A stretch of DNA of 63,877 bases, filler included, from Ferroacidibacillus organovorans (lineage in GTDB: Bacteria > Bacillota > Bacilli > Alicyclobacillales > SLC66), in assembly GCF_001642725.1 (NCBI RefSeq). It is 4 parts of 4 records of this genome, joined end to end, with 100 filler letters (N's around TTAATTAATTAA, not from the genome) between each part and the next. Parts side by side here need not be neighbours in the genome. Positions count along the whole stretch, not along the records: positions 35,264 to 52,454 come from NZ_LSUQ01000057.1; 3 more parts are not named here. One strand, 5' to 3'. The position numbers were made by a program, and so were the translations under genes. Under the pieces are notes generated by a model. The model saw only the letters and a list, made by a program, of their open reading frames with translations, was not told the origin of the DNA and did no database searches. Shown here in pieces: positions 1 through 63,877 of the stretch; position 1 is the stretch's first letter, and each line of letters begins with the position of its first letter.

Positions 1-70
1 AGTGAAGTAGGAACCGTGAGTTGATTCTAGCCTCTGCGTTTCATTAACGTGGGGGCTATTTTACGCTTAC
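1..70. mobile_element. Terminal end of a probable IS66-family insertion sequence (rest lies outside the window)
   Basis: Reverse complement of 51-70 reads GTAAGCGTAAAATAGCCCCC, and IS66-family inverted repeats begin GTAA(GCG). PIN-domain coding sequence resumes abruptly right after position 70. Confidence 0.5.
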
Positions 71-585
71 TATTGGACGAGTGTAGAGCAGGAGATCAAG
101 AATTAGCACAACGGCGGTTAGGTGTGGTCACGGAGTTTCCCGTTCTGAGAATTACAAATGAAGTGATCAAGCTTGCAGAAACGTACGTTCAACTTCTTGA
201 GATTCCAGAACGGGCCAAGGTTGATGCTGTCCATTTGTCGGTTGCCGTGATATACGAAGTCGACTATTTATTAACGTGGAATTGCAAACACCTTGCTCAT
301 GGCGGAATCCGTACAAAGATACACCGATACAATCGGAGGCATGAGTTGCATGAGCCAATGATTGTAACGCCACTCGAACTAATGGGAGGTACGGATGATG
401 AAATGGAATGGAATGACCCCATTGTTGAAGAAGTCAGAGCAACTCGAGAACGGTTGCTACAGGAAGCTGGGGGATTTGATGCCTATATTAAAAAGCTCAG
501 AACCCTGGAACTTGAGCACCCGCAAAGGCTACTGTCAAAAGACGATTTAAAATCCAAAGAGTCAATCCCGAGCCGTGATAATTGA
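71..585 (+). pseudogene. 5'-truncated VapC-like PIN-domain toxin fused in frame to its normally separate downstream small partner protein
   Basis: Motifs DAVHLSVAVIYEVDYLLTWNCKHLA and IVTPLEL are present but the N-terminal acidic PIN motif is missing. The partner (WNDPIVEEVRATRE) follows a GGAGG RBS. A TGGAA tandem duplication at 404-413 removes the stop. Confidence 0.7.
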
Positions 586-685
586 AAGCATTCAATACGG
601 GACTGGGTAAATGTGTAAGTCTGTAAAGTAGCCCGGTGTCGGACCTGCTCATATCTACAGTATGAAGCTGTGTAAGCCACAATTC

Positions 686-706
686 TGGTGCAACTTTTGA
701 TGCAAC
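686..706 (+). repeat. Putative integrase arm-type sites, left of the att core (TGGTGCAAC / TGATGCAAC)
   Basis: Two near-identical 9-mers matching the repeat unit at 948-980, about 130 bp upstream of the tRNA fragment. Confidence 0.55.
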
Positions 707-836
707 AACGAAACAGCGATCAAACCATGTGAATACGTTTTGATACATGACATTGAGTGCGGAATGCCCATCACAACACCGTTCATTTGCTTTCTTCACA
801 ACTCAATCCCACGCTCTGCACCTTTGCCATCGCAGC

Positions 837-881
837 CTTTTAATCAGGGTGTCGATGGTTCGAGTCCATCATGGCTCACCA
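837..881 (+). other. 3' fragment of tRNA-Lys(UUU), i.e. att core of a tRNA-integrated genomic island
   Basis: CTTTTAATCAGGGTGTCGATGGTTCGAGTCCATCATGGCTCACCA covers the anticodon loop, T arm and CCA. The 5' half (acceptor strand and D arm) is absent. Confidence 0.85.
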
Positions 882-884
882 AGG

Positions 885-910
885 AAAACCGCGCGATTGC
901 GCGGTTTTTT
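885..910 (+). terminator. Intrinsic terminator after the tRNA-Lys fragment
   Basis: AAAACCGCGCGATTGCGCGGTTTTTT hairpin with U tract. Confidence 0.75.
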
Positions 911-947
911 GCTGTGCAGTGGGGCGGGGAAAAGGCAGGGATTGTGG

Positions 948-980
948 TTTGGTGCAACTTTGGTGCAACTTTGGTGCAAC
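948..980 (+). repeat. 3 x 11-bp direct repeat TTTGGTGCAAC (putative integrase arm-type sites)
   Basis: Perfect tandem copies at 948-958, 959-969 and 970-980, next to the att core. Confidence 0.75.
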
Positions 981-993
981 TGGGGAGTCGGGT

Positions 994-1272
994 TTATGAA
1001 AAGTACAAGCGGTCAGTTTGCCTGCGGGTCACGCGATATACGTAACCTCCGCAACCGCATTGATCGATAAAGCGGATATGGATTTGGTTTCCAAAGTGGT
1101 TTTGCAGAGCTGGAACCAAATAATCATCTGGGTTTCCATGGTTTTGAGCCACCGCCAAATTCACGAAATAACCGGGAGTTGTTTTGTAAATTGCCTCCAT
1201 GGAGTCTTTCAGGATGAGGTCACGGTCTAGCGCGTATTCTTCCGTCTCCAGATTGATGGACCAACTTCCCAT
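994..1272 (-). CDS. CGCGG-family small protein (putative radical-SAM-modified RiPP family), 92 aa
   Basis: N-terminal WSINLE and C-terminal FIDQCGCGGYVYRV motifs. GAGGAGG RBS precedes the ATG at 1272. Confidence 0.75.
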   Translation of the reverse strand: MGSWSINLETEEYALDRDLILKDSMEAIYKTTPGYFVNLAVAQNHGNPDDYLVPALQNHFGNQIHIRFIDQCGCGGYVYRVTRRQTDRLYFS

Positions 1273-1335
1273 ACGATTTTCCTCCTCGTCACGAAGCGGT
1301 ATGCCTCCATGATGCAATCGTTAAAACCACGATGC

Positions 1336-1351
1336 TGTGACGAAGAGCACA
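1336..1351. promoter_or_regulatory. Fnr/Crp-type box upstream of the CGCGG gene
   Basis: TGTGA-CGAAGA-GCACA, 1 mismatch to TGTGA-N6-TCACA. Confidence 0.5.
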
Positions 1352-1721
1352 CTGGGCATAAATCGAGGGTGGTAACCTGTTTGTGCGAGAAGTTGGGGCG
1401 TCTCACATGGGTGGCAAAGGTTCAGGTCATACGGATCTGATCCATAAGATCGAAATGATTGATGTCACTTGTCTAGCATTCGTTCGATGCAAGGGAGATT
1501 CGACCGCGCATTGCTCGGTAAGTTGCTGCGGCACGCAGACGTTTGATTGCAGGCAAAATACATGCTGCTCATGCGTTGTCTGGGTCTGCTTAAGACCGTC
1601 CTAACGACGCTTACGCCTGATGAACCCGATTGGGTTGGGGTGCTTTCAGACCATGCGCTGCCGATTCTCTTAGGCGGCCTAGAACCATCGGTTCAATCGT
1701 TGACTGGGAGGCAAATCGGTA

Positions 1722-1737
1722 AGTGATCTAGCGCACA
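1722..1737. promoter_or_regulatory. Fnr/Crp-type box upstream of the cupin-hemerythrin gene
   Basis: AGTGA-TCTAGC-GCACA (2 mismatches), with a TACAAT -10-like element at 1764-1769. Confidence 0.4.
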
Positions 1738-1799
1738 GCGTGATCCGTCCAAGAATGAAAAAATACAATTGAGGCTTATAAGGATGGGGAGGTTTGATC

Positions 1800-2642
1800 A
1801 TGGAGAAATATTCGCTGCAATTTCGAGAACAGTCGGTTCAGAGTGTACTGAAAAGAGGCGAGAGCAAGTTTGTTCAGCTTTCATTGGAGCCTGGGGAAGG
1901 GCTCACAAAGCATCGCGCGCCATTGGCACTCACCGTTATTGTACTGACGGGTCAAATTCGCTTTACCGTCGGTACGGAGAGTGAGGTGCTGAACGCCTCG
2001 GAGATGTTGGCGATCGAGCCGACGGTTGAGCATGCCGTGGAAGCGCTTGAAAGAAGTACGGTGTTGCTTGTTTTGACACCGAATGGCGTGCCAACGAAAA
2101 ACTCGACGGCGGCTGGAGAGCAAGCGTTGGAACATGAAAATGCATACCAGCACCCGGAGCTCTTGAAACAAATTGCGCCTGAATTGCGGCCCTTGGTTCA
2201 CGATCATATTCATGTCTGTAGCGTACTACATGCCGTGGAACAGTCTCTAGATCGAGAGATGATTCGGACAACCCTAAACACGATTGAACAGGAACTGAAG
2301 AATCACTTCAAGGCAGAGGAAAATGTACTGTTTCCGCGGATTGCAAATCATATCGGTGGAATGGACGTGGGGCCGATTGCAAGACTGCTCGAAGAGCACC
2401 GTGCTATTTCTCGTTTGCATAAAGAAGCGGAGGAACTCATGACGGTTGATGAACACGGGGATGAACACGCTCGTTCACTATTGACGAACAAGGTATTGGA
2501 ACTGTCGACGATGCTGCTCAATCACCTTGGAAAAGAAGACAGTCACTTGTTTCCGATGGCGAGTCGGTTACTCACGTCAGACGAAAAGGCTGTCATCGCG
2601 AATGAATTGAGGGAGTATGACTCGATCGGGTCTGTACAGTAA
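1800..2642 (+). CDS. Cupin + hemerythrin (HHE) domain fusion protein
   Basis: N-terminal cupin (LEPGEGLTKH...VEHAV). C-terminal hemerythrin ligand pattern H...HFKAEE...EEH...HLGKED. Confidence 0.85.
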   Translation: MEKYSLQFREQSVQSVLKRGESKFVQLSLEPGEGLTKHRAPLALTVIVLTGQIRFTVGTESEVLNASEMLAIEPTVEHAVEALERSTVLLVLTPNGVPTKNSTAAGEQALEHENAYQHPELLKQIAPELRPLVHDHIHVCSVLHAVEQSLDREMIRTTLNTIEQELKNHFKAEENVLFPRIANHIGGMDVGPIARLLEEHRAISRLHKEAEELMTVDEHGDEHARSLLTNKVLELSTMLLNHLGKEDSHLFPMASRLLTSDEKAVIANELREYDSIGSVQ

Positions 2643-2909
2643 TCCAATTTTGAGCGAGGAAGATGTGTACCGTACATTGGTTTGCCTGACCAAAAACAAC
2701 GCAGAGTTACGTATGCCCGTCTTGGCTGAGTGAGTAAAAATCCGGCGCGAGTGTCTGTTGCTGCAAAGCGCCGGATCATGTCATCCGCAGATCGTACCTT
2801 TTCGTCGGGGATGTTTGAGTAAGGTGCAGCTTATGTGAAAGATGCGCTGAGTGAATATAGGATTTATCTGTATATTGATAATAAGGCGAAATTAATAAGA
2901 AAGATATTC

Positions 2910-2939
2910 TTGACGAATTATAATATGTTCACTTATAAT
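2910..2939 (+). promoter_or_regulatory. SigA-type promoter overlapped by an inverted repeat (probable MarR operator)
   Basis: TTGACG-N18-TATAAT, overlapped by the ATTATAA-N9-TTATAAT palindrome at 2917-2939. Confidence 0.55.
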
Positions 2940-2978
2940 AATTGAGTATACGAAATAGGGTTAGGGGGAGAAAATAAA

Positions 2979-3404
2979 ATGTGGAAATATGAACACATGA
3001 TAGAAACTGAAGCAAGTGCTGAGGCAATATGGTCGCTCTATTCAGATGTATCGACGTGGACGAAATGGGATACAGGAATCGAAGATGTGGAACTGAGCGG
3101 CTCTTTTTGTGACGGATCATTTGGCAGCATAACACCGAGAGGACAGAGGGCGCTGATCTTCAAGCTTGTGGAAGTGCGTGAGAAAGAATGCTTCACGGAT
3201 GAAACGGAGATTCCTGGAGCAGGCGTCACCATTCGCTTTACTCACAGGTTGCAAACTCTTGAGAATGGGAAAACACGAGTGATTCACCAGGTGATGATGA
3301 TTGGACCTGCAGCAGATAAATTGGGACATCAAATTGGACCAGAGATTACATCGGAAATTCCAAAAACCATGCAAGCACTAGCAACAGTTGCATTACACAT
3401 GTAG
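2979..3404 (+). CDS. SRPBCC / polyketide cyclase family protein
   Basis: AEAIWSLYSDVSTWTKWD motif and a C-terminal helix typical of SRPBCC. Confidence 0.85.
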   Translation: MWKYEHMIETEASAEAIWSLYSDVSTWTKWDTGIEDVELSGSFCDGSFGSITPRGQRALIFKLVEVREKECFTDETEIPGAGVTIRFTHRLQTLENGKTRVIHQVMMIGPAADKLGHQIGPEITSEIPKTMQALATVALHM

Positions 3405-3450
3405 CGCAATGGAATTGAAAATTGATTTCTTAATGCAAGGGTGAGCAATT

Positions 3451-3906
3451 TTGGTGCGAAAATTTAGTTCCGAATTTGAGAAACCGGCTGATAGCCCTGG
3501 TTTTTTGCTTTGGCAGGTTTCAAATTTGTGGCAACGAAAACAACGAGATACATTAAAGACGCTTGACGTAACACACACCCAATTCGTACTTCTAACAACG
3601 CTGTTATGGCTCGAACAGTTGAATGAACCTATCACACAGGTTCAATTGGCACATCACACAAAGGTCGATGTGATGATGACATCTCAGGTGTTACGTACGT
3701 TAGAGAAAAAAGAACTTGTACATCGCAGTTCCCATCCTGCGGACACGCGCGCAAACCAAATTCACACAACAATGAAAGGAAAGGAAATCGTGGCAAAGGC
3801 GCTTCCGATGGTAGAACAGGTCGATCGAGAATTTTTTTCGCGAGGAATTGGAGATTGTGAACAATTTGTGCAGTTGTTTCAACAACTGTTAAACGAATCG
3901 CGTTAA
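3451..3906 (+). CDS. MarR family transcriptional regulator
   Basis: SPGFLLWQV, TQVQLA and DTRA winged-helix motifs. Confidence 0.9.
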   Translation: MVRKFSSEFEKPADSPGFLLWQVSNLWQRKQRDTLKTLDVTHTQFVLLTTLLWLEQLNEPITQVQLAHHTKVDVMMTSQVLRTLEKKELVHRSSHPADTRANQIHTTMKGKEIVAKALPMVEQVDREFFSRGIGDCEQFVQLFQQLLNESR

Positions 3907-3934
3907 GGCATATTTGTCGCATCCATCTTTATGC

Positions 3935-3976
3935 AAACACAACAAAACCGCGCGATCGCGCGGTTTTGTTGTGTTT
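3935..3976. terminator. Perfect 42-bp palindrome / bidirectional terminator
   Basis: AAACACAACAAAACCGCGCGA|TCGCGCGGTTTTGTTGTGTTT. Its core is nearly identical to the terminator at 885-908. Confidence 0.7.
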
Positions 3977-4222
3977 ACTTCAATCGAGGTAAAGAAGGAT
4001 TTTAGGATTGGAACGCATGTCTAGTCTGATCAGACCATGAAGAATTAGTCCGTTTGGATGGATTCCGCCTAGCAGGCTTATGTCTTACTCGCGCGCGAAC
4101 TGCGAGCTATGCTCGTGATGCAGTCGTAAACGATACGTACTCATCAGATGCGAGGCTCATCTTGAGGGGGGCGACGTTTACGACGTCGCGTGACACAGCA
4201 TGAAAGAAAGGAGTGAACTAAC

Positions 4223-5143
4223 GTGCATGACAAAGCGAAAAAGCGACGCATCCGCTACGGCATGCTTGGCGCTTCTGCAATGACCCTGCTCTTGTCAGGG
4301 TGTGGTCCTCAATATATGGTGCTTGATCCAGTCGGTCCAGTTGGACGAGAAGAGCTTCATTTAATTATACTCTCGGTCATCCTCACCGGAATTGTTATCA
4401 TACCTGTTTTGGCACTCTTAGTTTTTATCGTTTGGCGTTATCGTGACAAACCAGGCAACCGTGCGCCGTATCAGCCAAAGTGGTCTGAGAGCCGCGTCCT
4501 TGAAGTGATTTGGTGGGGGATTCCGATCGTGATCGTCGGCATTCTCGGTTACTTCACCGAAAAGACGACGTTTGCCCTTGTTCGACCGCCGGAAAACAAC
4601 ATCGCACCAATCACCATTGAAGTGACTTCGCTCGATTGGAAGTGGCTTTTCCAATACCCTGACCAAAAAATCGCAACTGTGAATTACGCGGTCATTCCTA
4701 CAGGTGTCCCGATCAATTTTGTGCTCACATCAGACGCCCCTATGAACTCATTTTGGGTGCCGCGACTTGGTGGGCAAGAGTACACCATGCCTGGAATGGC
4801 GATGCGTCTATGGCTTCAGGCGAATCAATCTGGGACGTATTATGGCCATGGCGCAAACTTCACAGGTCGCGGTTTCGCACATATGAACTTTAACGTCATC
4901 GCAAAACCTGCGACGCAATTTTATGGGTGGGTTCAGCGTGTGAAATCGACTTCACACCCGCTTACACGAGCGATTTACGCACAGCTTAAAATACCTAGCG
5001 TCATTGGAACAACCCAGTATTCTTCCATTCCGCCCAATTTATTTAACGGAACGGTATGGGCAGACGGTGGAAAATACATGCCGGGCATGCTGCCAGCGCA
5101 GGGTACGGGTTCCAACTCCATGAAGCACAATTCCACTCAATAA
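4223..5143 (+). CDS. qoxA: Heme-copper quinol oxidase subunit II (lipoprotein)
   Basis: Lipobox LLSGC, two TM helices, DWKWLF and NSFWVP motifs. No CuA cysteines, so a quinol oxidase type. Confidence 0.92.
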   Translation: MHDKAKKRRIRYGMLGASAMTLLLSGCGPQYMVLDPVGPVGREELHLIILSVILTGIVIIPVLALLVFIVWRYRDKPGNRAPYQPKWSESRVLEVIWWGIPIVIVGILGYFTEKTTFALVRPPENNIAPITIEVTSLDWKWLFQYPDQKIATVNYAVIPTGVPINFVLTSDAPMNSFWVPRLGGQEYTMPGMAMRLWLQANQSGTYYGHGANFTGRGFAHMNFNVIAKPATQFYGWVQRVKSTSHPLTRAIYAQLKIPSVIGTTQYSSIPPNLFNGTVWADGGKYMPGMLPAQGTGSNSMKHNSTQ

Positions 5144-5161
5144 GAAGGGAGTGACAGGCAC

Positions 5162-7132
5162 ATGCCAGTTTGGCTAACACATTTTACGACGACCTATTTG
5201 ATGTGGAATGAAGGCCCTATGATCTGGGGCTCAGATGTATTGATTCTTCTCACAATGCTTGGCATTGTTGTGACACTCACGCGATTGCGTCGGTGGAAAT
5301 GGCTCTGGCGTGAATGGCTGACAACGGTTGATCACAAAAAAATCGGCATCATGTATCTTCTTGCAGCACTTATAATGATGTTTCGCGGCGGCGTCGACGC
5401 ACTATTGTTGCGCACACAGCTCGCTGTCCCAGGAAATCACTTTTTAAGCGCCGAACACTATGATCAAATCTTTACGACACACGGTACGATCATGATTCTG
5501 TTTATGGCGATGCCCTTTATTTTCGCCTTATTCAATATTGTGGTACCGCTACAGATCGGCGCCCGCGATGTTGCGTTTCCCTATTTAAACGCGATTTCTT
5601 TTTGGTTATTCTTTTTTGGCGCCATGCTCTTTAATATTTCCTTCGTCTTTGGGGGATCACCGGACGCTGGGTGGGTCAGCTATCCACCACTCTCAGAGCT
5701 CGGGTTTGACTTTGGCCCCGGAGAAAACTACTACCTGCTAGCCTTACAGATTTCCGGTATCGGCAGCATCGCGACTGGGATCAACTTCTTGGTTACCATT
5801 TTTAAGATGCGTGCGCCCGGAATGAAACTTATGCGGATGCCACTCTTTTCATGGTCGGTTGTTGCGGCGAGTGTTGTCATCATTTTCGCCTTTCCGGCGC
5901 TGGCCATCGCCCTTGCGCTGCTTACGCTTGATCGGGTTGCAGGTACGCACTTCTTTACCATCTTACACGGTGGCGATCCGATGATGTTTGTAAATCTCTT
6001 CTGGGTATGGGGTCATCCGGAGGTGTATATCGTCATCTTACCCGCGTTTGGCGTTTACTCGGAGGTGGTCGCCACTTTCGCGCGAAAACGCGTCTTCGGT
6101 TACTCATCGATGGTGTTATCACTCATGCTCATTAGCGTCATCAGCTACTTTGTGTGGGCTCATCACTTCTTTACGATGGGCGCAGGGGCGGGCGTTAACA
6201 CGTTCTTTGCCATCGCGTCGATGCTTGTCGCCATACCGACGGGTGTCAAAGTGTTCAACTGGTTGTTTACGATGTTTCGCGGGCGGATTCGCCTGACACT
6301 TCCCATGCTCTGGACAATTGCCTTTGTCCCGTGCTTTACCATCGGCGGGGCGACCGGTGTGATGCTGGCCGCAGCGCCTGCAGATTATCAATACCACAAC
6401 AGCTACTTTCTGATCGCCCACTTTCATCAGGTCTTGATCGGAGGCGTCGTGTTTGGAATGCTCGCTGGTATGTACTACTGGTGGCCTAAAGTATTCGGCT
6501 TTATGCTCGATGTTCGGCTTGGAAAAATTGCGTTTTGGCTCTTTAACATCGGATTTTATGTCTGTTTCATGCCGCAATACGCGCTCGGTTTCATGGGGAT
6601 GCAGCGCCGCATGTACACCTACCCGACCGACATGGGCTGGGGAACGCTCAATTTTATCTCAACCATCGGCGCCTACATCATGGGACTCGGGTTTCTGTTC
6701 ATCGTCATTCAAGTACTTTACAGTATCAAACATGGGGAGCGCGACCTAACGGGCGATCCGTGGGATGCTCGGACACTTGAATGGTCGCTGCCATCTCCGG
6801 CTCCACACTACAATTTCGCCGTGATTCCAACGGTGACAGAGCGCGACATGTGGTGGGAACTCAAAGAGCGGAAAGAGACCGATCGTCTCAAACTGAAATC
6901 GGATATGATCACGCCGATTCACATGCCGAAAAATTCTGGTCGACCTTTCCTCATGGGAGTATCATTCTTCATCGCTGGATTCGGATTGGTCTTTGAATGG
7001 ATTCCTATCGCGGTACTTGGGCTCATCGGCATTCTACTCAGTTTACTCTTTCGAGCATTTGAGTATGGCGATGAGCACACCATTCCGGCTGATGAAATTC
7101 GCGAGACGGAAGCCGCATTGGGGAGGTTGTAA
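5162..7132 (+). CDS. qoxB: Heme-copper quinol oxidase subunit I
   Basis: DHKKIG, WGHPEVY, WAHH and AHFH ligand motifs. Confidence 0.95.
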   Translation: MPVWLTHFTTTYLMWNEGPMIWGSDVLILLTMLGIVVTLTRLRRWKWLWREWLTTVDHKKIGIMYLLAALIMMFRGGVDALLLRTQLAVPGNHFLSAEHYDQIFTTHGTIMILFMAMPFIFALFNIVVPLQIGARDVAFPYLNAISFWLFFFGAMLFNISFVFGGSPDAGWVSYPPLSELGFDFGPGENYYLLALQISGIGSIATGINFLVTIFKMRAPGMKLMRMPLFSWSVVAASVVIIFAFPALAIALALLTLDRVAGTHFFTILHGGDPMMFVNLFWVWGHPEVYIVILPAFGVYSEVVATFARKRVFGYSSMVLSLMLISVISYFVWAHHFFTMGAGAGVNTFFAIASMLVAIPTGVKVFNWLFTMFRGRIRLTLPMLWTIAFVPCFTIGGATGVMLAAAPADYQYHNSYFLIAHFHQVLIGGVVFGMLAGMYYWWPKVFGFMLDVRLGKIAFWLFNIGFYVCFMPQYALGFMGMQRRMYTYPTDMGWGTLNFISTIGAYIMGLGFLFIVIQVLYSIKHGERDLTGDPWDARTLEWSLPSPAPHYNFAVIPTVTERDMWWELKERKETDRLKLKSDMITPIHMPKNSGRPFLMGVSFFIAGFGLVFEWIPIAVLGLIGILLSLLFRAFEYGDEHTIPADEIRETEAALGRL

Positions 7133-7134
7133 TC

Positions 7135-7764
7135 ATGGCATTTATCGAATATGCTCTCCACGGACGTGTGGCGAACGAAGAAAAGCCGCTCGAGTATCAG
7201 GATCCAGAACAATCCATCAAAATTCTTGGTTTCTGGATTTTTCTAGCAACCGATATGTTGCTCTTTGGCTGTTTGTTTGCAACGTATCTCGTATTGCGCA
7301 CACACACGGACGGAGGATTGACCGCAAAACAACTGTTTGATGTTCCCGGTTTTGCGACTGAAACGTTTTTGTTATTGACAAGCAGCTTTACAGGCGGGCT
7401 CGCGACACTCGCGATGCGCAATCGAAATAAGTCGGCCGTGCTGGCCTGGATCGCCGTAACGGTGTTGCTGGGACTCGGCTTTCTCGGCTTTGAAGTGAGT
7501 GAGTTTGCTGCAAATGTGGCGAGAGGGGCAACGATGCAGCGCAGCGCCTTTCTCTCCGCATTCTACACACTCGTCGGTACGCACGGACTTCACGTATCGA
7601 TCGGCATCGGCTGGATGATTGTGACGTGGATTCAAATTGCCCGCAAAGGCATCACGCGGGTCACTGCGCGCAAGTTGTTTGTCGTCAATCTGTATTGGCA
7701 TTTTCTCGATGTGGTGTGGGTCTTCATCTTCACAGTTGTCTATTTATCTGGGGTGGTGATGTAA
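7135..7764 (+). CDS. qoxC: Quinol oxidase subunit III
   Basis: GFWIFL, GTHGLHV and YWHFLDVVW motifs. Confidence 0.93.
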   Translation: MAFIEYALHGRVANEEKPLEYQDPEQSIKILGFWIFLATDMLLFGCLFATYLVLRTHTDGGLTAKQLFDVPGFATETFLLLTSSFTGGLATLAMRNRNKSAVLAWIAVTVLLGLGFLGFEVSEFAANVARGATMQRSAFLSAFYTLVGTHGLHVSIGIGWMIVTWIQIARKGITRVTARKLFVVNLYWHFLDVVWVFIFTVVYLSGVVM

Positions 7765-7765
7765 G

Positions 7766-8104
7766 GTGAATGTGGAATCTGAAAAAGTGGATGGGGGAAT
7801 CCATCCAAAACATTCGGCGAAGAAGTACATTGTCGGATATCTCTCTTCTCTTGTGCTGACCGCGCTCGCGTACACATTTGCGCTAAAACGCTCCTTTACA
7901 CTAGGGCCGCTGCTCATCGTACTGATGGTGTTGGCTGGTCTGCAAATTGTGGTTCAATTGTATTTCTTTATGCACGCCACAGAGGGGGATGGACCTCCAT
8001 TCCATCTAGGAGCACTCGTACTTGGGCTCTTCTTTACGTTCGCCGTTGCGCTGATGTCTGTCTGGATCATGGGATTTCCTGCATTCAGCGCACGAGTTTC
8101 GTAA
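7766..8104 (+). CDS. qoxD: Quinol oxidase subunit IV
   Basis: YIVGYLSSLVLT and QIVVQLYFFMH motifs, last gene of the operon. Confidence 0.9.
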   Translation: MNVESEKVDGGIHPKHSAKKYIVGYLSSLVLTALAYTFALKRSFTLGPLLIVLMVLAGLQIVVQLYFFMHATEGDGPPFHLGALVLGLFFTFAVALMSVWIMGFPAFSARVS

Positions 8105-8109
8105 CGTAT

Positions 8110-8179
8110 CGCCTCGCCGCTGTACGTAAAGAGGCAAGACGCGGATGCGTCTTGCCTCTTTACGTACAGCGGCGAGGCG
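8110..8179. repeat. Perfect 33-bp inverted repeat with 4-nt loop between convergent genes
   Basis: CGCCTCGCCGCTGTACGTAAAGAGGCAAGACGC-GGAT-exact reverse complement. Confidence 0.9.
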
Positions 8180-8216
8180 TGTTGCAAAGGGTAAATCCCA
8201 TAACGTTCAGCGTTCG

Positions 8217-8327
8217 TTAGTATGCTCCGCCAGCCCCGCCACCGTAAGTTGGTACAAAGAGGAAGAACAGTACGAAAATAATCAAAAACACAATCGCCCA
8301 TTGGGTGTAGTTCCCAAACGTGCCCAT
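8217..8327 (-). CDS. 36-aa single-TM Gly-tailed microprotein (not in the ORF track)
   Basis: Translates as MGTFGNYTQWAIVFLIIFVLFFLFVPTYGGGAGGAY*, with a GAGGGA RBS. Paralog of 8371-8502. Confidence 0.75.
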   Translation of the reverse strand: MGTFGNYTQWAIVFLIIFVLFFLFVPTYGGGAGGAY

Positions 8328-8370
8328 GTGAATCCCTCGCTTTCCTTACCCATTCACTGAATTGAGAAAC

Positions 8371-8502
8371 TTAGTACGCGCCGCCAACGCCTGCACCCGT
8401 TGTGCCATAGCCGCCACCGATACCTGGAACAAGCAAGAAGAACAGTACGAAAATAATCAGAAATACAACAGCCCAACGCGTATATCCTCCAAATGTACCC
8501 AC
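8371..8502 (-). CDS. 43-aa single-TM Gly-tailed microprotein (not in the ORF track)
   Basis: GTG start, translates as MGTFGGYTRWAVVFLIIFVLFFLLVPGIGGGYGTTGAGVGGAY*, with a GAGGAGGG RBS. Many differences from the paralog are synonymous. Confidence 0.75.
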   Translation of the reverse strand: MGTFGGYTRWAVVFLIIFVLFFLLVPGIGGGYGTTGAGVGGAY

Positions 8503-8655
8503 TCACATTCCCTCCTCTCGTTTCACCTTCATAAGGTATGTGCATGAGCAGGTTGTGTACTGAGTCGATCGCCCGTTTTTAGAACTTGAGTCTAGATAAT
8601 CATGGAACGTTGCTCTAACCGAATTCTTGATGTGGGGAAGATTCTATGTAAAAGT

Positions 8656-8683
8656 AAAGAGCCCGTGTTCACGGGCTCTTTTT
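8656..8683. terminator. Terminator of the tRNA pair
   Basis: AAAGAGCCCGTG-TT-CACGGGCTCTTTTT hairpin directly after tRNA-Pro. Confidence 0.75.
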
Positions 8684-8684
8684 G

Positions 8685-8761
8685 TGGTCGGAGTTACAGG
8701 ATTCGAACCTGTGGCCTCCTGCTCCCAAGGCAGGCGCGCTACCAAGCTGCGCTAAACTCCG
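8685..8761 (-). tRNA. tRNA-Pro(UGG)
   Basis: Full cloverleaf CGGAGTT...TTGGGAG...GGTTCGAATCC...CCGACCA, 77 nt. Confidence 0.97.
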
Positions 8762-8775
8762 AAGTAAATCCATCG

Positions 8776-8858
8776 TGGTGCGGGTGAAGGGACTCGAACC
8801 CCCACGGTTGCCCGCCAGATCCTAAGTCTGGTGCGTCTGCCAATTCCGCCACACCCGC
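8776..8858 (-). tRNA. tRNA-Leu(UAG)
   Basis: GCGGGTGTGGCGGAATTGGCAGACGC...CTTAGGA...long variable arm...GGTTCGAGTCC...CCA. Confidence 0.97.
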
Positions 8859-8917
8859 ATGGTATGAAGATCTCGCCATCAGGTGGCTTAGGATTGAATC
8901 AAAACCACTGCTATCAC

Positions 8918-8946
8918 AATATAAAGGATGCACAGGGAGATGTCAA
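8918..8946 (-). promoter_or_regulatory. SigA promoter for tRNA-Leu/tRNA-Pro
   Basis: TTGACA-N17-TATATT on the minus strand. Confidence 0.7.
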
Positions 8947-9109
8947 GGAAGAATGACATAAAAAGAAGGAAATCTCCCATGATGAATGCAATTGTCGTAG
9001 TATAAAATGTAGAGGGGGTGCGCGATAAGATCGCGTGAAACCCTGATCATGCGCATCTATGATTCCTTTATGGGGGTGTGCGTGACGAATGAGAGTGGAG
9101 GGAGTCAAA

Positions 9110-9280
9110 ATGCGTTTAAATACGGGAGATCACGTGAAACACCCCGATCATCATCTTGACGGCCAAGTGATCGACGTTCAGATCAACCCGGCGTGCTTAT
9201 TACGTACACTCGTGATAACGTGGGAAAATGGCGAGATAGAGGAATGGAGCGAGTGGGAATTTGGCCCAATCGAAGACTGA
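9110..9280 (+). CDS. Small hypothetical protein (SH3/KOW-like look)
   Basis: GGAGGGAG RBS. GDHVKHP..G.V pattern. Overlaps the transporter start. Confidence 0.55.
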   Translation: MRLNTGDHVKHPDHHLDGQVIDVQINPACLLRTLVITWENGEIEEWSEWEFGPIED

Positions 9281-10340
9281 CGCGATTTCAACGCGCATTA
9301 GGGAATGGGTTCAATCGCGCGTTCGCGCAATGAGTCCCGCCTATTTTTCAGTGGTCATGGCGACAGGGATTCTCTCTGTCGGGTCAGAATTGAACGGTTG
9401 GAAAGCTTCTTCAAGTTTTTTTCTAGCGATCGCACTTATTTTCTACATCAGCTTATTGATTTTGTATGGGTGGAGGTGGACGCAATTCGCTTCACACATG
9501 CGGACGGATTGGGTTCATCCAGAGCGCAGCTTTGGATTTTTAACACTGGTAGCGGCGACGGATGTACTCGCGATTCGTCTCAATGGAACGCATGAGTTCT
9601 GGTTAATGAGTGTACTCACCGTGTTTGGACTCCTCTCGTGGATGGCGCTGCTGTACTTGCAGTTTGCGTATCTGATCTTTGAAAATGAACGCCCGCTTGC
9701 GGCGATTGTCAATGGGTCATGGCTGTTGGCACCTGTCGCAACGCAGTCGCTAGCAATCATTAGCGCGCTCGTCGCGGCGCACATCGGAGATGAGCGTGAG
9801 TGGCTCTTGGTCGCATCGTTTGCGTTTTGGGCGCTCGGAATCCTTTTTTATCTTTTATTTATCGTGTTTATTCTTTATCGGTTCTTTTTTAGTGGCGTAC
9901 GCCGGGAAGATCTCGCCCCATCGTACTGGATTAACATGGGGGCGATGGCGATCGCAACGGTCGCGGGGACGCACCTTGCATCGCCAGAATTGGGATCCCC
10001 CTTCTTGCATCTCATACACTCTTTTGTCGTCGCTCTCACCGTCATGATGTGGGCGTGGGGGAGCTTTTGGATTCCTCTGCTTCTCATCATGGGAGGATGG
10101 AAGTATCGCTCGTGGCATTCGCTCTTTCGCTATGAGACTGGCTTGTGGAGTGTCATTTTTCCGCTAGGTATGTATGCTGTGTCGCTTTCTTTCATCAGCC
10201 ACTTTCCAGGACTGAGCTTCTTGTCGCTTTTTGCACCGGTATTTCTTTTGATCGCAATTATGGCTTGGTGCATTACACTTTTGCTCTGGGTGATCGCCAC
10301 GGCGCAAGCGCTGAAAGGTTTGTACCAAGAGTCAGCTTAA
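9261..10340 (+). CDS. Tellurite-resistance/C4-dicarboxylate (TDT/SLAC1) family transporter
   Basis: PAYFSVVMATG, PSYWINMGA and WSVIFPLGMY motifs, about 10 TM helices. Start uncertain. Confidence 0.88.
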   Translation: MAQSKTDAISTRIREWVQSRVRAMSPAYFSVVMATGILSVGSELNGWKASSSFFLAIALIFYISLLILYGWRWTQFASHMRTDWVHPERSFGFLTLVAATDVLAIRLNGTHEFWLMSVLTVFGLLSWMALLYLQFAYLIFENERPLAAIVNGSWLLAPVATQSLAIISALVAAHIGDEREWLLVASFAFWALGILFYLLFIVFILYRFFFSGVRREDLAPSYWINMGAMAIATVAGTHLASPELGSPFLHLIHSFVVALTVMMWAWGSFWIPLLLIMGGWKYRSWHSLFRYETGLWSVIFPLGMYAVSLSFISHFPGLSFLSLFAPVFLLIAIMAWCITLLLWVIATAQALKGLYQESA

Positions 10341-10439
10341 TTTGTCAATCGGCCATTCGGACTAAATTTGAATCATCGTTTCGAATCTCTTAAAGGAGCG
10401 GAAGATGGAGCATAATGAGTGGAGAAGGGGGAAACGACG

Positions 10440-10877
10440 ATGAACCACATTCTGTATGCGACAGACGGTTCGAGCGCGTCACGCGAGGCGATTCCAATGA
10501 TTTCTGATTTTTTGAATCGCTGGACCGAAGCAAAACTGACCGTTCTCTATGTTTCGACAGCTTATCACGATCCGCTCTATGCGGGGAGCATTCCTGGAGT
10601 TCCAACCCTTGCAGAACCTGAGTATAACGACGAGATCGTCGCCGCGATAAAAAAGGAAATTGTCGAGGAAGCTTTTTTTAAGTATGGCGATCGCATTCGT
10701 TTTGAGCAACATGTAGGTTATCCAGCGACGGTCATCTGTGAAATCGCAAAAGAGCGCTCTGCAGATTTGATCGTCATGGGCAGTCACGGCAGAGGCACGC
10801 TTGATCGATTGCTGATTGGAAGCGTGAGCCACGGTGTCCTCAATCGATCTCACGTGCCAGTGCTGGTTGTGCGCTGA
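10440..10877 (+). CDS. Universal stress protein
   Basis: ILYATDGS, DLIVMGSHGRG...IGSVS and PVLVV motifs. Confidence 0.93.
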   Translation: MNHILYATDGSSASREAIPMISDFLNRWTEAKLTVLYVSTAYHDPLYAGSIPGVPTLAEPEYNDEIVAAIKKEIVEEAFFKYGDRIRFEQHVGYPATVICEIAKERSADLIVMGSHGRGTLDRLLIGSVSHGVLNRSHVPVLVVR

Positions 10878-10898
10878 TTGCGATACCTGATTCCGAAT

Positions 10899-10941
10899 TA
10901 AGACAGCGGGGATGCTGAAACACATCCCCGCTGTCTTTTTT
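10899..10941 (+). terminator. Intrinsic terminator after usp
   Basis: AAGACAGCGGGGATG...CATCCCCGCTGTCTTTTT. Confidence 0.8.
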
Positions 10942-11145
10942 AGTACCCGAGTAGCGCTTGCGGTGTTATTTGCGCCAACGGGAAGAGTTGCGAACCTTTT
11001 GCCGTGTTCTTCCACGTCAATAGGAATTTTTGAGTCGTAGAATCCATTACGCTAGAATGGGAGGTGTTGAGCTGATGGACGCATTCACGTACGATTGTCG
11101 CTGGAATGGATTTGCGCGATGGCACAGAAGCGGAAGGGGAGTTTG

Positions 11146-11781
11146 ATGAATTTTCATCACACGTTTGTACAAAGCAAAGTGAATCATAAACAAACCTTGA
11201 TTCTCTTGCACGGGACAGGAGGCGACGAACATGATCTGCTCTCGCTTGGAACGTTCTTGGCGCCACACGCTTCGCTTTTGGGGATTCGTGGTAAGGTGAA
11301 GGAGGGGCAGGCAAATCGTTTTTTTCGTCGACTCTCTGAAGGAGTATTTGACGAAGCGGATTTGCTCTTTCGAACACGTGAACTCTCGTCCTTTCTTGAT
11401 GAGGTAAAGGATCACTATGGACTGTGGGATAACGAGTGGATCGCAGTCGGTTATTCGAACGGCGCCAATATCGCGGCGAGTATGTTACTCCTTGAACCGG
11501 CGGTGTTAACGTCTGCACTCCTCTTTCGCGCGATGATGCCGCTCACGCCTCCCCGCTTACCTGATCTCAAGCGCCACTCTGTCTATCTGTCCTCTGGACG
11601 CGAGGACCCGATTGTACCTCATGCGTCGAGTGAAAGATTAGAAGAAACACTTCGGGCAGCTGGCGCCGATGTGACGCATGATTGGCAGAACGCTGGACAC
11701 GGGGTGCTGCAATCCGAATTTACGAGTGCTAAAACATGGTTGGCATCGCATACTGGGAAACCTTGGGGGGATGAGCCATGA
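11146..11781 (+). CDS. Alpha/beta hydrolase (phospholipase/carboxylesterase, MhqD-like)
   Basis: LLHGTGG, GYSNGA nucleophile, DPIVP and AGH motifs. Confidence 0.88.
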   Translation: MNFHHTFVQSKVNHKQTLILLHGTGGDEHDLLSLGTFLAPHASLLGIRGKVKEGQANRFFRRLSEGVFDEADLLFRTRELSSFLDEVKDHYGLWDNEWIAVGYSNGANIAASMLLLEPAVLTSALLFRAMMPLTPPRLPDLKRHSVYLSSGREDPIVPHASSERLEETLRAAGADVTHDWQNAGHGVLQSEFTSAKTWLASHTGKPWGDEP

Positions 11782-13469
11782 AGGCGCTCTATTGGGGATT
11801 CACTGCGATGTGGGATGAATTGAGCCGACTCGCGCAGAAATACCCGACGCTCATGCGGGTCGAGGTTATGGGGACGAGTCGAGAAGGGCGCGCGATTCCG
11901 GTTGTGACGCTGACTCAGTTTGCGCGCGCAACAGCGGAAGAAAAATCGGCCGTTCTCGTCGACGCGAACATACACGCAGGAGAAGTGACAGGGAATGCCG
12001 CTGCGATGTACTGGATCACACAGTGTCTTGAAATGTATGGAAATGACCAGGAAATTACAGCATTGTTAGACGATCACACGGTGTACGTTGTCCCGAGGCT
12101 TTCCGTGGATGGCGCTGAAGCTTACTTGACAACACCTGCATGGTTGCGATCAAGCCCCCACACGTATCCCTATTCCGCACCGCCAGAAGGATTTTATCCT
12201 GACGATGTAAACGGCGACGGCGTCATCCTGCATATGCGTATTCCTGCAGAAGACGGCGCGTTTGTTCCGGATGAGTTGGATCCGCGTGTGATGCGACAGC
12301 GCAGGCCTGGTGAAATTGGGGGAACCTACTATCACGTATTTCCAGAAGGGCGCATCCATCGCCAATCTCGCTCCGGGGATCTGCCACCGTTTGCCAGAGC
12401 GTACAACCGCGCGCGCAGCGGCATGGATTTTAATCGTAATTTCCCGATTCGCTGGGCGAATGAAGCAGGACAAGACGGTGCCGGCCCATTTCCACTCTCG
12501 GAACCTGAACTGAGATGTTTTGCACAATGGATCATCGCCCATCCAAACATTGCTGCCTATGCGGCGCTACACACGTCAGGCGGGGTCATCCTGCGACAGC
12601 CTTCAACTGGAGATGACACCGTTTTATCGTCATTTGATCGTCTTCTCTTCACGCGTGTCGCTGATATGGGCGCAGAGGCCAGCGGGTACTTTGCAGGTTC
12701 AAACTTTGAGAAGTTTGCGACAGGTCACGAAGCGGTGTTGATGCCGGGCGCCGCAGATGACTGGATGTATGATCATCTCGGGATTCTCGGATTTACCATC
12801 GAGCTTTGGGATTTGGCGCACCGCGCGGGTGCTCGCGGCTATGGCGAGTACGGAATGCGCCATATGATCCAACGAACGCCTGATGAACGCACGGACGATG
12901 AGCGGAAAATCTATGCCTGGGTGGATCGGGAAGCTATTGATCAAGGGGTTTTTCCCTGGACTGCGTTTCATCACCCCGATTTTGGCGATGTAGAAATCGG
13001 CGGACTTCATCCTAAATACGTCATTCAAAATCCACCTTTACATCTTTTGGAAGAGGAGTGCGCGCGCATTTCGCCGTTTTTAACGCGACTTGGATTGAGC
13101 ACGCCGAAACTTCGCATTCCTTATCTCCGTGTTACAAAAGAGGCGGATCATGTGTATCGCGTCGTTGCAGAGGTTGCAAATGGCGGCTTTTTGCCGACAA
13201 CGAGCACAGAGAAAGGAAAAACGCATACACTTGACAAACTCACAGCCACGTTGGAGGGGACTGTTGAATTCCTTTCCGGAAGCTCGCCTTACATCATGGA
13301 CCATCTCGATGGGTATGGCGGCCGCGATGCGTGGGCAACGCCGATTCGTCAGCGCGGTGTTGTGGAGTGGGTGGTGCGCGGGGCGTCTGACGAGGAAGTT
13401 ACGATCAGTTTTTTTGCGCCACGCGCGGGTCGTGTTTCCCGATCGTTCAGGTTGTCCTTTGAGGCGTGA
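11778..13469 (+). CDS. M14 family zinc carboxypeptidase
   Basis: HAGE, DFNRNF, SEPE and LHT zinc and substrate motifs. Confidence 0.9.
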   Translation: MKALYWGFTAMWDELSRLAQKYPTLMRVEVMGTSREGRAIPVVTLTQFARATAEEKSAVLVDANIHAGEVTGNAAAMYWITQCLEMYGNDQEITALLDDHTVYVVPRLSVDGAEAYLTTPAWLRSSPHTYPYSAPPEGFYPDDVNGDGVILHMRIPAEDGAFVPDELDPRVMRQRRPGEIGGTYYHVFPEGRIHRQSRSGDLPPFARAYNRARSGMDFNRNFPIRWANEAGQDGAGPFPLSEPELRCFAQWIIAHPNIAAYAALHTSGGVILRQPSTGDDTVLSSFDRLLFTRVADMGAEASGYFAGSNFEKFATGHEAVLMPGAADDWMYDHLGILGFTIELWDLAHRAGARGYGEYGMRHMIQRTPDERTDDERKIYAWVDREAIDQGVFPWTAFHHPDFGDVEIGGLHPKYVIQNPPLHLLEEECARISPFLTRLGLSTPKLRIPYLRVTKEADHVYRVVAEVANGGFLPTTSTEKGKTHTLDKLTATLEGTVEFLSGSSPYIMDHLDGYGGRDAWATPIRQRGVVEWVVRGASDEEVTISFFAPRAGRVSRSFRLSFEA

Positions 13470-13558
13470 GCGATTGATTGAATCGTGCATGTTTGATTTG
13501 CGCTGATTGGGCAGGCGTGAGATCATGGGATCGGCGATTAGAAAAAAGAAGCCCGCGC

Positions 13559-14584
13559 CTAAAACGCGCGGGTATACTGTTTAGGAACATCGGGTGTCGC
13601 GCGCAGCGCAGTTGCTGCGTGGAGTGGCCAGTAAGGGTCTTTGAGCAATCCGCGCGCGACGGCGACAAGATCAGCGTCTCCGTTTGCAATGACAGCTTCT
13701 GCAAGCGCGGGATCTTCGAGCCGGCCCACTGCGATCACAGGGGTGTGGAGCGCTTCTCGAATGGCGCGCGCGAACGGCACCTGGTAGCCAGGCGATGTTC
13801 CTGGTCGTCCACCTGAACCAATCGGACCTTCGCCGCCAGAACTCACGTGAAACAGATCGACACCCGCTGCTTCATAGGCTTTGGCCAGTTCAATCGTGTG
13901 GGACAAGCCGTACCCGCCTTCAACATACTCTACGGCAGAGAGTCTCATGATCAGTGGCATGGAGGGTGGAATCACCGCTTTTACTGCGCGAATGACCTCG
14001 ACGCCAAAGCGCGCCAGATCTTGCCCGTACGCATCTTGTCGCTGGTTTGTGAGCGGAGATTGGAACTGATGGATCAGATAGCCGTGTGCTCCGTGAATTT
14101 CAAGTGTGTCAACACCCGCTTTGACTGCGCGAATCGCCGCGTCTGCAAATTTTCGCACCATCGTTTGAACCTCATCGACCGTCAGCGCGCGCGGCATTTT
14201 ATAGCGCTCGCCAGGAAAGGGAATCGCAGAAGGAGCGACCGGTTGTGGCGCATCTTCTGCTTTGCGCCCTGCGTGCCCAAGCTGAATCCCGATCTTTGCG
14301 CCGTGCTCGTGAACCGCATCGATGATGCGCGTAAATGCAGGGATGTGATCGTCGGACCAAAGTCCGAGATCATAGTCGGTAATTCGACCGTCCGGCTCTA
14401 CGTCGGTCATTTCCATGATGACAAGGCCGACGCCGCCGATTGCGCGCGTGACATAGTGAACAAAGTGCCAGTCGTTTGGAATTCCGTCTTTTGCAGTCAC
14501 GGAGTATTGACACATCGGCGCCATGACAATTCGATTCTTAAGATGAAGTTGTCCCTTTTCAAAGGGTGTAAATAACTCTGCCAT
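13559..14584 (-). CDS. NADH:flavin oxidoreductase / old yellow enzyme (YqjM-like)
   Basis: NRIVMAPMCQYS, QLGHAGRK and HGAHGYL motifs. Confidence 0.92.
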   Translation of the reverse strand: MAELFTPFEKGQLHLKNRIVMAPMCQYSVTAKDGIPNDWHFVHYVTRAIGGVGLVIMEMTDVEPDGRITDYDLGLWSDDHIPAFTRIIDAVHEHGAKIGIQLGHAGRKAEDAPQPVAPSAIPFPGERYKMPRALTVDEVQTMVRKFADAAIRAVKAGVDTLEIHGAHGYLIHQFQSPLTNQRQDAYGQDLARFGVEVIRAVKAVIPPSMPLIMRLSAVEYVEGGYGLSHTIELAKAYEAAGVDLFHVSSGGEGPIGSGGRPGTSPGYQVPFARAIREALHTPVIAVGRLEDPALAEAVIANGDADLVAVARGLLKDPYWPLHAATALRATPDVPKQYTRAF

Positions 14585-14696
14585 GAACAATTCCTCCCAA
14601 AGTCATTACGCTGTTTCTCATTTTGCGACAGCTTTTTTTAAAAGTTTACCTATTTTACGTCATTCATGCCAGTGATAGAGAGGAATTCACAACACA

Positions 14697-15329
14697 ATGA
14701 CAGCGTCTCCCAAAAAACGAATCAATACAAACTCAGTCATTTTCATGGTCATCGTGGCCGCATTGCTGCTCATTGCAACTATGTTTTATCCAGTTTCCAC
14801 GTCGCTTGGACAGGGCATCAATGAGAATGTCATCTCGCGGTTTGCCGGAGTCTACAATATAAGCAGCCATCAATTTGTTCTTGCGTTTTACAACCAAAAC
14901 ACAGAGCAGGGCGAAGTGCCGATCGCCCCGCTGCCGCTCTCTTTGTTTCACGCATCAGCCATTCCCAATCAACGGGTTACGCAGGATGATCTGCCAGCGC
15001 TCTTGACCGATGCGATGCAAACAAACGCAACACTACTCGAGCAAGAACTTGGAACGAACTATAATGCGCCTGGATTTCTTGCACCATTTCCACACAGCCC
15101 TGTCGCCTATACGGTCTCATTTCTAAAAGACTTGGCAAAGCAAAAGATGAATCTTGCAGCTTTTGGCGGACCGAACATACCACCCGGCTCAGTCCCGTAT
15201 GGTAAATTGCCAGGCGGAGTTTTACATATCGATACGAAGGCGGATGGGAATGTGATCGCCCAGTGTCAGCCTGGACAGACGCCGCCCGTTTTAAAAGCGC
15301 TCAACCCGTCAATCGTCTCCTTTGCGTAA
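14697..15329 (+). CDS. Hypothetical exported or membrane-anchored protein
   Basis: GAGGA RBS, basic N-terminus followed by a hydrophobic helix. No recognisable family. Confidence 0.65.
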   Translation: MTASPKKRINTNSVIFMVIVAALLLIATMFYPVSTSLGQGINENVISRFAGVYNISSHQFVLAFYNQNTEQGEVPIAPLPLSLFHASAIPNQRVTQDDLPALLTDAMQTNATLLEQELGTNYNAPGFLAPFPHSPVAYTVSFLKDLAKQKMNLAAFGGPNIPPGSVPYGKLPGGVLHIDTKADGNVIAQCQPGQTPPVLKALNPSIVSFA

Positions 15330-15339
15330 CGCCTTCGCG

Positions 15340-16479
15340 TTATGCATTGGATGACATCGCAATCGGAAACCAACCAGGTGTGTGCGTGATGGCATTCCAC
15401 AATGGCGTGGGCACGACGAGCCGTTCTTGATCGCTAAGGGAGAGTTCCGTCGCGATGGCGTGCTCATCGCCCCGCTCCACTTTTTGCACCCAGTCCGGTT
15501 CGATGATGATCTCGCGCCCCAGAGCGATCAGAGCACATCCTGTTGAAGATTGCGCGTCAATCGCATCGTCTGGTGTCTTGATCGATCCGACGCCGATGAC
15601 TGGCAGATCGTTTCCCGCGCGCTTTACGATGAGTGCGATGCGAGAGGTTGACTGATCTGATCCTGATTTTGGCGGTGTGCGGTAGTCGGTCGCGGAAACG
15701 TGGAGATAGTCCAACGCCTTGCTTTTCAGCGCGTCAATCAACACGTTTGTATCTTCCATTTTTAGTCCCTGTTCATGTGCCTCTTCAGGCGAAAAACGGT
15801 AACCGATCAAAAATTCGTTTTTTGCGTGCTCCTTGACAACACGCGTCACTTCATCAACGATCATGAGTGGAAACGTCAATCGATTTTCCCTTGAACCGCC
15901 GAATCGATCGTTACGCTTGTTTGTGTAGGGTGAGTAGAATTGCTGGATCAAATAGCCATTTGCTCCGTGGAGTTCGACACCGTCAAATCCGGCTTCAATG
16001 GCGCGGCGTGTCGCTTCGCCAAAATCGCGCACGATCTGCACGATTTCTGGCTCTGTCAAAGGGCGCGGCGTCGGTGCACCTTCTTTTTCTTCAGCGACAT
16101 CACTCGCGCTGACGACGTCGCGATTGGGAACGAGGTCTGGCGCGCACGCGCGACCCCCGTGAAAAATTTGCAGAACCGCTTTAGCACCTTGCCTTTTTAT
16201 GGCGCTCGCGAGGCGAGATAGCCCCTCAATGCGTTCGTCACGTTCGGCGCCAAACTCCCCAGGGAATCCTTTGCCGCTTGGCGAGACGAAAACGCAGGCT
16301 GTGATTACCATACTCACACCGCCAGTGCGACGCTCATAGTAGCGAATTTCATCGTCAGACACGGTTCCGTCAGGGTGAGATGAGAAGTGTGTCATCGGAG
16401 CCATGATGATGCGATTCTTCAACTCGGCACCTCTTCGTAGGCGAATCGGTTGAAAAAGCGGCTGGTAAGATGAATTCAA
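15340..16479 (-). CDS. NADH-dependent flavin oxidoreductase (YqiG-like)
   Basis: NRIIMAPMT, HGANGYL and GYRFSPEE motifs. TTG start with GGGAG RBS chosen over the longer ORF. Confidence 0.9.
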   Translation of the reverse strand: MNSSYQPLFQPIRLRRGAELKNRIIMAPMTHFSSHPDGTVSDDEIRYYERRTGGVSMVITACVFVSPSGKGFPGEFGAERDERIEGLSRLASAIKRQGAKAVLQIFHGGRACAPDLVPNRDVVSASDVAEEKEGAPTPRPLTEPEIVQIVRDFGEATRRAIEAGFDGVELHGANGYLIQQFYSPYTNKRNDRFGGSRENRLTFPLMIVDEVTRVVKEHAKNEFLIGYRFSPEEAHEQGLKMEDTNVLIDALKSKALDYLHVSATDYRTPPKSGSDQSTSRIALIVKRAGNDLPVIGVGSIKTPDDAIDAQSSTGCALIALGREIIIEPDWVQKVERGDEHAIATELSLSDQERLVVPTPLWNAITHTPGWFPIAMSSNA

Positions 16480-16594
16480 GAAAAACACTCCCTTTTTTGA
16501 TATAACTAAACTTATTAAAGCGTCTCGACTCATTGTAGCTTTCTGTGTGACACGCGTCAAACCTAAGTGGGCTATGGAAAGAGGAGGAATTTTT

Positions 16595-17224
16595 ATGTAT
16601 ACACCCGCTTCATTCGGCATGCATGATGCTGAAACGTTTGAACTCATGCGTTCATATCCGTTTGCTACATTATGCTCAGTTTCAAATACTGACATGCTTG
16701 TATCACATGTGCCGCTCGTGTTCAAAGAAGCGTCAATGACGCTTCACGGACATTTTGCGGCAGCCAATCCTCACGCGAAAATTCCCGAAGGATCCACAGT
16801 GCTGGCCATTTTTCATGGTCCGCACAGCTATATCTCTTCAGGCTGGTATGAAGAAGAGCGCGCTGTTCCAACGTGGAACTATCAAGTGGTGCACGCGAAA
16901 GGAACGATCCATTTTTACGAGGAGAACGAACTGCGCGACAGCGATCTAAAGCAACTCATTCTCCAACATGACCCCCATTTGCCTCTGGTGGATTCGCTCC
17001 ACGAGGGATGGGTTCAAGCGATGGCACGAGGGATTCGCGGTTTTTACATTTCTGTGAAACAGCTCGAAGGAAAGTCTAAATTAAACCAGAATCGATCACT
17101 GGAAGATCAGCGTCGCGTCGCACAAAGATTGCAGCATTCAAACCGTGAGGAAGAACGCGAAGTCGCGTCTCGCATGGATAAAAACCTGAAGACTCGTCAC
17201 CCCTCTGACGGCGCAGAGGGGTGA
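16595..17224 (+). CDS. paiB: FMN-binding negative transcriptional regulator (PaiB family)
   Basis: MYTP..F, GPHSYIS..WY, VPTWNY and KLNQN motifs. Confidence 0.88.
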   Translation: MYTPASFGMHDAETFELMRSYPFATLCSVSNTDMLVSHVPLVFKEASMTLHGHFAAANPHAKIPEGSTVLAIFHGPHSYISSGWYEEERAVPTWNYQVVHAKGTIHFYEENELRDSDLKQLILQHDPHLPLVDSLHEGWVQAMARGIRGFYISVKQLEGKSKLNQNRSLEDQRRVAQRLQHSNREEEREVASRMDKNLKTRHPSDGAEG

Positions 17225-17231
17225 CGGAGGA

Positions 17232-17659
17232 TTATAGATCGCGCAAGTCGTTTAGAACACCGTGATCCAAGCGTTTGATCACTTCGGTTAAGAGCGCTAC
17301 ACCGTGGTCGAAGTCTTCTTGGTGGTAGACAGCTGCGTGGCTGTGAATATAGCGCGTGGTGCAGCCAAAGGCGACGGAGGGAACGCCGGAGCCGTACATG
17401 TGAAAACGTCCTGCATCCGTACCACCCCCCGCGATCGATTCGACTTGTAGTGGAATTTTTGCATCGGACGCGGTGTCCATGATGAAGTCGCGAAAGCGCG
17501 GGTTGGGGAGCATTGAACCGTCATAGATCAGTAAAATTGGGCCTTTGCCGAGTGCTGAAAGGGCATCGTAACCATCGATGCCCGGCGTGTCACCAGAAAT
17601 GCCGACATCGAGCGCGATTGAAACATCCGGTTTGATGTGATGGACAAGCGTTTGTGCGC
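17232..17659 (-). CDS. M42 family aminopeptidase, C-terminal part (5' end lost at the contig gap)
   Basis: SIALDVG, GGGTDAG and RYIHSH motifs. The frame stays open up to the gap. Confidence 0.88.
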
Positions 17660-17759
17660 NNNNNNNNNNNNNNNNNNNNNNNNNNNNNNNNNNNNNNNNN
17701 NNNTTAATTAATTAANNNNNNNNNNNNNNNNNNNNNNNNNNNNNNNNNNNNNNNNNNNN
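17660..17759. other. Artificial contig-join spacer
   Basis: N run + TTAATTAATTAA (stops in all frames) + N run. Confidence 0.97.
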
Positions 17760-17764
17760 ACTCA

Positions 17765-19312
17765 TTAGAACAACCTCTCCAAGTTCTTTGCTATCTTGTC
17801 TTGAAGTGAATTTGCCTCGCAAAACTGTTGCTTCAACTTCTCCGTCAACCCCGCCATTTTCTCGTCAAATGGCACATCGTCCTCATCGATCGCGCCCGTC
17901 CCTACATAAATCCCCGGTGTCAACTTGTAGTCGTTGGCCTTTACCTCATCCACTTTGGCCGCATTGCAAAATCCAGCAACGTCCGTGTATTCGTTATTAC
18001 CATTCCTAAAGGCATGGTATACTGTGGCAATCTCGTCAATCTCTTCTTGGGAAAGCGTCTTTTGCCTGCGATTAACCAGGCTTCCCTTCTGTCGCGCATC
18101 AATGAAAAGAATCTCGTCTTTCCGTGCTCTATATCTTTTCCGTCCATCTCGGTTCTTGCTCAAGAAGAAGAGACAGCAAGGGATGCCTGTGGTGAAGAAC
18201 AGTTTCTCGGGCATCTGAACGATGCAATCAACATAGCCTTCGTCAATTAGTCGCTGACGGACTTCTTTTTCTTCCGCCGTGTTGGTCGTCATCGCCCCAT
18301 TGGCCATGACAAATCCGGCAGTACCGCCGTCCTTGACGTGTGCCAAGAAATGCTGCATCCACATGTAGTTTGCGTTCCTATCGGTCACAGGACCAATCAA
18401 TCGCGAATCATTTCGCTGAATCTTGTCGGCTCCCCACAATTTCATGTTAAATGGTGGGTTCGCGATCACGTAGTCAAATTGCTGTCCTTCGAACAAATCG
18501 TTGAGCAGCGAATCTCCGAGACGAATATCGGCGTTTATTCCGTGGAGAAGGACATTCATCTTACCGAGACGAACGGTGTTCTCAATCACTTCCTGACCAT
18601 AAAATGACAAGGCATGTTTGTTTGGGGTATATTGTTCTGATTGAAGGAACATGCCACCCGATCCGCAGGCTGGATCAAATACTGTTCCTGACATAGGCTC
18701 CAACATCGCTACCAACAATCGAACGATGCTTGCTGGCGTATAGAACTCCCCGCCGCGTTGCCCTTCAGACGATGCAAAATTCCCGATAAAATACTCGTAG
18801 ACACGTCCCAACACATCAACGCTGTCATGATTTTGAGCCGAGAATTTGTCACGGGAAAAAATCTGTATCAGTTCTCCGAGATTCTCCGCCGGCAAATTCG
18901 ACGACTGATAGATGCGCGGTAATATCCCTTGCAGATCATCGTTCTCATCCGCAATCAATTTCATGGCATTATCAACCATTTCTTTGGTGTTTGGTTGCTT
19001 CGCATTTTTAACGAGATGTGACCATCTCGCCTCTTCAGGGATAATGTACACACGTTGTGAGAGATACTGGTCTGGGTCATTCAAAATTTCTTCTCGAATT
19101 TCTGGATCATCCGAGTACCATTCGTGATTCGGATCGTTCACGATTTGTTCAACTTCCGCCCGTCTTTTTTCATAGCGCAAAGAAAGGTAACGCAAGAAGA
19201 TAAGCGGCAACACGATATGTTTATAGTCACCTGGTGAGATACTCGCCCTCATCCGATTTGCTGCTTCAAAGAGGTCTTTTTGTAGGTCCATGTCTGCTTG
19301 TGCCTGTGCCAA
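17765..19312 (-). CDS. hsdM: Type I restriction-modification N6-adenine methyltransferase
   Basis: GEFYTP, DPACGSGG and NPPF motifs. The stop overlaps an ATG (TAATG), probably hsdS, which is cut by the gap. Confidence 0.93.
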   Translation of the reverse strand: MAQAQADMDLQKDLFEAANRMRASISPGDYKHIVLPLIFLRYLSLRYEKRRAEVEQIVNDPNHEWYSDDPEIREEILNDPDQYLSQRVYIIPEEARWSHLVKNAKQPNTKEMVDNAMKLIADENDDLQGILPRIYQSSNLPAENLGELIQIFSRDKFSAQNHDSVDVLGRVYEYFIGNFASSEGQRGGEFYTPASIVRLLVAMLEPMSGTVFDPACGSGGMFLQSEQYTPNKHALSFYGQEVIENTVRLGKMNVLLHGINADIRLGDSLLNDLFEGQQFDYVIANPPFNMKLWGADKIQRNDSRLIGPVTDRNANYMWMQHFLAHVKDGGTAGFVMANGAMTTNTAEEKEVRQRLIDEGYVDCIVQMPEKLFFTTGIPCCLFFLSKNRDGRKRYRARKDEILFIDARQKGSLVNRRQKTLSQEEIDEIATVYHAFRNGNNEYTDVAGFCNAAKVDEVKANDYKLTPGIYVGTGAIDEDDVPFDEKMAGLTEKLKQQFCEANSLQDKIAKNLERLF

Positions 19313-19359
19313 TTCTGTTCCCCCGTCCAGTATGTATACACTCTGTGTAGTGAATTCGG

Positions 19360-19533
19360 CTACACTTCCAAATTCTCCTTGGGATACTCATATAGTTCGG
19401 TATAGTGCCTGACGTTGCCAACCTAATAAGCAACGTGATGAATGCCCTGACCCTTTGGTCGCATAAACCGAGCAATCGGAGATTCGTGATTCGTTGGTTC
19501 CAGCAAATCAACATGCATATCCCCCACAAGTAT
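19360..19533 (-). pseudogene. Decayed fragment of a VOC-family / methylmalonyl-CoA epimerase gene
   Basis: Frame reads VGDMHVDLLEPTNHESPIARFMRPKGQGIHHVAY*VGNV...ELYE, resembling the ELLEP...SPIA.F....GEGIHH.A motif. Internal TAG at 19423-19425. Confidence 0.65.
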
Positions 19534-20332
19534 TGTGAGGCGTAGCTGAGGTAAGAATCAAACTATGGCTGTGATTGGCCAACAAATTGGCAAGTAGGTT
19601 GCGTTCTGTGCTGGCGTTCGCCGCATTGTGGCACTCGTCCATCCAGACGACATCCCACTGGCACGCCTCCAGATAACGCCGATACTGTTCATCATTTTTT
19701 AGGGTATCAATAGAAATAATGACTTTATCGTAATAGTGAAACGGATTTTTGTTCCGAGGTATGTCGCGGCGAATTCGGGCGATTCCGACTGAATCCAATC
19801 GCATGAGGGGAATGGTGAACCTCGACCACAGTTCCTTCTGAATCTGCTCCAACGTGGAGCGCATAGCCACAACCAGAACCCGGCGTCCGCGTCCGCGGCG
19901 GATAAGCTCTGCCAATAAAATGCCTGCCTCAATCGTTTTTCCGAGTCCCACTCCATGGGCAATCAGAAGCCGTGGACGCACCAGTGACAACGCCCGTTGT
20001 GCAGGTATGTATTGATACTCGCTTTCCTCCATGGCTGCCTGTCCACGTGTGGTCACGCCAGGCTCTGTCAACGGCGTCCGCGCGAGTAAGGCGTGCAAAA
20101 ACAAACGAGATCGACGATAACCTTGCGAATCATCGGGGACAAACGTCACATCTTCTGGTGACAGGACTTTCACGGAGTCGAGTGAATCAAGAAACGTTGC
20201 CTCGTAATCCCGAACCGTTTCAGACAATCCTGTGACACGCAGCGCAAACACATTATGCTCTACTGGACGCGCATCACGGACAAGCCACTCTTCCCCACGA
20301 ATCTGAACTCGGGATCCAGGTGCATATGTCAA
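19508..20332 (-). pseudogene. Truncated SNF2-family helicase (DISARM DrmD-like N-terminal half)
   Basis: PGSRVQIRGEEWLVR, GLGKT, DECH and SATPHN motifs, then an abrupt end. No C-terminal helicase domain. Confidence 0.8.
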
Positions 20333-20589
20333 GTGGAAAAACCCCTTTGATTTTCCCCGTGTGAGGTGGAACATAATGAACTCACTTACGATGGGAGCGA
20401 ACACTAATCTCTGGTAACCATTCTATCGGAATTTGACGAAATTCGCACTATAGTAACAAGCGATGCCGAAAGAAGAGCCACGGACATCGTCCCCCCACTT
20501 CATCAACCAAATCCGTCATCGTTCGTGAGCATAGAGAATGGCACACTTTTAGCACCCATGAAGCAAGCCTTCATCCAATTGCAGATACG

Positions 20590-21948
20590 TCAGTCGCTTA
20601 TTACAGCAGTCTTACTTGTCCACGGCCCTGTATCAATTGGAGGGTCTTTTTCAATGCTGGAAACTGATCCCCAGGGCGACTCCGCAACGTCCTTTTTGAA
20701 ACCAAAGGGCATTTCTGCTAAGTGCGTGTCGATTTGCTTGGCAGTCATTGTTTCGGATTTTGCCAAGTACCACCTTATCACTCCATTGAGCAAACTGATC
20801 GCTTGAAACACTACAGTACGTGATGCCCTACGTTTTTCATGAGTCCGACCTTGGTGTGCCACGTCGCTCCGTAATTGGTAAATCAGTTTTAGGAAATCAC
20901 GGCAGTAAACACCTTCCTCCTCCATCAGCCTGGCCAACACCGTTTGAAAGCGGTAGCCCACTTCAGCATTCGAATTTATGACCAATGTTTCAAGCCCGAT
21001 GACCGCATCATGTATGGCTTGGTCAAACTCGATTCCAGGGCTCAATGAGGATGTGTAGTAGTGCAAGGCTAACGCATATCTCTCGAGTGCAGCACGTACT
21101 TTTGGGTGGTCGGACAAATTTGACTCGTGTCGAAGCAGCCATGTTATGTCATCTGGAAATCTGTCGAGATAACACCTAGTTACCGGTAATCCAAGTCTAT
21201 AATGAGACCTCCATTTAAGCATCGGATGTACGCGCTGATGTCTAGTTTCATTGTGTTCACGAATAATGTACATATCGTGGGACCGTGCCACCAATGGAGA
21301 CAAGTGGGCAAGTAACAATTGCGAATCCGATGGATCCGGTCCATTTGGGAAGCCAAGTGGATCTTTGATTTTGCGGAACAGCAAAGCGTTTTCATTGTCA
21401 AGAGCGTGAACTGATGGAATGAAGTTGTGGGTTAGCCATGAGGTATTTTGGTCCGTCCCACCGTAAAACTCCTTAGTCTTTGGTCTAACCATCCATGTGT
21501 CGTCAATCGTAATTACCTGCTGACGGATATATCCTGGCAACTCAAAAGCCATATAATGGGCGAAAATATCCTCGCGTGGAATCATGACTTCGGATATAAC
21601 GGATTCCACCTTTGAAAGATCGACATCAAAGTCAAATTTGTAGAGATAAGCTGATAGTAGGGCCCTGTCCCAGCCTTGAGTCAAAGCGTGAAGTTTTTCT
21701 GATTTCGTCTTATATTTCGACGAATCGAATATCAGCTCCAGGATCCTTTCATTACGCATCCTTCGGATAGCGTAGGCGACGGCTTGTTGGCGTTCATCCA
21801 GACTATCAAGGTCTGGCACGGTGTTAACTTTAGCTCGAGTAATGTAACCGACGTCCGTGAGAACGGAGACAAATTGGTCATCCATAATTCTTTTCAGTTC
21901 CCCACAAACAGCCTCGGTATTTATGCCCTCAAACAACAAAGCTATCAC
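20590..21948 (-). CDS. HEPN-domain protein (Apea-like HEPN at C-terminus), candidate RNase defence effector
   Basis: IGLETL...YRF...IYQLRSDVAHQG contains the Rx4H motif. Composition differs from the neighbouring mobility genes. Confidence 0.7.
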   Translation of the reverse strand: MIALLFEGINTEAVCGELKRIMDDQFVSVLTDVGYITRAKVNTVPDLDSLDERQQAVAYAIRRMRNERILELIFDSSKYKTKSEKLHALTQGWDRALLSAYLYKFDFDVDLSKVESVISEVMIPREDIFAHYMAFELPGYIRQQVITIDDTWMVRPKTKEFYGGTDQNTSWLTHNFIPSVHALDNENALLFRKIKDPLGFPNGPDPSDSQLLLAHLSPLVARSHDMYIIREHNETRHQRVHPMLKWRSHYRLGLPVTRCYLDRFPDDITWLLRHESNLSDHPKVRAALERYALALHYYTSSLSPGIEFDQAIHDAVIGLETLVINSNAEVGYRFQTVLARLMEEEGVYCRDFLKLIYQLRSDVAHQGRTHEKRRASRTVVFQAISLLNGVIRWYLAKSETMTAKQIDTHLAEMPFGFKKDVAESPWGSVSSIEKDPPIDTGPWTSKTAVISD

Positions 21949-22433
21949 CTCATTCTCTGACGCAGATTTGAGACTCTCGTCCTCTTAGGATTATAACCAT
22001 TGCCTGGCTTTACGTCAGTCATATTGGGCTTGGCGTTTGTGTGCATTCGGCGTGTCTCACGCCTTTTTACAAGTGACCTGAAATCAGGTAGGTAATCACG
22101 CAGAAGAGCCCGTTTTTGCGACAGGAGTGACTCAAGGGGCCAGTCAATCCGCTTATGGCGACGGCCACTTTTTCTTAATCTTCGAACACAGGGTCGCTTG
22201 AAGCCATTCTCAGTCGCTCCCCCTGCCTAGCCAAATGGGAGACGCGTTCCTGTTCTATACCCGCGTTCCGTGTCGGCGGATGACGCTTTCTCTCTCATTG
22301 GCACTGCCTTGGCACCCTATTCGAATTTCAGGAAGGTAAGATGATACCACACGATACTGTGCAGGGTGGCGACTCGGGTCGCTGCCCTCTTTGTTTTCTC
22401 CAGTATCGCGATCACGCCAAGGAGGGTTTGCTC

Positions 22434-24761
22434 ATGAAGCTGCAAAAAAAGCGGGACCTGACGTTTTACCGGATTGTCCCGCCACACGACTTCAAATCTT
22501 ACAGCCCGAATTATGCTCATGTGTTCGTGCAGTCCCTGGCGGCGCTCGGACTCCCGAGACGCCTGGAGTGGTTGCAAGGCCCGCTTCCGTTCCGGTTCGT
22601 CGTCACCAAGGCGGCGCACGAAGCCACGGTCACGCTCTATCTCGGAGTACCAAGCCATCGCACACTGGGGGTCCAAAGCGCGTTTCACTCTGCCTACTCG
22701 GACGTGCATCTCATCGAATCGCCGTCACCCGTCGCAGAGTTGGCTCTGGATGCCAACACGCTCGTGACGCACTTCAAGATGGGCGGACGAGGTGCTCGAA
22801 GATGGCTGCCGCTTGCCGGTGTAGATTCAGACGATGGCGATCCCGTGGACGCGCTGATCACCGCGATGGTGAAAGGGACAGCGCAGGATCAGTGCATCCT
22901 AGATGTCTGGATGACGCCCGTTCGGGATGCCCGGTTTCGGAGCATGATTCATGGGGCTGAACAAAGCATCCGCAAACCGGATCACGAAAATTCCTTCTCC
23001 CCGAGCGAGATTTTCAGGGCCATGACCACGAACGATTCCGACTGGAAAAGTAAGCCTGTCCAACAAAAGCCGCTATCTGAGGAATCGCAGCGTATGGTCC
23101 AAACCATCCACACGCGTCTAAATCCATCGTATCGACCCTTTCAGGTCTCTGTTCGATTGTACGTTCGCGGACACACCTCGAAGGAACGGCTGGGGGCGAT
23201 GCTCATGGCGATGCAACAAACCAAGGGCAGTGGACGCATGGTGCCCGCGTTCGGGCGCAAGAAAACGCTGGTACAAGCCATTCAGACTGGCAGGCCCACG
23301 CGCCGGATGTGGTGGACATCCCCGGAACTCGCCGCCTTGGTGCACGTCCCACAAAGCCATCAGCCGTCATTCCCGTTCATCGCCCGATCGCCATCGTTGA
23401 TTCTGCCGCCACCCGCCCGGACCAGCGGAATACGTGTCGGGTGGTCCGATTTCCCCGGACGGGAGGGAGAAGAAATCCGCATTCCCCTTCGTCAGATGGC
23501 GAAGCACGCATTTCTCGCCGGGACCACGGGGTCAGGCAAGACCACGACTCTTCTTCAAACCATGCTCGGGATCGTGGATCAGATGCAGAAGGAGCCGGAC
23601 ACGGCACCCGGTTTCACCTTTCTCGATCCGCATGGCGGTGCCATCCATAAGCTGTTGTCGCACATTCCACCCTCCCTCTACCCAAAGGTGCACATTGTCC
23701 CACTCGGCCCGACCAAGTACCCACGCGGACTGAATCCTTTTGCTCTGGATGATCTGGAGCAGGCCGAAGCGGTGACGGGCGAATTTGTCGCAATGATGCA
23801 GGAACTCTGGCCCGGATCGCGGCCACGTTCGGAGCATTACCTTCGCAACAACGTCCTGTCCCTGTTGCACGATCCGCCACAAACGGTGCTTAGCATCACC
23901 CGCCTATTTTTAGACGAGATGTTCCGTGATCAACTCGTTAAAAAACTCCCTTTTCACCTGCAGCAGTTCTGGACGGAGGAATTTTCACAGATCAAGAACA
24001 TCGGGGAACATCTTGGCCCGATTTGGAACAAGCTTGGCGCTTTGACCACCTACCCTTCTCTGCGCCGGATTCTCGGGCAGACCCAAAGCGCAATCGACCT
24101 GCGCCGTGCGATGGACCAAGGAGACATGATCCTCATCGACGGCTCTCACTGTACCGAGGACGCCATCAAGATCATCGCGGGGCTGTACCTGATTAGCATG
24201 CACTTCACCTGTCAGAAGCGGCCCGAACACGCCGCCCGGCTCCACCTGTTCGTCGCCGACGAGTGCCATCTCTATGCAGTGAACATCCTGCAACGCATTT
24301 TGGCGGAAGACCGAAAATTTGGCTTATCGCTGATGCTCGCCACGCAGTATCTCGATCAACTGCCCGATCCCATTCTCGCAGGCATCTTGGGAAACGTGGG
24401 CACGCTCATCCTGCTCCAACTCGGTGGCCCGGATGCCGACCGCCTGACCCGTTGGCTCAAACCCGATGTATCCTCCCGGGACCTGCTCAACCTCCCGGAG
24501 ACGCATGCATTGGTCCGCACCAAACTCGAAGGCGGCATCACGCAACTATTCACCATGCAAAATCCCGTCGTGTCACTTGGGCATGAAGATTGGATTGAAC
24601 GCGCGTTTGCACATTCGGATCAGCACGATGGCCGTCGAGCAGAGGAGGTGGATCGGGAAATCGACGAGATGACGCGGCGATCCCTGCCGACCTCGCAACA
24701 GCAACCCACGCTTCCGGCAGGAAAATCGTCGCGGAAGCGATCAACCACTGACCAAGCGTAA
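22434..24761 (+). CDS. VirD4/TraG-like coupling protein (HerA/FtsK-superfamily ATPase)
   Basis: Walker A GTTGSGKT, LDPHG, Walker B VADECH, EDRKFGL and ATQY motifs. AGGAGG RBS before 22434. Confidence 0.85.
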   Translation: MKLQKKRDLTFYRIVPPHDFKSYSPNYAHVFVQSLAALGLPRRLEWLQGPLPFRFVVTKAAHEATVTLYLGVPSHRTLGVQSAFHSAYSDVHLIESPSPVAELALDANTLVTHFKMGGRGARRWLPLAGVDSDDGDPVDALITAMVKGTAQDQCILDVWMTPVRDARFRSMIHGAEQSIRKPDHENSFSPSEIFRAMTTNDSDWKSKPVQQKPLSEESQRMVQTIHTRLNPSYRPFQVSVRLYVRGHTSKERLGAMLMAMQQTKGSGRMVPAFGRKKTLVQAIQTGRPTRRMWWTSPELAALVHVPQSHQPSFPFIARSPSLILPPPARTSGIRVGWSDFPGREGEEIRIPLRQMAKHAFLAGTTGSGKTTTLLQTMLGIVDQMQKEPDTAPGFTFLDPHGGAIHKLLSHIPPSLYPKVHIVPLGPTKYPRGLNPFALDDLEQAEAVTGEFVAMMQELWPGSRPRSEHYLRNNVLSLLHDPPQTVLSITRLFLDEMFRDQLVKKLPFHLQQFWTEEFSQIKNIGEHLGPIWNKLGALTTYPSLRRILGQTQSAIDLRRAMDQGDMILIDGSHCTEDAIKIIAGLYLISMHFTCQKRPEHAARLHLFVADECHLYAVNILQRILAEDRKFGLSLMLATQYLDQLPDPILAGILGNVGTLILLQLGGPDADRLTRWLKPDVSSRDLLNLPETHALVRTKLEGGITQLFTMQNPVVSLGHEDWIERAFAHSDQHDGRRAEEVDREIDEMTRRSLPTSQQQPTLPAGKSSRKRSTTDQA

Positions 24762-24923
24762 ACTCAAACACCGAACAAAACTTCGCACGGAACTCGACAC
24801 GGAGCTCCCAACAAAACGCGAGCGGGCGGTTGAGCGGATGGTTCCCGTCACCACGCAGATTATTGAAGCGAACAGATCGGGACATATATCTACATTCCGT
24901 CCGCCCGAAAGGAGGAGACCCAC

Positions 24924-25808
24924 TTGCTGACCCCTCGAAACAAGGAGCAGGAAGTCCTGCTCGCCTTGTACCGATACACCCTGCTGACGACTGACCAGTT
25001 CTGTACGCTGTTGCACTATCGGCCAGATACGATGTACCAGACTCTGAGCAAGATGAGAAAGCTGGATTGGACTCAACCGATGCGCCTTGCCTTTCTGCGC
25101 CACAATGTCAAAGGATGGACATTGACCAAGGAGGGGCTGCATCTCGCGTTCGGTCTCACGAAAGAAACCCGCTCTGCATTGCTGCGTCAACCAGGGACGC
25201 CACCCAGCCAAGCGGTTCATCTCTACGGAACCAACCGCTTTTTCATGGGACTGATTTCGGAGAGCCTCTCTTCTGCCGATGAAGGATTGGTGGAGTGGAT
25301 TGGCATGCGAGACAGCGGCGACCGGTACGCAATCACGAACGCCAAAGGTCGACGAGCAACGCCCATTCGGCCAGATGGCATCGGAACCTATCGTTTCTCA
25401 GACGGTTCGGTCGTGACCTTTCATGTGGAATACGATACGGGCAGTGAGCATGCCTGGACCCTGTATCAAAAACTGTGGACCTATGCGTTGCATCTCCCGA
25501 AGTTTTGGGCAGATGTGGGGTCAGCCAATGTTCTTTTTATCACGCGGGAAGAGCACCGCGTCGGACGAATTTTGGAACTGTGGGACGGTTTACTTGAGAC
25601 CCATCTCAAGGGACAGCCGATTCCGGCGGTTTGGGCCATTACAGAACGCCGAATGGACGCAGAGGGTGTTTTGGGTACGGTCTGGAGCGGACGTTCAGGG
25701 CGGACATCACGTTTTGAAAACTTCCCACAATCGGACGGGGATGCCTACCGCTTGATGACCCCCCTTGGAAAACAAACCCGACTCTCGCCCTTTACAAAGA
25801 GATCGTGA
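24924..25808 (+). CDS. Replication-relaxation family protein (MOBC-like relaxase)
   Basis: N-terminal winged helix (LLTTDQ...LTKEG) and an RPDG...FHVEYDTGSE nuclease-type motif. Lies directly after the coupling protein. Confidence 0.85.
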   Translation: MLTPRNKEQEVLLALYRYTLLTTDQFCTLLHYRPDTMYQTLSKMRKLDWTQPMRLAFLRHNVKGWTLTKEGLHLAFGLTKETRSALLRQPGTPPSQAVHLYGTNRFFMGLISESLSSADEGLVEWIGMRDSGDRYAITNAKGRRATPIRPDGIGTYRFSDGSVVTFHVEYDTGSEHAWTLYQKLWTYALHLPKFWADVGSANVLFITREEHRVGRILELWDGLLETHLKGQPIPAVWAITERRMDAEGVLGTVWSGRSGRTSRFENFPQSDGDAYRLMTPLGKQTRLSPFTKRS

Positions 25809-25847
25809 TTCACAGGCTGCGGATGATTTGCGAGAGGAGGGATTTCC

Positions 25848-26072
25848 GTGGCGTCTCATACAGACTTGGGCGAGCTCAATTGTCATCAAACATCGGATGC
25901 GATATCCGGCAACTTGAAGACCTTCACGTTCCATTGCAGGAACATCGTCATCCGATTGACTTGTAACGACCCGTCGAAAAAGGCAGTGGAAAACTTCCAA
26001 GCCGCCTTACACGTCATCCTCCATCGGATGACGGCCGAAGGAGTACAAACGGATGGTACTCAGGATCGATAA
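25848..26072 (+). CDS. Small hypothetical protein (candidate recombination directionality factor)
   Basis: Strong GAGGAGG RBS, located between the relaxase and the serine recombinase. Confidence 0.5.
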   Translation: MASHTDLGELNCHQTSDAISGNLKTFTFHCRNIVIRLTCNDPSKKAVENFQAALHVILHRMTAEGVQTDGTQDR

Positions 26073-26092
26073 AAACCGCCAACGCCAAAGTT

Positions 26093-26371
26093 TTACCCGT
26101 CACATCCCGCATCGTCTTCTGCATGAGGAGGAGTGGCCATCAAAATACCCGCGACGAAATCGGCAAACCGCCGTAATTCGCGACCGCAGGTCTCGATGCA
26201 CTCCGCTTCCCAGCGATACAGTAATTCATGTTGGTCGGTCGGCAAGAACGCCTTGAGTCGGTCAGCCAAGTCTTGCTGGGTTGGCAAGACCTGTTCCCCA
26301 TCCCGAGCGTATTCCTCGTAGAAGTCGTCGATCAGTTTTTCGGCCAATAGTTTCTTCACGATATGACACAA
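26093..26371 (-). CDS. Small acidic helical hypothetical protein
   Basis: The protein-like segment KKLLAEKLIDDFYEEY... follows a GGGAG RBS. Start uncertain. Confidence 0.5.
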   Translation of the reverse strand: MCHIVKKLLAEKLIDDFYEEYARDGEQVLPTQQDLADRLKAFLPTDQHELLYRWEAECIETCGRELRRFADFVAGILMATPPHAEDDAGCDG

Positions 26372-26735
26372 AGGCGATCCACTCCCGGAAACGTTTGTCC
26401 GACTGTAACTCTCGTTCCCGCCCGCCATCAAGTCAAATTTTGTTATCCGTAGGCGCTTACCTGAACTTTGCCGCAACACGTTCCCCACGTTCGCATCGAA
26501 TGGAGGAAATCTGCCTACCATCGCCCGCGCCGCGAATCGCCGCACACGGGCCAACGTGTGCGCGATGTGGCAGGACGTATGCCATCAGGCAGTGCCCAGG
26601 TTTCACACCAAGACACCGTATCGCACATGCAGCGTGAAATGCCGTCCATCTCCTGCCGTTGACTTCGCTCGCCATGCAGAGCGAAGCTGGACATCCCAAA
26701 CGGGAACGATAACCTGACAATCGGGGTGACACGCA

Positions 26736-28229
26736 ATGGAACCAAAGAAAATCTACGAGGTAGCCATGTATCTACGCAAGAGCCGCGATGATACCGACGG
26801 TGAAGAAGATGTCCTGCTCAAACATGAAACCGCCCTGACCGATCTCGTTCGCAAGAACAACTGGCGCTACGTGATTTACCGGGAGATTGGCAGTTCCGAC
26901 AGCATCGATTTTCGACCCGAGTTCAAGAGACTGTTGAAGGACATTGAAAATGATTTCTATGACGCCGTCGTGGTCATGGACTATGACAGGCTCAGTCGCG
27001 GTGACAAAGAGGATCGGGCGCGGGTAGAGAAGACTCTTCAGCAGTCGAACACCCTCGTTGTGACGCCCCAACGCGTCTACGACCTAAACGATGAGGACCA
27101 GGAACTGATCACGGACATCGAAGGCGTCTTTGCACGCTACGAGTACCGGATGATTAAGAAACGATTTCAGCGCGGCAAGAAAATCGGCGCTCGCCTCGGC
27201 CACTGGACGAACGGTCCCGCTCCCTTCCCTTACGTGTATAACTCAGAAGCCCACAGCTTGAATATCGACCACGAAAAACTGGATGTCTACAACTTCATGA
27301 AGCGTCGGATACTGGGCGGCTCGACATGTAGTGGTGTCTGCTGGGAACTTAACCGTCGCGGCATTCCATCGCCAAAGGGGAAAATGTGGTCGGAAAGTGT
27401 GTTGTATCGCCTGATCCTCAACGAAGTGCACCTCGGTCGAGTGGTCTATGGCAAGACAAGCGGCGGGCTACACAAGAAACGCAAAGCCGCGCCGTTCAAA
27501 GTGGTTCCCCGTGAAAACTGGATCGTCGTCGAGAATGCGCACCCTGCGGTTAAGACATTTGAAGAGCATGCAGAAATCGTGACCCTGCTTGAAAACCGCA
27601 GGATTCAGCCCAAACACGCACGTCGCGGCACATACCTCCTCTCCGGCCTGCTCTACTGCGGCAAGTGCGGCTACTCCCTTCAGTTCCAGCCGAAACCAAA
27701 CGGCCGCACACTCGTGAAGAAATGCCAAAAGACCGATGCATTCGGGAATCCCTGCGGCAACCGCGGGATCGAACTCGAACACGTGGAAAAGGCGGTCATG
27801 GAGAGTTTACGCGAACACGAGGCGGAACTCCTGAAAACGCCGGTTGATACCCACGAATCGGACACTCCGACGGAGCATCTGCTGCACACGAAGGAGCGGG
27901 AACTCGAATCGTTGCGGGATGGAGTAAATCGGCTCAAGGACCTGTTCGTGATGGGCGACGTGACAAAGACGGAGTACAAAATGCGGCTGGAGCGCCTGAA
28001 GGACCTGATTGTGAGAAAGGAGAACGAGTATGAACAACTGAAGGAGAGCCTCGACGGATGTTCACCCCTCACCCACGCCGAACGGCTACAGTTGATTGAC
28101 GAACTCAAAGCCTCCTGGAAGACCGCCGTCGACGCGCAGGAGCGAAACCGGCTTATGAAGCTGAACATTGAGCGGATCGAATATACTCGCGACGGGGATG
28201 AGGTCGACATTCGCGTGAAATTCCGATGA
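26736..28229 (+). CDS. Large serine recombinase (integrase)
   Basis: YLRKS catalytic Ser, DRLSR, recombinase domain, CGKCG...C...C zinc ribbon and coiled coil. Confidence 0.95.
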   Translation: MEPKKIYEVAMYLRKSRDDTDGEEDVLLKHETALTDLVRKNNWRYVIYREIGSSDSIDFRPEFKRLLKDIENDFYDAVVVMDYDRLSRGDKEDRARVEKTLQQSNTLVVTPQRVYDLNDEDQELITDIEGVFARYEYRMIKKRFQRGKKIGARLGHWTNGPAPFPYVYNSEAHSLNIDHEKLDVYNFMKRRILGGSTCSGVCWELNRRGIPSPKGKMWSESVLYRLILNEVHLGRVVYGKTSGGLHKKRKAAPFKVVPRENWIVVENAHPAVKTFEEHAEIVTLLENRRIQPKHARRGTYLLSGLLYCGKCGYSLQFQPKPNGRTLVKKCQKTDAFGNPCGNRGIELEHVEKAVMESLREHEAELLKTPVDTHESDTPTEHLLHTKERELESLRDGVNRLKDLFVMGDVTKTEYKMRLERLKDLIVRKENEYEQLKESLDGCSPLTHAERLQLIDELKASWKTAVDAQERNRLMKLNIERIEYTRDGDEVDIRVKFR

Positions 28230-28309
28230 TAAGCGCGTTTTGTGCTTACCGAAGCCCTTTCAAACTTTTATAGTCTCGATGGTGCGCAACTTAGCCGTTT
28301 GAATTTCCA

Positions 28310-28670
28310 TTATGATATCTCCCACCGAAACTCCACGCTCAGAAGCATAACGGTCAGCACCCGTAGGCGGTAATCTAGTTCCGCCATTTCACGCATGCAA
28401 TCAACAAACGTTTGAGATGGCAAAATTCGTGCTTTGTGATGATATTGCAGCGCTTGAAGGTGTTTGTCATCCGTAACCAGAAAATCTGATAATGCTTCGT
28501 TCGCCGTTGCCAGAATGAAATCGTCCTCCCGGGATTGCCGAAGCGAGCCACAAACGGCGGAATAGGATGGACGTGTGACGTTGCCCTCAGACTCATGAAA
28601 AAAAAGAGAACCTGTTCGCGATCCAGCCGCGTCAAGAAATACGGGTTCGCCAAAGTACGCATTTCAGTAT
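28310..28670 (-). pseudogene. Frameshifted PIN-family toxin gene
   Basis: One frame gives EMRTLANPYF...VARFGNP. After a shift near 28530 it continues EDDFILATANEALSDFLVTDDKHLQAL...ILPSQTF, matching the DPDDD..LA.A....D.LVTGD PIN pattern. Confidence 0.7.
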
Positions 28671-28793
28671 GATTTGACGGCGACGACATTCACTCCGATG
28701 CGCTTCACGCGATGCCGACCAAACTTGCTTTGACGATTATATTCTCAAGACGAGCCGTCCCCACTTCCCTAACATTGAATATCCGTTAAAAAT

Positions 28794-31382
28794 TTACGTC
28801 ACTAAATTCGGAACCTTGGTGGAAACTCTCTCAGCGACCTTAGCATAGACGTCTATGTCTATAGCGTTTTTGATTTCAAAAGAAACTATCAAAGCGTAAG
28901 GAACGCTGCCAGAGAACCTGTCGTCAGCATCGCCACGGCAATTTACCTTGACTTGTAGCGTATCGTTTTCATCCCAAACAACTGTATTGTTATTCTCAAA
29001 AATTTCGTGCTGTACCGAACCGCGAACCGCTGCATTCCAATCTACATCCATACGAGAGTCGAGTAGATTCTTCTTGCCGTTTTCTATACTGTACCAAAGC
29101 TGGGCAGCGCGGTACTTCTGCCTTGTCGGAACAAATGGCGGGAAGTAAGTCAGGGTGGCTGTCAAGCGGCGACAGATTTTCGAACTGCTGAAGTTGAAAG
29201 GTAATGGCAAGTCATATATATGCGCCTCACCATTTTTCAAATCTCCATAGCCGACAAGAGTTACACGGTTCTTAGCGCATTCGATGGCGCGTTCTATATC
29301 CGGCTTACCGAACCCAAGAAATCTATGCAATTTGCTGGAGCGATCCTGCCTCTTCGTTAGGTTCAACACTTTTGCGTACTTATCGGACAATGCTCCCCAT
29401 TCAGCACCATGAACTAACATAGCTTTAATAAGCAGTGCCACATGTTCATCGGGAACCGCCTCCTCAGCGCTACCGAAGACTTCAAGCAATGTGTCATAGC
29501 ACCGAGATGCTTCGTGGGAAACCAACGCGGCGGAGTTGCTCGTCCCAAAGGTGTACATGACTTTATTCGCAGCATTGCCCGCTGCGAGCGGGGCGGCTGA
29601 TACCGTGCCGGGTTCTCTCGTTGCGCTATCTGGCCACTCGATGATGGTTCCATCAGAACCGTGGCGAATAAACTCCCTTACCCAGCTTCTCCCACCAGGG
29701 AATAAAATGTCTGGCTTAATAGCGTTATTCATTCCCATACCAACAGAGTTTATTGCGCTTGGCAGTCCATCAGAGCAAGGCAGTATCTGTCGTGTGTTTT
29801 CGGTAAACGCAGAGGCATCTTCAAATGTTGCACCAACGGTAAGGGCATTTACGCTTTCTGCCGGCGAAAGTAACCTCAAGTTCCTTGATTCATTGTTGAC
29901 ATGACCGATAACTGCTTTATCGCGTGAGCCTATATCAGCGGCGACGAAGTCAGTGAATTTCATCCCCGTGTCCATATTGTCAGGATGATTCCCGGCACTG
30001 ACGACAAACAGAACCTTGTACTTCCAACTCAACCAGTCAAGCAGTCTTGCAAAAGGACTCATCGACCTGTCGAATTGGCGGTTGCGTAAGCCAATTGATA
30101 GGTTAATAACCTTAACGGTTGGCGCAACTTTGCCCGCTTCTTCCTCAAACAGTCTCCGAACGGCGACATGAATTTTGTCGACCAGAAGGCTGTCATTAGG
30201 AATTTGTTCGAAGTAATCGCTACCCCACTGAATAGGTTTCATTAATGGGCGGACATATATTTTGCGTGTTGCGGCGTGTACTATCTTCGACAAATCTCCA
30301 AGAGCAGCCATAGAAGCCATTGATGTTCCATGTTTTCTTGCTTCAACGACGTAGTTCGTTGCATAACCATCAGGGTCGTCTACGGTAAGACGACCTTGAA
30401 GGTATGGATGGTTCTCTTGAGGCAACCCGTCAAATAGAGCAATGACAGGCTCGTCGATAATATCTTCACTCGAAGGGATTTGAAAATCCCCATCAAACGA
30501 ATTGTCCTTTGGAATCACAACGGCCTGCCCAACCGGTCTGAAAAACATTATCTGTTCTGCCGTAACGATAGACACATTCCGATTGCCGTTAATGATGCTT
30601 TCTGCTACATCCCTTGGAACGTTGGCAAGCACCGAGTGATAGGCGATATCCGTTATAACCGAACTGCTAATTACAGTTCCGCCAAGTGTCGTGATTTCAT
30701 TTCGCAATTGTTGCTCGTTCCTATCGCGTTTTTGCGGGTCGCTGCGAAAGAACAACTCAAACTCACACCTTACTCCACTAAGCGTTGTGTCTTGAAGTTC
30801 TTCTCGCCAAATTTCGAGAATTCCGGTCTCCTCCACACGTTCTTTATAGCCCCAGAAATCCATACTTTCAAGACTATCGAAAACATCTCGCAAACCGGTT
30901 TTGCCGACTGGGAAAGCCATGTTAGAGTCTTGGCCATACTTTCTCCAGAGCGACAGCATTTCTTCCATTGCGCGAGCATTGGAAAGAACGCAGTAGACCT
31001 TGCCTCCAATGGTGTTTTTCTTTTCGTTGCGCGTTCTTTCTTTTGTCTTGTTGTTTTCTTTCAAAACATAAAAGTCATCGGAGATATCAAATTGCTCCGG
31101 CATATCAAATATCCATTCAGCATCGCTGCCAAGATTTTTTACAGCCGTATAAAAGGTATCCGCACTGCCGACGACATCAAACACGAGTGTTTTTTCAGCC
31201 TCAATACCCATTGCAGACTGTTTGAGAGTGGCTATCGCGTTTTGAAGAGCGGTCATTTTGGGAGCAAGTCGCTCAGCTTGCCGCGAGTGCGAAGGGCGTT
31301 GAAAAATAGTTGCGCCGCCGCCACGATTGGATTTCTCTGCTTTGTTCGGTTGTCCGAATAAGATGAGGGGTCTCTCTGCCAT
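28794..31382 (-). CDS. ietS: S8 subtilisin-like serine protease, IetS-like
   Basis: Triad ALFDG / HGTSMAS / GTS, oxyanion SAGN and IKPD motifs, no signal peptide, long N-terminal domain. Coupled to the AAA ATPase. Confidence 0.85.
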   Translation of the reverse strand: MAERPLILFGQPNKAEKSNRGGGATIFQRPSHSRQAERLAPKMTALQNAIATLKQSAMGIEAEKTLVFDVVGSADTFYTAVKNLGSDAEWIFDMPEQFDISDDFYVLKENNKTKERTRNEKKNTIGGKVYCVLSNARAMEEMLSLWRKYGQDSNMAFPVGKTGLRDVFDSLESMDFWGYKERVEETGILEIWREELQDTTLSGVRCEFELFFRSDPQKRDRNEQQLRNEITTLGGTVISSSVITDIAYHSVLANVPRDVAESIINGNRNVSIVTAEQIMFFRPVGQAVVIPKDNSFDGDFQIPSSEDIIDEPVIALFDGLPQENHPYLQGRLTVDDPDGYATNYVVEARKHGTSMASMAALGDLSKIVHAATRKIYVRPLMKPIQWGSDYFEQIPNDSLLVDKIHVAVRRLFEEEAGKVAPTVKVINLSIGLRNRQFDRSMSPFARLLDWLSWKYKVLFVVSAGNHPDNMDTGMKFTDFVAADIGSRDKAVIGHVNNESRNLRLLSPAESVNALTVGATFEDASAFTENTRQILPCSDGLPSAINSVGMGMNNAIKPDILFPGGRSWVREFIRHGSDGTIIEWPDSATREPGTVSAAPLAAGNAANKVMYTFGTSNSAALVSHEASRCYDTLLEVFGSAEEAVPDEHVALLIKAMLVHGAEWGALSDKYAKVLNLTKRQDRSSKLHRFLGFGKPDIERAIECAKNRVTLVGYGDLKNGEAHIYDLPLPFNFSSSKICRRLTATLTYFPPFVPTRQKYRAAQLWYSIENGKKNLLDSRMDVDWNAAVRGSVQHEIFENNNTVVWDENDTLQVKVNCRGDADDRFSGSVPYALIVSFEIKNAIDIDVYAKVAERVSTKVPNLVT

Positions 31383-32401
31383 TATTCGACGCCTTCTTCC
31401 TGTGCCGTTTCCTTTGCCTTGCTGTTGATATTGACAGTTGAAAGCAACGATAGTTGTTTTTGAGTTATATCTTTTGCATTTCCGTTAGGTTGCCGAAGAA
31501 TGAACTGCCGGTAAACAGACAACCCAAATTCCTCGGCTTCGGAATAACTCCGATCTAAAAGTTTTTTTGCAAGAGTGGAATATGCGTAACCGAACGAGAA
31601 ACCGTTATGAGCATTTCGGCGTTCGAACTGCTCAAACCACACTTCTAAATCCGACCTTGATGGCTTTGGCAGCTCCATCCGTATCTGAAATCTGCGCCAA
31701 GCCGCTTTGTCGAGAAGCAACTCGTGATTGGTCGCCGCGATTGCGATTACATAACTTGGAAGCGCGTCGATTTGAAGCAGCAGCGAACTAACGACACGTT
31801 TGATTTCACCTGTTTCGTGCGTATCACCGCGCTCTTTACCGAGGGTTTCAAACTCGTCAAAGAACAGTACGCATTGACGAGTCTTAACATAGTCGAATAA
31901 CTTTCCAAGGCGAGATGCCGTCTCGCCCAGATATGCGCCTACGAGACTCTCATACTTGACAGTAAGGATGGGCAACATTAACGCTTCGGCTATCGCCTCG
32001 GCAAGCGACGTCTTCCCGTTACCCGGGGGACCAATCAGCAGGATTTTATTCCGAGGCTCAAGTCCGTGAGAGCGGAGAAGATCAGCCCTCATATGTTCCT
32101 CGAACAATTCTTGGCAGTTATCGATAATGTTCCTGGGCAGGAGTAAGTGCTCAAGTTTCTTCTCAGGTATCTTTTCGGAAACTATGCCGTCTCCGTTGCC
32201 GTTTCGGGCGGAAGGAGCTGTAGCTTCTTTCATAAATGTCTTTGAAGATATGCGGAGCATCTCTTCAATTCTTTTTGCCAAAACGCCATGCTGGTTCGCA
32301 CGTTCTTCCGCGCAAATTGCTTCGGCGGCCTTACGAAAATTAACGCCATCATTATTAAGACCATACTTGATAATGTCACAGAGTAAATCTGCTCTTGCCA
32401 T
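31382..32401 (-). CDS. ietA: AAA+ ATPase, IetA-like
   Basis: GPPGNGKT, FFDEFE, GEIKRVV..LLLQ.D and WRRF motifs. TAATG overlap with the S8 gene. Confidence 0.88.
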   Translation of the reverse strand: MARADLLCDIIKYGLNNDGVNFRKAAEAICAEERANQHGVLAKRIEEMLRISSKTFMKEATAPSARNGNGDGIVSEKIPEKKLEHLLLPRNIIDNCQELFEEHMRADLLRSHGLEPRNKILLIGPPGNGKTSLAEAIAEALMLPILTVKYESLVGAYLGETASRLGKLFDYVKTRQCVLFFDEFETLGKERGDTHETGEIKRVVSSLLLQIDALPSYVIAIAATNHELLLDKAAWRRFQIRMELPKPSRSDLEVWFEQFERRNAHNGFSFGYAYSTLAKKLLDRSYSEAEEFGLSVYRQFILRQPNGNAKDITQKQLSLLSTVNINSKAKETAQEEGVE

Positions 32402-32434
32402 TTTCGCTCCCTCCTTTCAATAAACGAACGAAAT

Positions 32435-32650
32435 TCACTTGGAAGTATTGTTCCTTAACTCTTCCGGGATTTCGATAAAATTATCTTGGCAAAAGTTAAA
32501 GAAGGTTTTCTGTGCAAGATTGCTTGGGATAACCTTGTCGTTTTCCCAGCGGTTAATTGTCGAGAAGTTGACATTTAGTGCCTCAGCTAATTGCTGTTGG
32601 CTCAAACTCAACTGTTTGCGAACATCTCTTATGAACTCCGACAGCATCAT
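32435..32650 (-). CDS. XRE family HTH regulator
   Basis: LSQQQLAEALNVNFSTINRWEN motif. Confidence 0.9.
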   Translation of the reverse strand: MMLSEFIRDVRKQLSLSQQQLAEALNVNFSTINRWENDKVIPSNLAQKTFFNFCQDNFIEIPEELRNNTSK

Positions 32651-32669
32651 CTTTGCTCCTCCCTTGCGC

Positions 32670-32721
32670 CGATATTGCAAGTGCTATGTGGTAATATGGC
32701 ACTTGCAATATCGCTTGTCAA
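32670..32721 (-). promoter_or_regulatory. Promoter and palindromic operator of the XRE-ATPase-protease operon
   Basis: TTGACA-N17-CATATT on the minus strand, overlapped by the 15-bp perfect inverted repeat CGATATTGCAAGTGC-N14-GCACTTGCAATATCG (32670-32713). Confidence 0.75.
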
Positions 32722-32723
32722 GA

Positions 32724-33116
32724 GGAGCTCTACGCGAACACGAATTGGACTTCCCAACGGATCATCTGTTGCACACGAAGGAGCGAGAACTCGAATCGCT
32801 TCGTGACGGTGTGAATCGACTCAAAGACCTGTTCGAGATGGGCGACGTGACAAAGGCGGAGTACAAAGCGCGGCTGGAACGTCTGAAGGATCTGATTGTG
32901 AGAAAAGAGAACGAGTACGAGCAACTAAAAGAGAGTCTGGACGGATGCTCGCCCCTCATCCACGCCGAACGGATACAGTTGATTGACGAACTCAAAGGCT
33001 CTTGGACGACTACTATCGACGTGAAGGAGCGGAACCGGCTTATGAAGCTGATCATTGAGCAGATCGAATATACTCGCGACGGGGTTGAGGTCGAAATTCA
33101 GGTGAAATTTCGATAG
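32724..33116 (+). pseudogene. Second, 5'-truncated copy of the serine recombinase 3' end
   Basis: HLLHTKERELESLRDGVNRLKDLF...VKFR is nearly identical to 27803-28229, with a 36-bp deletion between CACGA repeats. Confidence 0.9.
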
Positions 33117-33124
33117 CGATAGCC

Positions 33125-33619
33125 TCATAATTCCTTTGCAAATTCGAGAACTTCCCGATACAAACGCTCATTTAACCGAAACCCCTGATCGGAGAGACCA
33201 TCAAGGTACATCTTCACTTCGGGAATCAGATGCTTGGCTTTTGCAGTGAGCAGAACGCCGAGCGTTCCGGTACAATCCAACTTGAATGTCTTAGCCAGCA
33301 TTCTTGCCTGCCGGTCGTCTAAAATGACTGTTGAAATCCCTTGTTCAACCGCACCAATGATCACTTCCAACTCGCCACGATGCAAACGACCCGCAAGCTT
33401 CTCAACCAGAGACTGATCCTGCACTTGGAAATGGTGAACTTCTCCCTGATCTAACGCCATTTTGAGTTGTGTCGCCCCGACTGCAGCAGAGTCATACATA
33501 ATTTCGTCAAGCACGGCCTTCGGTACTGTAACTTCATCAAACAGTTTCCCTAATACCTGAAATAGTCCGACGGATGATAGTGCAATGATGGGACTCGCGT
33601 TACATACGATTCTCGTCAT
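33125..33619 (-). CDS. DUF3368 / PIN-like toxin
   Basis: IVCNASPII, GELEVI, ILDD..AR and GTLGVL motifs. Confidence 0.85.
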   Translation of the reverse strand: MTRIVCNASPIIALSSVGLFQVLGKLFDEVTVPKAVLDEIMYDSAAVGATQLKMALDQGEVHHFQVQDQSLVEKLAGRLHRGELEVIIGAVEQGISTVILDDRQARMLAKTFKLDCTGTLGVLLTAKAKHLIPEVKMYLDGLSDQGFRLNERLYREVLEFAKEL

Positions 33620-33920
33620 TTCCCGGCTCCGAATCTCCCAAGAGTCTTTTGATGAATGTTGCGTCGTCTTTCAGGTCTTCGTCGCCGTAGTTAGCCCAAG
33701 AAATATTTCGTTGGCGCAAGACATCGATGAATTGGTTGAGGGATTGTCCGGCAATTTCCGCAGCCCGTGCCAGGGAAACAACATGGCCTGTGTAGAGACC
33801 GATAGCAATCGAAATAATGACCCGCTCATCAGCTGTTTGTCCGATGCCAAGCTGATCGAGTACGGGAATTAACTCGGATGGAAGTTCGACTTGAAACTTG
33901 GATGGGTTAAGCGACATCAT
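33600..33920 (-). CDS. UPF0175 family protein (antitoxin partner)
   Basis: AIGLY...VSLARAAEIAG...F motif, overlapping the DUF3368 gene. Confidence 0.85.
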   Translation of the reverse strand: MMSLNPSKFQVELPSELIPVLDQLGIGQTADERVIISIAIGLYTGHVVSLARAAEIAGQSLNQFIDVLRQRNISWANYGDEDLKDDATFIKRLLGDSEPGNDENRM

Positions 33921-34189
33921 GAATCACCTCACAATTATGAGCATCCAGCGTTATGACGCCATTTTAACCTGCACAACTCCTGCACTTCCAGTATACATCA
34001 CAGTTGGCGATGATGATTCTAAGCCGTGTGGATCAAGCCTATAAGGAGATCGCCCGTACGTACCTTTGACAGGATAAATTCAACCTCTGTCGAGTTCATC
34101 TACTAACATATCCATCAAGATACGCCGAATCTGATCTATTACATTGCGCAGTCCGGTAGAGAACTGTCCTGATCCTCTTATCTCGCCTA

Positions 34190-34963
34190 TTACGGATCGT
34201 GGTGCGTTAAGATGTCACGAATGAGATTAGGTCTCCATACTCGTCCCACTTCTAAATTCTCGTGAATTCTTCCAGCATAAATGCCTAGAAGTTTATCTTG
34301 AAACCCACTCATGCTGATCATGAAATTTCCGTTTGACGTCCTATATCCTCCAGAAAGCCTAAGAATGACGGGCGATCCGGACATTCCTCCTCGTGTCGTA
34401 GCGTCAATTAGAAATGCTGGCCGCCCATCATAGTTTAGGTCTGGATCGGACGCAATGTGTCCTGTCTTCCAGATGGGCCACAACCCTCCGGTGGACAGAC
34501 CTAAGGGAAATCCAATTATCGATACTGGCATGGCAGGCGTTGGGACCATGTCCGTATCGGCAAGTTCAAGGGGCATACCGTAATAAACAATTGGATCTAA
34601 CTTCTCTAAGGGGATCAGTACTACATCCACCGCTCTCCCTGAGGGATGTTCCCACCATTGAGGGCGTCCTGCGTCGTCGTATAAACGGTAGTTACACGAG
34701 ACCCAATTCCCAAGTCCTATACTCGCGTGGAACCAAATATTCAGCGAATCTGGCACCGCCAATGACGGATGACGCGCTTGATTCGTATCGGGATGTCGTC
34801 CCGATACGACATGCCAGTTCGTCACGAGAAAGTGACGATCGCGATGCGTTGTTACGAATCCCGTAGCTGAACCCAAGTGCTGAGAATTTGCCATTGCATC
34901 AATCTTCAAGCAGCAACTGCTCAGCGAATCCACGAATATACTCCTTGGCTCAACAGTACTCAT
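34190..34963 (-). CDS. Trypsin-like serine protease, no signal peptide
   Basis: VTNWHVV (His), VDVVL (Asp) and GGMSGSPV (Ser) motifs. Confidence 0.85.
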   Translation of the reverse strand: MSTVEPRSIFVDSLSSCCLKIDAMANSQHLGSATGFVTTHRDRHFLVTNWHVVSGRHPDTNQARHPSLAVPDSLNIWFHASIGLGNWVSCNYRLYDDAGRPQWWEHPSGRAVDVVLIPLEKLDPIVYYGMPLELADTDMVPTPAMPVSIIGFPLGLSTGGLWPIWKTGHIASDPDLNYDGRPAFLIDATTRGGMSGSPVILRLSGGYRTSNGNFMISMSGFQDKLLGIYAGRIHENLEVGRVWRPNLIRDILTHHDP

Positions 34964-35163
34964 TCAGACCCCCCATATCCATTGTATACCAGCTGCATAG
35001 CTTGTGGCTTTCCTTTAGATGCCTCTGGTTCGACAGAACTCAGATTTCTTTGAAAGTTTTCATACAGGTAGTGGAATAAAGTTGATTTACGGAAACAAAT
35101 GGATAATATACTTTCTCTCTTCTCAACTGGATTACTTTATGGACTCGGCACCAGTGACAGGTC

Positions 35164-35263
35164 NNNNNNNNNNNNNNNNNNNNNNNNNNNNNNNNNNNNN
35201 NNNNNNNTTAATTAATTAANNNNNNNNNNNNNNNNNNNNNNNNNNNNNNNNNNNNNNNNNNNN
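35164..35263. other. Artificial contig-join spacer
   Basis: N run + TTAATTAATTAA + N run. Confidence 0.97.
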
Positions 35264-35356
35264 TCACGATGGACACCCTTGGCCTAAGCTAATGGCTACT
35301 GCTACCCTCACCATTCCGGACTTTCACCGTATAGACAACGCCCATGCCGGGCGCAC
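35264..35356 (-). mobile_element. 5' end of a class IIC group II intron (cut by the contig end)
   Basis: Minus strand begins GTGCGCCCGGCATGGGCG...GGTGAAAGTCC...CCAAGGGTGTCC, typical of IIC domain I. It starts 8 nt after a terminator stem. Confidence 0.85.
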
Positions 35357-35386
35357 ACAGAAGACGCGCCTTCAAGAGAAGGCGCG
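35357..35386 (-). terminator. Terminator of the alcohol dehydrogenase gene, and intron target
   Basis: CGCGCCTTC-TCTT-GAAGGCGCG followed by TCTTCTGT. Confidence 0.75.
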
Positions 35387-35410
35387 CCCTACGCACAGCG
35401 TGAATCTTGA

Positions 35411-36577
35411 TTAGAGGCTCGCTTTTAGAATCGCAAGAACATCGCTCTCACTCAGCTTTTTGTAATTCCCGAGTGTTCCCATGCGCACAGCGTGTGCCGC
35501 CATTTTGCCGAGATGCTCATCTGGAATGTCGTAGTCTGCGAGTCGCTTTGGCGCGCCAATACTGTCAAAGAAGGAGCGGACAGCCGCAATCGCTTCAAGC
35601 GCCACCGCGTGCTCGTCTTTGCCGCTTTTTTCGATGCCAAAAACGCGCGTTCCGAGTTGCGCGAACCGCGCGGTCCCTTCGCTCAATACGTGCTTCATCC
35701 AGTTTGGAAAAAGGATGGCAAGCCCTCCGCCGTGCGGGATGTCATAATAGGCGCTGACCTCGTGCTCAATGCCGTGTGTCGCCCAATCGCCGAGCATCCC
35801 CATCGCAATCATACCGTTGAGCGCCATTGTGCCGCAGTACATGATCGTTTCGCGCGCCGTTTCATCCTGCGGATTCTCAAGCACGCGCGGCGCGTATTCA
35901 ATGATCGTGGACATGACCGACTCACAAAGCCGCTCTTGAAGGGCGGTGTTTGGCGTATGGGAGAAATACTGTTCGAGCACGTGACTGAACATATCCACAA
36001 TGCCATAGGTCGTCTGTTCGCGGGAAACGGTAAACGTGTTCGTTGGATCGCAAAACGAGAATTTCGGGAATGTGTGAACAGAGCCAGAACCAATCTTCTC
36101 ATTCGTTTCCCAGTTTGTAATAACACCACCGCTGTTCATTTCAGACCCTGTCGCGGCAAGCGTCAGAATCGTGCCGAGTGGCAGGGCGCACTCCGGCCGC
36201 TTTCTCGTGCTATAGAAATCCCAGACGTCGCCATCATACAGCGCACCGCCGGCAATCGCTTTAGAAGCGTCGAGCACCGATCCGCCGCCAACGGCGAGGA
36301 TCAATTGTATGTCGTGTTCGCGGCAAAGCGCAATCCCTTTTTTCACCGTCGTGAGACGCGGGTTCGGCTCAATTCCAGATAGCTCAAACACCGTAACGCC
36401 GCCATCTTTTAACAAGTTCATCACGCGGTCATAGAGACCAAACGATTTGATGCTACCACCGCCGTACACGAGAAGCACGCGCTCGCCATACGTGCGCACC
36501 TGGCTTAGCAAATTCTTTTCCAGTTGATCTTTCCCGTAAAACAGTTGTGTTGGATTGTAAAATGCGAATGCATTCAT
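35411..36577 (-). CDS. Iron-containing alcohol dehydrogenase (NADH-dependent butanol dehydrogenase type)
   Basis: [25 protein letters not shown] and H.IEH...HG motifs. Confidence 0.93.
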
Positions 36578-36733
36578 GACAGACACCTCCCGAAAGACTT
36601 ACCTTTTTAACCTTACCATCTTTTTGTTTGTGCATCAAATGGCGAGCTAAAACGCACGCTACCCTCAGGATGTTGGCATCATTATGCATCCGTGCGCTAT
36701 CAAAAGACACGGAGAATTGCTGTGTGAAGCGAG

Positions 36734-36925
36734 GTGAAGAATTTGGGAGAGCGCACCTTATTCGTTGGGGGCGATCAAGCGCCAAACGACGGCTTCTATG
36801 TCGAAGTGAGTGAGCAGCGTCACGGTTCCCCTGTAAACGACCCAAAAGGCATTCAATTGAAACAAGGAGACCACTTTCCATCGCTCAGCGATAAAGATCG
36901 CAAGTGGACACTCCGCCGCAAGTGA
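36734..36925 (+). CDS. YjzC family protein
   Basis: GDQAPNDGFYVEV...LKQGDHFP...W pattern. Confidence 0.75.
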   Translation: MKNLGERTLFVGGDQAPNDGFYVEVSEQRHGSPVNDPKGIQLKQGDHFPSLSDKDRKWTLRRK

Positions 36926-36953
36926 AGATGAGCGTCCTCGTAAAAAAACCGGG

Positions 36954-38039
36954 TCAGCGAATTGACCCGGTTTCTGCAAAGCGTCGCGCGAGTGTGTCAA
37001 TCTCTCGCTTTAATTCCGAGACAAGTTCATGCTCAGGCACTTTGCGCACAACCTCACCGTAGCGAAACAGTAGACCTTCACCGCGCGCTCCGGCGATTCC
37101 AATGTCCGCCTCACGCGCTTCGCCTGGCCCGTTTACAGCGCAGCCGAGAACAGAGACTTTAATCGGTGCCTTGATGTTTTGTACATATTCTTCAATCTCA
37201 TTCGCAATGGAGATCAGGTCAATATCAATCCGCCCACACGTGGGACAAGAGACGAGTGTGACCGCGTTTGAGATGATCCCAAATGTTTTTAGCAGTTCCC
37301 GCGCCACTTTGATCTCCTCAACCGGATCGGCTGACAGCGAAACGCGAATTGTGTTTCCAAGCCCTGCCGCGAGCAATGTGCCAAGCCCTGCCGCGCTTTT
37401 GATCGTGCCGCTAAAAAGGGTGCCTGACTCCGTGATTCCAAGATGAAGCGGATAAGAAAATGTGCTTGCCGCGAGTTTGTACGCGTCGATCGCAAGATTG
37501 ACATCTGACGCTTTCATCGAAACAATAATGTCGGTAAAATCAAGCGACTCAAGAATTTCAATATGATGAAGCGCACTCTCAAGCATCCCTTGCGCCGTCG
37601 GATAGCCATAGCGTTCAAGAATGTGCCGTTCAAGCGAACCCGCGTTAACGCCAATGCGAATCGGAACGCCGCGCGCCTTGCACGCTTTTACCACTTCTTC
37701 GACACGCTCGCGCTTCCCAATGTTCCCAGGGTTGATTCGCACCTTGTCGACGCCGTTTTCAATCGCGAGGAGCGCCAGGCGATGGTCGAAATGAATATCT
37801 GCAACGAGCGGGATGTGGATCTCCTTTTTGATCGCTTTAATCGCATCGGCCGCTTCACGCGAGTTCACCGTAACGCGCACCAAGTCGGCTCCCGCCTCTT
37901 CCAAGCGATGAATCTCTGCAACCGTTGCTTTGACGTCAGCCGTTTTTGTCATGGTCATGCTCTGCATCGTCACGTGTTGACTCCCGCCAATGGTGAGAGG
38001 TCCTACGCGAACCGGTTTGGTTTGATCACGCAAAAACAT
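36954..38039 (-). CDS. ispG: (E)-4-hydroxy-3-methylbut-2-enyl-diphosphate synthase
   Basis: ADIHF, RINPGN, CPTCGR and GCAVNGPGE motifs. Confidence 0.97.
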
Positions 38040-38183
38040 GCGTATGGCCCCTTTTTAGTCGACATTGTGATAGATCTATTATAGCGCAGCCAGAGACGTG
38101 CGACGAGTCTTGGAACAGACAGGCAAAAGACCGTATAATGGACAAGGAGACACATCACAATCGTTAAAAGGAGAATCCCCACG

Positions 38184-38633
38184 TTGAAAAAAGCAATCGT
38201 AGAACTCGCAAACGGCGGCACCATGGAGTTTGAGTTGTTTGAAAAAGAGGCGCCAGGCACTGTCGCAAACTTTGAGAAGCTCGCAAACTCCGGCTTTTAC
38301 GACGGTCTGTCCTTTCACCGTGTGATCCCCGGCTTCGTCGCTCAGGGCGGCTGCCCAAACGGCACAGGGACAGGGGGGCCTGGCTACACCATCAAGTGTG
38401 AGGTGGCAGGCAACCCACACATCCATCAGCGCGGGGCGCTCTCTATGGCACACGCCGGGCGCGATACGGGTGGCTCCCAGTTTTTTATTGTGCACGATCG
38501 CAAGTCGACGGCACACTTAGACGGCAATCACACCGTCTTCGGGCAGGTTTCAACCGGCGATCAACACATTGAAGCGATTCAACAAGGTGACCGGATGACG
38601 TCCATTCGTGTCGTCGAACTCCCGAGCGCCTAA
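38184..38633 (+). CDS. ppiB: Cyclophilin peptidyl-prolyl isomerase
   Basis: [19 protein letters not shown] and HTVFG motifs. Confidence 0.93.
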
Positions 38634-38683
38634 CGCTGCACACAGCAGATTAAAAGCCGTCCATCTGATCAGGTGGACGGCTT

Positions 38684-39541
38684 TTAATGATCACCTGTCG
38701 CAATCGGCAGCGAATCGTCAGCACACCACTCGCTAAAACTCCCCACATATACGCGCGGTTGTTTCCCGATTTCAAAGAGTGCCATGGCAAGAACGCACGC
38801 TGTGACACCTGATCCACAAGAGACGCCAAGCGGTGCTCCATCGAGATACGGATCGAGAATATCCCGCAGTTCAGCTTCGTCGCGCAAGACCGCAGGGGCG
38901 CTGTAGAGGCTTGTAAAAGGAACGCACACCGCGCCTGGAATATGCCCCGCTTTGCGATCGATGGGCTCAATCTCGCCGCGATAGCGTTCAGGCGCGCGCG
39001 CGTCAAGCAGATGCTGCACACGACGTACCTGAGAAAGACGTTGGACGTCGGATTTGTCGAGAATCCATTCCGCTTTGAAGGTAGAAACGTACATAGGGGT
39101 TAACGGATCAGCCTGTGGAACAGCGCCAGTTTCAAGTACGCCGCCTGCCGCGTGCCACGCCGCGATGCCCCCCGTGAGAACGCGCACATCGTGATGACCG
39201 TATAACCGAAGCATCCACCAAAGGCGCGGTGCCATATCCCCCAACGCATCGTAGACGACTACTCGTGACGCTTCGGTGATTGATACACGCTGCAAGAACG
39301 CGGCAAACGCTGCTTCTTTTGGAAGCGGATGACGCCCTTCACCCGGTCGTGGCGGCCGCGATAAATCTTCTTCAAGGTCTGCATAGTGAGCACCTGGAAT
39401 GTGCCCCGCACGGTAGGCGTCACGTCCAGCGTCGGGCGCGCCGAGCGCAAAACGACAGTCGATGACGACCACACCCTGATCATCCAGATGCTGTAAAAGC
39501 CACGAAACACTGCACTGGGTTGCTGAACGTTCGCGATTCAT
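38684..39541 (-). CDS. Two-domain rhodanese sulfurtransferase (SseA-like)
   Basis: GHIPGA twice, CGSGVTAC and YVGSFSEW motifs. GGAGG RBS before 39541. Confidence 0.92.
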   Translation of the reverse strand: MNRERSATQCSVSWLLQHLDDQGVVVIDCRFALGAPDAGRDAYRAGHIPGAHYADLEEDLSRPPRPGEGRHPLPKEAAFAAFLQRVSITEASRVVVYDALGDMAPRLWWMLRLYGHHDVRVLTGGIAAWHAAGGVLETGAVPQADPLTPMYVSTFKAEWILDKSDVQRLSQVRRVQHLLDARAPERYRGEIEPIDRKAGHIPGAVCVPFTSLYSAPAVLRDEAELRDILDPYLDGAPLGVSCGSGVTACVLAMALFEIGKQPRVYVGSFSEWCADDSLPIATGDH

Positions 39542-39677
39542 TGTCCACCCTCCAAGGGATGCGCCAGGATTTGCCCCGCGACTTGCGTAGCGACAGGTTT
39601 CACAAGAAATGCTTCTTCGTTCTATTGTACAATGAAGTGGACGCACGTACATGCTTATGCACAAAAAGGAGGCACTT

Positions 39678-41048
39678 ATGGCATCGATTGAAGAAGAACT
39701 AGAGCGCGCGCGCGACGCGCAAATCGAGGAATTATCTTCTTTCTTGAGAATTCCAAGTATCAGCACGCTTTCTTCACAGCAAACCGAGATGAGACATGCC
39801 GCAGCATGGCTCGTCGAAAAAATAAAGAGGGCCGGTTTCACAGACGTTGAGGCGCTTGAAACAGGGGGTCACCCAGTCGTATTCGCATCCTTTCACGCAA
39901 GTGACGATGCGCCTACCATCCTCATGTACGGCCACTACGACGTGCAGCCAGTCGACCCCCTGGAACTCTGGACGACACCGCCATTTGAGCCTTCCATCCG
40001 CGATCATCAATTGTATGCGCGCGGCGCATCAGATGATAAGGGACCCGTTTTTCTCCACATCCTCGCACTCGAAGCGCTCATTCGCCGCAAAGAGTTGCAC
40101 GTCAATGTCAAACTGTGCATCGAAGGTGAAGAAGAGTGCGGCAGCACACACCTCCCCGCATTCCTTGAAAAGAATGCGGAACGCCTGCGCGCTGACGTGC
40201 TTTTGATCTCTGACACCACGATGGTAGGCCCGCTGCAGCCGGGAATTTGCTATGGCCTGCGCGGACTCTGCGCGCTCCAAGTTGACGTGAAGACAGCCAA
40301 CTCTGATCTGCACTCTGGACTCTACGGCGGCGCCGTGCCGAACGCACTACACGCAATCGTCGAACTGCTGGCGTCGCTTCACCGCGCGGATGGGAGCGTT
40401 GCCGTAGAAGGGTTTTATGATGAAGTGGTGAGTCTCACATCGGATGAGCGCGCCGCACTTGCCGAACTTCCCCACGATGATGAAGCGTATCGCAAAGCAC
40501 TCGGACTCACTGCACTTTACGGTGAAGAGGGCTATACGACGATCGAGCGGTCAACCGCCCGCCCAACGCTTGAGATCAATGGTCTCTACGGCGGCTTTCA
40601 AGGCGAGGGTACGAAAACAGTGATCCCACACGCGGCGCACGCAAAAATCACATGCCGTCTGGTCAATCAGCAATCCCCGGATGTCATTCAGGAAAAAGTG
40701 AAGGCGCACCTCTTGGCTCACGCGCCGAGCGGCGCGAAACTCACAGTGACATTGCAGGATACAGGCAATCCATATCTCGGATCGTTTGACTCCCCCGCCG
40801 TAGAACTCGCCAAACGGAGTTACGAGCACGCGTACGGAGTACAACCGCACATGACGCGGATGGGGGGGTCCATTCCAATCGTTGAAGTGTTTCACCGCGT
40901 TTTAAATCTCCCTGTCGTCCTCATGGGTTTTAGCCTGATGACAGAGAATTTCCACGCGCCAAACGAACACTTCTCGCTCGAAAACTTTGATCGCGGCATT
41001 CGCGCGCTCGTGCACTTTTATCGAGAGGCTGCCACTCAGCTCAAATAA
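39678..41048 (+). CDS. M20 family dipeptidase
   Basis: YGHYDVQP, RGASDDKG, EGEEE and HAPNE motifs. Confidence 0.93.
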   Translation: MASIEEELERARDAQIEELSSFLRIPSISTLSSQQTEMRHAAAWLVEKIKRAGFTDVEALETGGHPVVFASFHASDDAPTILMYGHYDVQPVDPLELWTTPPFEPSIRDHQLYARGASDDKGPVFLHILALEALIRRKELHVNVKLCIEGEEECGSTHLPAFLEKNAERLRADVLLISDTTMVGPLQPGICYGLRGLCALQVDVKTANSDLHSGLYGGAVPNALHAIVELLASLHRADGSVAVEGFYDEVVSLTSDERAALAELPHDDEAYRKALGLTALYGEEGYTTIERSTARPTLEINGLYGGFQGEGTKTVIPHAAHAKITCRLVNQQSPDVIQEKVKAHLLAHAPSGAKLTVTLQDTGNPYLGSFDSPAVELAKRSYEHAYGVQPHMTRMGGSIPIVEVFHRVLNLPVVLMGFSLMTENFHAPNEHFSLENFDRGIRALVHFYREAATQLK

Positions 41049-41125
41049 CACGCAAAAAAGAGCCACGCAGCTAACGTGCGCGGCTCTCCTATATTAATTT
41101 TATCCTGCGACTCCGTGGTGCTCAC

Positions 41126-42064
41126 TTACACCGCGCTGATCACCATCGCGGCTGCCATGACCATTAAGTAGATCAGCGAGAACTTGAACATCTCAGTTGC
41201 CCACGCCACGTCATCGGTCGCGCGATACCCGCGCACCGCTTTAACAATCCACCAGAGACCCAAAACAACTGCTGTGGCGAGATAAAGCAGGCCAACGGCG
41301 TGTGTAAAATAGAGCAGCGTCGACACAGGCAGAAGAAGAACCGTCCAAAAAACCATCTGACGCTTTGTCGCATCGAAACCGTATAAGACCGGAACGAGCG
41401 GGATACCCGCCGCCGCGTATTCTTTTACGCGTCTCATACCAAGCGCAAAAAAGTGTGGCGGTTGCCAAATAAACATGAATGCAAAGAGCAAGAAAGCACT
41501 CCAACTGAGCGAATTGCTCATCGCTGTCCATCCGATTAGCGGAGGCATTGCGCCGGATATACTTCCAATCACCGTACTGAGCGACGTGGTGCGTTTGGTA
41601 AGCCTCGTATAGACAATAACGTAAAAGAACAGTCCGATAAAGGCCATGAGCGCCGATAACCCATTCACATACAGGCCCAGCATCAAAATGCCGAGCGCCG
41701 CAAGCGCGGATCCGAGCGTAATCACAGACCATGCAGGAAGGCGATTGTTCGGAAGGGGTCTCTTCATCGTGCGCGACATCAGTTGGTCAATATCGCGGTC
41801 CATAAAGTTGTTCATCGCGCATCCACCCATGACGACAAGACTGCTGCCCGCCAAGGTTAGCATGGTGGTTGAGAACACTGGATGGCGCGTCGCGCCGAGC
41901 CAGATGCCAACGAACGTCATCATTGCATTTGACATCGTGATTCCCGGTTTTGTCACATTGATCAGATCGCGCATGATGCGCTGATACGCTTTCTTAGGGT
42001 CGATCTCGGCTAGCGCCATTGCCGTTGCATTTGCATCTGAAGAAATCACTGCCTGATCACTCAT
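41126..42064 (-). CDS. ctaB: Heme o synthase (protoheme IX farnesyltransferase)
   Basis: TKPGI, NNFMDRDID..M.RT..RP and WQPPHF motifs. Confidence 0.95.
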   Translation of the reverse strand: MSDQAVISSDANATAMALAEIDPKKAYQRIMRDLINVTKPGITMSNAMMTFVGIWLGATRHPVFSTTMLTLAGSSLVVMGGCAMNNFMDRDIDQLMSRTMKRPLPNNRLPAWSVITLGSALAALGILMLGLYVNGLSALMAFIGLFFYVIVYTRLTKRTTSLSTVIGSISGAMPPLIGWTAMSNSLSWSAFLLFAFMFIWQPPHFFALGMRRVKEYAAAGIPLVPVLYGFDATKRQMVFWTVLLLPVSTLLYFTHAVGLLYLATAVVLGLWWIVKAVRGYRATDDVAWATEMFKFSLIYLMVMAAAMVISAV

Positions 42065-42131
42065 CGATTCTACACCCCTTTGACTACAACTTCTGCGGGA
42101 CGGCACTCTCTTCTTTTACAAAAAATCAAGC

Positions 42132-43094
42132 TCAAGAGTGTGCCGCCACAAGCGCCTTTTCTCTCTTTTCGCGAACCTTAACACGCACCGACGCGAGATC
42201 AAGCAGCACAAGTGCCAAAAAGTACGCGACCACAGTTACCAACGCCGTGGCGCCTGCAAAGTGCAGCGTATCAGAAATCACGGACAGCTTGGTTTGCAGT
42301 GTGATGATACCGAGCACAATCTGATAAAACAATAGTCCGACCAAGGCGATCGACAACCCGCGATATTTTCCTTGTTTTGCAGACACGATCACAACCCACG
42401 CAACGGCCCCCGTCACAAGCGCTGTAAATCCAACATGCAAAATGAGCAAAAAGATCGATACGGTGAGGTTTGGCATAACGTGTTGGTGATGGCTCAAAAG
42501 GTATGCATTTTGCCCATACAAAGCCTCACTGTAGCCACCGTGACGGAAAAAACCGCCGATCAACGCCTGAACAAAAATCGTCGCGGTCGCCCACAGTACA
42601 GGCTTGCGAAACGGTTTCGCGTCGTTTGCCCGCGTCGCCAAATCCTGTTCGAGGTTTGCCGTTTTCAATTGCCGGTGCTCGCGCCACCCAACCGCCGTCA
42701 TCGCAGCGAGAACACCCAAGAGAATCATGCTATTCCCGACATCAATCGTCGTGAATGCGCCAGGCAATACAAGAACAACAATCAGCGCGCCAAGCACCAC
42801 CTGCGTCGCCAAAAAGAAGAAAGATAAGATCGAGAGTCGACGAACAAGGCGATCGCCACGGTGAACCCACCACATGCGTATAGCATTGACAGGAATGAGC
42901 ACACTAGCGAGAAACGCAACCAATCGATGAATGTACTCAACGAGTACCAAACCGTGCAGCGGCGGAATGAGCGTGCCGTCGCACAAAGGCCAATTCGGTC
43001 AGACAAAGCCTGCATTAAGCCCGACGACAAGCGCGCCGAGAACCGACAATAAGAAGAGAAAAACGGTTGTCGCAAGCGGCAACTTATATCCCAA
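42132..43094 (-). CDS. ctaA: Heme A synthase (type 1) with in-frame TGA at codon 32
   Basis: GAGGAGG RBS + TTG start gives MGYKLPL...GLNAGFV*PNWPLCDG...EYIHR... The TGA (42999-43001) replaces the first conserved Cys of C-x-x-W-P-x-C. The rest of the frame is intact, 320 codons. Confidence 0.85.
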
Positions 43095-43375
43095 GGGAGA
43101 GCCCCTCCTCACATGCATACAAAAAGACCATTATGCATGTCATCATGGCCTGCGATGCTTATTCTACTATGAATCAATCACCACAGAAAGCAGAAACATC
43201 CGCCTGCAGTTCCAGTAACATCAATCGTCCAGTCTCTACCTTCAAGCGAGGATGCATCCGTTCTGTAAGCGTTTTCTCCCTCCTCCACCAGACAAAAATT
43301 GCGCGCCAAGCGCATCGTCCACAATGAAAGATTCATAATATCAGCCTAACTATAGCACACCCCTATCCATATCGG

Positions 43376-44188
43376 TCAAGGTGAGAGCCGCCGAAGCGCA
43401 TCTTCTTGTTCATCATGTGTAGGTTCAATCACCGCACGCAGCGTCCAGTAACGCGCGAGTCCATGCTTGATATGCGTGATCAAGCGCTCCGACGAAGAAG
43501 CCGCTGCACAGCCAAACGATAAAAGATCCCCCACCGCGTCATCCGAAACGTGCGGCACCCACGCCTCCCGCCCAGTGGTTGCATGCTGATAAAACGAGCG
43601 AATCAACGCCGCGCGCGAAACGCTTGCAGGGGTCACATTGAGCGCAGCGCTAACCTGCACGACGCCGCGCAAACGCCGCTGCGCGAGCCCCGCGACTTTT
43701 ACCCCACCGATGTGCAGGTCATATCGCCCAGGGCAATAGGCCTGCGGAACCTCCCCCACTTCAATGGAGAGAGGCGAGAGTAATTCACAGAGCAGCTCCG
43801 CCATCGCGCGAAACGCGGTTTCAATCGGCACATCACGCGGTGTCATATACGTCAGATTCAGCACCCCGCGATCAAGCGGTACAGCCAGTCCGCCAAACGG
43901 GCGCACGACCGTCTCATAGCCAACCGCGCGCAGATGATCCTTACCTTTTTGCAGGAAAGGAAGCGCGCGCTCCCGTCCTCCAAGAAGTACCGTCGCTGGT
44001 CTTTGCCAAATATGAAAAAGAGGCGACTGCACGCGGCTCACGACGCGCGCAAATGCCTCTTGTCGAATTAACTCCGCCAATCCGTGAGAGCCTTTCTTAT
44101 GCTCCGTGACGTGAAACATCAGCGAGAGAGGTGACGCGACAGGCGCCAACTCTCTCACCCACGCACTTTTTTCTTGATCGCTCATCAT
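43376..44188 (-). CDS. Lipoate ligase family protein, LipL-like amidotransferase
   Basis: R..GGLAVPLD.GVLN, YCPG.YDL and KVAGLAQRR motifs. Confidence 0.8.
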   Translation of the reverse strand: MMSDQEKSAWVRELAPVASPLSLMFHVTEHKKGSHGLAELIRQEAFARVVSRVQSPLFHIWQRPATVLLGGRERALPFLQKGKDHLRAVGYETVVRPFGGLAVPLDRGVLNLTYMTPRDVPIETAFRAMAELLCELLSPLSIEVGEVPQAYCPGRYDLHIGGVKVAGLAQRRLRGVVQVSAALNVTPASVSRAALIRSFYQHATTGREAWVPHVSDDAVGDLLSFGCAAASSSERLITHIKHGLARYWTLRAVIEPTHDEQEDALRRLSP

Positions 44189-44200
44189 ACCGACTCACTT

Positions 44201-45307
44201 TCACAGTCGGATCTCTCGCTCAAGCGCTTTTGCATCGTGCGCCTCAAGCGCAATCTGCCCCGTGTTAATGCGCATGATTTCATCCGAAATCGGATGAAGC
44301 TGCGACACAAAGTCACGTGGATGATCGGCAAAAGAAAGCACATTCGAGACGCCAAGTCGGCGCGCGCCAGAGCGAATCTGTCCGAGGGTTGTTCCTATCA
44401 TCCCATTTTTTGAAACCTCTTGCACATCCGCGAAGTGACCCGGCCAAATCTGCATCTCGTCAGGATACGCCTGGAGCTCGCGCAGAATCGTGTTGGTCGT
44501 TTTTTCTGCCCACTCTTGCGCAACGCCTGGCAAGTCAGGAATTCCCACTTCGCCGACCATCAGCGCATCCCCCGTAAAAATCCCAAAGCGATCCAAGACC
44601 ACGAGGGAGTGTCCCGCTGCGTTCCCTTCCGTGTCAAGTGTGATAACCCGCGCATCAAGCGCGCCAAAGCGCAGCGTCCCCCGCTTCAGTCGCGTTACAC
44701 GCATATCTGTTTGATGAACCTCGCGCTGCACCATCAGATACTCCGCACGCGTCACCTCGAGCAGCGCTTTTGCACCCGAAATGTGATCCGTGTGAACGTG
44801 TGTGTCGAGCACAACCTCAATCTTGCTGTTCTCACGCTCGGCAAACGCGAGATACGGTTCAATAAAACGGATCGGATCGATCACGGTCACCCGATGCGCC
44901 GAGGCGAACGCATAGGAGAGACATCCCGTTGCCAGCCGCTGAAACTGTACGAGTTTGACCTGTGCGTTTACAAGCAAGGTCGATTCGATGACAAACTCAT
45001 CCCACGCTGTGTAGCCATCCAAAAGGACGGTCACTTCATAGCCCTTTTCCAAAAGGCGATCCGCGACCTTTTTTGCGGTGGCGTCGTGCAGCGTTAAAAA
45101 AATAACACAGGTGCGGGTGGGCAGGAGTTGATCATTGACCTCATCCGCTTGAAAGTCATAATAAGGCACATCGATCGCGGCGAGCGACCGCCCTTTGATC
45201 ATCCAGTTTTGAAACACGTTGCGCGACCGCACATCAAGCACACTGAACGTTTCGCCACGCATCATCCGCTCTGCCATGTCACGCAGCGCCATTGTCGTTA
45301 TCGCCAT
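44201..45307 (-). CDS. Rhodanese-like + MBL-fold hydrolase (YrkH / persulfide dioxygenase-like)
   Basis: N-terminal LDVR rhodanese fold, followed by GCLSY, DTHVHTDHISG, TGD and PGH motifs. Confidence 0.8.
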   Translation of the reverse strand: MAITTMALRDMAERMMRGETFSVLDVRSRNVFQNWMIKGRSLAAIDVPYYDFQADEVNDQLLPTRTCVIFLTLHDATAKKVADRLLEKGYEVTVLLDGYTAWDEFVIESTLLVNAQVKLVQFQRLATGCLSYAFASAHRVTVIDPIRFIEPYLAFAERENSKIEVVLDTHVHTDHISGAKALLEVTRAEYLMVQREVHQTDMRVTRLKRGTLRFGALDARVITLDTEGNAAGHSLVVLDRFGIFTGDALMVGEVGIPDLPGVAQEWAEKTTNTILRELQAYPDEMQIWPGHFADVQEVSKNGMIGTTLGQIRSGARRLGVSNVLSFADHPRDFVSQLHPISDEIMRINTGQIALEAHDAKALEREIRL

Positions 45308-45412
45308 AGGTGAACCCCCCATCGGTCTTGCGGCACGATGTTGCTCGTACTACTATGCGCCAGACCTTCACCCATCATGCGACGCGGCGGCACACCGTCC
45401 GCACACCGTTGC

Positions 45413-46555
45413 TCAAAGTGCTGCGAACGCTTGGCGGAAGTCCTCGATTAGATCCTCGATATCCTCAAGTCCCACCGACATGCGTAAAAGTCCCGCTGTT
45501 ATTCCGCGTTTCTGGCGTTCTTCCTCCGGCATCGCGGCGTGGGACATCCTGATTGGATAGGAGAGAATGCTCTCTACCGCACCAAGACTCACGGCAAACA
45601 GTGGCAGTTTCAGTCGCTTGACGAACGCGCGCACCGCATCCTCATCACGCAGTGTAAATGAGAGCAGCGCGCCAGGACCTGTCGCCTGACGCATGTGGGT
45701 AGCGTGACCCTCGTGCTCTTTAATCCCCGGGTAATAAATGCGTTGCACCTGCGGTTCTTCCCGCAAAAATGCAGCCAGGCGGATCGCCGTCGCTTCACTT
45801 TGCCGCATGCGCACGCCGAGCGTCTTGATGCCGCGCATGACGAGAAAACAGTCCTGCGGCCCGAGCACCGCGCCAAACCCGTTTTGAATCAGGTACATCT
45901 CCTGTGCGAGCGCGTCTGAATTCACCGTCGCGACACCCGCGATCACATCTGAGTGGCCGCCAAGAAACTTCGTTGCAGAGTGCAACACGATGTCTGCACC
46001 CAGTTCGTGCGGTTTTTGGAAATACGGTGTCATGAACGTATTGTCGACCATCGTCACGGCGCCGGCGCCTTTAGCAATCTCAGCACAAGCCCTTATGTCA
46101 ATGATTCTCATCGTCGGATTCGAAGGTGTTTCAAGATACACTGCCTTGGTGTTTGGTCGAAGTGCCCGCGCGATATTTTGCGGATCGGTCGCATCGACAA
46201 ACGTCGTCTCGATGCCAAGGCGTGTGAACACGCGTGTCAATGCGCGAAACGTGCCCCCGTAGAGATCCTCACAAGCGATGACGTGACTGCCCGAAGGGAG
46301 GATCAAAAGCGCAGCTGTGATCGCGGCCATCCCCGACGAGAAGGCAAATCCACGCACGCCCCCTTCGAGCGTCGCGACGATGTTCTCAAGCGCCGCGCGC
46401 GTTGGGTTCCCAGAGCGGGCATAGTCATAGAGAACCTCGTCGTCAAACCCCTGATGAAACGTGGACGCCTGATAAATGGGTACACTTGACGCGCCATACA
46501 GCGGATCGACCTCATTGCCTGTATGAAGATACTGCGTATCCGGCTTCATCTTCAT
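45413..46555 (-). CDS. metC: Cystathionine beta-lyase (PLP trans-sulfuration enzyme)
   Basis: YARSGNPTR and HSATKFLGGHSD motifs, second gene of a metI-metC pair. Confidence 0.8.
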   Translation of the reverse strand: MKMKPDTQYLHTGNEVDPLYGASSVPIYQASTFHQGFDDEVLYDYARSGNPTRAALENIVATLEGGVRGFAFSSGMAAITAALLILPSGSHVIACEDLYGGTFRALTRVFTRLGIETTFVDATDPQNIARALRPNTKAVYLETPSNPTMRIIDIRACAEIAKGAGAVTMVDNTFMTPYFQKPHELGADIVLHSATKFLGGHSDVIAGVATVNSDALAQEMYLIQNGFGAVLGPQDCFLVMRGIKTLGVRMRQSEATAIRLAAFLREEPQVQRIYYPGIKEHEGHATHMRQATGPGALLSFTLRDEDAVRAFVKRLKLPLFAVSLGAVESILSYPIRMSHAAMPEEERQKRGITAGLLRMSVGLEDIEDLIEDFRQAFAAL

Positions 46556-47715
46556 CGCGCGTGCACCTCCTTACCTGCCACCTCAAGCGCCTGCGCGAGA
46601 TCCGCCGTCAGATCATCCGAATGCTCAATACCGACAGAAAAACGCAGCAAGCGATTGGTGATGCCAAGGGCGCTGCGAATCGCTTCAGGGATGTCGGCGT
46701 GCGTCTGACGGGCTGGGAACGTGAGCAGTGACTCCACACCGCCAAGACTCTCGGCAAACGCGATCAACTGCAAACGTTCGAGAAACGGCGCCACCATCCG
46801 CTCGTCGATCACATCAAAGGAAACCATCCCACCGTACCCTGACGCTTGCCGCTCCTGCACCGTTTTGCCGGGGTGTGACGCAAGCCCTGGGTAATAAACT
46901 CGCTCAACCAGCGGATGCGCATCAAGAAAACGGGCGAGTTCCTGCGCGTTTTCCTCGTGTCGCTGCATCCGCAGTCCAAGCGTCTTCATTCCACGCATGA
47001 GAAGGTAGGAATCGTCCGGCCCTAAGACTGCGCCGATCGTGTTTTGATAAAAGTAGAGGCGATCCGCCATTTCTTTTGTTCGCGCAACGACGAGCCCAGC
47101 CAGCAGGTCGTTGTGTCCACCGAGGTATTTGGAGGCGGAGTGAAGGACGATGTCCGCGCCAAGCGTAAGCGGCTTTTGCATATACGGCGTCATAAACGTG
47201 TTGTCCACAATCGTCATCATGCCATGTTCGTTCGCGTATGCGATACACGCTGCGAGATCGGTGATTTTCATCGTCGGATTGGTCGGCGTCTCGATAAAAA
47301 GCGCTTTGGTCTGCGGCGTCGTCGCCTGCTCTAGCGCCCCTTCCAGCGCAAAATCAAGATAACTCACCGCGACGCCGAAACGCGCGAGCACCTGTTCGAA
47401 AAGCCGATACGTCCCGCCATACAAATCGTTTGACGCGATGACGTGATCGCCCGGTCCAAACAGGTTCATCACACAGGAAATCGCGGCCATCCCTGACGAA
47501 AACGCGAATCCGCGCTCGCCACCTTCAAGTAAGGCAATCCCGTCTTCAAGCGCCTGCCGCGTCGGGTTCGCCGTGCGCGCGTAGTCAAACCCGGTGCTCT
47601 CGCCAAGGCGTGGGTGGGCGTACGTCGTCGAGCGATGAACCGCAGAGACGATCGCGCCCGTAGAGGCGTCGCGCCGCGCGCCGAGTTGCGCCAACTTCGT
47701 CTCGATATGATCCAT
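46552..47715 (-). CDS. metI: Cystathionine gamma-synthase / O-acetylhomoserine thiolyase
   Basis: STGFDYARTANPTR, HSASKYLGGHND and QTHADIP motifs. Confidence 0.82.
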   Translation of the reverse strand: MDHIETKLAQLGARRDASTGAIVSAVHRSTTYAHPRLGESTGFDYARTANPTRQALEDGIALLEGGERGFAFSSGMAAISCVMNLFGPGDHVIASNDLYGGTYRLFEQVLARFGVAVSYLDFALEGALEQATTPQTKALFIETPTNPTMKITDLAACIAYANEHGMMTIVDNTFMTPYMQKPLTLGADIVLHSASKYLGGHNDLLAGLVVARTKEMADRLYFYQNTIGAVLGPDDSYLLMRGMKTLGLRMQRHEENAQELARFLDAHPLVERVYYPGLASHPGKTVQERQASGYGGMVSFDVIDERMVAPFLERLQLIAFAESLGGVESLLTFPARQTHADIPEAIRSALGITNRLLRFSVGIEHSDDLTADLAQALEVAGKEVHAR

Positions 47716-47728
47716 AAGCTGCCTCCTT

Positions 47729-48103
47729 TTAAAGTGAAAATGATGCGATCAACAACGTGATCCAGCCCGCCAGAAAAAACAAACCACCAAACGGCGTGAT
47801 CGCGCCTAATTTGCGGATCCCAGTCATCGCGAGCAGATACAAACTCCCGGAAAAAAGGATGATTCCGACTGCAAAAAGGACACCGGATGTCGTTAATAGC
47901 GAAGAGGAGCCTGTAGTCTGCCGAACAAGCGCGATTACCCCTACGATGACGATGGCGAGCCCGTGAATCAAGTGATACTGAATCCCCGTTTGATAAACGG
48001 CGAGTTGTGCCTGTTCAAGCCGCGCGCGCAGGGCGTGCGCCCCGAACGCCCCGAGCGCGACGGCGAGAAAGAGAAAAAGCGCTCCGAGTCCGATAAAATT
48101 CAA
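47729..48103 (-). CDS. DUF423 membrane protein
   Basis: GAFGAH, FSGSLY and GAITPFGG motifs. Confidence 0.9.
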   Translation of the reverse strand: MNFIGLGALFLFLAVALGAFGAHALRARLEQAQLAVYQTGIQYHLIHGLAIVIVGVIALVRQTTGSSSLLTTSGVLFAVGIILFSGSLYLLAMTGIRKLGAITPFGGLFFLAGWITLLIASFSL

Positions 48104-48164
48104 GTGAGTGCCTCCTCGTCAGCGATCTCATCCCATGCGGCGTGATCGTATGAGCCTTTTGCCG

Positions 48165-49601
48165 TCACGTGAGATCAGGCGCCACGCGGTGCATCGTCCC
48201 TTGCTCATACGCGTACGCCATGCGAATCAGCTTCGCTTCCGTAAACGCGGTCGACGTAAAGGTCACACCGAAGGGACAGCTGTTTTCAAGCTTGCCACCC
48301 GGAACGGTGATGGATGGGTATCCCGCCTTAGCCGCGATCGCAGCGCCGTAGTTTGCTGGAAACAAAAGCGCGTCAAGCGCATGCTCCCGCAAAACGTGAT
48401 CGATTCCCTCTTCGCGTGCGTAGCGCAAATCGCGAAGACGCGCCTTTAGATAGTCCGGATCGGTCAGACTCCCTGACGTCTCCTCACTCGCAAGCAAGAT
48501 CGCCTGCCCATAGCGCAACATGCGCTCTTTGTCGGCATCGTTAAACGCGATCAATTCCTTGAGACTGTGCACCGGTAGACGAGGGTCGACCTTGCGCAAA
48601 TAACTGTTGAGCGCTGACTTAAACTCATACAAGAGCACCTCGTATCCGTTCTCGCGCTTTGCGCTCAGTTCAATCGGGTCGATGACCACCGCACCAAGGC
48701 GTCGCACATCTTCGATCGCGCGCTCCATGACTGCCGCCTGTTCCGCGCTCAAGTGCTCATAGTATCCTGCCCGCGGAACGCCAAGGCGCACCCCTTCCAG
48801 TCCACGTTCCAAAAGGCACATCCGATAATCAGGCGTTGCACCGGCTGCCCCTGTCGCAGGGTCGCGCGGATCATACCCGACGATCGCCTGCAAAAGCAGC
48901 GCTGCGTCAGCCACAGTCTTTGCCATCGGGCCCGCGGTATCTTGGCTATACGCAATCGGAATAATGCCGTAGCGGCTCACAAGCCCCACCGTCGGCTTTA
49001 TGCCGACCAGCATGTTTTCAGAAGATGGACTCAAAATGGAGCCTGACGTCTCTGTACCAATCGCCGCCACGGCAAAACCTGCCGCAATCGCGGCGCCAGA
49101 GCCAGAACTCGACCCGCCAACGTCAAACGCGCCTGGCCCGTATGGATTATTGACTTGTCCCCCGCGCGAGCTATAGCCACTTGGCATCCCTTCTGCCATG
49201 AAGTTCGCCCACTCGGTCATTTTCGTCTTGCCAAGAAGGACCGCGCCCGCCGCGCGCAAGCGGCGCGCGACTTCTGCGTCCTCCAAAGCGTACGATTCTG
49301 CAAGTGCGAGAGAACCTGCACTTGTATGCATGTGATCGGCTGTATCCACGTTATCCTTAATCAGAATTGGAATGCCGTGAAGCGGTCCGCGCGCCCCTGT
49401 CCGCTGGCGTTCGCCGTCAAGTGCCGCCGCGATCGAAAACGTGTCCGGATTCCACTCTGCGACAGCATTTACCCCCGCGCCAAGCTTATCGTGCGCCGCC
49501 ACCCGCTCTGCAAATGCGGCCACAAGTTCATAGGAAGTGAGTCGGTTTTGCTGCATATCCTTTTGCAACGATTCAATGGACGCTGCGGTTACATCGATCA
49601 T
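48165..49601 (-). CDS. Amidase signature family protein
   Basis: LHGIPILIKD, GGSSSGS and GTETSGSI motifs. Confidence 0.93.
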   Translation of the reverse strand: MIDVTAASIESLQKDMQQNRLTSYELVAAFAERVAAHDKLGAGVNAVAEWNPDTFSIAAALDGERQRTGARGPLHGIPILIKDNVDTADHMHTSAGSLALAESYALEDAEVARRLRAAGAVLLGKTKMTEWANFMAEGMPSGYSSRGGQVNNPYGPGAFDVGGSSSGSGAAIAAGFAVAAIGTETSGSILSPSSENMLVGIKPTVGLVSRYGIIPIAYSQDTAGPMAKTVADAALLLQAIVGYDPRDPATGAAGATPDYRMCLLERGLEGVRLGVPRAGYYEHLSAEQAAVMERAIEDVRRLGAVVIDPIELSAKRENGYEVLLYEFKSALNSYLRKVDPRLPVHSLKELIAFNDADKERMLRYGQAILLASEETSGSLTDPDYLKARLRDLRYAREEGIDHVLREHALDALLFPANYGAAIAAKAGYPSITVPGGKLENSCPFGVTFTSTAFTEAKLIRMAYAYEQGTMHRVAPDLT

Positions 49602-49731
49602 GTTGGTGTGTCACCCGCTTTCGCGTAGAAACGATCTATGAAAATGTCGCGAGACCGTATATGATGTCCACTATATCGACTTTGGGAGCGAACTTCCACT
49701 GTGTTGTGATCGGAGCAGCCTCAGGAGGAAT

Positions 49732-50376
49732 GTGACAGTGGTCTCAACGGAACAGCGCACAGCGGCAGTCATCCTCGCGGCAGGAAAGGCTACGCGCATG
49801 GGCGTGCCAAAGGTGCTTTTGCGCGACGACGCGGACGAATACCTCTTCTCCTATGCGTTTCACGCGGCGTGGCAGGGAGGGTGCCGCCCAGTTATCGCAG
49901 TCATCAGCGAGCACAGTGCTCCACTCGCGGATGATCCCGCCTTTTCCCGCGCGCGCTTTGTGCGAAATCAGTGCGCCATAGATGGCATGGCCACAAGCCT
50001 GCGGGCAGGTGTGGACGCGGTGCCAAGCGACGTAAGCAGCGTCATGATCCTGCTCGCCGATCAGCCGTTTGTTACGAGTGAGCTGATCGCACGTCTACGC
50101 GCCGCGCATGTACAGCACCCTGGGTGCGCAGTAATCCGCCCTGTCTTTGTCGACGTGCCCGGCCACCCGATCCTCTTTTCATCCCGCCTCATGAAAGAGC
50201 TTCGCGCGTGCCAGGGGGACGTTGGCGCGCGCCACCTGTTGCGCCGCTATGAAAAAAATACGTTGACCATTCTCGCGCCTAAAGACACGCGAGCACTTGA
50301 CATCGATACACCGGAAGACTTTGCCCAGTACAAAAGGATACGTGCGTCTCTGTACACGGATCATCCGATGGATTAA
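49732..50376 (+). CDS. Molybdenum cofactor cytidylyltransferase-like NTP transferase (MocA type)
   Basis: ILAAG..RMG.PK, LADQP, GHP, GD.GAR and DIDTPED motifs. Confidence 0.88.
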   Translation: MTVVSTEQRTAAVILAAGKATRMGVPKVLLRDDADEYLFSYAFHAAWQGGCRPVIAVISEHSAPLADDPAFSRARFVRNQCAIDGMATSLRAGVDAVPSDVSSVMILLADQPFVTSELIARLRAAHVQHPGCAVIRPVFVDVPGHPILFSSRLMKELRACQGDVGARHLLRRYEKNTLTILAPKDTRALDIDTPEDFAQYKRIRASLYTDHPMD

Positions 50377-51527
50377 CGCAGACCTGCCAAATAGGCGTCT
50401 GTCAGTTCATAAAACGTTTGTGCGCTGTACGCGACGGTAGCGCTTCGCCGCAAATGCGCAACCCCGCGCGGCGCGTCCACATCGTTTTCCGGGATGACAC
50501 CGGGATAGATCCAGACGAGCGGATGAGCACGCAGCGCAAGTGCGCGCACCGCTTTTGAAAAGGCGTCCTCACTCCCAGTGAAAAGGCCGTCTGTTACGAG
50601 CCACACTTGTGCCGCGCGTTGTAAAAGCGGTTTTCCTTCGCGGCGCATAAAGCGGGTGAGCGACTCCGTCAGGCGCGTACCACCCTCTGCGTCTTTAGCC
50701 ACTCGATACGCATCGCAAAGCGCACGGTCCCGCGCCTGCGCGGAGAGCACGCGCGTCAAGCGTGTCAACTCGACGCTAAACGCAAACACTTCCACCTGTT
50801 TACTACGGCTCACAAGCGTTTGTGCAAAGCGCAAAAGCGTCCGCGTAAACGGCGCCATCGAACCGCTCAGATCAAGCAGTAGAATGAGCGGTTTTTTGCT
50901 GCGTATACGCGACGCATAGAACAGGTCCGTAAGCTCGCTTATCGTGCGCGAACGGCGAATACTCTCGCCGAGCAAGACACGCTTTCCGCGCCGCGCCACT
51001 TTAATCCGCCTGCTGAAGCGCAGCGGAAAGGCGAGTTGCTGTTGAAAACGCGTCATCTCCTTTTGTTCCCACGCAGTGAGTGAAACGTATGCTGAGCGCT
51101 GTGTTGCCGCAAACACACTCGCTCCGACCTGTCGGGAAAGCGGTTCCCCCGGCGCGTGCTCGCTCACATCGCCGCGAGGTGATGAGAAAAAGAGCTGTGG
51201 ATGGCGATGCTTTTCCTGGCGGAAGCGAGCGACATTTGCCGTCAGGGTGTTTTGGGCGAGCCGCGTGTCCTTGACGCCGCGCAGGCTTAAAAGAAACTGG
51301 CGAAACGCCGCCTCAAACAAGGGCATTTGCCCGTGTGACTTTACAAGCGTTGCCGCGAGTGCGCTACGCAGAATGAGCGGATTGGAAAATTCGACGAGCG
51401 CGACGCTCTGCAGCGCCATCTCCTCTTCCTCTGTGCTGATCTGAAACCCAAGCATTTTTAGAGAGCGACAAAAGAGCATGAGATTGCGAAGCGCCTGCCC
51501 GTCTGACAGATTCGCCTGGTCACTCAG
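50373..51527 (-). CDS. VWA domain CoxE-like protein
   Basis: DLSGSM MIDAS, GGTR and TDG motifs. The frame extends from the ATG at 51479 to a CTG at 51527 that has a GGAGGTG RBS. Confidence 0.8.
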   Translation of the reverse strand: MSDQANLSDGQALRNLMLFCRSLKMLGFQISTEEEEMALQSVALVEFSNPLILRSALAATLVKSHGQMPLFEAAFRQFLLSLRGVKDTRLAQNTLTANVARFRQEKHRHPQLFFSSPRGDVSEHAPGEPLSRQVGASVFAATQRSAYVSLTAWEQKEMTRFQQQLAFPLRFSRRIKVARRGKRVLLGESIRRSRTISELTDLFYASRIRSKKPLILLLDLSGSMAPFTRTLLRFAQTLVSRSKQVEVFAFSVELTRLTRVLSAQARDRALCDAYRVAKDAEGGTRLTESLTRFMRREGKPLLQRAAQVWLVTDGLFTGSEDAFSKAVRALALRAHPLVWIYPGVIPENDVDAPRGVAHLRRSATVAYSAQTFYELTDAYLAGLR

Positions 51528-51531
51528 ACGC

Positions 51532-52443
51532 TTACACCTCCGCGAGCAGGTGCGCCACGCGCGCGCGCCCCTGCTCCCCAGTCAAAAGTTCAAGGTCGTC
51601 CCGATACTTCAAAAGGCAGCCGATCGTGTCGCAGAGCACCGCTTCATCCAGGACGCGAACATGTAGCGCTTCGAGCGCCTGGGCAAAATAGATCGTTTCA
51701 GCGAGTCCCGGCACTTTGTAAAGCGGCTCCTCGCGCAAACGCTGGATAAACAGGCACAGGGAGCGCGTCAGGGACTGCGCTAGGTTTGGGACATGCTCCG
51801 TAACGATGCGCAATTCCTTTTCAATCGTCGGATAATCGATCCAGTAATAGAGACAGCGCCGTTTTAACGCGTCATGCATCTCGCGCGTGCGATTGGAAGT
51901 CAGGATGACCAGCGGTTTTTCCGTTGCGTGAATCGTCCCAAGCTCTGGGATGGTCACTTGAAACTCGGCCAACAGTTCAAGCAAAAACGCTTCGAATTCT
52001 ACGTCACTGCGATCCACCTCGTCGATCAACAGCACAGGCGCAGGCGTTGTCGAGATGGCTTGTAGGAGGGGGCGCCGAAGCAGAAAACGCTCACTGTACA
52101 CCTCTTTTTCGACACGCTCTTCCCACGATTCATCTTCGTGATCGCCCTTCCCGGCCTCGCGCAATCGAATATGCAAGAGTTGGCGCGCGTAATTCCAATC
52201 GTACAGCGCCGTCTGCCGATCGATCCCCTCATAACACTGCAAGCGAAGGAGCGGGCGTGAGAGTGCATCCGCAAGCGTTTTGGCAATCTCCGTTTTTCCG
52301 ACACCCGCCTCACCTTCGAGAAAAAGAGGGCGCTCCAGGCGCAACGCGAGAAACACAGCCGTACACAGGCTGCGCTCCGCGATGTAGCCGTGCGCCACAA
52401 GCAATTCTTCCACTTGTTCAACCGACTCAAGCAAAACCTTCAT
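51532..52443 (-). CDS. MoxR-type AAA ATPase, CoxD-like
   Basis: LEGEAGVGKT, RLQCYEG, LLIDEVDR and DALKRRC motifs. Confidence 0.9.
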   Translation of the reverse strand: MKVLLESVEQVEELLVAHGYIAERSLCTAVFLALRLERPLFLEGEAGVGKTEIAKTLADALSRPLLRLQCYEGIDRQTALYDWNYARQLLHIRLREAGKGDHEDESWEERVEKEVYSERFLLRRPLLQAISTTPAPVLLIDEVDRSDVEFEAFLLELLAEFQVTIPELGTIHATEKPLVILTSNRTREMHDALKRRCLYYWIDYPTIEKELRIVTEHVPNLAQSLTRSLCLFIQRLREEPLYKVPGLAETIYFAQALEALHVRVLDEAVLCDTIGCLLKYRDDLELLTGEQGRARVAHLLAEV

Positions 52444-52454
52444 CTACAGGCAGC

Positions 52455-52554
52455 NNNNNNNNNNNNNNNNNNNNNNNNNNNNNNNNNNNNNNNNNNNNTT
52501 AATTAATTAANNNNNNNNNNNNNNNNNNNNNNNNNNNNNNNNNNNNNNNNNNNN
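52455..52554. other. Artificial contig-join spacer
   Basis: N run + TTAATTAATTAA + N run. Confidence 0.97.
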
Positions 52555-54682
52555 CATCTACACCATCCCGCACGGTGCGCGCAAAGGCGATCACGTTCTG
52601 GTGCGCGTACAGCGGGAGGTAGGCACCCTGTTGCAACACCGGATGGGCGTTTCGAATCGCGCCAAGCAGTCTGTAATGTGAAAGCAACGCCGCGTTCGGA
52701 TGACCCCACGGATACGTTCCGCGGTCAAGCGGATCTTTGAATCCAATCAGACCCGCTTCGTCTCCATAATAAATGGACGGCACCCCAACAAACCCATACT
52801 GAAAATCGGTCACCAACTCAAGCTTTTTCACACCGTTTGCCACTTGTGCAGGCGTTGGTTTCCACGTCGCTTGCGCGTAGGCGCTGAGCTGACTATAATT
52901 CGGCGCTCCTTCAAGAATCGTCAGGATACGCTCCACATCCTGTGAACTCAGCAGGTTCATCTCTGCGTACATCGCAGGCGTCGGGTACGACTGCAACATC
53001 TGCATCATCGTATCGTTAAACTGGCTCGCACTCATCGCATAATTCTGAACGGACCCGTCGTCATAGTTTCCGCGAAAAAATGAAATCACGGCGTTGCGAA
53101 ACGGATAGTTCATCGTGCTGTCCCAGGTTGTTCCGGTCATCCAGTCGACACCGCCGTCATTGGTCGGGTTGTTCCAATCCTCGCCAATGATCGCGGCATT
53201 TGGGTCAACTTTTTTTACTGCGTTGCGAAACGCCGTCCACCACGCGACCGAGAAATTGCTGTTATTCGCAGAGTCAAGTCGCCAACCCGAAGCGCCAAGC
53301 GAGAGCCAGTATGCCGCCACAGAATTGGTTGCAGGGTTTTTTCGATGCGCTTTATCATACATGCCATAGATGAAGTTCTGATAGGACTTATTCTGCGTAT
53401 TGGTTTGCGGTAGCGTGTCGACTCCAGACCACCCGATGTAAGGTGGATTGTTGCCAGGAGACCACTCATACCATGATGAATAAGGGGATTTTCTTTTGGG
53501 ATTTTGGTAGCTCTGCCACGCACCAATTCCTGGGTAGGTTCCGAATTTGTTAAAATAAAGGCTATCGCTCCCCGTATCTTCGAAAACACCGTCAAGGATG
53601 AGATGAATACCCATTTTATGCGCATCTTTCGCGAGCGTAACATACGTTTTTAATGTCCCGAAACTCGGGTCGATCATTTTAAAATTGCCTGTATCGTATT
53701 TGTGATTAGACTCCGACTGAAAAATTGGCGTTAAATAGAGTGTATTGACACCGAGCGATTTTAAGTAGCCAAGCTTATCGATGATGCCGCGAAGGTCGCC
53801 TCCATAGAAATCTGTACTGAAATTCCCATCGCCACGCAGTGCTACTTCTTTTAAATCATTCTTGCTGTTGACGTTAACGACAATGTTTGGATCATACGGT
53901 GTGCTGTTCCAGTTTTTGTGGAACTGAATCGGTACAAGTGTCTCCCCTTGCGACCCTTGGCCGATAGCAAGATTTTTCGTTGGACTGGGATCATTCGCTT
54001 TATTTCCATTATCGAAGCGATCTACAAAAATTTCATAGATGATTCCATGCCGCAGCCATGACGGGGTCACAAACGTGTGATCGTAAACGGTTAGGTTATA
54101 CCCGATCAACAGATTCGGATCGGTTGCAATGCTTCCCGCACCGCCATACCCATTTCCATTGTTACCATAGTACGCCACGGAGCGCCCCTCTTGAACCTGA
54201 AACATGTACGATTCGACAGTGGGCTTTCGTAGATCGAAAGCAGGGATGACCCCTTCGTAGAAGACTGTCGTCGCATGAGATGAAACGCCGTGTGAAGCGG
54301 CATTCACCGAGCGTTCGCGATGCATTTTAATCGAAACAGACGCGCCCGCGATACCGTTTACATTAGAAAGAAGAATCGCGGCGCCTGTCATCGCTTGCGG
54401 GCCCGCGATTCGCAAAACCACCGACGAATCGGTAGGTACTGCATAAAACGGATTGCGATAAAACGTATCAAATGAATTGCTATAAACGTGGTTATACCAT
54501 GGTGAAGACGCGGCACGTTCACCATAATTTCTTATACTTTTGGCTTGCGCGATAGCGCGCAACGGCGCATCCCACGCGGCTGACACTAGCGTCAGAAAAG
54601 CGAGCGTGAGCGATGTTCCGGCGAACTGAAAACGCTTTATAAACCTCGTCCTTGCATCCGTTGAATTTGCTTTTCGGTTCAT
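52555..54682 (-). CDS. Secreted GH13 alpha-amylase / amylopullulanase (3' end lost at the gap)
   Basis: Signal peptide, YEIFVDRF, GGDL.G, SNHKYDT, GWRLD and IGEDW motifs. Confidence 0.9.
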
Positions 54683-54738
54683 CTCATCGTAACCCCTTTA
54701 TCTCTTTCCATCTCGCAGCTAGCATATTTTTAGTTCGC

Positions 54739-54750
54739 GCAAACGTTTGC
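54739..54750. promoter_or_regulatory. LacI-family operator upstream of the amylase
   Basis: Perfect palindrome GCAAACGTTTGC, about 57 bp before the start codon. Confidence 0.65.
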
Positions 54751-54935
54751 ACAAACAAAACATCAACCATTCCTAAAGTAAACGTAACACATACCGATCA
54801 GCCTTTCTAGTCAAATTCGGCGTATTTGTGGAAGATTCGCAGAAAAAAGATTCGCTTTTTGTGAGAAGCGAATCTTCGACGTTAATGATTCTCTTTTAAC
54901 TAAATCTCATTGATTTGTAAACGCGCCACTCGTGT

Positions 54936-55883
54936 TTACTCTGCTGCAAAGCGCGCGCCCATTCGATAAGGTGCGAGAACAGCATACACCGCTTGATGCC
55001 ACGGTGTCGCGATCCCTTCTTCGCGCGCCATGTCAATCAGTGCGCCTTGCAGGCTGTCTACCTCAAGTGGCAACCCTTTTGCCAGATCGCGATGAAGCGA
55101 TGACGTCATGTTGGGATCGATTTGATCGAGCCTTTGCATCATGACGTCAACCATGTGATCCGTTAGCCCAATCTGACGCGCTTTTGCGACAGCAAGCAAT
55201 TCCTCAACCATCCCCTGATAGAGGTTGCGCGTGGCGGGTGTCGACGCCGTTACCCCAATGGGTGCCCGCGTGCTTGCGGTCACCCCGCTAAACGCGCAAA
55301 GAAATACGTATTTCTTCCACATCTCCCTCATGATTTCTTGATGGAGAAGTCCAGGAAATCCGGCGTTTGTAAACACATCCTGCAAACGTAAAAGCAGGTC
55401 AGGAAGATCTTCACGAACGGTTTGTGCGCCGCGCAACGGGCCAAACACCAAATCGCGAATGTCACTCGTCTGCACGACATGACCGCGTTCATCAAGCGTC
55501 ACTTCAATATAGCAAGAACCTCCGAGCAGATGGCCAGGATCAACGGCATTCATGAGTTCATCCATATGCCTCACGCCATTCAGTAGAGGCAACAAGACCA
55601 CACCTTTTTTAGCGAGCGCCTTAAGATCAGGCAAGGCGTTTGTAAGGTGATAATTTTTTACGGCAAGCAAGAGCACATCGACATCTTCCATATCAGCGAT
55701 GGATGTTGTGACAACCGGATCAATTGAAAAGTCACCGTGCACGCTACGCACAGAAAATCCTTCTTTTTGAAGTTGCGCCGCGCGCGCAGGACGAACGAGA
55801 AAGCGAACGTCCACGCCAGATTTCGCGAGTAGACCGCCAAAATATCCACCTACCGCGCCGGCGCCCATCACACCCATTTTCAC
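54936..55883 (-). CDS. panE: 2-dehydropantoate 2-reductase
   Basis: GAGAVGG, LLNG, MWKK and SSL..D...G...E motifs. Confidence 0.88.
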   Translation of the reverse strand: MKMGVMGAGAVGGYFGGLLAKSGVDVRFLVRPARAAQLQKEGFSVRSVHGDFSIDPVVTTSIADMEDVDVLLLAVKNYHLTNALPDLKALAKKGVVLLPLLNGVRHMDELMNAVDPGHLLGGSCYIEVTLDERGHVVQTSDIRDLVFGPLRGAQTVREDLPDLLLRLQDVFTNAGFPGLLHQEIMREMWKKYVFLCAFSGVTASTRAPIGVTASTPATRNLYQGMVEELLAVAKARQIGLTDHMVDVMMQRLDQIDPNMTSSLHRDLAKGLPLEVDSLQGALIDMAREEGIATPWHQAVYAVLAPYRMGARFAAE

Positions 55884-55929
55884 AAAGAATCCCCCTGTCT
55901 CATTTCATTGTGACAAAGCGCAGTGAGCA

Positions 55930-58900
55930 TCACATCTGCTCCTCATCCATATCCACAGTAAAATAGCGTGCCTCTGGGTGCGAAAACACCATGGCGGAAA
56001 CGGACGCCTCTGGATCCATCATAAACCCTTCTGTCAGTTCTACGCCGATCTCTTCTGGCCGCAAAAGACGAAACAGCAGCTTTTGATCATCGAGACGCGG
56101 GCACGCCGGATAACCAAACGATACGCGAATCCCCTGATAGCGCGCAATGAATCGCTCACGCATCGTAAGCTCTAACGGATCCGGAAAACCCCAACCGTCG
56201 CGCAGCATGTGATGCAAACGCTCGGCAAACGATTCGGCCAGTTCTAAGGCAAGCGCCTGCACCGCGTGGGAACGCAAATAGTCGCCTTGCTCGCGAAGCT
56301 TCGTTGAATAATCGCGAATGCCTGCCCCCGTCGTCACTGTGAGAAATGCGACATAATCCATGACACCCTGTTCGCGCGGACGCAAAAAATCTGCGAGACA
56401 AAGGTGCAGGTCCCTTTTTTGCCGAGGAAAATCAAACGTTTCAAGCAGCCGCGTATGATCAGCAGGATCAAAGATAAGGATGCGATCACCGTCCGCCTGC
56501 GCCGGAAAAAACTGGTACACAGCGTTTGCAGTGATCAGTCGATCTCGTTTCGCCTCTGCCAACAGATCATCCATCATCTCTTTTAGCTCTACGATTTTGG
56601 GCTCTCGATCGACGAGACGTTTCTCAACATTTCCGCGGTACCCCATGTGTTTACCAAGCAGCATCTGCCAGTTGATATAAGGTTCAAGGAAAGAGAGCGG
56701 ATAATCGCGCAAGACATGGCGCGCAAAATCAGGCGGTGTAAAAACTGGCGCATTGCGAGAAATGACAGACTCAGAAGAGCGGTTTTGCGGCGCTGCAATC
56801 ACTGGTCCACTCGATCTCATCACGTCAGATTTCACACTCTGACGCAGCGAGGAGATCAGTGATTCGCGCAACTCTTCGTTGCTGAGTCGATTCGCAAGAT
56901 CGAGCCCATCCATCGCGTCTTTTGCGTAAAGGACCAATCCTCCATACTCCGGCGCAATGCGCGTTTCTGTAAACTTCTTGGTGAGCGCCGCGCCGCCCAC
57001 GAGCAGTGGAACGTCAATCCCCGCTTGCTGCATGTCCTGCGCCGTGATCACCATCTGCTGCGCCGATTTGACGAGCAGTCCGGATAGGCCGATCGCATCT
57101 GGTTTTTCGCGATGAAACGCTTCAATCAGAACCTCAGGTGGAACTTTGATCCCGAGGTTTACGACACGGTATCCGTTGTTTGAAAGGATGATTTCAACGA
57201 GATTTTTTCCAATGTCGTGAACATCCCCCTTCACGGTCGCAAGCAGAATCTTTCCCTTGACGGCAGAATCCGCGCGCTCCATGAACGGTTCGAGAAAGGA
57301 AACGGCCGCCTTCATCGCTTCTGCGCTTTGTAGCACCTCCGCGACGATCAATTCATTGTTGTTAAACAGGCGCCCAACCGTCTCCATGCCTTTCATGAGC
57401 GGCCCATTGATGATCGCGAGTGGCTCCTGCGTCAAAAGCGCTTCTTCCAGATCGCGAGTCAACCCGTCTTTTGTTCCTTCGACAATGTAGTGCGAGAGTC
57501 GCTCTTCGAGTGGAAGCGTTTCAACAGCGGCCGCAGTAGTCGGTTTTTTCTCGCGATAAAACGCCGTAAATTGAGCCACATTCACTTCCGAGTTGTCAAA
57601 GAGCAACCGTTCGGCGAGCTCCCTCTCCGCTTGATCAATGGACGCATAGCGCTCCAGTTTCTCCGTATTCACAATCGCAAAATCGAGCCCTGCCTTCGTG
57701 CAGTGATAAAGAAAAACCGCATTTAAAACCTCTCTACCTGCAGCGGGTAATCCAAATGATACATTGCTAATGCCAAGGATTGTGTGACAGCGCGGTAGTT
57801 TTTCCTTGATCAGGCGTATGCCTTCAATCGTCTCTTGTGCTGCACCGAGATAATTGACATCACCCGTACCTACGGGAAAAACCAATGGGTCAAAAATAAG
57901 ATCGTCCGGGCTTACACCGTATTGTTCAACCAGCAGTTGATAAGAGCGGAGCGCGACTTCAATCTTTCGTTCACGCGTTACCGCCATCCCTAACTCATCA
58001 ATCACGCCGACAACGATCGCGGCGCCAAAGCGGTGAATGAGCGGAACGACCTCATCAAAACGCTTCAATCCATCTTCCAGATTGATCGAATTCAAGACCG
58101 CCTTGCCCTGCGAATACTTGAGGCCGACTTCCATCACGTGCGGATCGGTCGAATCGATCATCAGCGGAGCCTTTGTCTTTTTTGCGACAAACTGGAGAAA
58201 GAGTTCCATATCCTCGACTTCATTGCGATCTGGGTCGGCCAGACACACATCGATGATCTGCGCGCCTTTTTTCACCTGCTGTCGAGCAACCTCACTCGCG
58301 TCTTCATAACGCCCATTGACGATCAAGTTTTTAAACTTGCGCGACCCGATGACATTGGTGCGCTCCCCCACCAGCAGTGGCCGATTCTCTGGTTCGATAA
58401 ACACCGGTTCAATGCCCGAGACCCCGGGCGTATGGTGATCCTTTCTGGCGCGCGGCGCAAGAGTGGAGAGTGTCTCATTCAATGCCCGAATATGCTCGGG
58501 TGTCGTGCCACAACACCCTCCTGCGATATTGATCCAACCCTGTTGCGCGAAGTCAGCCATTTTTTTTGCGAGACCGTTTGGCGTCTCGTGATAGTGCCCA
58601 TCCTCATCTGGCAGTCCGGCATTTGGATAGCAACTGACAAACGAGGTTGCAAGATCTGCCAGTGTGCGAAGGTGATCGCGCATAAACTCAGGTCCTGTCG
58701 CACAGTTCAATCCCACAGAGATTGGCTTGACGTGTTCAATCGACAAGTAAAACGCCTCGATATTTTGTCCGGCAAGCGTCGTTCCCATCGGTTCGATCGT
58801 CCCAGAGATCATCACAGGCACCTCGCGATTCACCCGGGCAAACGCGCGCCGAATTCCGATGCCACCTGCTTTGACATTAAGCATGTCCTGTGCGGTTTCA

Positions 58901-59388
58901 AGAAGAAGCGCGTCGACGCCTCCTTCAAGCAGCGCCAGCGCTTGCTCCTCATAGTTATCCGTAAGAATATCAAACGTTGTGCCACCCGTTACCGAGAGCG
59001 TCTTTGTCGTCGGCCCCATCGCGCCGACGACAAAACGCGGCTTTAGCGACGTCGACTTAGCGTCAGCCGCCGCGCGTGCAATGCGCGCCGCGGCGAGATT
59101 CACTTCGCGCGCGCGCTCTGCCAAGCCATACTCCGCGAGAACCAGCGACGTCGCGCCAAACGTGTTTGTTTCAATCAAGTCGGAACCGGCATCGAGATAC
59201 GCGTCGTGAATCGCACGAATCAAATCAGGCCGCGTCAGATTCAACCACTCATTGCATCCGTCATACGCCGCACCACCAAAGTCATCTTCGTGCAAATTAT
59301 AGTTTTGAATCATGGTTCCCATCGCGCCATCCATGATAAGAATGCGTTTTTGCAATTGATGTTCGAGCTCAGATGATTTCATACCCAT
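55930..59388 (-). CDS. metH: B12-dependent methionine synthase
   Basis: DGAMGT, GGCCGT, GERTN, GDVHDIG cobalamin motif and GYPACP. Confidence 0.97.
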   Translation of the reverse strand: MGMKSSELEHQLQKRILIMDGAMGTMIQNYNLHEDDFGGAAYDGCNEWLNLTRPDLIRAIHDAYLDAGSDLIETNTFGATSLVLAEYGLAERAREVNLAAARIARAAADAKSTSLKPRFVVGAMGPTTKTLSVTGGTTFDILTDNYEEQALALLEGGVDALLLETAQDMLNVKAGGIGIRRAFARVNREVPVMISGTIEPMGTTLAGQNIEAFYLSIEHVKPISVGLNCATGPEFMRDHLRTLADLATSFVSCYPNAGLPDEDGHYHETPNGLAKKMADFAQQGWINIAGGCCGTTPEHIRALNETLSTLAPRARKDHHTPGVSGIEPVFIEPENRPLLVGERTNVIGSRKFKNLIVNGRYEDASEVARQQVKKGAQIIDVCLADPDRNEVEDMELFLQFVAKKTKAPLMIDSTDPHVMEVGLKYSQGKAVLNSINLEDGLKRFDEVVPLIHRFGAAIVVGVIDELGMAVTRERKIEVALRSYQLLVEQYGVSPDDLIFDPLVFPVGTGDVNYLGAAQETIEGIRLIKEKLPRCHTILGISNVSFGLPAAGREVLNAVFLYHCTKAGLDFAIVNTEKLERYASIDQAERELAERLLFDNSEVNVAQFTAFYREKKPTTAAAVETLPLEERLSHYIVEGTKDGLTRDLEEALLTQEPLAIINGPLMKGMETVGRLFNNNELIVAEVLQSAEAMKAAVSFLEPFMERADSAVKGKILLATVKGDVHDIGKNLVEIILSNNGYRVVNLGIKVPPEVLIEAFHREKPDAIGLSGLLVKSAQQMVITAQDMQQAGIDVPLLVGGAALTKKFTETRIAPEYGGLVLYAKDAMDGLDLANRLSNEELRESLISSLRQSVKSDVMRSSGPVIAAPQNRSSESVISRNAPVFTPPDFARHVLRDYPLSFLEPYINWQMLLGKHMGYRGNVEKRLVDREPKIVELKEMMDDLLAEAKRDRLITANAVYQFFPAQADGDRILIFDPADHTRLLETFDFPRQKRDLHLCLADFLRPREQGVMDYVAFLTVTTGAGIRDYSTKLREQGDYLRSHAVQALALELAESFAERLHHMLRDGWGFPDPLELTMRERFIARYQGIRVSFGYPACPRLDDQKLLFRLLRPEEIGVELTEGFMMDPEASVSAMVFSHPEARYFTVDMDEEQM

Positions 59389-62300
59389 ATCCATATCCCT
59401 TCCTGTCACTCTGAGGCGGCCAGACACAGACCGCCTCACTGCGCGCCGTGAAATAGAGCCATCCTTGCGACACAGGGCGCTTCCACGCGCGTTCTAGCGC
59501 GATCGCATACGCACTAACCTGACGCGCGTAGCGGGCGGCAAGCGTGTCTAGATCTTCATTCCCGCGATCCGTCTTGTAATCGATGATCGCGATCTGCTCA
59601 TCCTCAATGAGAATTGCATCGACCGTTCCCTGCATCATAACAAAACCTGCCGCGACGTGCGCGTCTTTTATGTGTTCCTCAGGCATTGCGAGCAGCCGCT
59701 CCACAGGGTCGTCCACACCTTCGCGATAGCGCACCACATCCTCTTTTACCGCCATCAAGAAGGACACTTCGCGACGGACGCAATCCGGGTGACGCAAGAG
59801 ACGCTGACCCAAACCTGATTGAAAGAAGGAAACCAACTCATCATAAGGAATTTCATCGTCTGGCAGCGGATCAAGCCACCCTGCCGTGCGCAGGCGTGCT
59901 ACTTCTTCACGCAGCACCTCTTTTGCATGGAGCGGTTTTCTTAGATCAACTTGCTGCAACACCGCATGCACAAACGTCCCGCGCGCGAGACTGTCGACAC
60001 GTTTTTCTTTGCTCCCTTGACCCTTTCGGCGAAGCGTGGAAAGTGCTGGAATTCGCTCTGCCACGCGAACTGCATCCTCATCATCCCACGCTCGCTTCCA
60101 CTCGGTGACGCTCACCTTCGCCGGGAGCGAGACGTTTTTTGCACGCTGTTCATAGAAAGTGAGCGACGCGCGCGCGACCTGTTCAATGACGCGCAGGGAA
60201 GTGCTCGGTCTTGCATCAGTAAACTCACCTTGGGGTTTTTCAGGCTCTTCCTGAAACGGTTCGCAAAGCGGCGACCATTCGATTGGCGCAGCGCGATGCG
60301 CCTGCATTTTGACGACGACCGGAGCGATCCAATCGAGCATTGCACGCGCGCGCGTCAAATCAGAAAACGATAGTGCCGCGTCTGACGTTGCAGCGCGCGC
60401 CACGTCCTCATACGACTGCCGGGCGACCGCCAAATCTCTGACCGTCCCCACGAGATATAACTGTTCGCGCGCGCGGGTCATCGCCACATAAAGCACGCGC
60501 AACTCTTCGGTCAGCGCCGCGATGCGCTCCTCCTCCTGAATCACCCGCGCGAGCACCGTATCGGCGCGCGCGCGCCGCGACTGGTCGACAAAGCGCGGCC
60601 CTAACCCAAGGTTGCGGTGAAAGGCGATGCCCGCAGTTTTACTCGTCAAGCGAAAGCGTTGCCCCAACCGCGCGACAAACACGACCGGAAACTCAAGCCC
60701 CTTGCTCTTGTGAATCGTCATGATTTGCACCGCATCTTGCATCTCAAGCGCGCGCGCGGGTCCTTCCTCATCCATTCGCTCATGCTGCGCCACTACGTAT
60801 GTCACGAAATCTGAAAAGTCACCACCGTGTGACGCATCAAACGCCAGCGCCTGATGCAAAAGTGTCTCTAGGCGCGCCACACGTTCCGCGCCTCTCTCCA
60901 TGACAGAACAAAGCGCCATCCAACGACTCGCCCCGAGCAGATAGGACACAGCCGCACCCGCGCTCATCATGCGGACCTCCGTTCGCCACACATTCAGGAT
61001 TTCAAAAAAAGACTGAATGCGCGAACGCAGCGGCGATTCGACCTTTTGCTGTTCAGTGAGCGCGTCAAAAAAACAGCCGCGCTTACCCGCACGAATCTCG
61101 GCGAGATCAGTCGTTGAGAAGCTGAAGATGCGCGAGCGCAAGACAGCCGCCAGCGGGATGTCTTGGCGCGGGTTATCAATGACTTGAAGGAGGGAAACCG
61201 CGATGCGGATCTCGATGCCATCATAAAAACTCGGACCCTGATCGGATACGCAAGGAATGCCATGGCTTCGCAGCACATCGGTGATAACGTTCGCCTGTCC
61301 GCGCGCGGCGCGAAGTAAAATTGCGATGTCTCCGTAGGAGAGTGGCGTGTATTCTGACGCAGCAGGGCGGTACACCTTTTTTCCAGCGCGTCGTAACGCG
61401 TGAATCTGCCGCGCGATCTCCTGCGCCTCCCGCTCAGTCTCGCTCGCCTCGATCTCTTCTTCGATATCTGTGTGCGCAGTCGCACCGTCTTCGTCCTGCG
61501 TATCAAGTGCAACTTCGTCTTCATCCCGCGTTCCTTGCGATGCAGCGCGATCGATGATGAGCAGTCGCACAGGCGCATTCAGCGCGTCAGGATCAAAGGG
61601 ATACTCTGCGCTAGCGGACATTTGCCCCTCTTCCCGGTACGCAAGTCCGCCAAACTCGCGCGTCATAATCATCCCAAAAAGTCCGTTGACCGCCTCAATC
61701 ACCGAAACGCGACTGCGAAAATTTTCCGCGAGCAGGATCCTCTTCCCGGGTGCCCCATCAGCAAGTTGCATTTTTTTCAGAAACAGGAGAGGTTCTGCCA
61801 TGCGAAAGCGGTAGATGCTTTGCTTTACATCACCGACTTGAAACACGTTCACCTCGCCCGTGCGCGCCACAGCAGTGAGCACCGCATCCTGAATTGGGCT
61901 TGTGTCTTGATACTCATCGACGATGATCTCCGCAAATTGTTCTTGAAACGCATAGGCGAGCGCTGTCGGTCCATCCGTTTCGTTGCGCAGTGCCTGATGC
62001 GCATAATGCTCGAGATCGGAAAAGTCCACCATTCCGCGCATGCGCTTTTTCTCTTGATACATCTCTTCAAACGCAGTGACAAGAAAAACTGCATACGAGA
62101 GAGGCGGCACCGCTGCGCGCAACTCTTCGAAGTACACCGCAGGAGGCGTTTTTAATTCCTGAAGCACTTCTTTTAAGCGATCTTCTGCCTGTGCGCGTAC
62201 ACCTGCAATGCGCTCTTTAGCCGCATCCTCATCTTTGACGGAAGGGAGCCGACTTAGTCCCTGGCCTTCTGTTCCATCCCACGCGAGTTCTTGAACACGC

Positions 62301-63091
62301 TGTTTCACATGATGAACAAGATGGATTCGCTCTTCGAAATGTCGCTGATACGACGCCGGACCATCCATGCGCAAAAGTTCAGACACGATACGCTGATAGT
62401 GCATAAGTGACTCATCCAATCGACGCAAAAGCATCTGCTGATACGCGTCGATAAAATGGACGTCACGCAGTGTCTCACATGCGGCGTCCTGGCGCAAACG
62501 CTGCATGACCTGAGCAAGCCACGCCATAGGACGCGGTTGACTCTTTGCGAATTGGTGAATTGCGAGAATGACATTGCGCAAGGAGCGTTCCGAACGATCG
62601 TCGCCATAGGCGTCGACAAACGCCCAAAAATCAGGGTCATCCTTCTGATACGCGCGCATAAGCACATCATCCAGCGCCTGATGCATGAGAATCATCGCGG
62701 CAGCCGGCTCCAATACAGAAACCCCCGGGTCAATCGGCAGGTCAAGCACGCCGCGCCGCAAGACGTTCATGCAAAAGCTGTGCAGCGTCGAGATCGACGC
62801 CTGGGGCAGGCGAGCGAGGTTTTGCCGGAGACGCGCGGAGGTGTCTCCCTGCGCTATCCGCGCAAGGATCGCGTGTTTGATGCGCTCCTTCATCTCAAGC
62901 GCCGCCGCCTCCGTAAACGTGACGATAAGCAGGCGATCAAGGTCAAGACCTTCGTCAAGCACACGCGTGAGGACGCGCTCGACGAGCACGCTGGTTTTTC
63001 CAGATCCAGCGCCCGCAGACACGAGTACTGGACCGCTGCGCGCTGCAATGGCTTCCTGCTGTGCGGGCGCAAAGATACGAGGAACCATCAC
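59369..63091 (-). CDS. addA: ATP-dependent helicase/nuclease subunit A
   Basis: AGAGSGKT, DEYQD, GDVKQSIYRFR, TIHKSKGLEF and IIDYKTD motifs. Confidence 0.95.
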   Translation of the reverse strand: MMVPRIFAPAQQEAIAARSGPVLVSAGAGSGKTSVLVERVLTRVLDEGLDLDRLLIVTFTEAAALEMKERIKHAILARIAQGDTSARLRQNLARLPQASISTLHSFCMNVLRRGVLDLPIDPGVSVLEPAAAMILMHQALDDVLMRAYQKDDPDFWAFVDAYGDDRSERSLRNVILAIHQFAKSQPRPMAWLAQVMQRLRQDAACETLRDVHFIDAYQQMLLRRLDESLMHYQRIVSELLRMDGPASYQRHFEERIHLVHHVKQRVQELAWDGTEGQGLSRLPSVKDEDAAKERIAGVRAQAEDRLKEVLQELKTPPAVYFEELRAAVPPLSYAVFLVTAFEEMYQEKKRMRGMVDFSDLEHYAHQALRNETDGPTALAYAFQEQFAEIIVDEYQDTSPIQDAVLTAVARTGEVNVFQVGDVKQSIYRFRMAEPLLFLKKMQLADGAPGKRILLAENFRSRVSVIEAVNGLFGMIMTREFGGLAYREEGQMSASAEYPFDPDALNAPVRLLIIDRAASQGTRDEDEVALDTQDEDGATAHTDIEEEIEASETEREAQEIARQIHALRRAGKKVYRPAASEYTPLSYGDIAILLRAARGQANVITDVLRSHGIPCVSDQGPSFYDGIEIRIAVSLLQVIDNPRQDIPLAAVLRSRIFSFSTTDLAEIRAGKRGCFFDALTEQQKVESPLRSRIQSFFEILNVWRTEVRMMSAGAAVSYLLGASRWMALCSVMERGAERVARLETLLHQALAFDASHGGDFSDFVTYVVAQHERMDEEGPARALEMQDAVQIMTIHKSKGLEFPVVFVARLGQRFRLTSKTAGIAFHRNLGLGPRFVDQSRRARADTVLARVIQEEERIAALTEELRVLYVAMTRAREQLYLVGTVRDLAVARQSYEDVARAATSDAALSFSDLTRARAMLDWIAPVVVKMQAHRAAPIEWSPLCEPFQEEPEKPQGEFTDARPSTSLRVIEQVARASLTFYEQRAKNVSLPAKVSVTEWKRAWDDEDAVRVAERIPALSTLRRKGQGSKEKRVDSLARGTFVHAVLQQVDLRKPLHAKEVLREEVARLRTAGWLDPLPDDEIPYDELVSFFQSGLGQRLLRHPDCVRREVSFLMAVKEDVVRYREGVDDPVERLLAMPEEHIKDAHVAAGFVMMQGTVDAILIEDEQIAIIDYKTDRGNEDLDTLAARYARQVSAYAIALERAWKRPVSQGWLYFTARSEAVCVWPPQSDRKGYGYGYEII

Positions 63092-63877
63092 TGCACCTCC
63101 CTGACATCAAGCGCAACGACGTTTAGCTGCGCAATCACGTCGTCTTTTGCAATGCTCTTGAACACGCGCATCTGACGTTCATCAAAGTGCGCCTCAAACT
63201 GGCAGACGCTCTGCAGATTGCAGTTTTGGCATGCGCGCTCTTGTTTCAATTGATAAGGAGCAATCGCGGTAACGCCATCTACCATACTTCGCGCCAGTTC
63301 TGAAGCCTTTTTCAGCGTGTGTTCGCGCAGCGCGCGCCACACTTCAGCACTGACCACCATGGCGTTTGTGTGAATCCCCGTTTTTGTCAGCATTTGCGGA
63401 AACAAGTCCTTTGCTGCCGGAAGGTTTCGATCCAGCAGTTGCAACACATCGCGATTCGCGAGACCGAGACCGCGAAAGCGGATCGGCTTACGCAGGGAGA
63501 GCGCCGCCTCCTCGTCCCGCTTTAACTCGGAAAGCGGATCGTACACAGGGACATAGTACATGCCGGCAAACTGACTCGGCGCGTGAAAGAGCGCCTCGCT
63601 CGCCGCTTCAATCACATGTGCATACACGGGCAATTGAAGTGACAATCCAAGGTACATGCGCAAAAGATCAACAGCGCGCGGCCTGCTTTTATAGTCAATC
63701 ACGCGAAAATACATGCGCTCTCCGAGAAACGCCAAATCAATTCGATCGATGCGGCCGCGAATTTTCAGCAATTCGCCATCCCCCAGTCGAATCGAGATCG
63801 GGGGTAACGTCGCACCCTCATCAAAGAGCACTTCGGTCTCTGCCGTTTTGTATGCGCTGCGCACATCGTGCTCATAG
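63088..63877 (-). CDS. addB: ATP-dependent helicase/nuclease subunit B, C-terminal part
   Basis: GRIDRID, VIDYKS, LQL..Y and C..C....C Fe-S ligands. Open to the window edge. Confidence 0.93.
   Translation of the reverse strand, partial: YEHDVRSAYKTAETEVLFDEGATLPPISIRLGDGELLKIRGRIDRIDLAFLGERMYFRVIDYKSRPRAVDLLRMYLGLSLQLPVYAHVIEAASEALFHAPSQFAGMYYVPVYDPLSELKRDEEAALSLRKPIRFRGLGLANRDVLQLLDRNLPAAKDLFPQMLTKTGIHTNAMVVSAEVWRALREHTLKKASELARSMVDGVTAIAPYQLKQERACQNCNLQSVCQFEAHFDERQMRVFKSIAKDDVIAQLNVVALDVREVQ

What the first reader, a model, noticed from the sequence alone, without database searches (positions are those of the whole stretch)
42960..43094. Heme A synthase with UGA at its conserved redox cysteine plus a SECIS-like hairpin: candidate new selenoprotein
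Seen: ctaA has a strong RBS and TTG start at 43094 and an otherwise unbroken 320-codon frame. Codon 32 is TGA (42999-43001) in AGFV*PNWPLC. Right after the UGA the mRNA can form GUGC-GACG-GCAC, with the loop starting 19 nt downstream on a G, plus a weaker GAAU/AUUC lower stem. Known: type 1 CtaA proteins carry a conserved Cys pair in this extracellular loop (C35/C42 in B. subtilis). Sec typically replaces redox Cys, and bacterial SECIS elements lie just 3' of UGA with a G early in the loop. Inference: possible Sec-CtaA, which I do not know as a described family. The simpler alternatives, a TGY>TGA nonsense mutation or a base-call error, are at least as likely. A dead ctaA would also leave the qox oxidase in this window without heme A unless a paralog exists.
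Basis: partly seen in the sequence, partly recalled or inferred. Interest (0 to 1): 0.78.

Follow-up and report, generated by a model that had tools for sequence, protein, structure and literature searches.

The report
Selenocysteine-containing heme A synthase (CtaA)
The in-frame TGA in this heme A synthase gene is almost certainly read as selenocysteine in place of a conserved redox cysteine, which would make it a selenoprotein family absent from the reviews I searched, in an enzyme needed for oxygen respiration.

Summary
ctaA (window 43094..42132, minus strand) has TGA as codon 32. It sits exactly where homologs have the first Cys of the extracellular-loop pair CPxWPxC.

It is neither an error nor a pseudogene:
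- The same TGA occurs in 7 ctaA genes of 5 genomes in 4 genera, including both paralogs of this genome. Nested relatives carry TGT.
- The 29 codons upstream evolve as coding sequence.
- Contigs from two other studies keep the TGA.

The genome has tRNA-Sec, selA, selB and a Sec-type selD. It also has at least six further Sec-type thiol-redox genes.

A hairpin starting 11 nt into the UGA is kept in all seven Sec genes, at 12-13 of 14 pairs. Cys orthologs keep 7-11.

A second lineage independently has TGA at the partner Cys.

Two selenoprotein reviews and a 2026 survey of heme A synthases do not list it. No experiment supports it yet.

The parts
42132..43094 (-). ctaA coding sequence, 320 codons: TTG start, Sec at codon 32, TGA stop at 42134-42132. 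It is a heme A synthase of the type with one Cys pair, in extracellular loop 1 only.
   Evidence: Pfam PF02628 scores 97.6 bits against a cut-off of 29.9. The model (pLDDT 81.9) matches only heme A synthases 6A2J and 8AW5 at E<=0.001. Orthologs support the start.
43102..43110 (-). Ribosome-binding site GAGGAGGGG. GGAGG lies at 43108-43104, with 9 nt between it and the TTG.
   Evidence: Read directly.
42999..43001 (-). In-frame TGA, proposed Sec32, replacing the first Cys of the loop pair.
   Evidence: Retained in contigs of runs X6 and X7.
42981..42983 (-). TGC, Cys38, the partner of Sec32 (U-x5-C). It is invariant in all 9 sequences of the clade alignment.
   Evidence: invariant C37 in A2 numbering, which starts at residue 2.
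42950..42991 (-). Conserved SECIS-like hairpin. Lower stem 42991-42988 pairs with 42953-42950. Upper stem 42984-42975 pairs with 42963-42954. Apical loop is 42974-42964.
   Evidence: MFE folds of all 7 Sec genes. RNAalifold consensus. 90.8% of cells are paired, against 28-53% when slid. Sec genes keep 12-13 of 14 pairs and Cys orthologs 7-11 of 14.
42973..42984 (-). It is an alternative local fold present only in this copy and its G001 ortholog.
41126..42106 (-). ctaB (heme O synthase, UbiA family), immediately downstream. The ORF opens at GTG 42106. ATG 42064, preceded by AAGGGG, is the likelier start.
   Evidence: Pfam PF01040 scores 201 bits.

Best explanation
ctaA encodes a heme A synthase in which UGA codon 32 is decoded as selenocysteine by SelB and tRNA-Sec. 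Decoding is directed by a hairpin in the mRNA that begins 11 nt from the U of the UGA.

Sec32 replaces the first cysteine of the CPxWPxC pair, in the extracellular loop just after transmembrane helix 1. With Cys38 it would form a selenylsulfide in place of the disulfide seen in B. subtilis CtaA.

Shown here:
- the codon and its conservation;
- the Sec/Cys correspondence;
- the complete Sec machinery in the genome;
- purifying selection on both sides of the codon;
- a conserved hairpin that decays in Cys revertants.

Inferred, not shown:
- that SelB binds this hairpin;
- that selenium is actually inserted;
- that the pair is redox-active rather than only structural.

My proposal for why Sec is used is also an inference. 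A selenol stays ionised and reactive at the acid pH outside the cell, where a thiol would not. Holders of this DNA include mine drainage and mine tailings metagenomes.
For: 1. Position. Sec aligns with the first Cys of GQGCGrQWPLCHG in 6A2J. It also aligns with TGT/TGC in 8 of 8 Cys orthologs examined.

2. Conservation. TGA sits at that codon in 7 genes of 5 genomes (G000 x2, G001 x2, G003, G006, G009), at 46-94% protein identity. These were found among 64 genomes of the order.

3. Frame. In the 29 codons upstream of the TGA, pairwise differences at codon positions 1:2:3 total 170:76:354. This copy and its G001 ortholog differ at 10 nt and at 0 amino acids. The residues between the TGA and any restart codon (PxWPLC...) are conserved as in the Cys forms.

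4. Machinery.
- tRNA-Sec scores 63.3 bits and is called SeC(tca) by ARAGORN.
- selA scores 567 bits, selB 372 bits, and selD 388 bits with its own TGA.
- selA is over cut-off in all 5 TGA genomes and in 17 of 19 genomes of the family.

5. Hairpin.
- It appears in the MFE fold of 7 of 7 Sec genes.
- 90.8% of cells are paired, against 28-53% when slid. Three pairs change on both sides, including 27-39, which joins two four-fold degenerate sites.
- Pairs kept: 12-13 of 14 in Sec genes, 11 in the nearest Cys revertant, 7-8 in remoter Cys forms.
- Against synonymous permutation, z is -1.7 to -2.6 in 5 of 7 Sec genes and -0.45 to +1.5 in 4 Cys genes.

6. Independent recurrence. In another family, 2 of 4 ctaA genes have TGA at the partner Cys (CSDWPL-TGA-NG). 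A 6-bp stem with a GUU loop follows. All 4 genomes have selA and selB.

7. Other data sets. Contigs of runs X6 and X7 keep the TGA. Their only two differences are synonymous third positions.

8. Context. Six more genes in this genome carry TGA at a redox Cys inside a Pfam domain.
Against: - There is no experimental evidence of any kind: no selenium labelling, no peptide, no RNA.
- The window's own hairpin is no more stable than synonymous permutations of the gene (z -0.64; 83 of 300 permutations were as stable). Much of the stem is dictated by the conserved residues WP, CDG and PPLHG.
- Covariation rests on 7 related sequences. The tool itself warns that relatedness alone can exceed the shuffles.
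- The apical loop (11-13 nt) is larger than the 3-4 nt GGN-type loops I read in 5 other Sec genes of this genome: selD, thioredoxin, WUPNC redoxin, BrxC and the PDO-like gene. The PDO-like loop was read by eye, not from the MFE fold.
- Rfam has no matching family.
- selB and tRNA-Sec were not searched in G003, G006 and G009.
Confidence: 0.85

Rival explanations
1. Split gene. UGA terminates a 31-residue one-helix peptide, and the remaining seven helices are made separately from a downstream start.
For: Public gene calls start downstream of the TGA (P0002 MCDGTL, P0005, P0006, P0009, P0010). Both parts are under purifying selection, which a two-piece enzyme would also show.
Against: No restart codon is conserved. 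The first in-frame start lies 4 codons after the TGA here but 13 codons after it in the paralog. That leaves the strongly conserved PxWPLC(D/N)G untranslated in some copies. I saw no ribosome-binding site before these starts. The model does not explain why the stop is always TGA, always at the Cys codon, in genomes with Sec machinery.
Confidence: 0.05
2. Sec-independent read-through. UGA is read at low level by a near-cognate tRNA (Cys or Trp), giving a leaky, down-tuned ctaA.
For: It would also keep both flanks under selection. The window copy's hairpin is weak against its null.
Against: The genome has a full Sec apparatus, and at least seven other genes use TGA at redox Cys positions. The hairpin is conserved in Sec forms and decays in Cys forms. 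A second lineage places TGA at the partner Cys, followed by a short GC-rich stem with a GUU loop.
Confidence: 0.06
3. Pseudogene or sequencing error. A TGY-to-TGA mutation or a miscall killed this copy.
For: It is a single-base change from TGT/TGC. The gene is recorded as truncated in public protein sets.
Against: Seven genes in 5 genomes share the TGA. Frames are intact, with a 170:76:354 codon-position pattern upstream. Two other studies' contigs carry the TGA. Both ctaA paralogs of the genome carry it, while the genome encodes 6-7 heme-copper oxidase subunit I hits.
Confidence: 0.02

Closest known systems
Bacillus subtilis heme A synthase CtaA (PDB 6A2J), type 1B / class B
   Same: - Same Pfam family and fold: TM-score 0.68/0.70, and one of the only two PDB matches at E<=0.001.
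- Same loop-1 motif, with two redox residues after helix 1 and a conserved E..H in helix 2.
- The loop-1 pair is disulfide-linked and needed for activity. I take this from passages of PMC8239418 and PMC12808453, which cite Lewin & Hederstedt 2016 and Niwa 2018.
   Different: - The first residue of the pair is Sec, not Cys.
- Spacing is U-x5-C against C-x6-C.
- There is no second Cys pair in the C-terminal half.
- Sequence identity is only 21%.
- The His aligned with the B. subtilis helix-4 LH motif appears as ID here, though the alignment there is uncertain.
Type 1.0 / 1C (class C) CtaA of 'Alicyclobacilli iron-oxidizers' (Degli Esposti et al. 2021, table passage of PMC8239418), e.g. the Kyrpidia tusciae protein P0014
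   Same: One Cys pair in loop 1 only, with a long second half. P0014 is 42% identical over 91% of the query. The family and gene neighbourhood are the same.
   Different: The described members have Cys at both positions. The Sec form is absent from that paper (one 'selen' hit, an author name) and from the 2026 survey of 8,093 heme A synthases ('selenocysteine' 0 hits).
Thiol-redox selenoproteins with a Sec/Cys pair (thioredoxin UxxC, peroxiredoxin, DsbA-like), as listed in PMC13188914
   Same: Sec replaces one Cys of a redox pair. Cys homologs are common. This same genome has Sec forms of thioredoxin and AhpC/TSA proteins.
   Different: CtaA is a polytopic membrane heme-biosynthesis enzyme without a thioredoxin fold. 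The pair sits in an extracytoplasmic loop.
Bacterial SECIS of the E. coli fdhF type (described here from recall)
   Same: A hairpin inside the coding sequence just 3' of the UGA, starting about 11 nt downstream, with an invariant GG 25-26 nt from the UGA.
   Different: The apical loop is 11-13 nt rather than a few nucleotides. The GG is predicted to be paired. SelB binding is untested.

Membership tests
Bacterial SelB/SECIS-dependent selenoprotein | In-frame UGA aligned with Cys in homologs | tested here: met
   Seven genes have TGA at the first Cys. Eight Cys orthologs have TGT/TGC at the same column.
Bacterial SelB/SECIS-dependent selenoprotein | Genome encodes tRNA-Sec, SelA, SelB and SelD | tested here: met
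   all four are over the curated cut-offs in G000. selA is over cut-off in all 5 TGA genomes. selB and tRNA-Sec were not searched in G003, G006 and G009.
Bacterial SelB/SECIS-dependent selenoprotein | Conserved stem-loop immediately 3' of the UGA | tested here: met
   The caveat is that the window copy is no more stable than synonymous permutations.
Bacterial SelB/SECIS-dependent selenoprotein | SelB binds the element and selenium is incorporated | not testable with these tools
   Needs 75Se labelling, mass spectrometry or binding assays.
Heme A synthase CtaA/COX15, type with a Cys pair in loop 1 only | COX15-CtaA domain and heme A synthase fold | tested here: met
   PF02628 scores 97.6 bits against a cut-off of 29.9. 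Foldseek returns 6A2J and 8AW5 as the only matches at E<=0.001.
Heme A synthase CtaA/COX15, type with a Cys pair in loop 1 only | Two redox residues in extracellular loop 1 and none in loop 3 | tested here: met
   U32 and C38 lie in the loop between helices 3-26 and 48-76 of the model. No Cys occurs in GGFFRHGGYSEALYGQNAYLLSHHQHVMPN.
Heme A synthase CtaA/COX15, type with a Cys pair in loop 1 only | Conserved Glu and His of helix 2, plus the His ligands | tested here: inconclusive
   VEYIHR aligns with IEWSHR of 6A2J. E52, H55, H184, H201, H219 and H277 are invariant in the clade. The helix-4 His of B. subtilis aligns with Asp here, and the alignment there is weak.
Heme A synthase CtaA/COX15, type with a Cys pair in loop 1 only | Paired with heme O synthase ctaB | tested here: met
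   ctaB lies directly downstream in the window. The same holds in the paralogous locus L010.
Heme A synthase CtaA/COX15, type with a Cys pair in loop 1 only | Converts heme O to heme A | not testable with these tools
   Needs heme HPLC of membranes or complementation of a ctaA mutant.

The most novel reading that the evidence does not exclude
Heme A synthesis, and with it all heme A oxidase respiration in this group of acid-habitat Bacilli, depends on selenium. The loop-1 pair of type 1 heme A synthases would then be a catalytic redox centre rather than a structural disulfide. Sec would have been recruited at least twice, once at each residue of the pair, because a selenol remains reactive at the acid pH outside the membrane.
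Probability: 0.3. Interest if true: 0.82.

Novelty: new member of a known kind. Interest (0 to 1): 0.68.

Why it matters
The 2026 review says bacterial selenoproteins act mainly in anaerobic pathways and that aerobes rarely retain them (passage of PMC13188914). Here Sec sits in an oxygen-requiring enzyme that makes the cofactor of aerobic terminal oxidases. It lies in a polytopic membrane protein, on the outer face.

Both ctaA copies of the genome carry Sec, and the genome has 6-7 oxidase subunit I hits. Respiration may therefore be selenium-dependent.

Sec usually marks catalytic redox residues. Its recruitment at either member of the loop-1 pair, in two lineages, argues that this pair is redox-active. 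I did not find its role explained in the passages I read, so this makes the question directly testable.

There is also a practical point. Gene callers truncate these genes. Sequence surveys of heme A synthase types would miss or misclassify them.

Tried and rejected
- Small hairpin. I rejected it as the shared element.
- Pfam model across the phylum. The model aligns mostly from position 74 onward, so it cannot see the N-terminal TGA. It is useless for counting Sec forms.
- Genome-contig scan. Only 2 relevant loci came back, and both were already held.
- Metagenome-contig scan. 87 of 88 loci (L176-L263, from both scans) have the Cys-Cys motif. The only in-gene TGA is the G006 locus from the genome scan, already held. 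One scan pattern demanded Cys codons, so the scan was biased against Sec forms.
- Rfam. Only chance-level hits.
- Stops flagged in G803, G809 and G123. All lie upstream of the start codon.
- RNA evidence. No RNA holder was listed.
- Run X8. Its contig ends one base into the codon, so it does not bridge the TGA.
- Selenoprotein scan of G000. It is crude: selD ranked 445th. Only 6 of the top 150 candidates, picked by eye, were put through Pfam.
- Earlier notes of this scan hold nothing on this gene or genome.
- Supplements of the cited papers were not opened. They could hold lists that name this family.

Full report
**The observation**

On the minus strand the gene starts at TTG 43094, nine bases after GGAGG (43108-43104). 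It reads M-G-Y-K-L-P-L... and reaches TGA at 43001-42999 as codon 32, in the context NAGFV-TGA-PNWPLCDG. It then continues unbroken to the stop at 42134-42132.

Orthologs begin at the equivalent MGY(K/R), which supports that start. Pfam places the protein in COX15-CtaA (97.6 bits). The next gene downstream is a UbiA-family heme O synthase, ctaB.

An AlphaFold model built on nine clade members (pLDDT 81.9, pTM 0.83) has eight long helices. The codon-32 residue lies in the loop after helix 1. In the PDB the model matches only the B. subtilis and Aquifex heme A synthases at E<=0.001.

HMMER aligns the TGA residue with the first Cys of GQGCGrQWPLCHG in 6A2J, and Cys38 with the second. Passages of PMC8239418 and PMC12808453 state that this loop-1 pair is disulfide-linked and important for activity, and that the second pair is dispensable. 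This protein has no second pair, so it is the type called 1.0 or 1C.

**Not an error and not a pseudogene**

A search of 41 related genomes, and then of all 64 genomes held for the order, found in-gene stops in seven ctaA genes. They lie in G000 (two paralogs), G001 (two), G003, G006 and G009.

In every one the stop is TGA at the first-Cys codon. Eight Cys orthologs have TGT or TGC in that column. Stops flagged in G803, G809 and G123 lie upstream of the start.

The 29 codons before the TGA evolve as coding sequence in the same frame. Summed pairwise differences at codon positions 1:2:3 are 170:76:354. The window gene and its G001 ortholog differ at 10 bases and at no amino acid.

Contigs from two other studies (runs X6 and X7) cover the site and keep the TGA. 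Each differs from the window at one base, and both differences are synonymous third positions. X6 is near-identical and may not be independent of the window's source.

**The organism uses selenocysteine**

G000 has:
- a tRNA-Sec (63.3 bits against a cut-off of 47; ARAGORN calls it SeC, anticodon tca);
- selA (567 bits);
- selB (372 bits);
- selD (388 bits) with its own TGA at SG-U-GCK.

selA is over cut-off in 17 of 19 genomes of the family, including all five TGA genomes. The two without it are 60% and 65% complete.

A crude coding-potential scan of G000, followed by Pfam on six candidates picked by eye from the top 150, found six more genes. In each a Pfam domain spans a TGA at the redox Cys:
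- three AhpC/TSA proteins (TPGUT, TPVUG, WUPNC);
- a thioredoxin (WUPGC);
- a Thioredoxin_3 protein (TUPYC);
- a BrxC bacilliredoxin (TUPVS).

Both formate dehydrogenase alpha genes lack any in-frame stop.

**The RNA element**

In all seven Sec genes the minimum-energy fold of the 75 nt from the UGA contains the same hairpin.
- The lower stem is the GGCC of the Trp-Pro codons paired with the His-Gly-Leu codons.
- The upper stem is the Cys-Asp/Asn-Gly codons paired with the Pro-Leu-His codons.
- The apical loop is 11-13 nt.
- In the window it spans 42991-42950.

On the gapless alignment, 90.8% of 98 cells pair, against 28-53% when the 3' partners are slid by 1-3 columns. Three pairs change on both sides. 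The clearest is 27-39, which joins the third positions of a Gly and a Pro codon (CG, UA, UG, AU; one AA). Six of 500 shuffles reach the covariation score.

Sec genes keep 12-13 of the 14 pairs. The nearest Cys form (G008) keeps 11, and G018, G040 and G036 keep 7-8.

I permuted synonymous codons within each gene as a null. This gave z of -1.67 to -2.62 for five Sec genes, but only -0.64 and -0.55 for the window copy and its G001 ortholog. Four Cys genes gave -0.45 to +1.5. The element is therefore supported by conservation, not by the window sequence alone.

It also differs from the short GC stems with GGC, GGU, GGG or AGGU loops that I read in five other Sec genes of this genome (selD, thioredoxin, WUPNC redoxin, BrxC, PDO-like). 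The PDO-like loop was read by eye rather than from the MFE fold. An invariant GG does sit 25-26 nt from the UGA.

**History**

A maximum-likelihood tree of 28 CtaA sequences puts the seven Sec genes and two Cys genes in one clade (support 98/95).
- G009 (Sec) branches first.
- G003 (Sec) is sister to G008 (Cys) at 100/99.
- The two paralog pairs of G000 and G001 are sisters.

One gain followed by two TGA-to-TGT reversions needs three events. Cys ancestry needs four gains. The shared hairpin also argues for one origin. The inner forks are unresolved and the root is a midpoint, so this is a preference rather than a proof.

In a sample of 401 genomes of the class, a different family showed the same idea at the other residue. 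Two of its four ctaA genes read CSDWPL-TGA-NG where their congeners have Cys. The TGA is followed by YCCUCC-GUU-GGAGGG, paired 6 of 6 in the TGA forms against 3 and 4 of 6 in the Cys forms. All four genomes have selA and selB.

In total that is nine genes, seven genomes, five genera and two families.

**Rivals**

- A split enzyme would need a conserved restart. The first in-frame start is 4 codons after the TGA here and 13 after it in the paralog, and the intervening residues are strongly conserved.
- Sec-independent leakage does not explain the hairpin's decay in Cys forms or the organism's wide Sec usage.
- Nonsense mutation and miscall are excluded by the conservation.

I put Sec decoding at 0.85. 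The remaining doubt is that nothing has been measured.

**Novelty**

Searches gave the following.
- 'heme a synthase' with 'selenocysteine': 0 papers.
- 'ctaa' with 'selenoprotein': 32 papers, none relevant by title among the 20 listed.
- 'cox15' with 'selenocysteine': 3 papers, unrelated.
- The 2026 review of more than 110 prokaryotic selenoprotein families (PMC13188914, term searches of the main text) has no hit for heme, CtaA, COX15, PF02628 or oxidase assembly.
- The 2022 review (PMC9312934) has none either.
- The 2026 survey of 8,093 heme A synthases has no hit for selenocysteine.
- NCBIfam release 20 has no fitting model; the best hit is 25 bits against a cut-off of 550.

Public protein sets hold these genes only as N-terminally truncated calls of 244-288 residues. 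I did not open supplements.

This scan's earlier notes hold nothing on this gene. One note on another genome describes a small UxxU protein in a cox operon.

**Verdict**

This is a well-supported but still computational case for a new selenoprotein family. It is a heme A synthase with Sec in its loop-1 redox pair.

Noticed in passing
G000:C19:7843-8247 (-), outside the window: A BrxC-type monothiol bacilliredoxin (PF11009, 102.6 bits, domain 27-123) has TGA at the active-site residue (TTUPVS). The terms bacilliredoxin, YtxJ, BrxC and PF11009 have 0 hits in the 2026 selenoprotein review. It may be another unlisted selenoprotein family.
   Followed up: partly
G000: C1:124000-124452, C93:1157-1663, C11:33621-33929, C53:13635-14168, C76:8341-9024: Five more Sec-type thiol-redox genes: three AhpC/TSA proteins, a thioredoxin and a Thioredoxin_3/PDO-like protein. 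In each the Pfam domain spans the TGA. Only 6 of the 150 top-ranked candidates were scanned, so the selenoproteome is probably larger.
   Followed up: partly
G000:C44:1142-2104 (L010): A second ctaA-ctaB pair, 62% identical in protein, carries the same TGA and a stronger hairpin with a perfect 8-bp upper stem.
   Followed up: yes
G000:C3:24549-25235 (L081): A third, shorter COX15/CtaA-like ORF (262 aa, 53.9 bits) shows no loop-1 Cys pair in its translation. Whether it could supply heme A is unknown.
   Followed up: partly
window 42933-42947 (-): A second small hairpin, GUACUCGUUGAGUAC, is encoded by VLVEY. It is predicted in Sec forms and in the closest Cys form alike, so it probably follows from the protein sequence.
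   Followed up: no
window 42700-42760 (-), protein residues about 125-135: The helix-4 His of B. subtilis CtaA aligns with Asp in the invariant TTIDV(G/A)NS motif of this whole clade, Sec and Cys forms alike. The alignment is weak there.
   Followed up: no
window 17660-17759, 35164-35263, 52455-52554: There are three pairs of 44-base N runs. The window is a scaffold of several contigs of the held assembly: C55 covers 1-17659 and C57 holds ctaA.
   Followed up: no
G000:C84:3444-5450 and C3:21854-23860: Both formate dehydrogenase alpha genes have no in-frame stop. The review's passage calls FdhA the most widespread bacterial selenoprotein, so it is not a Sec user here.
   Followed up: no
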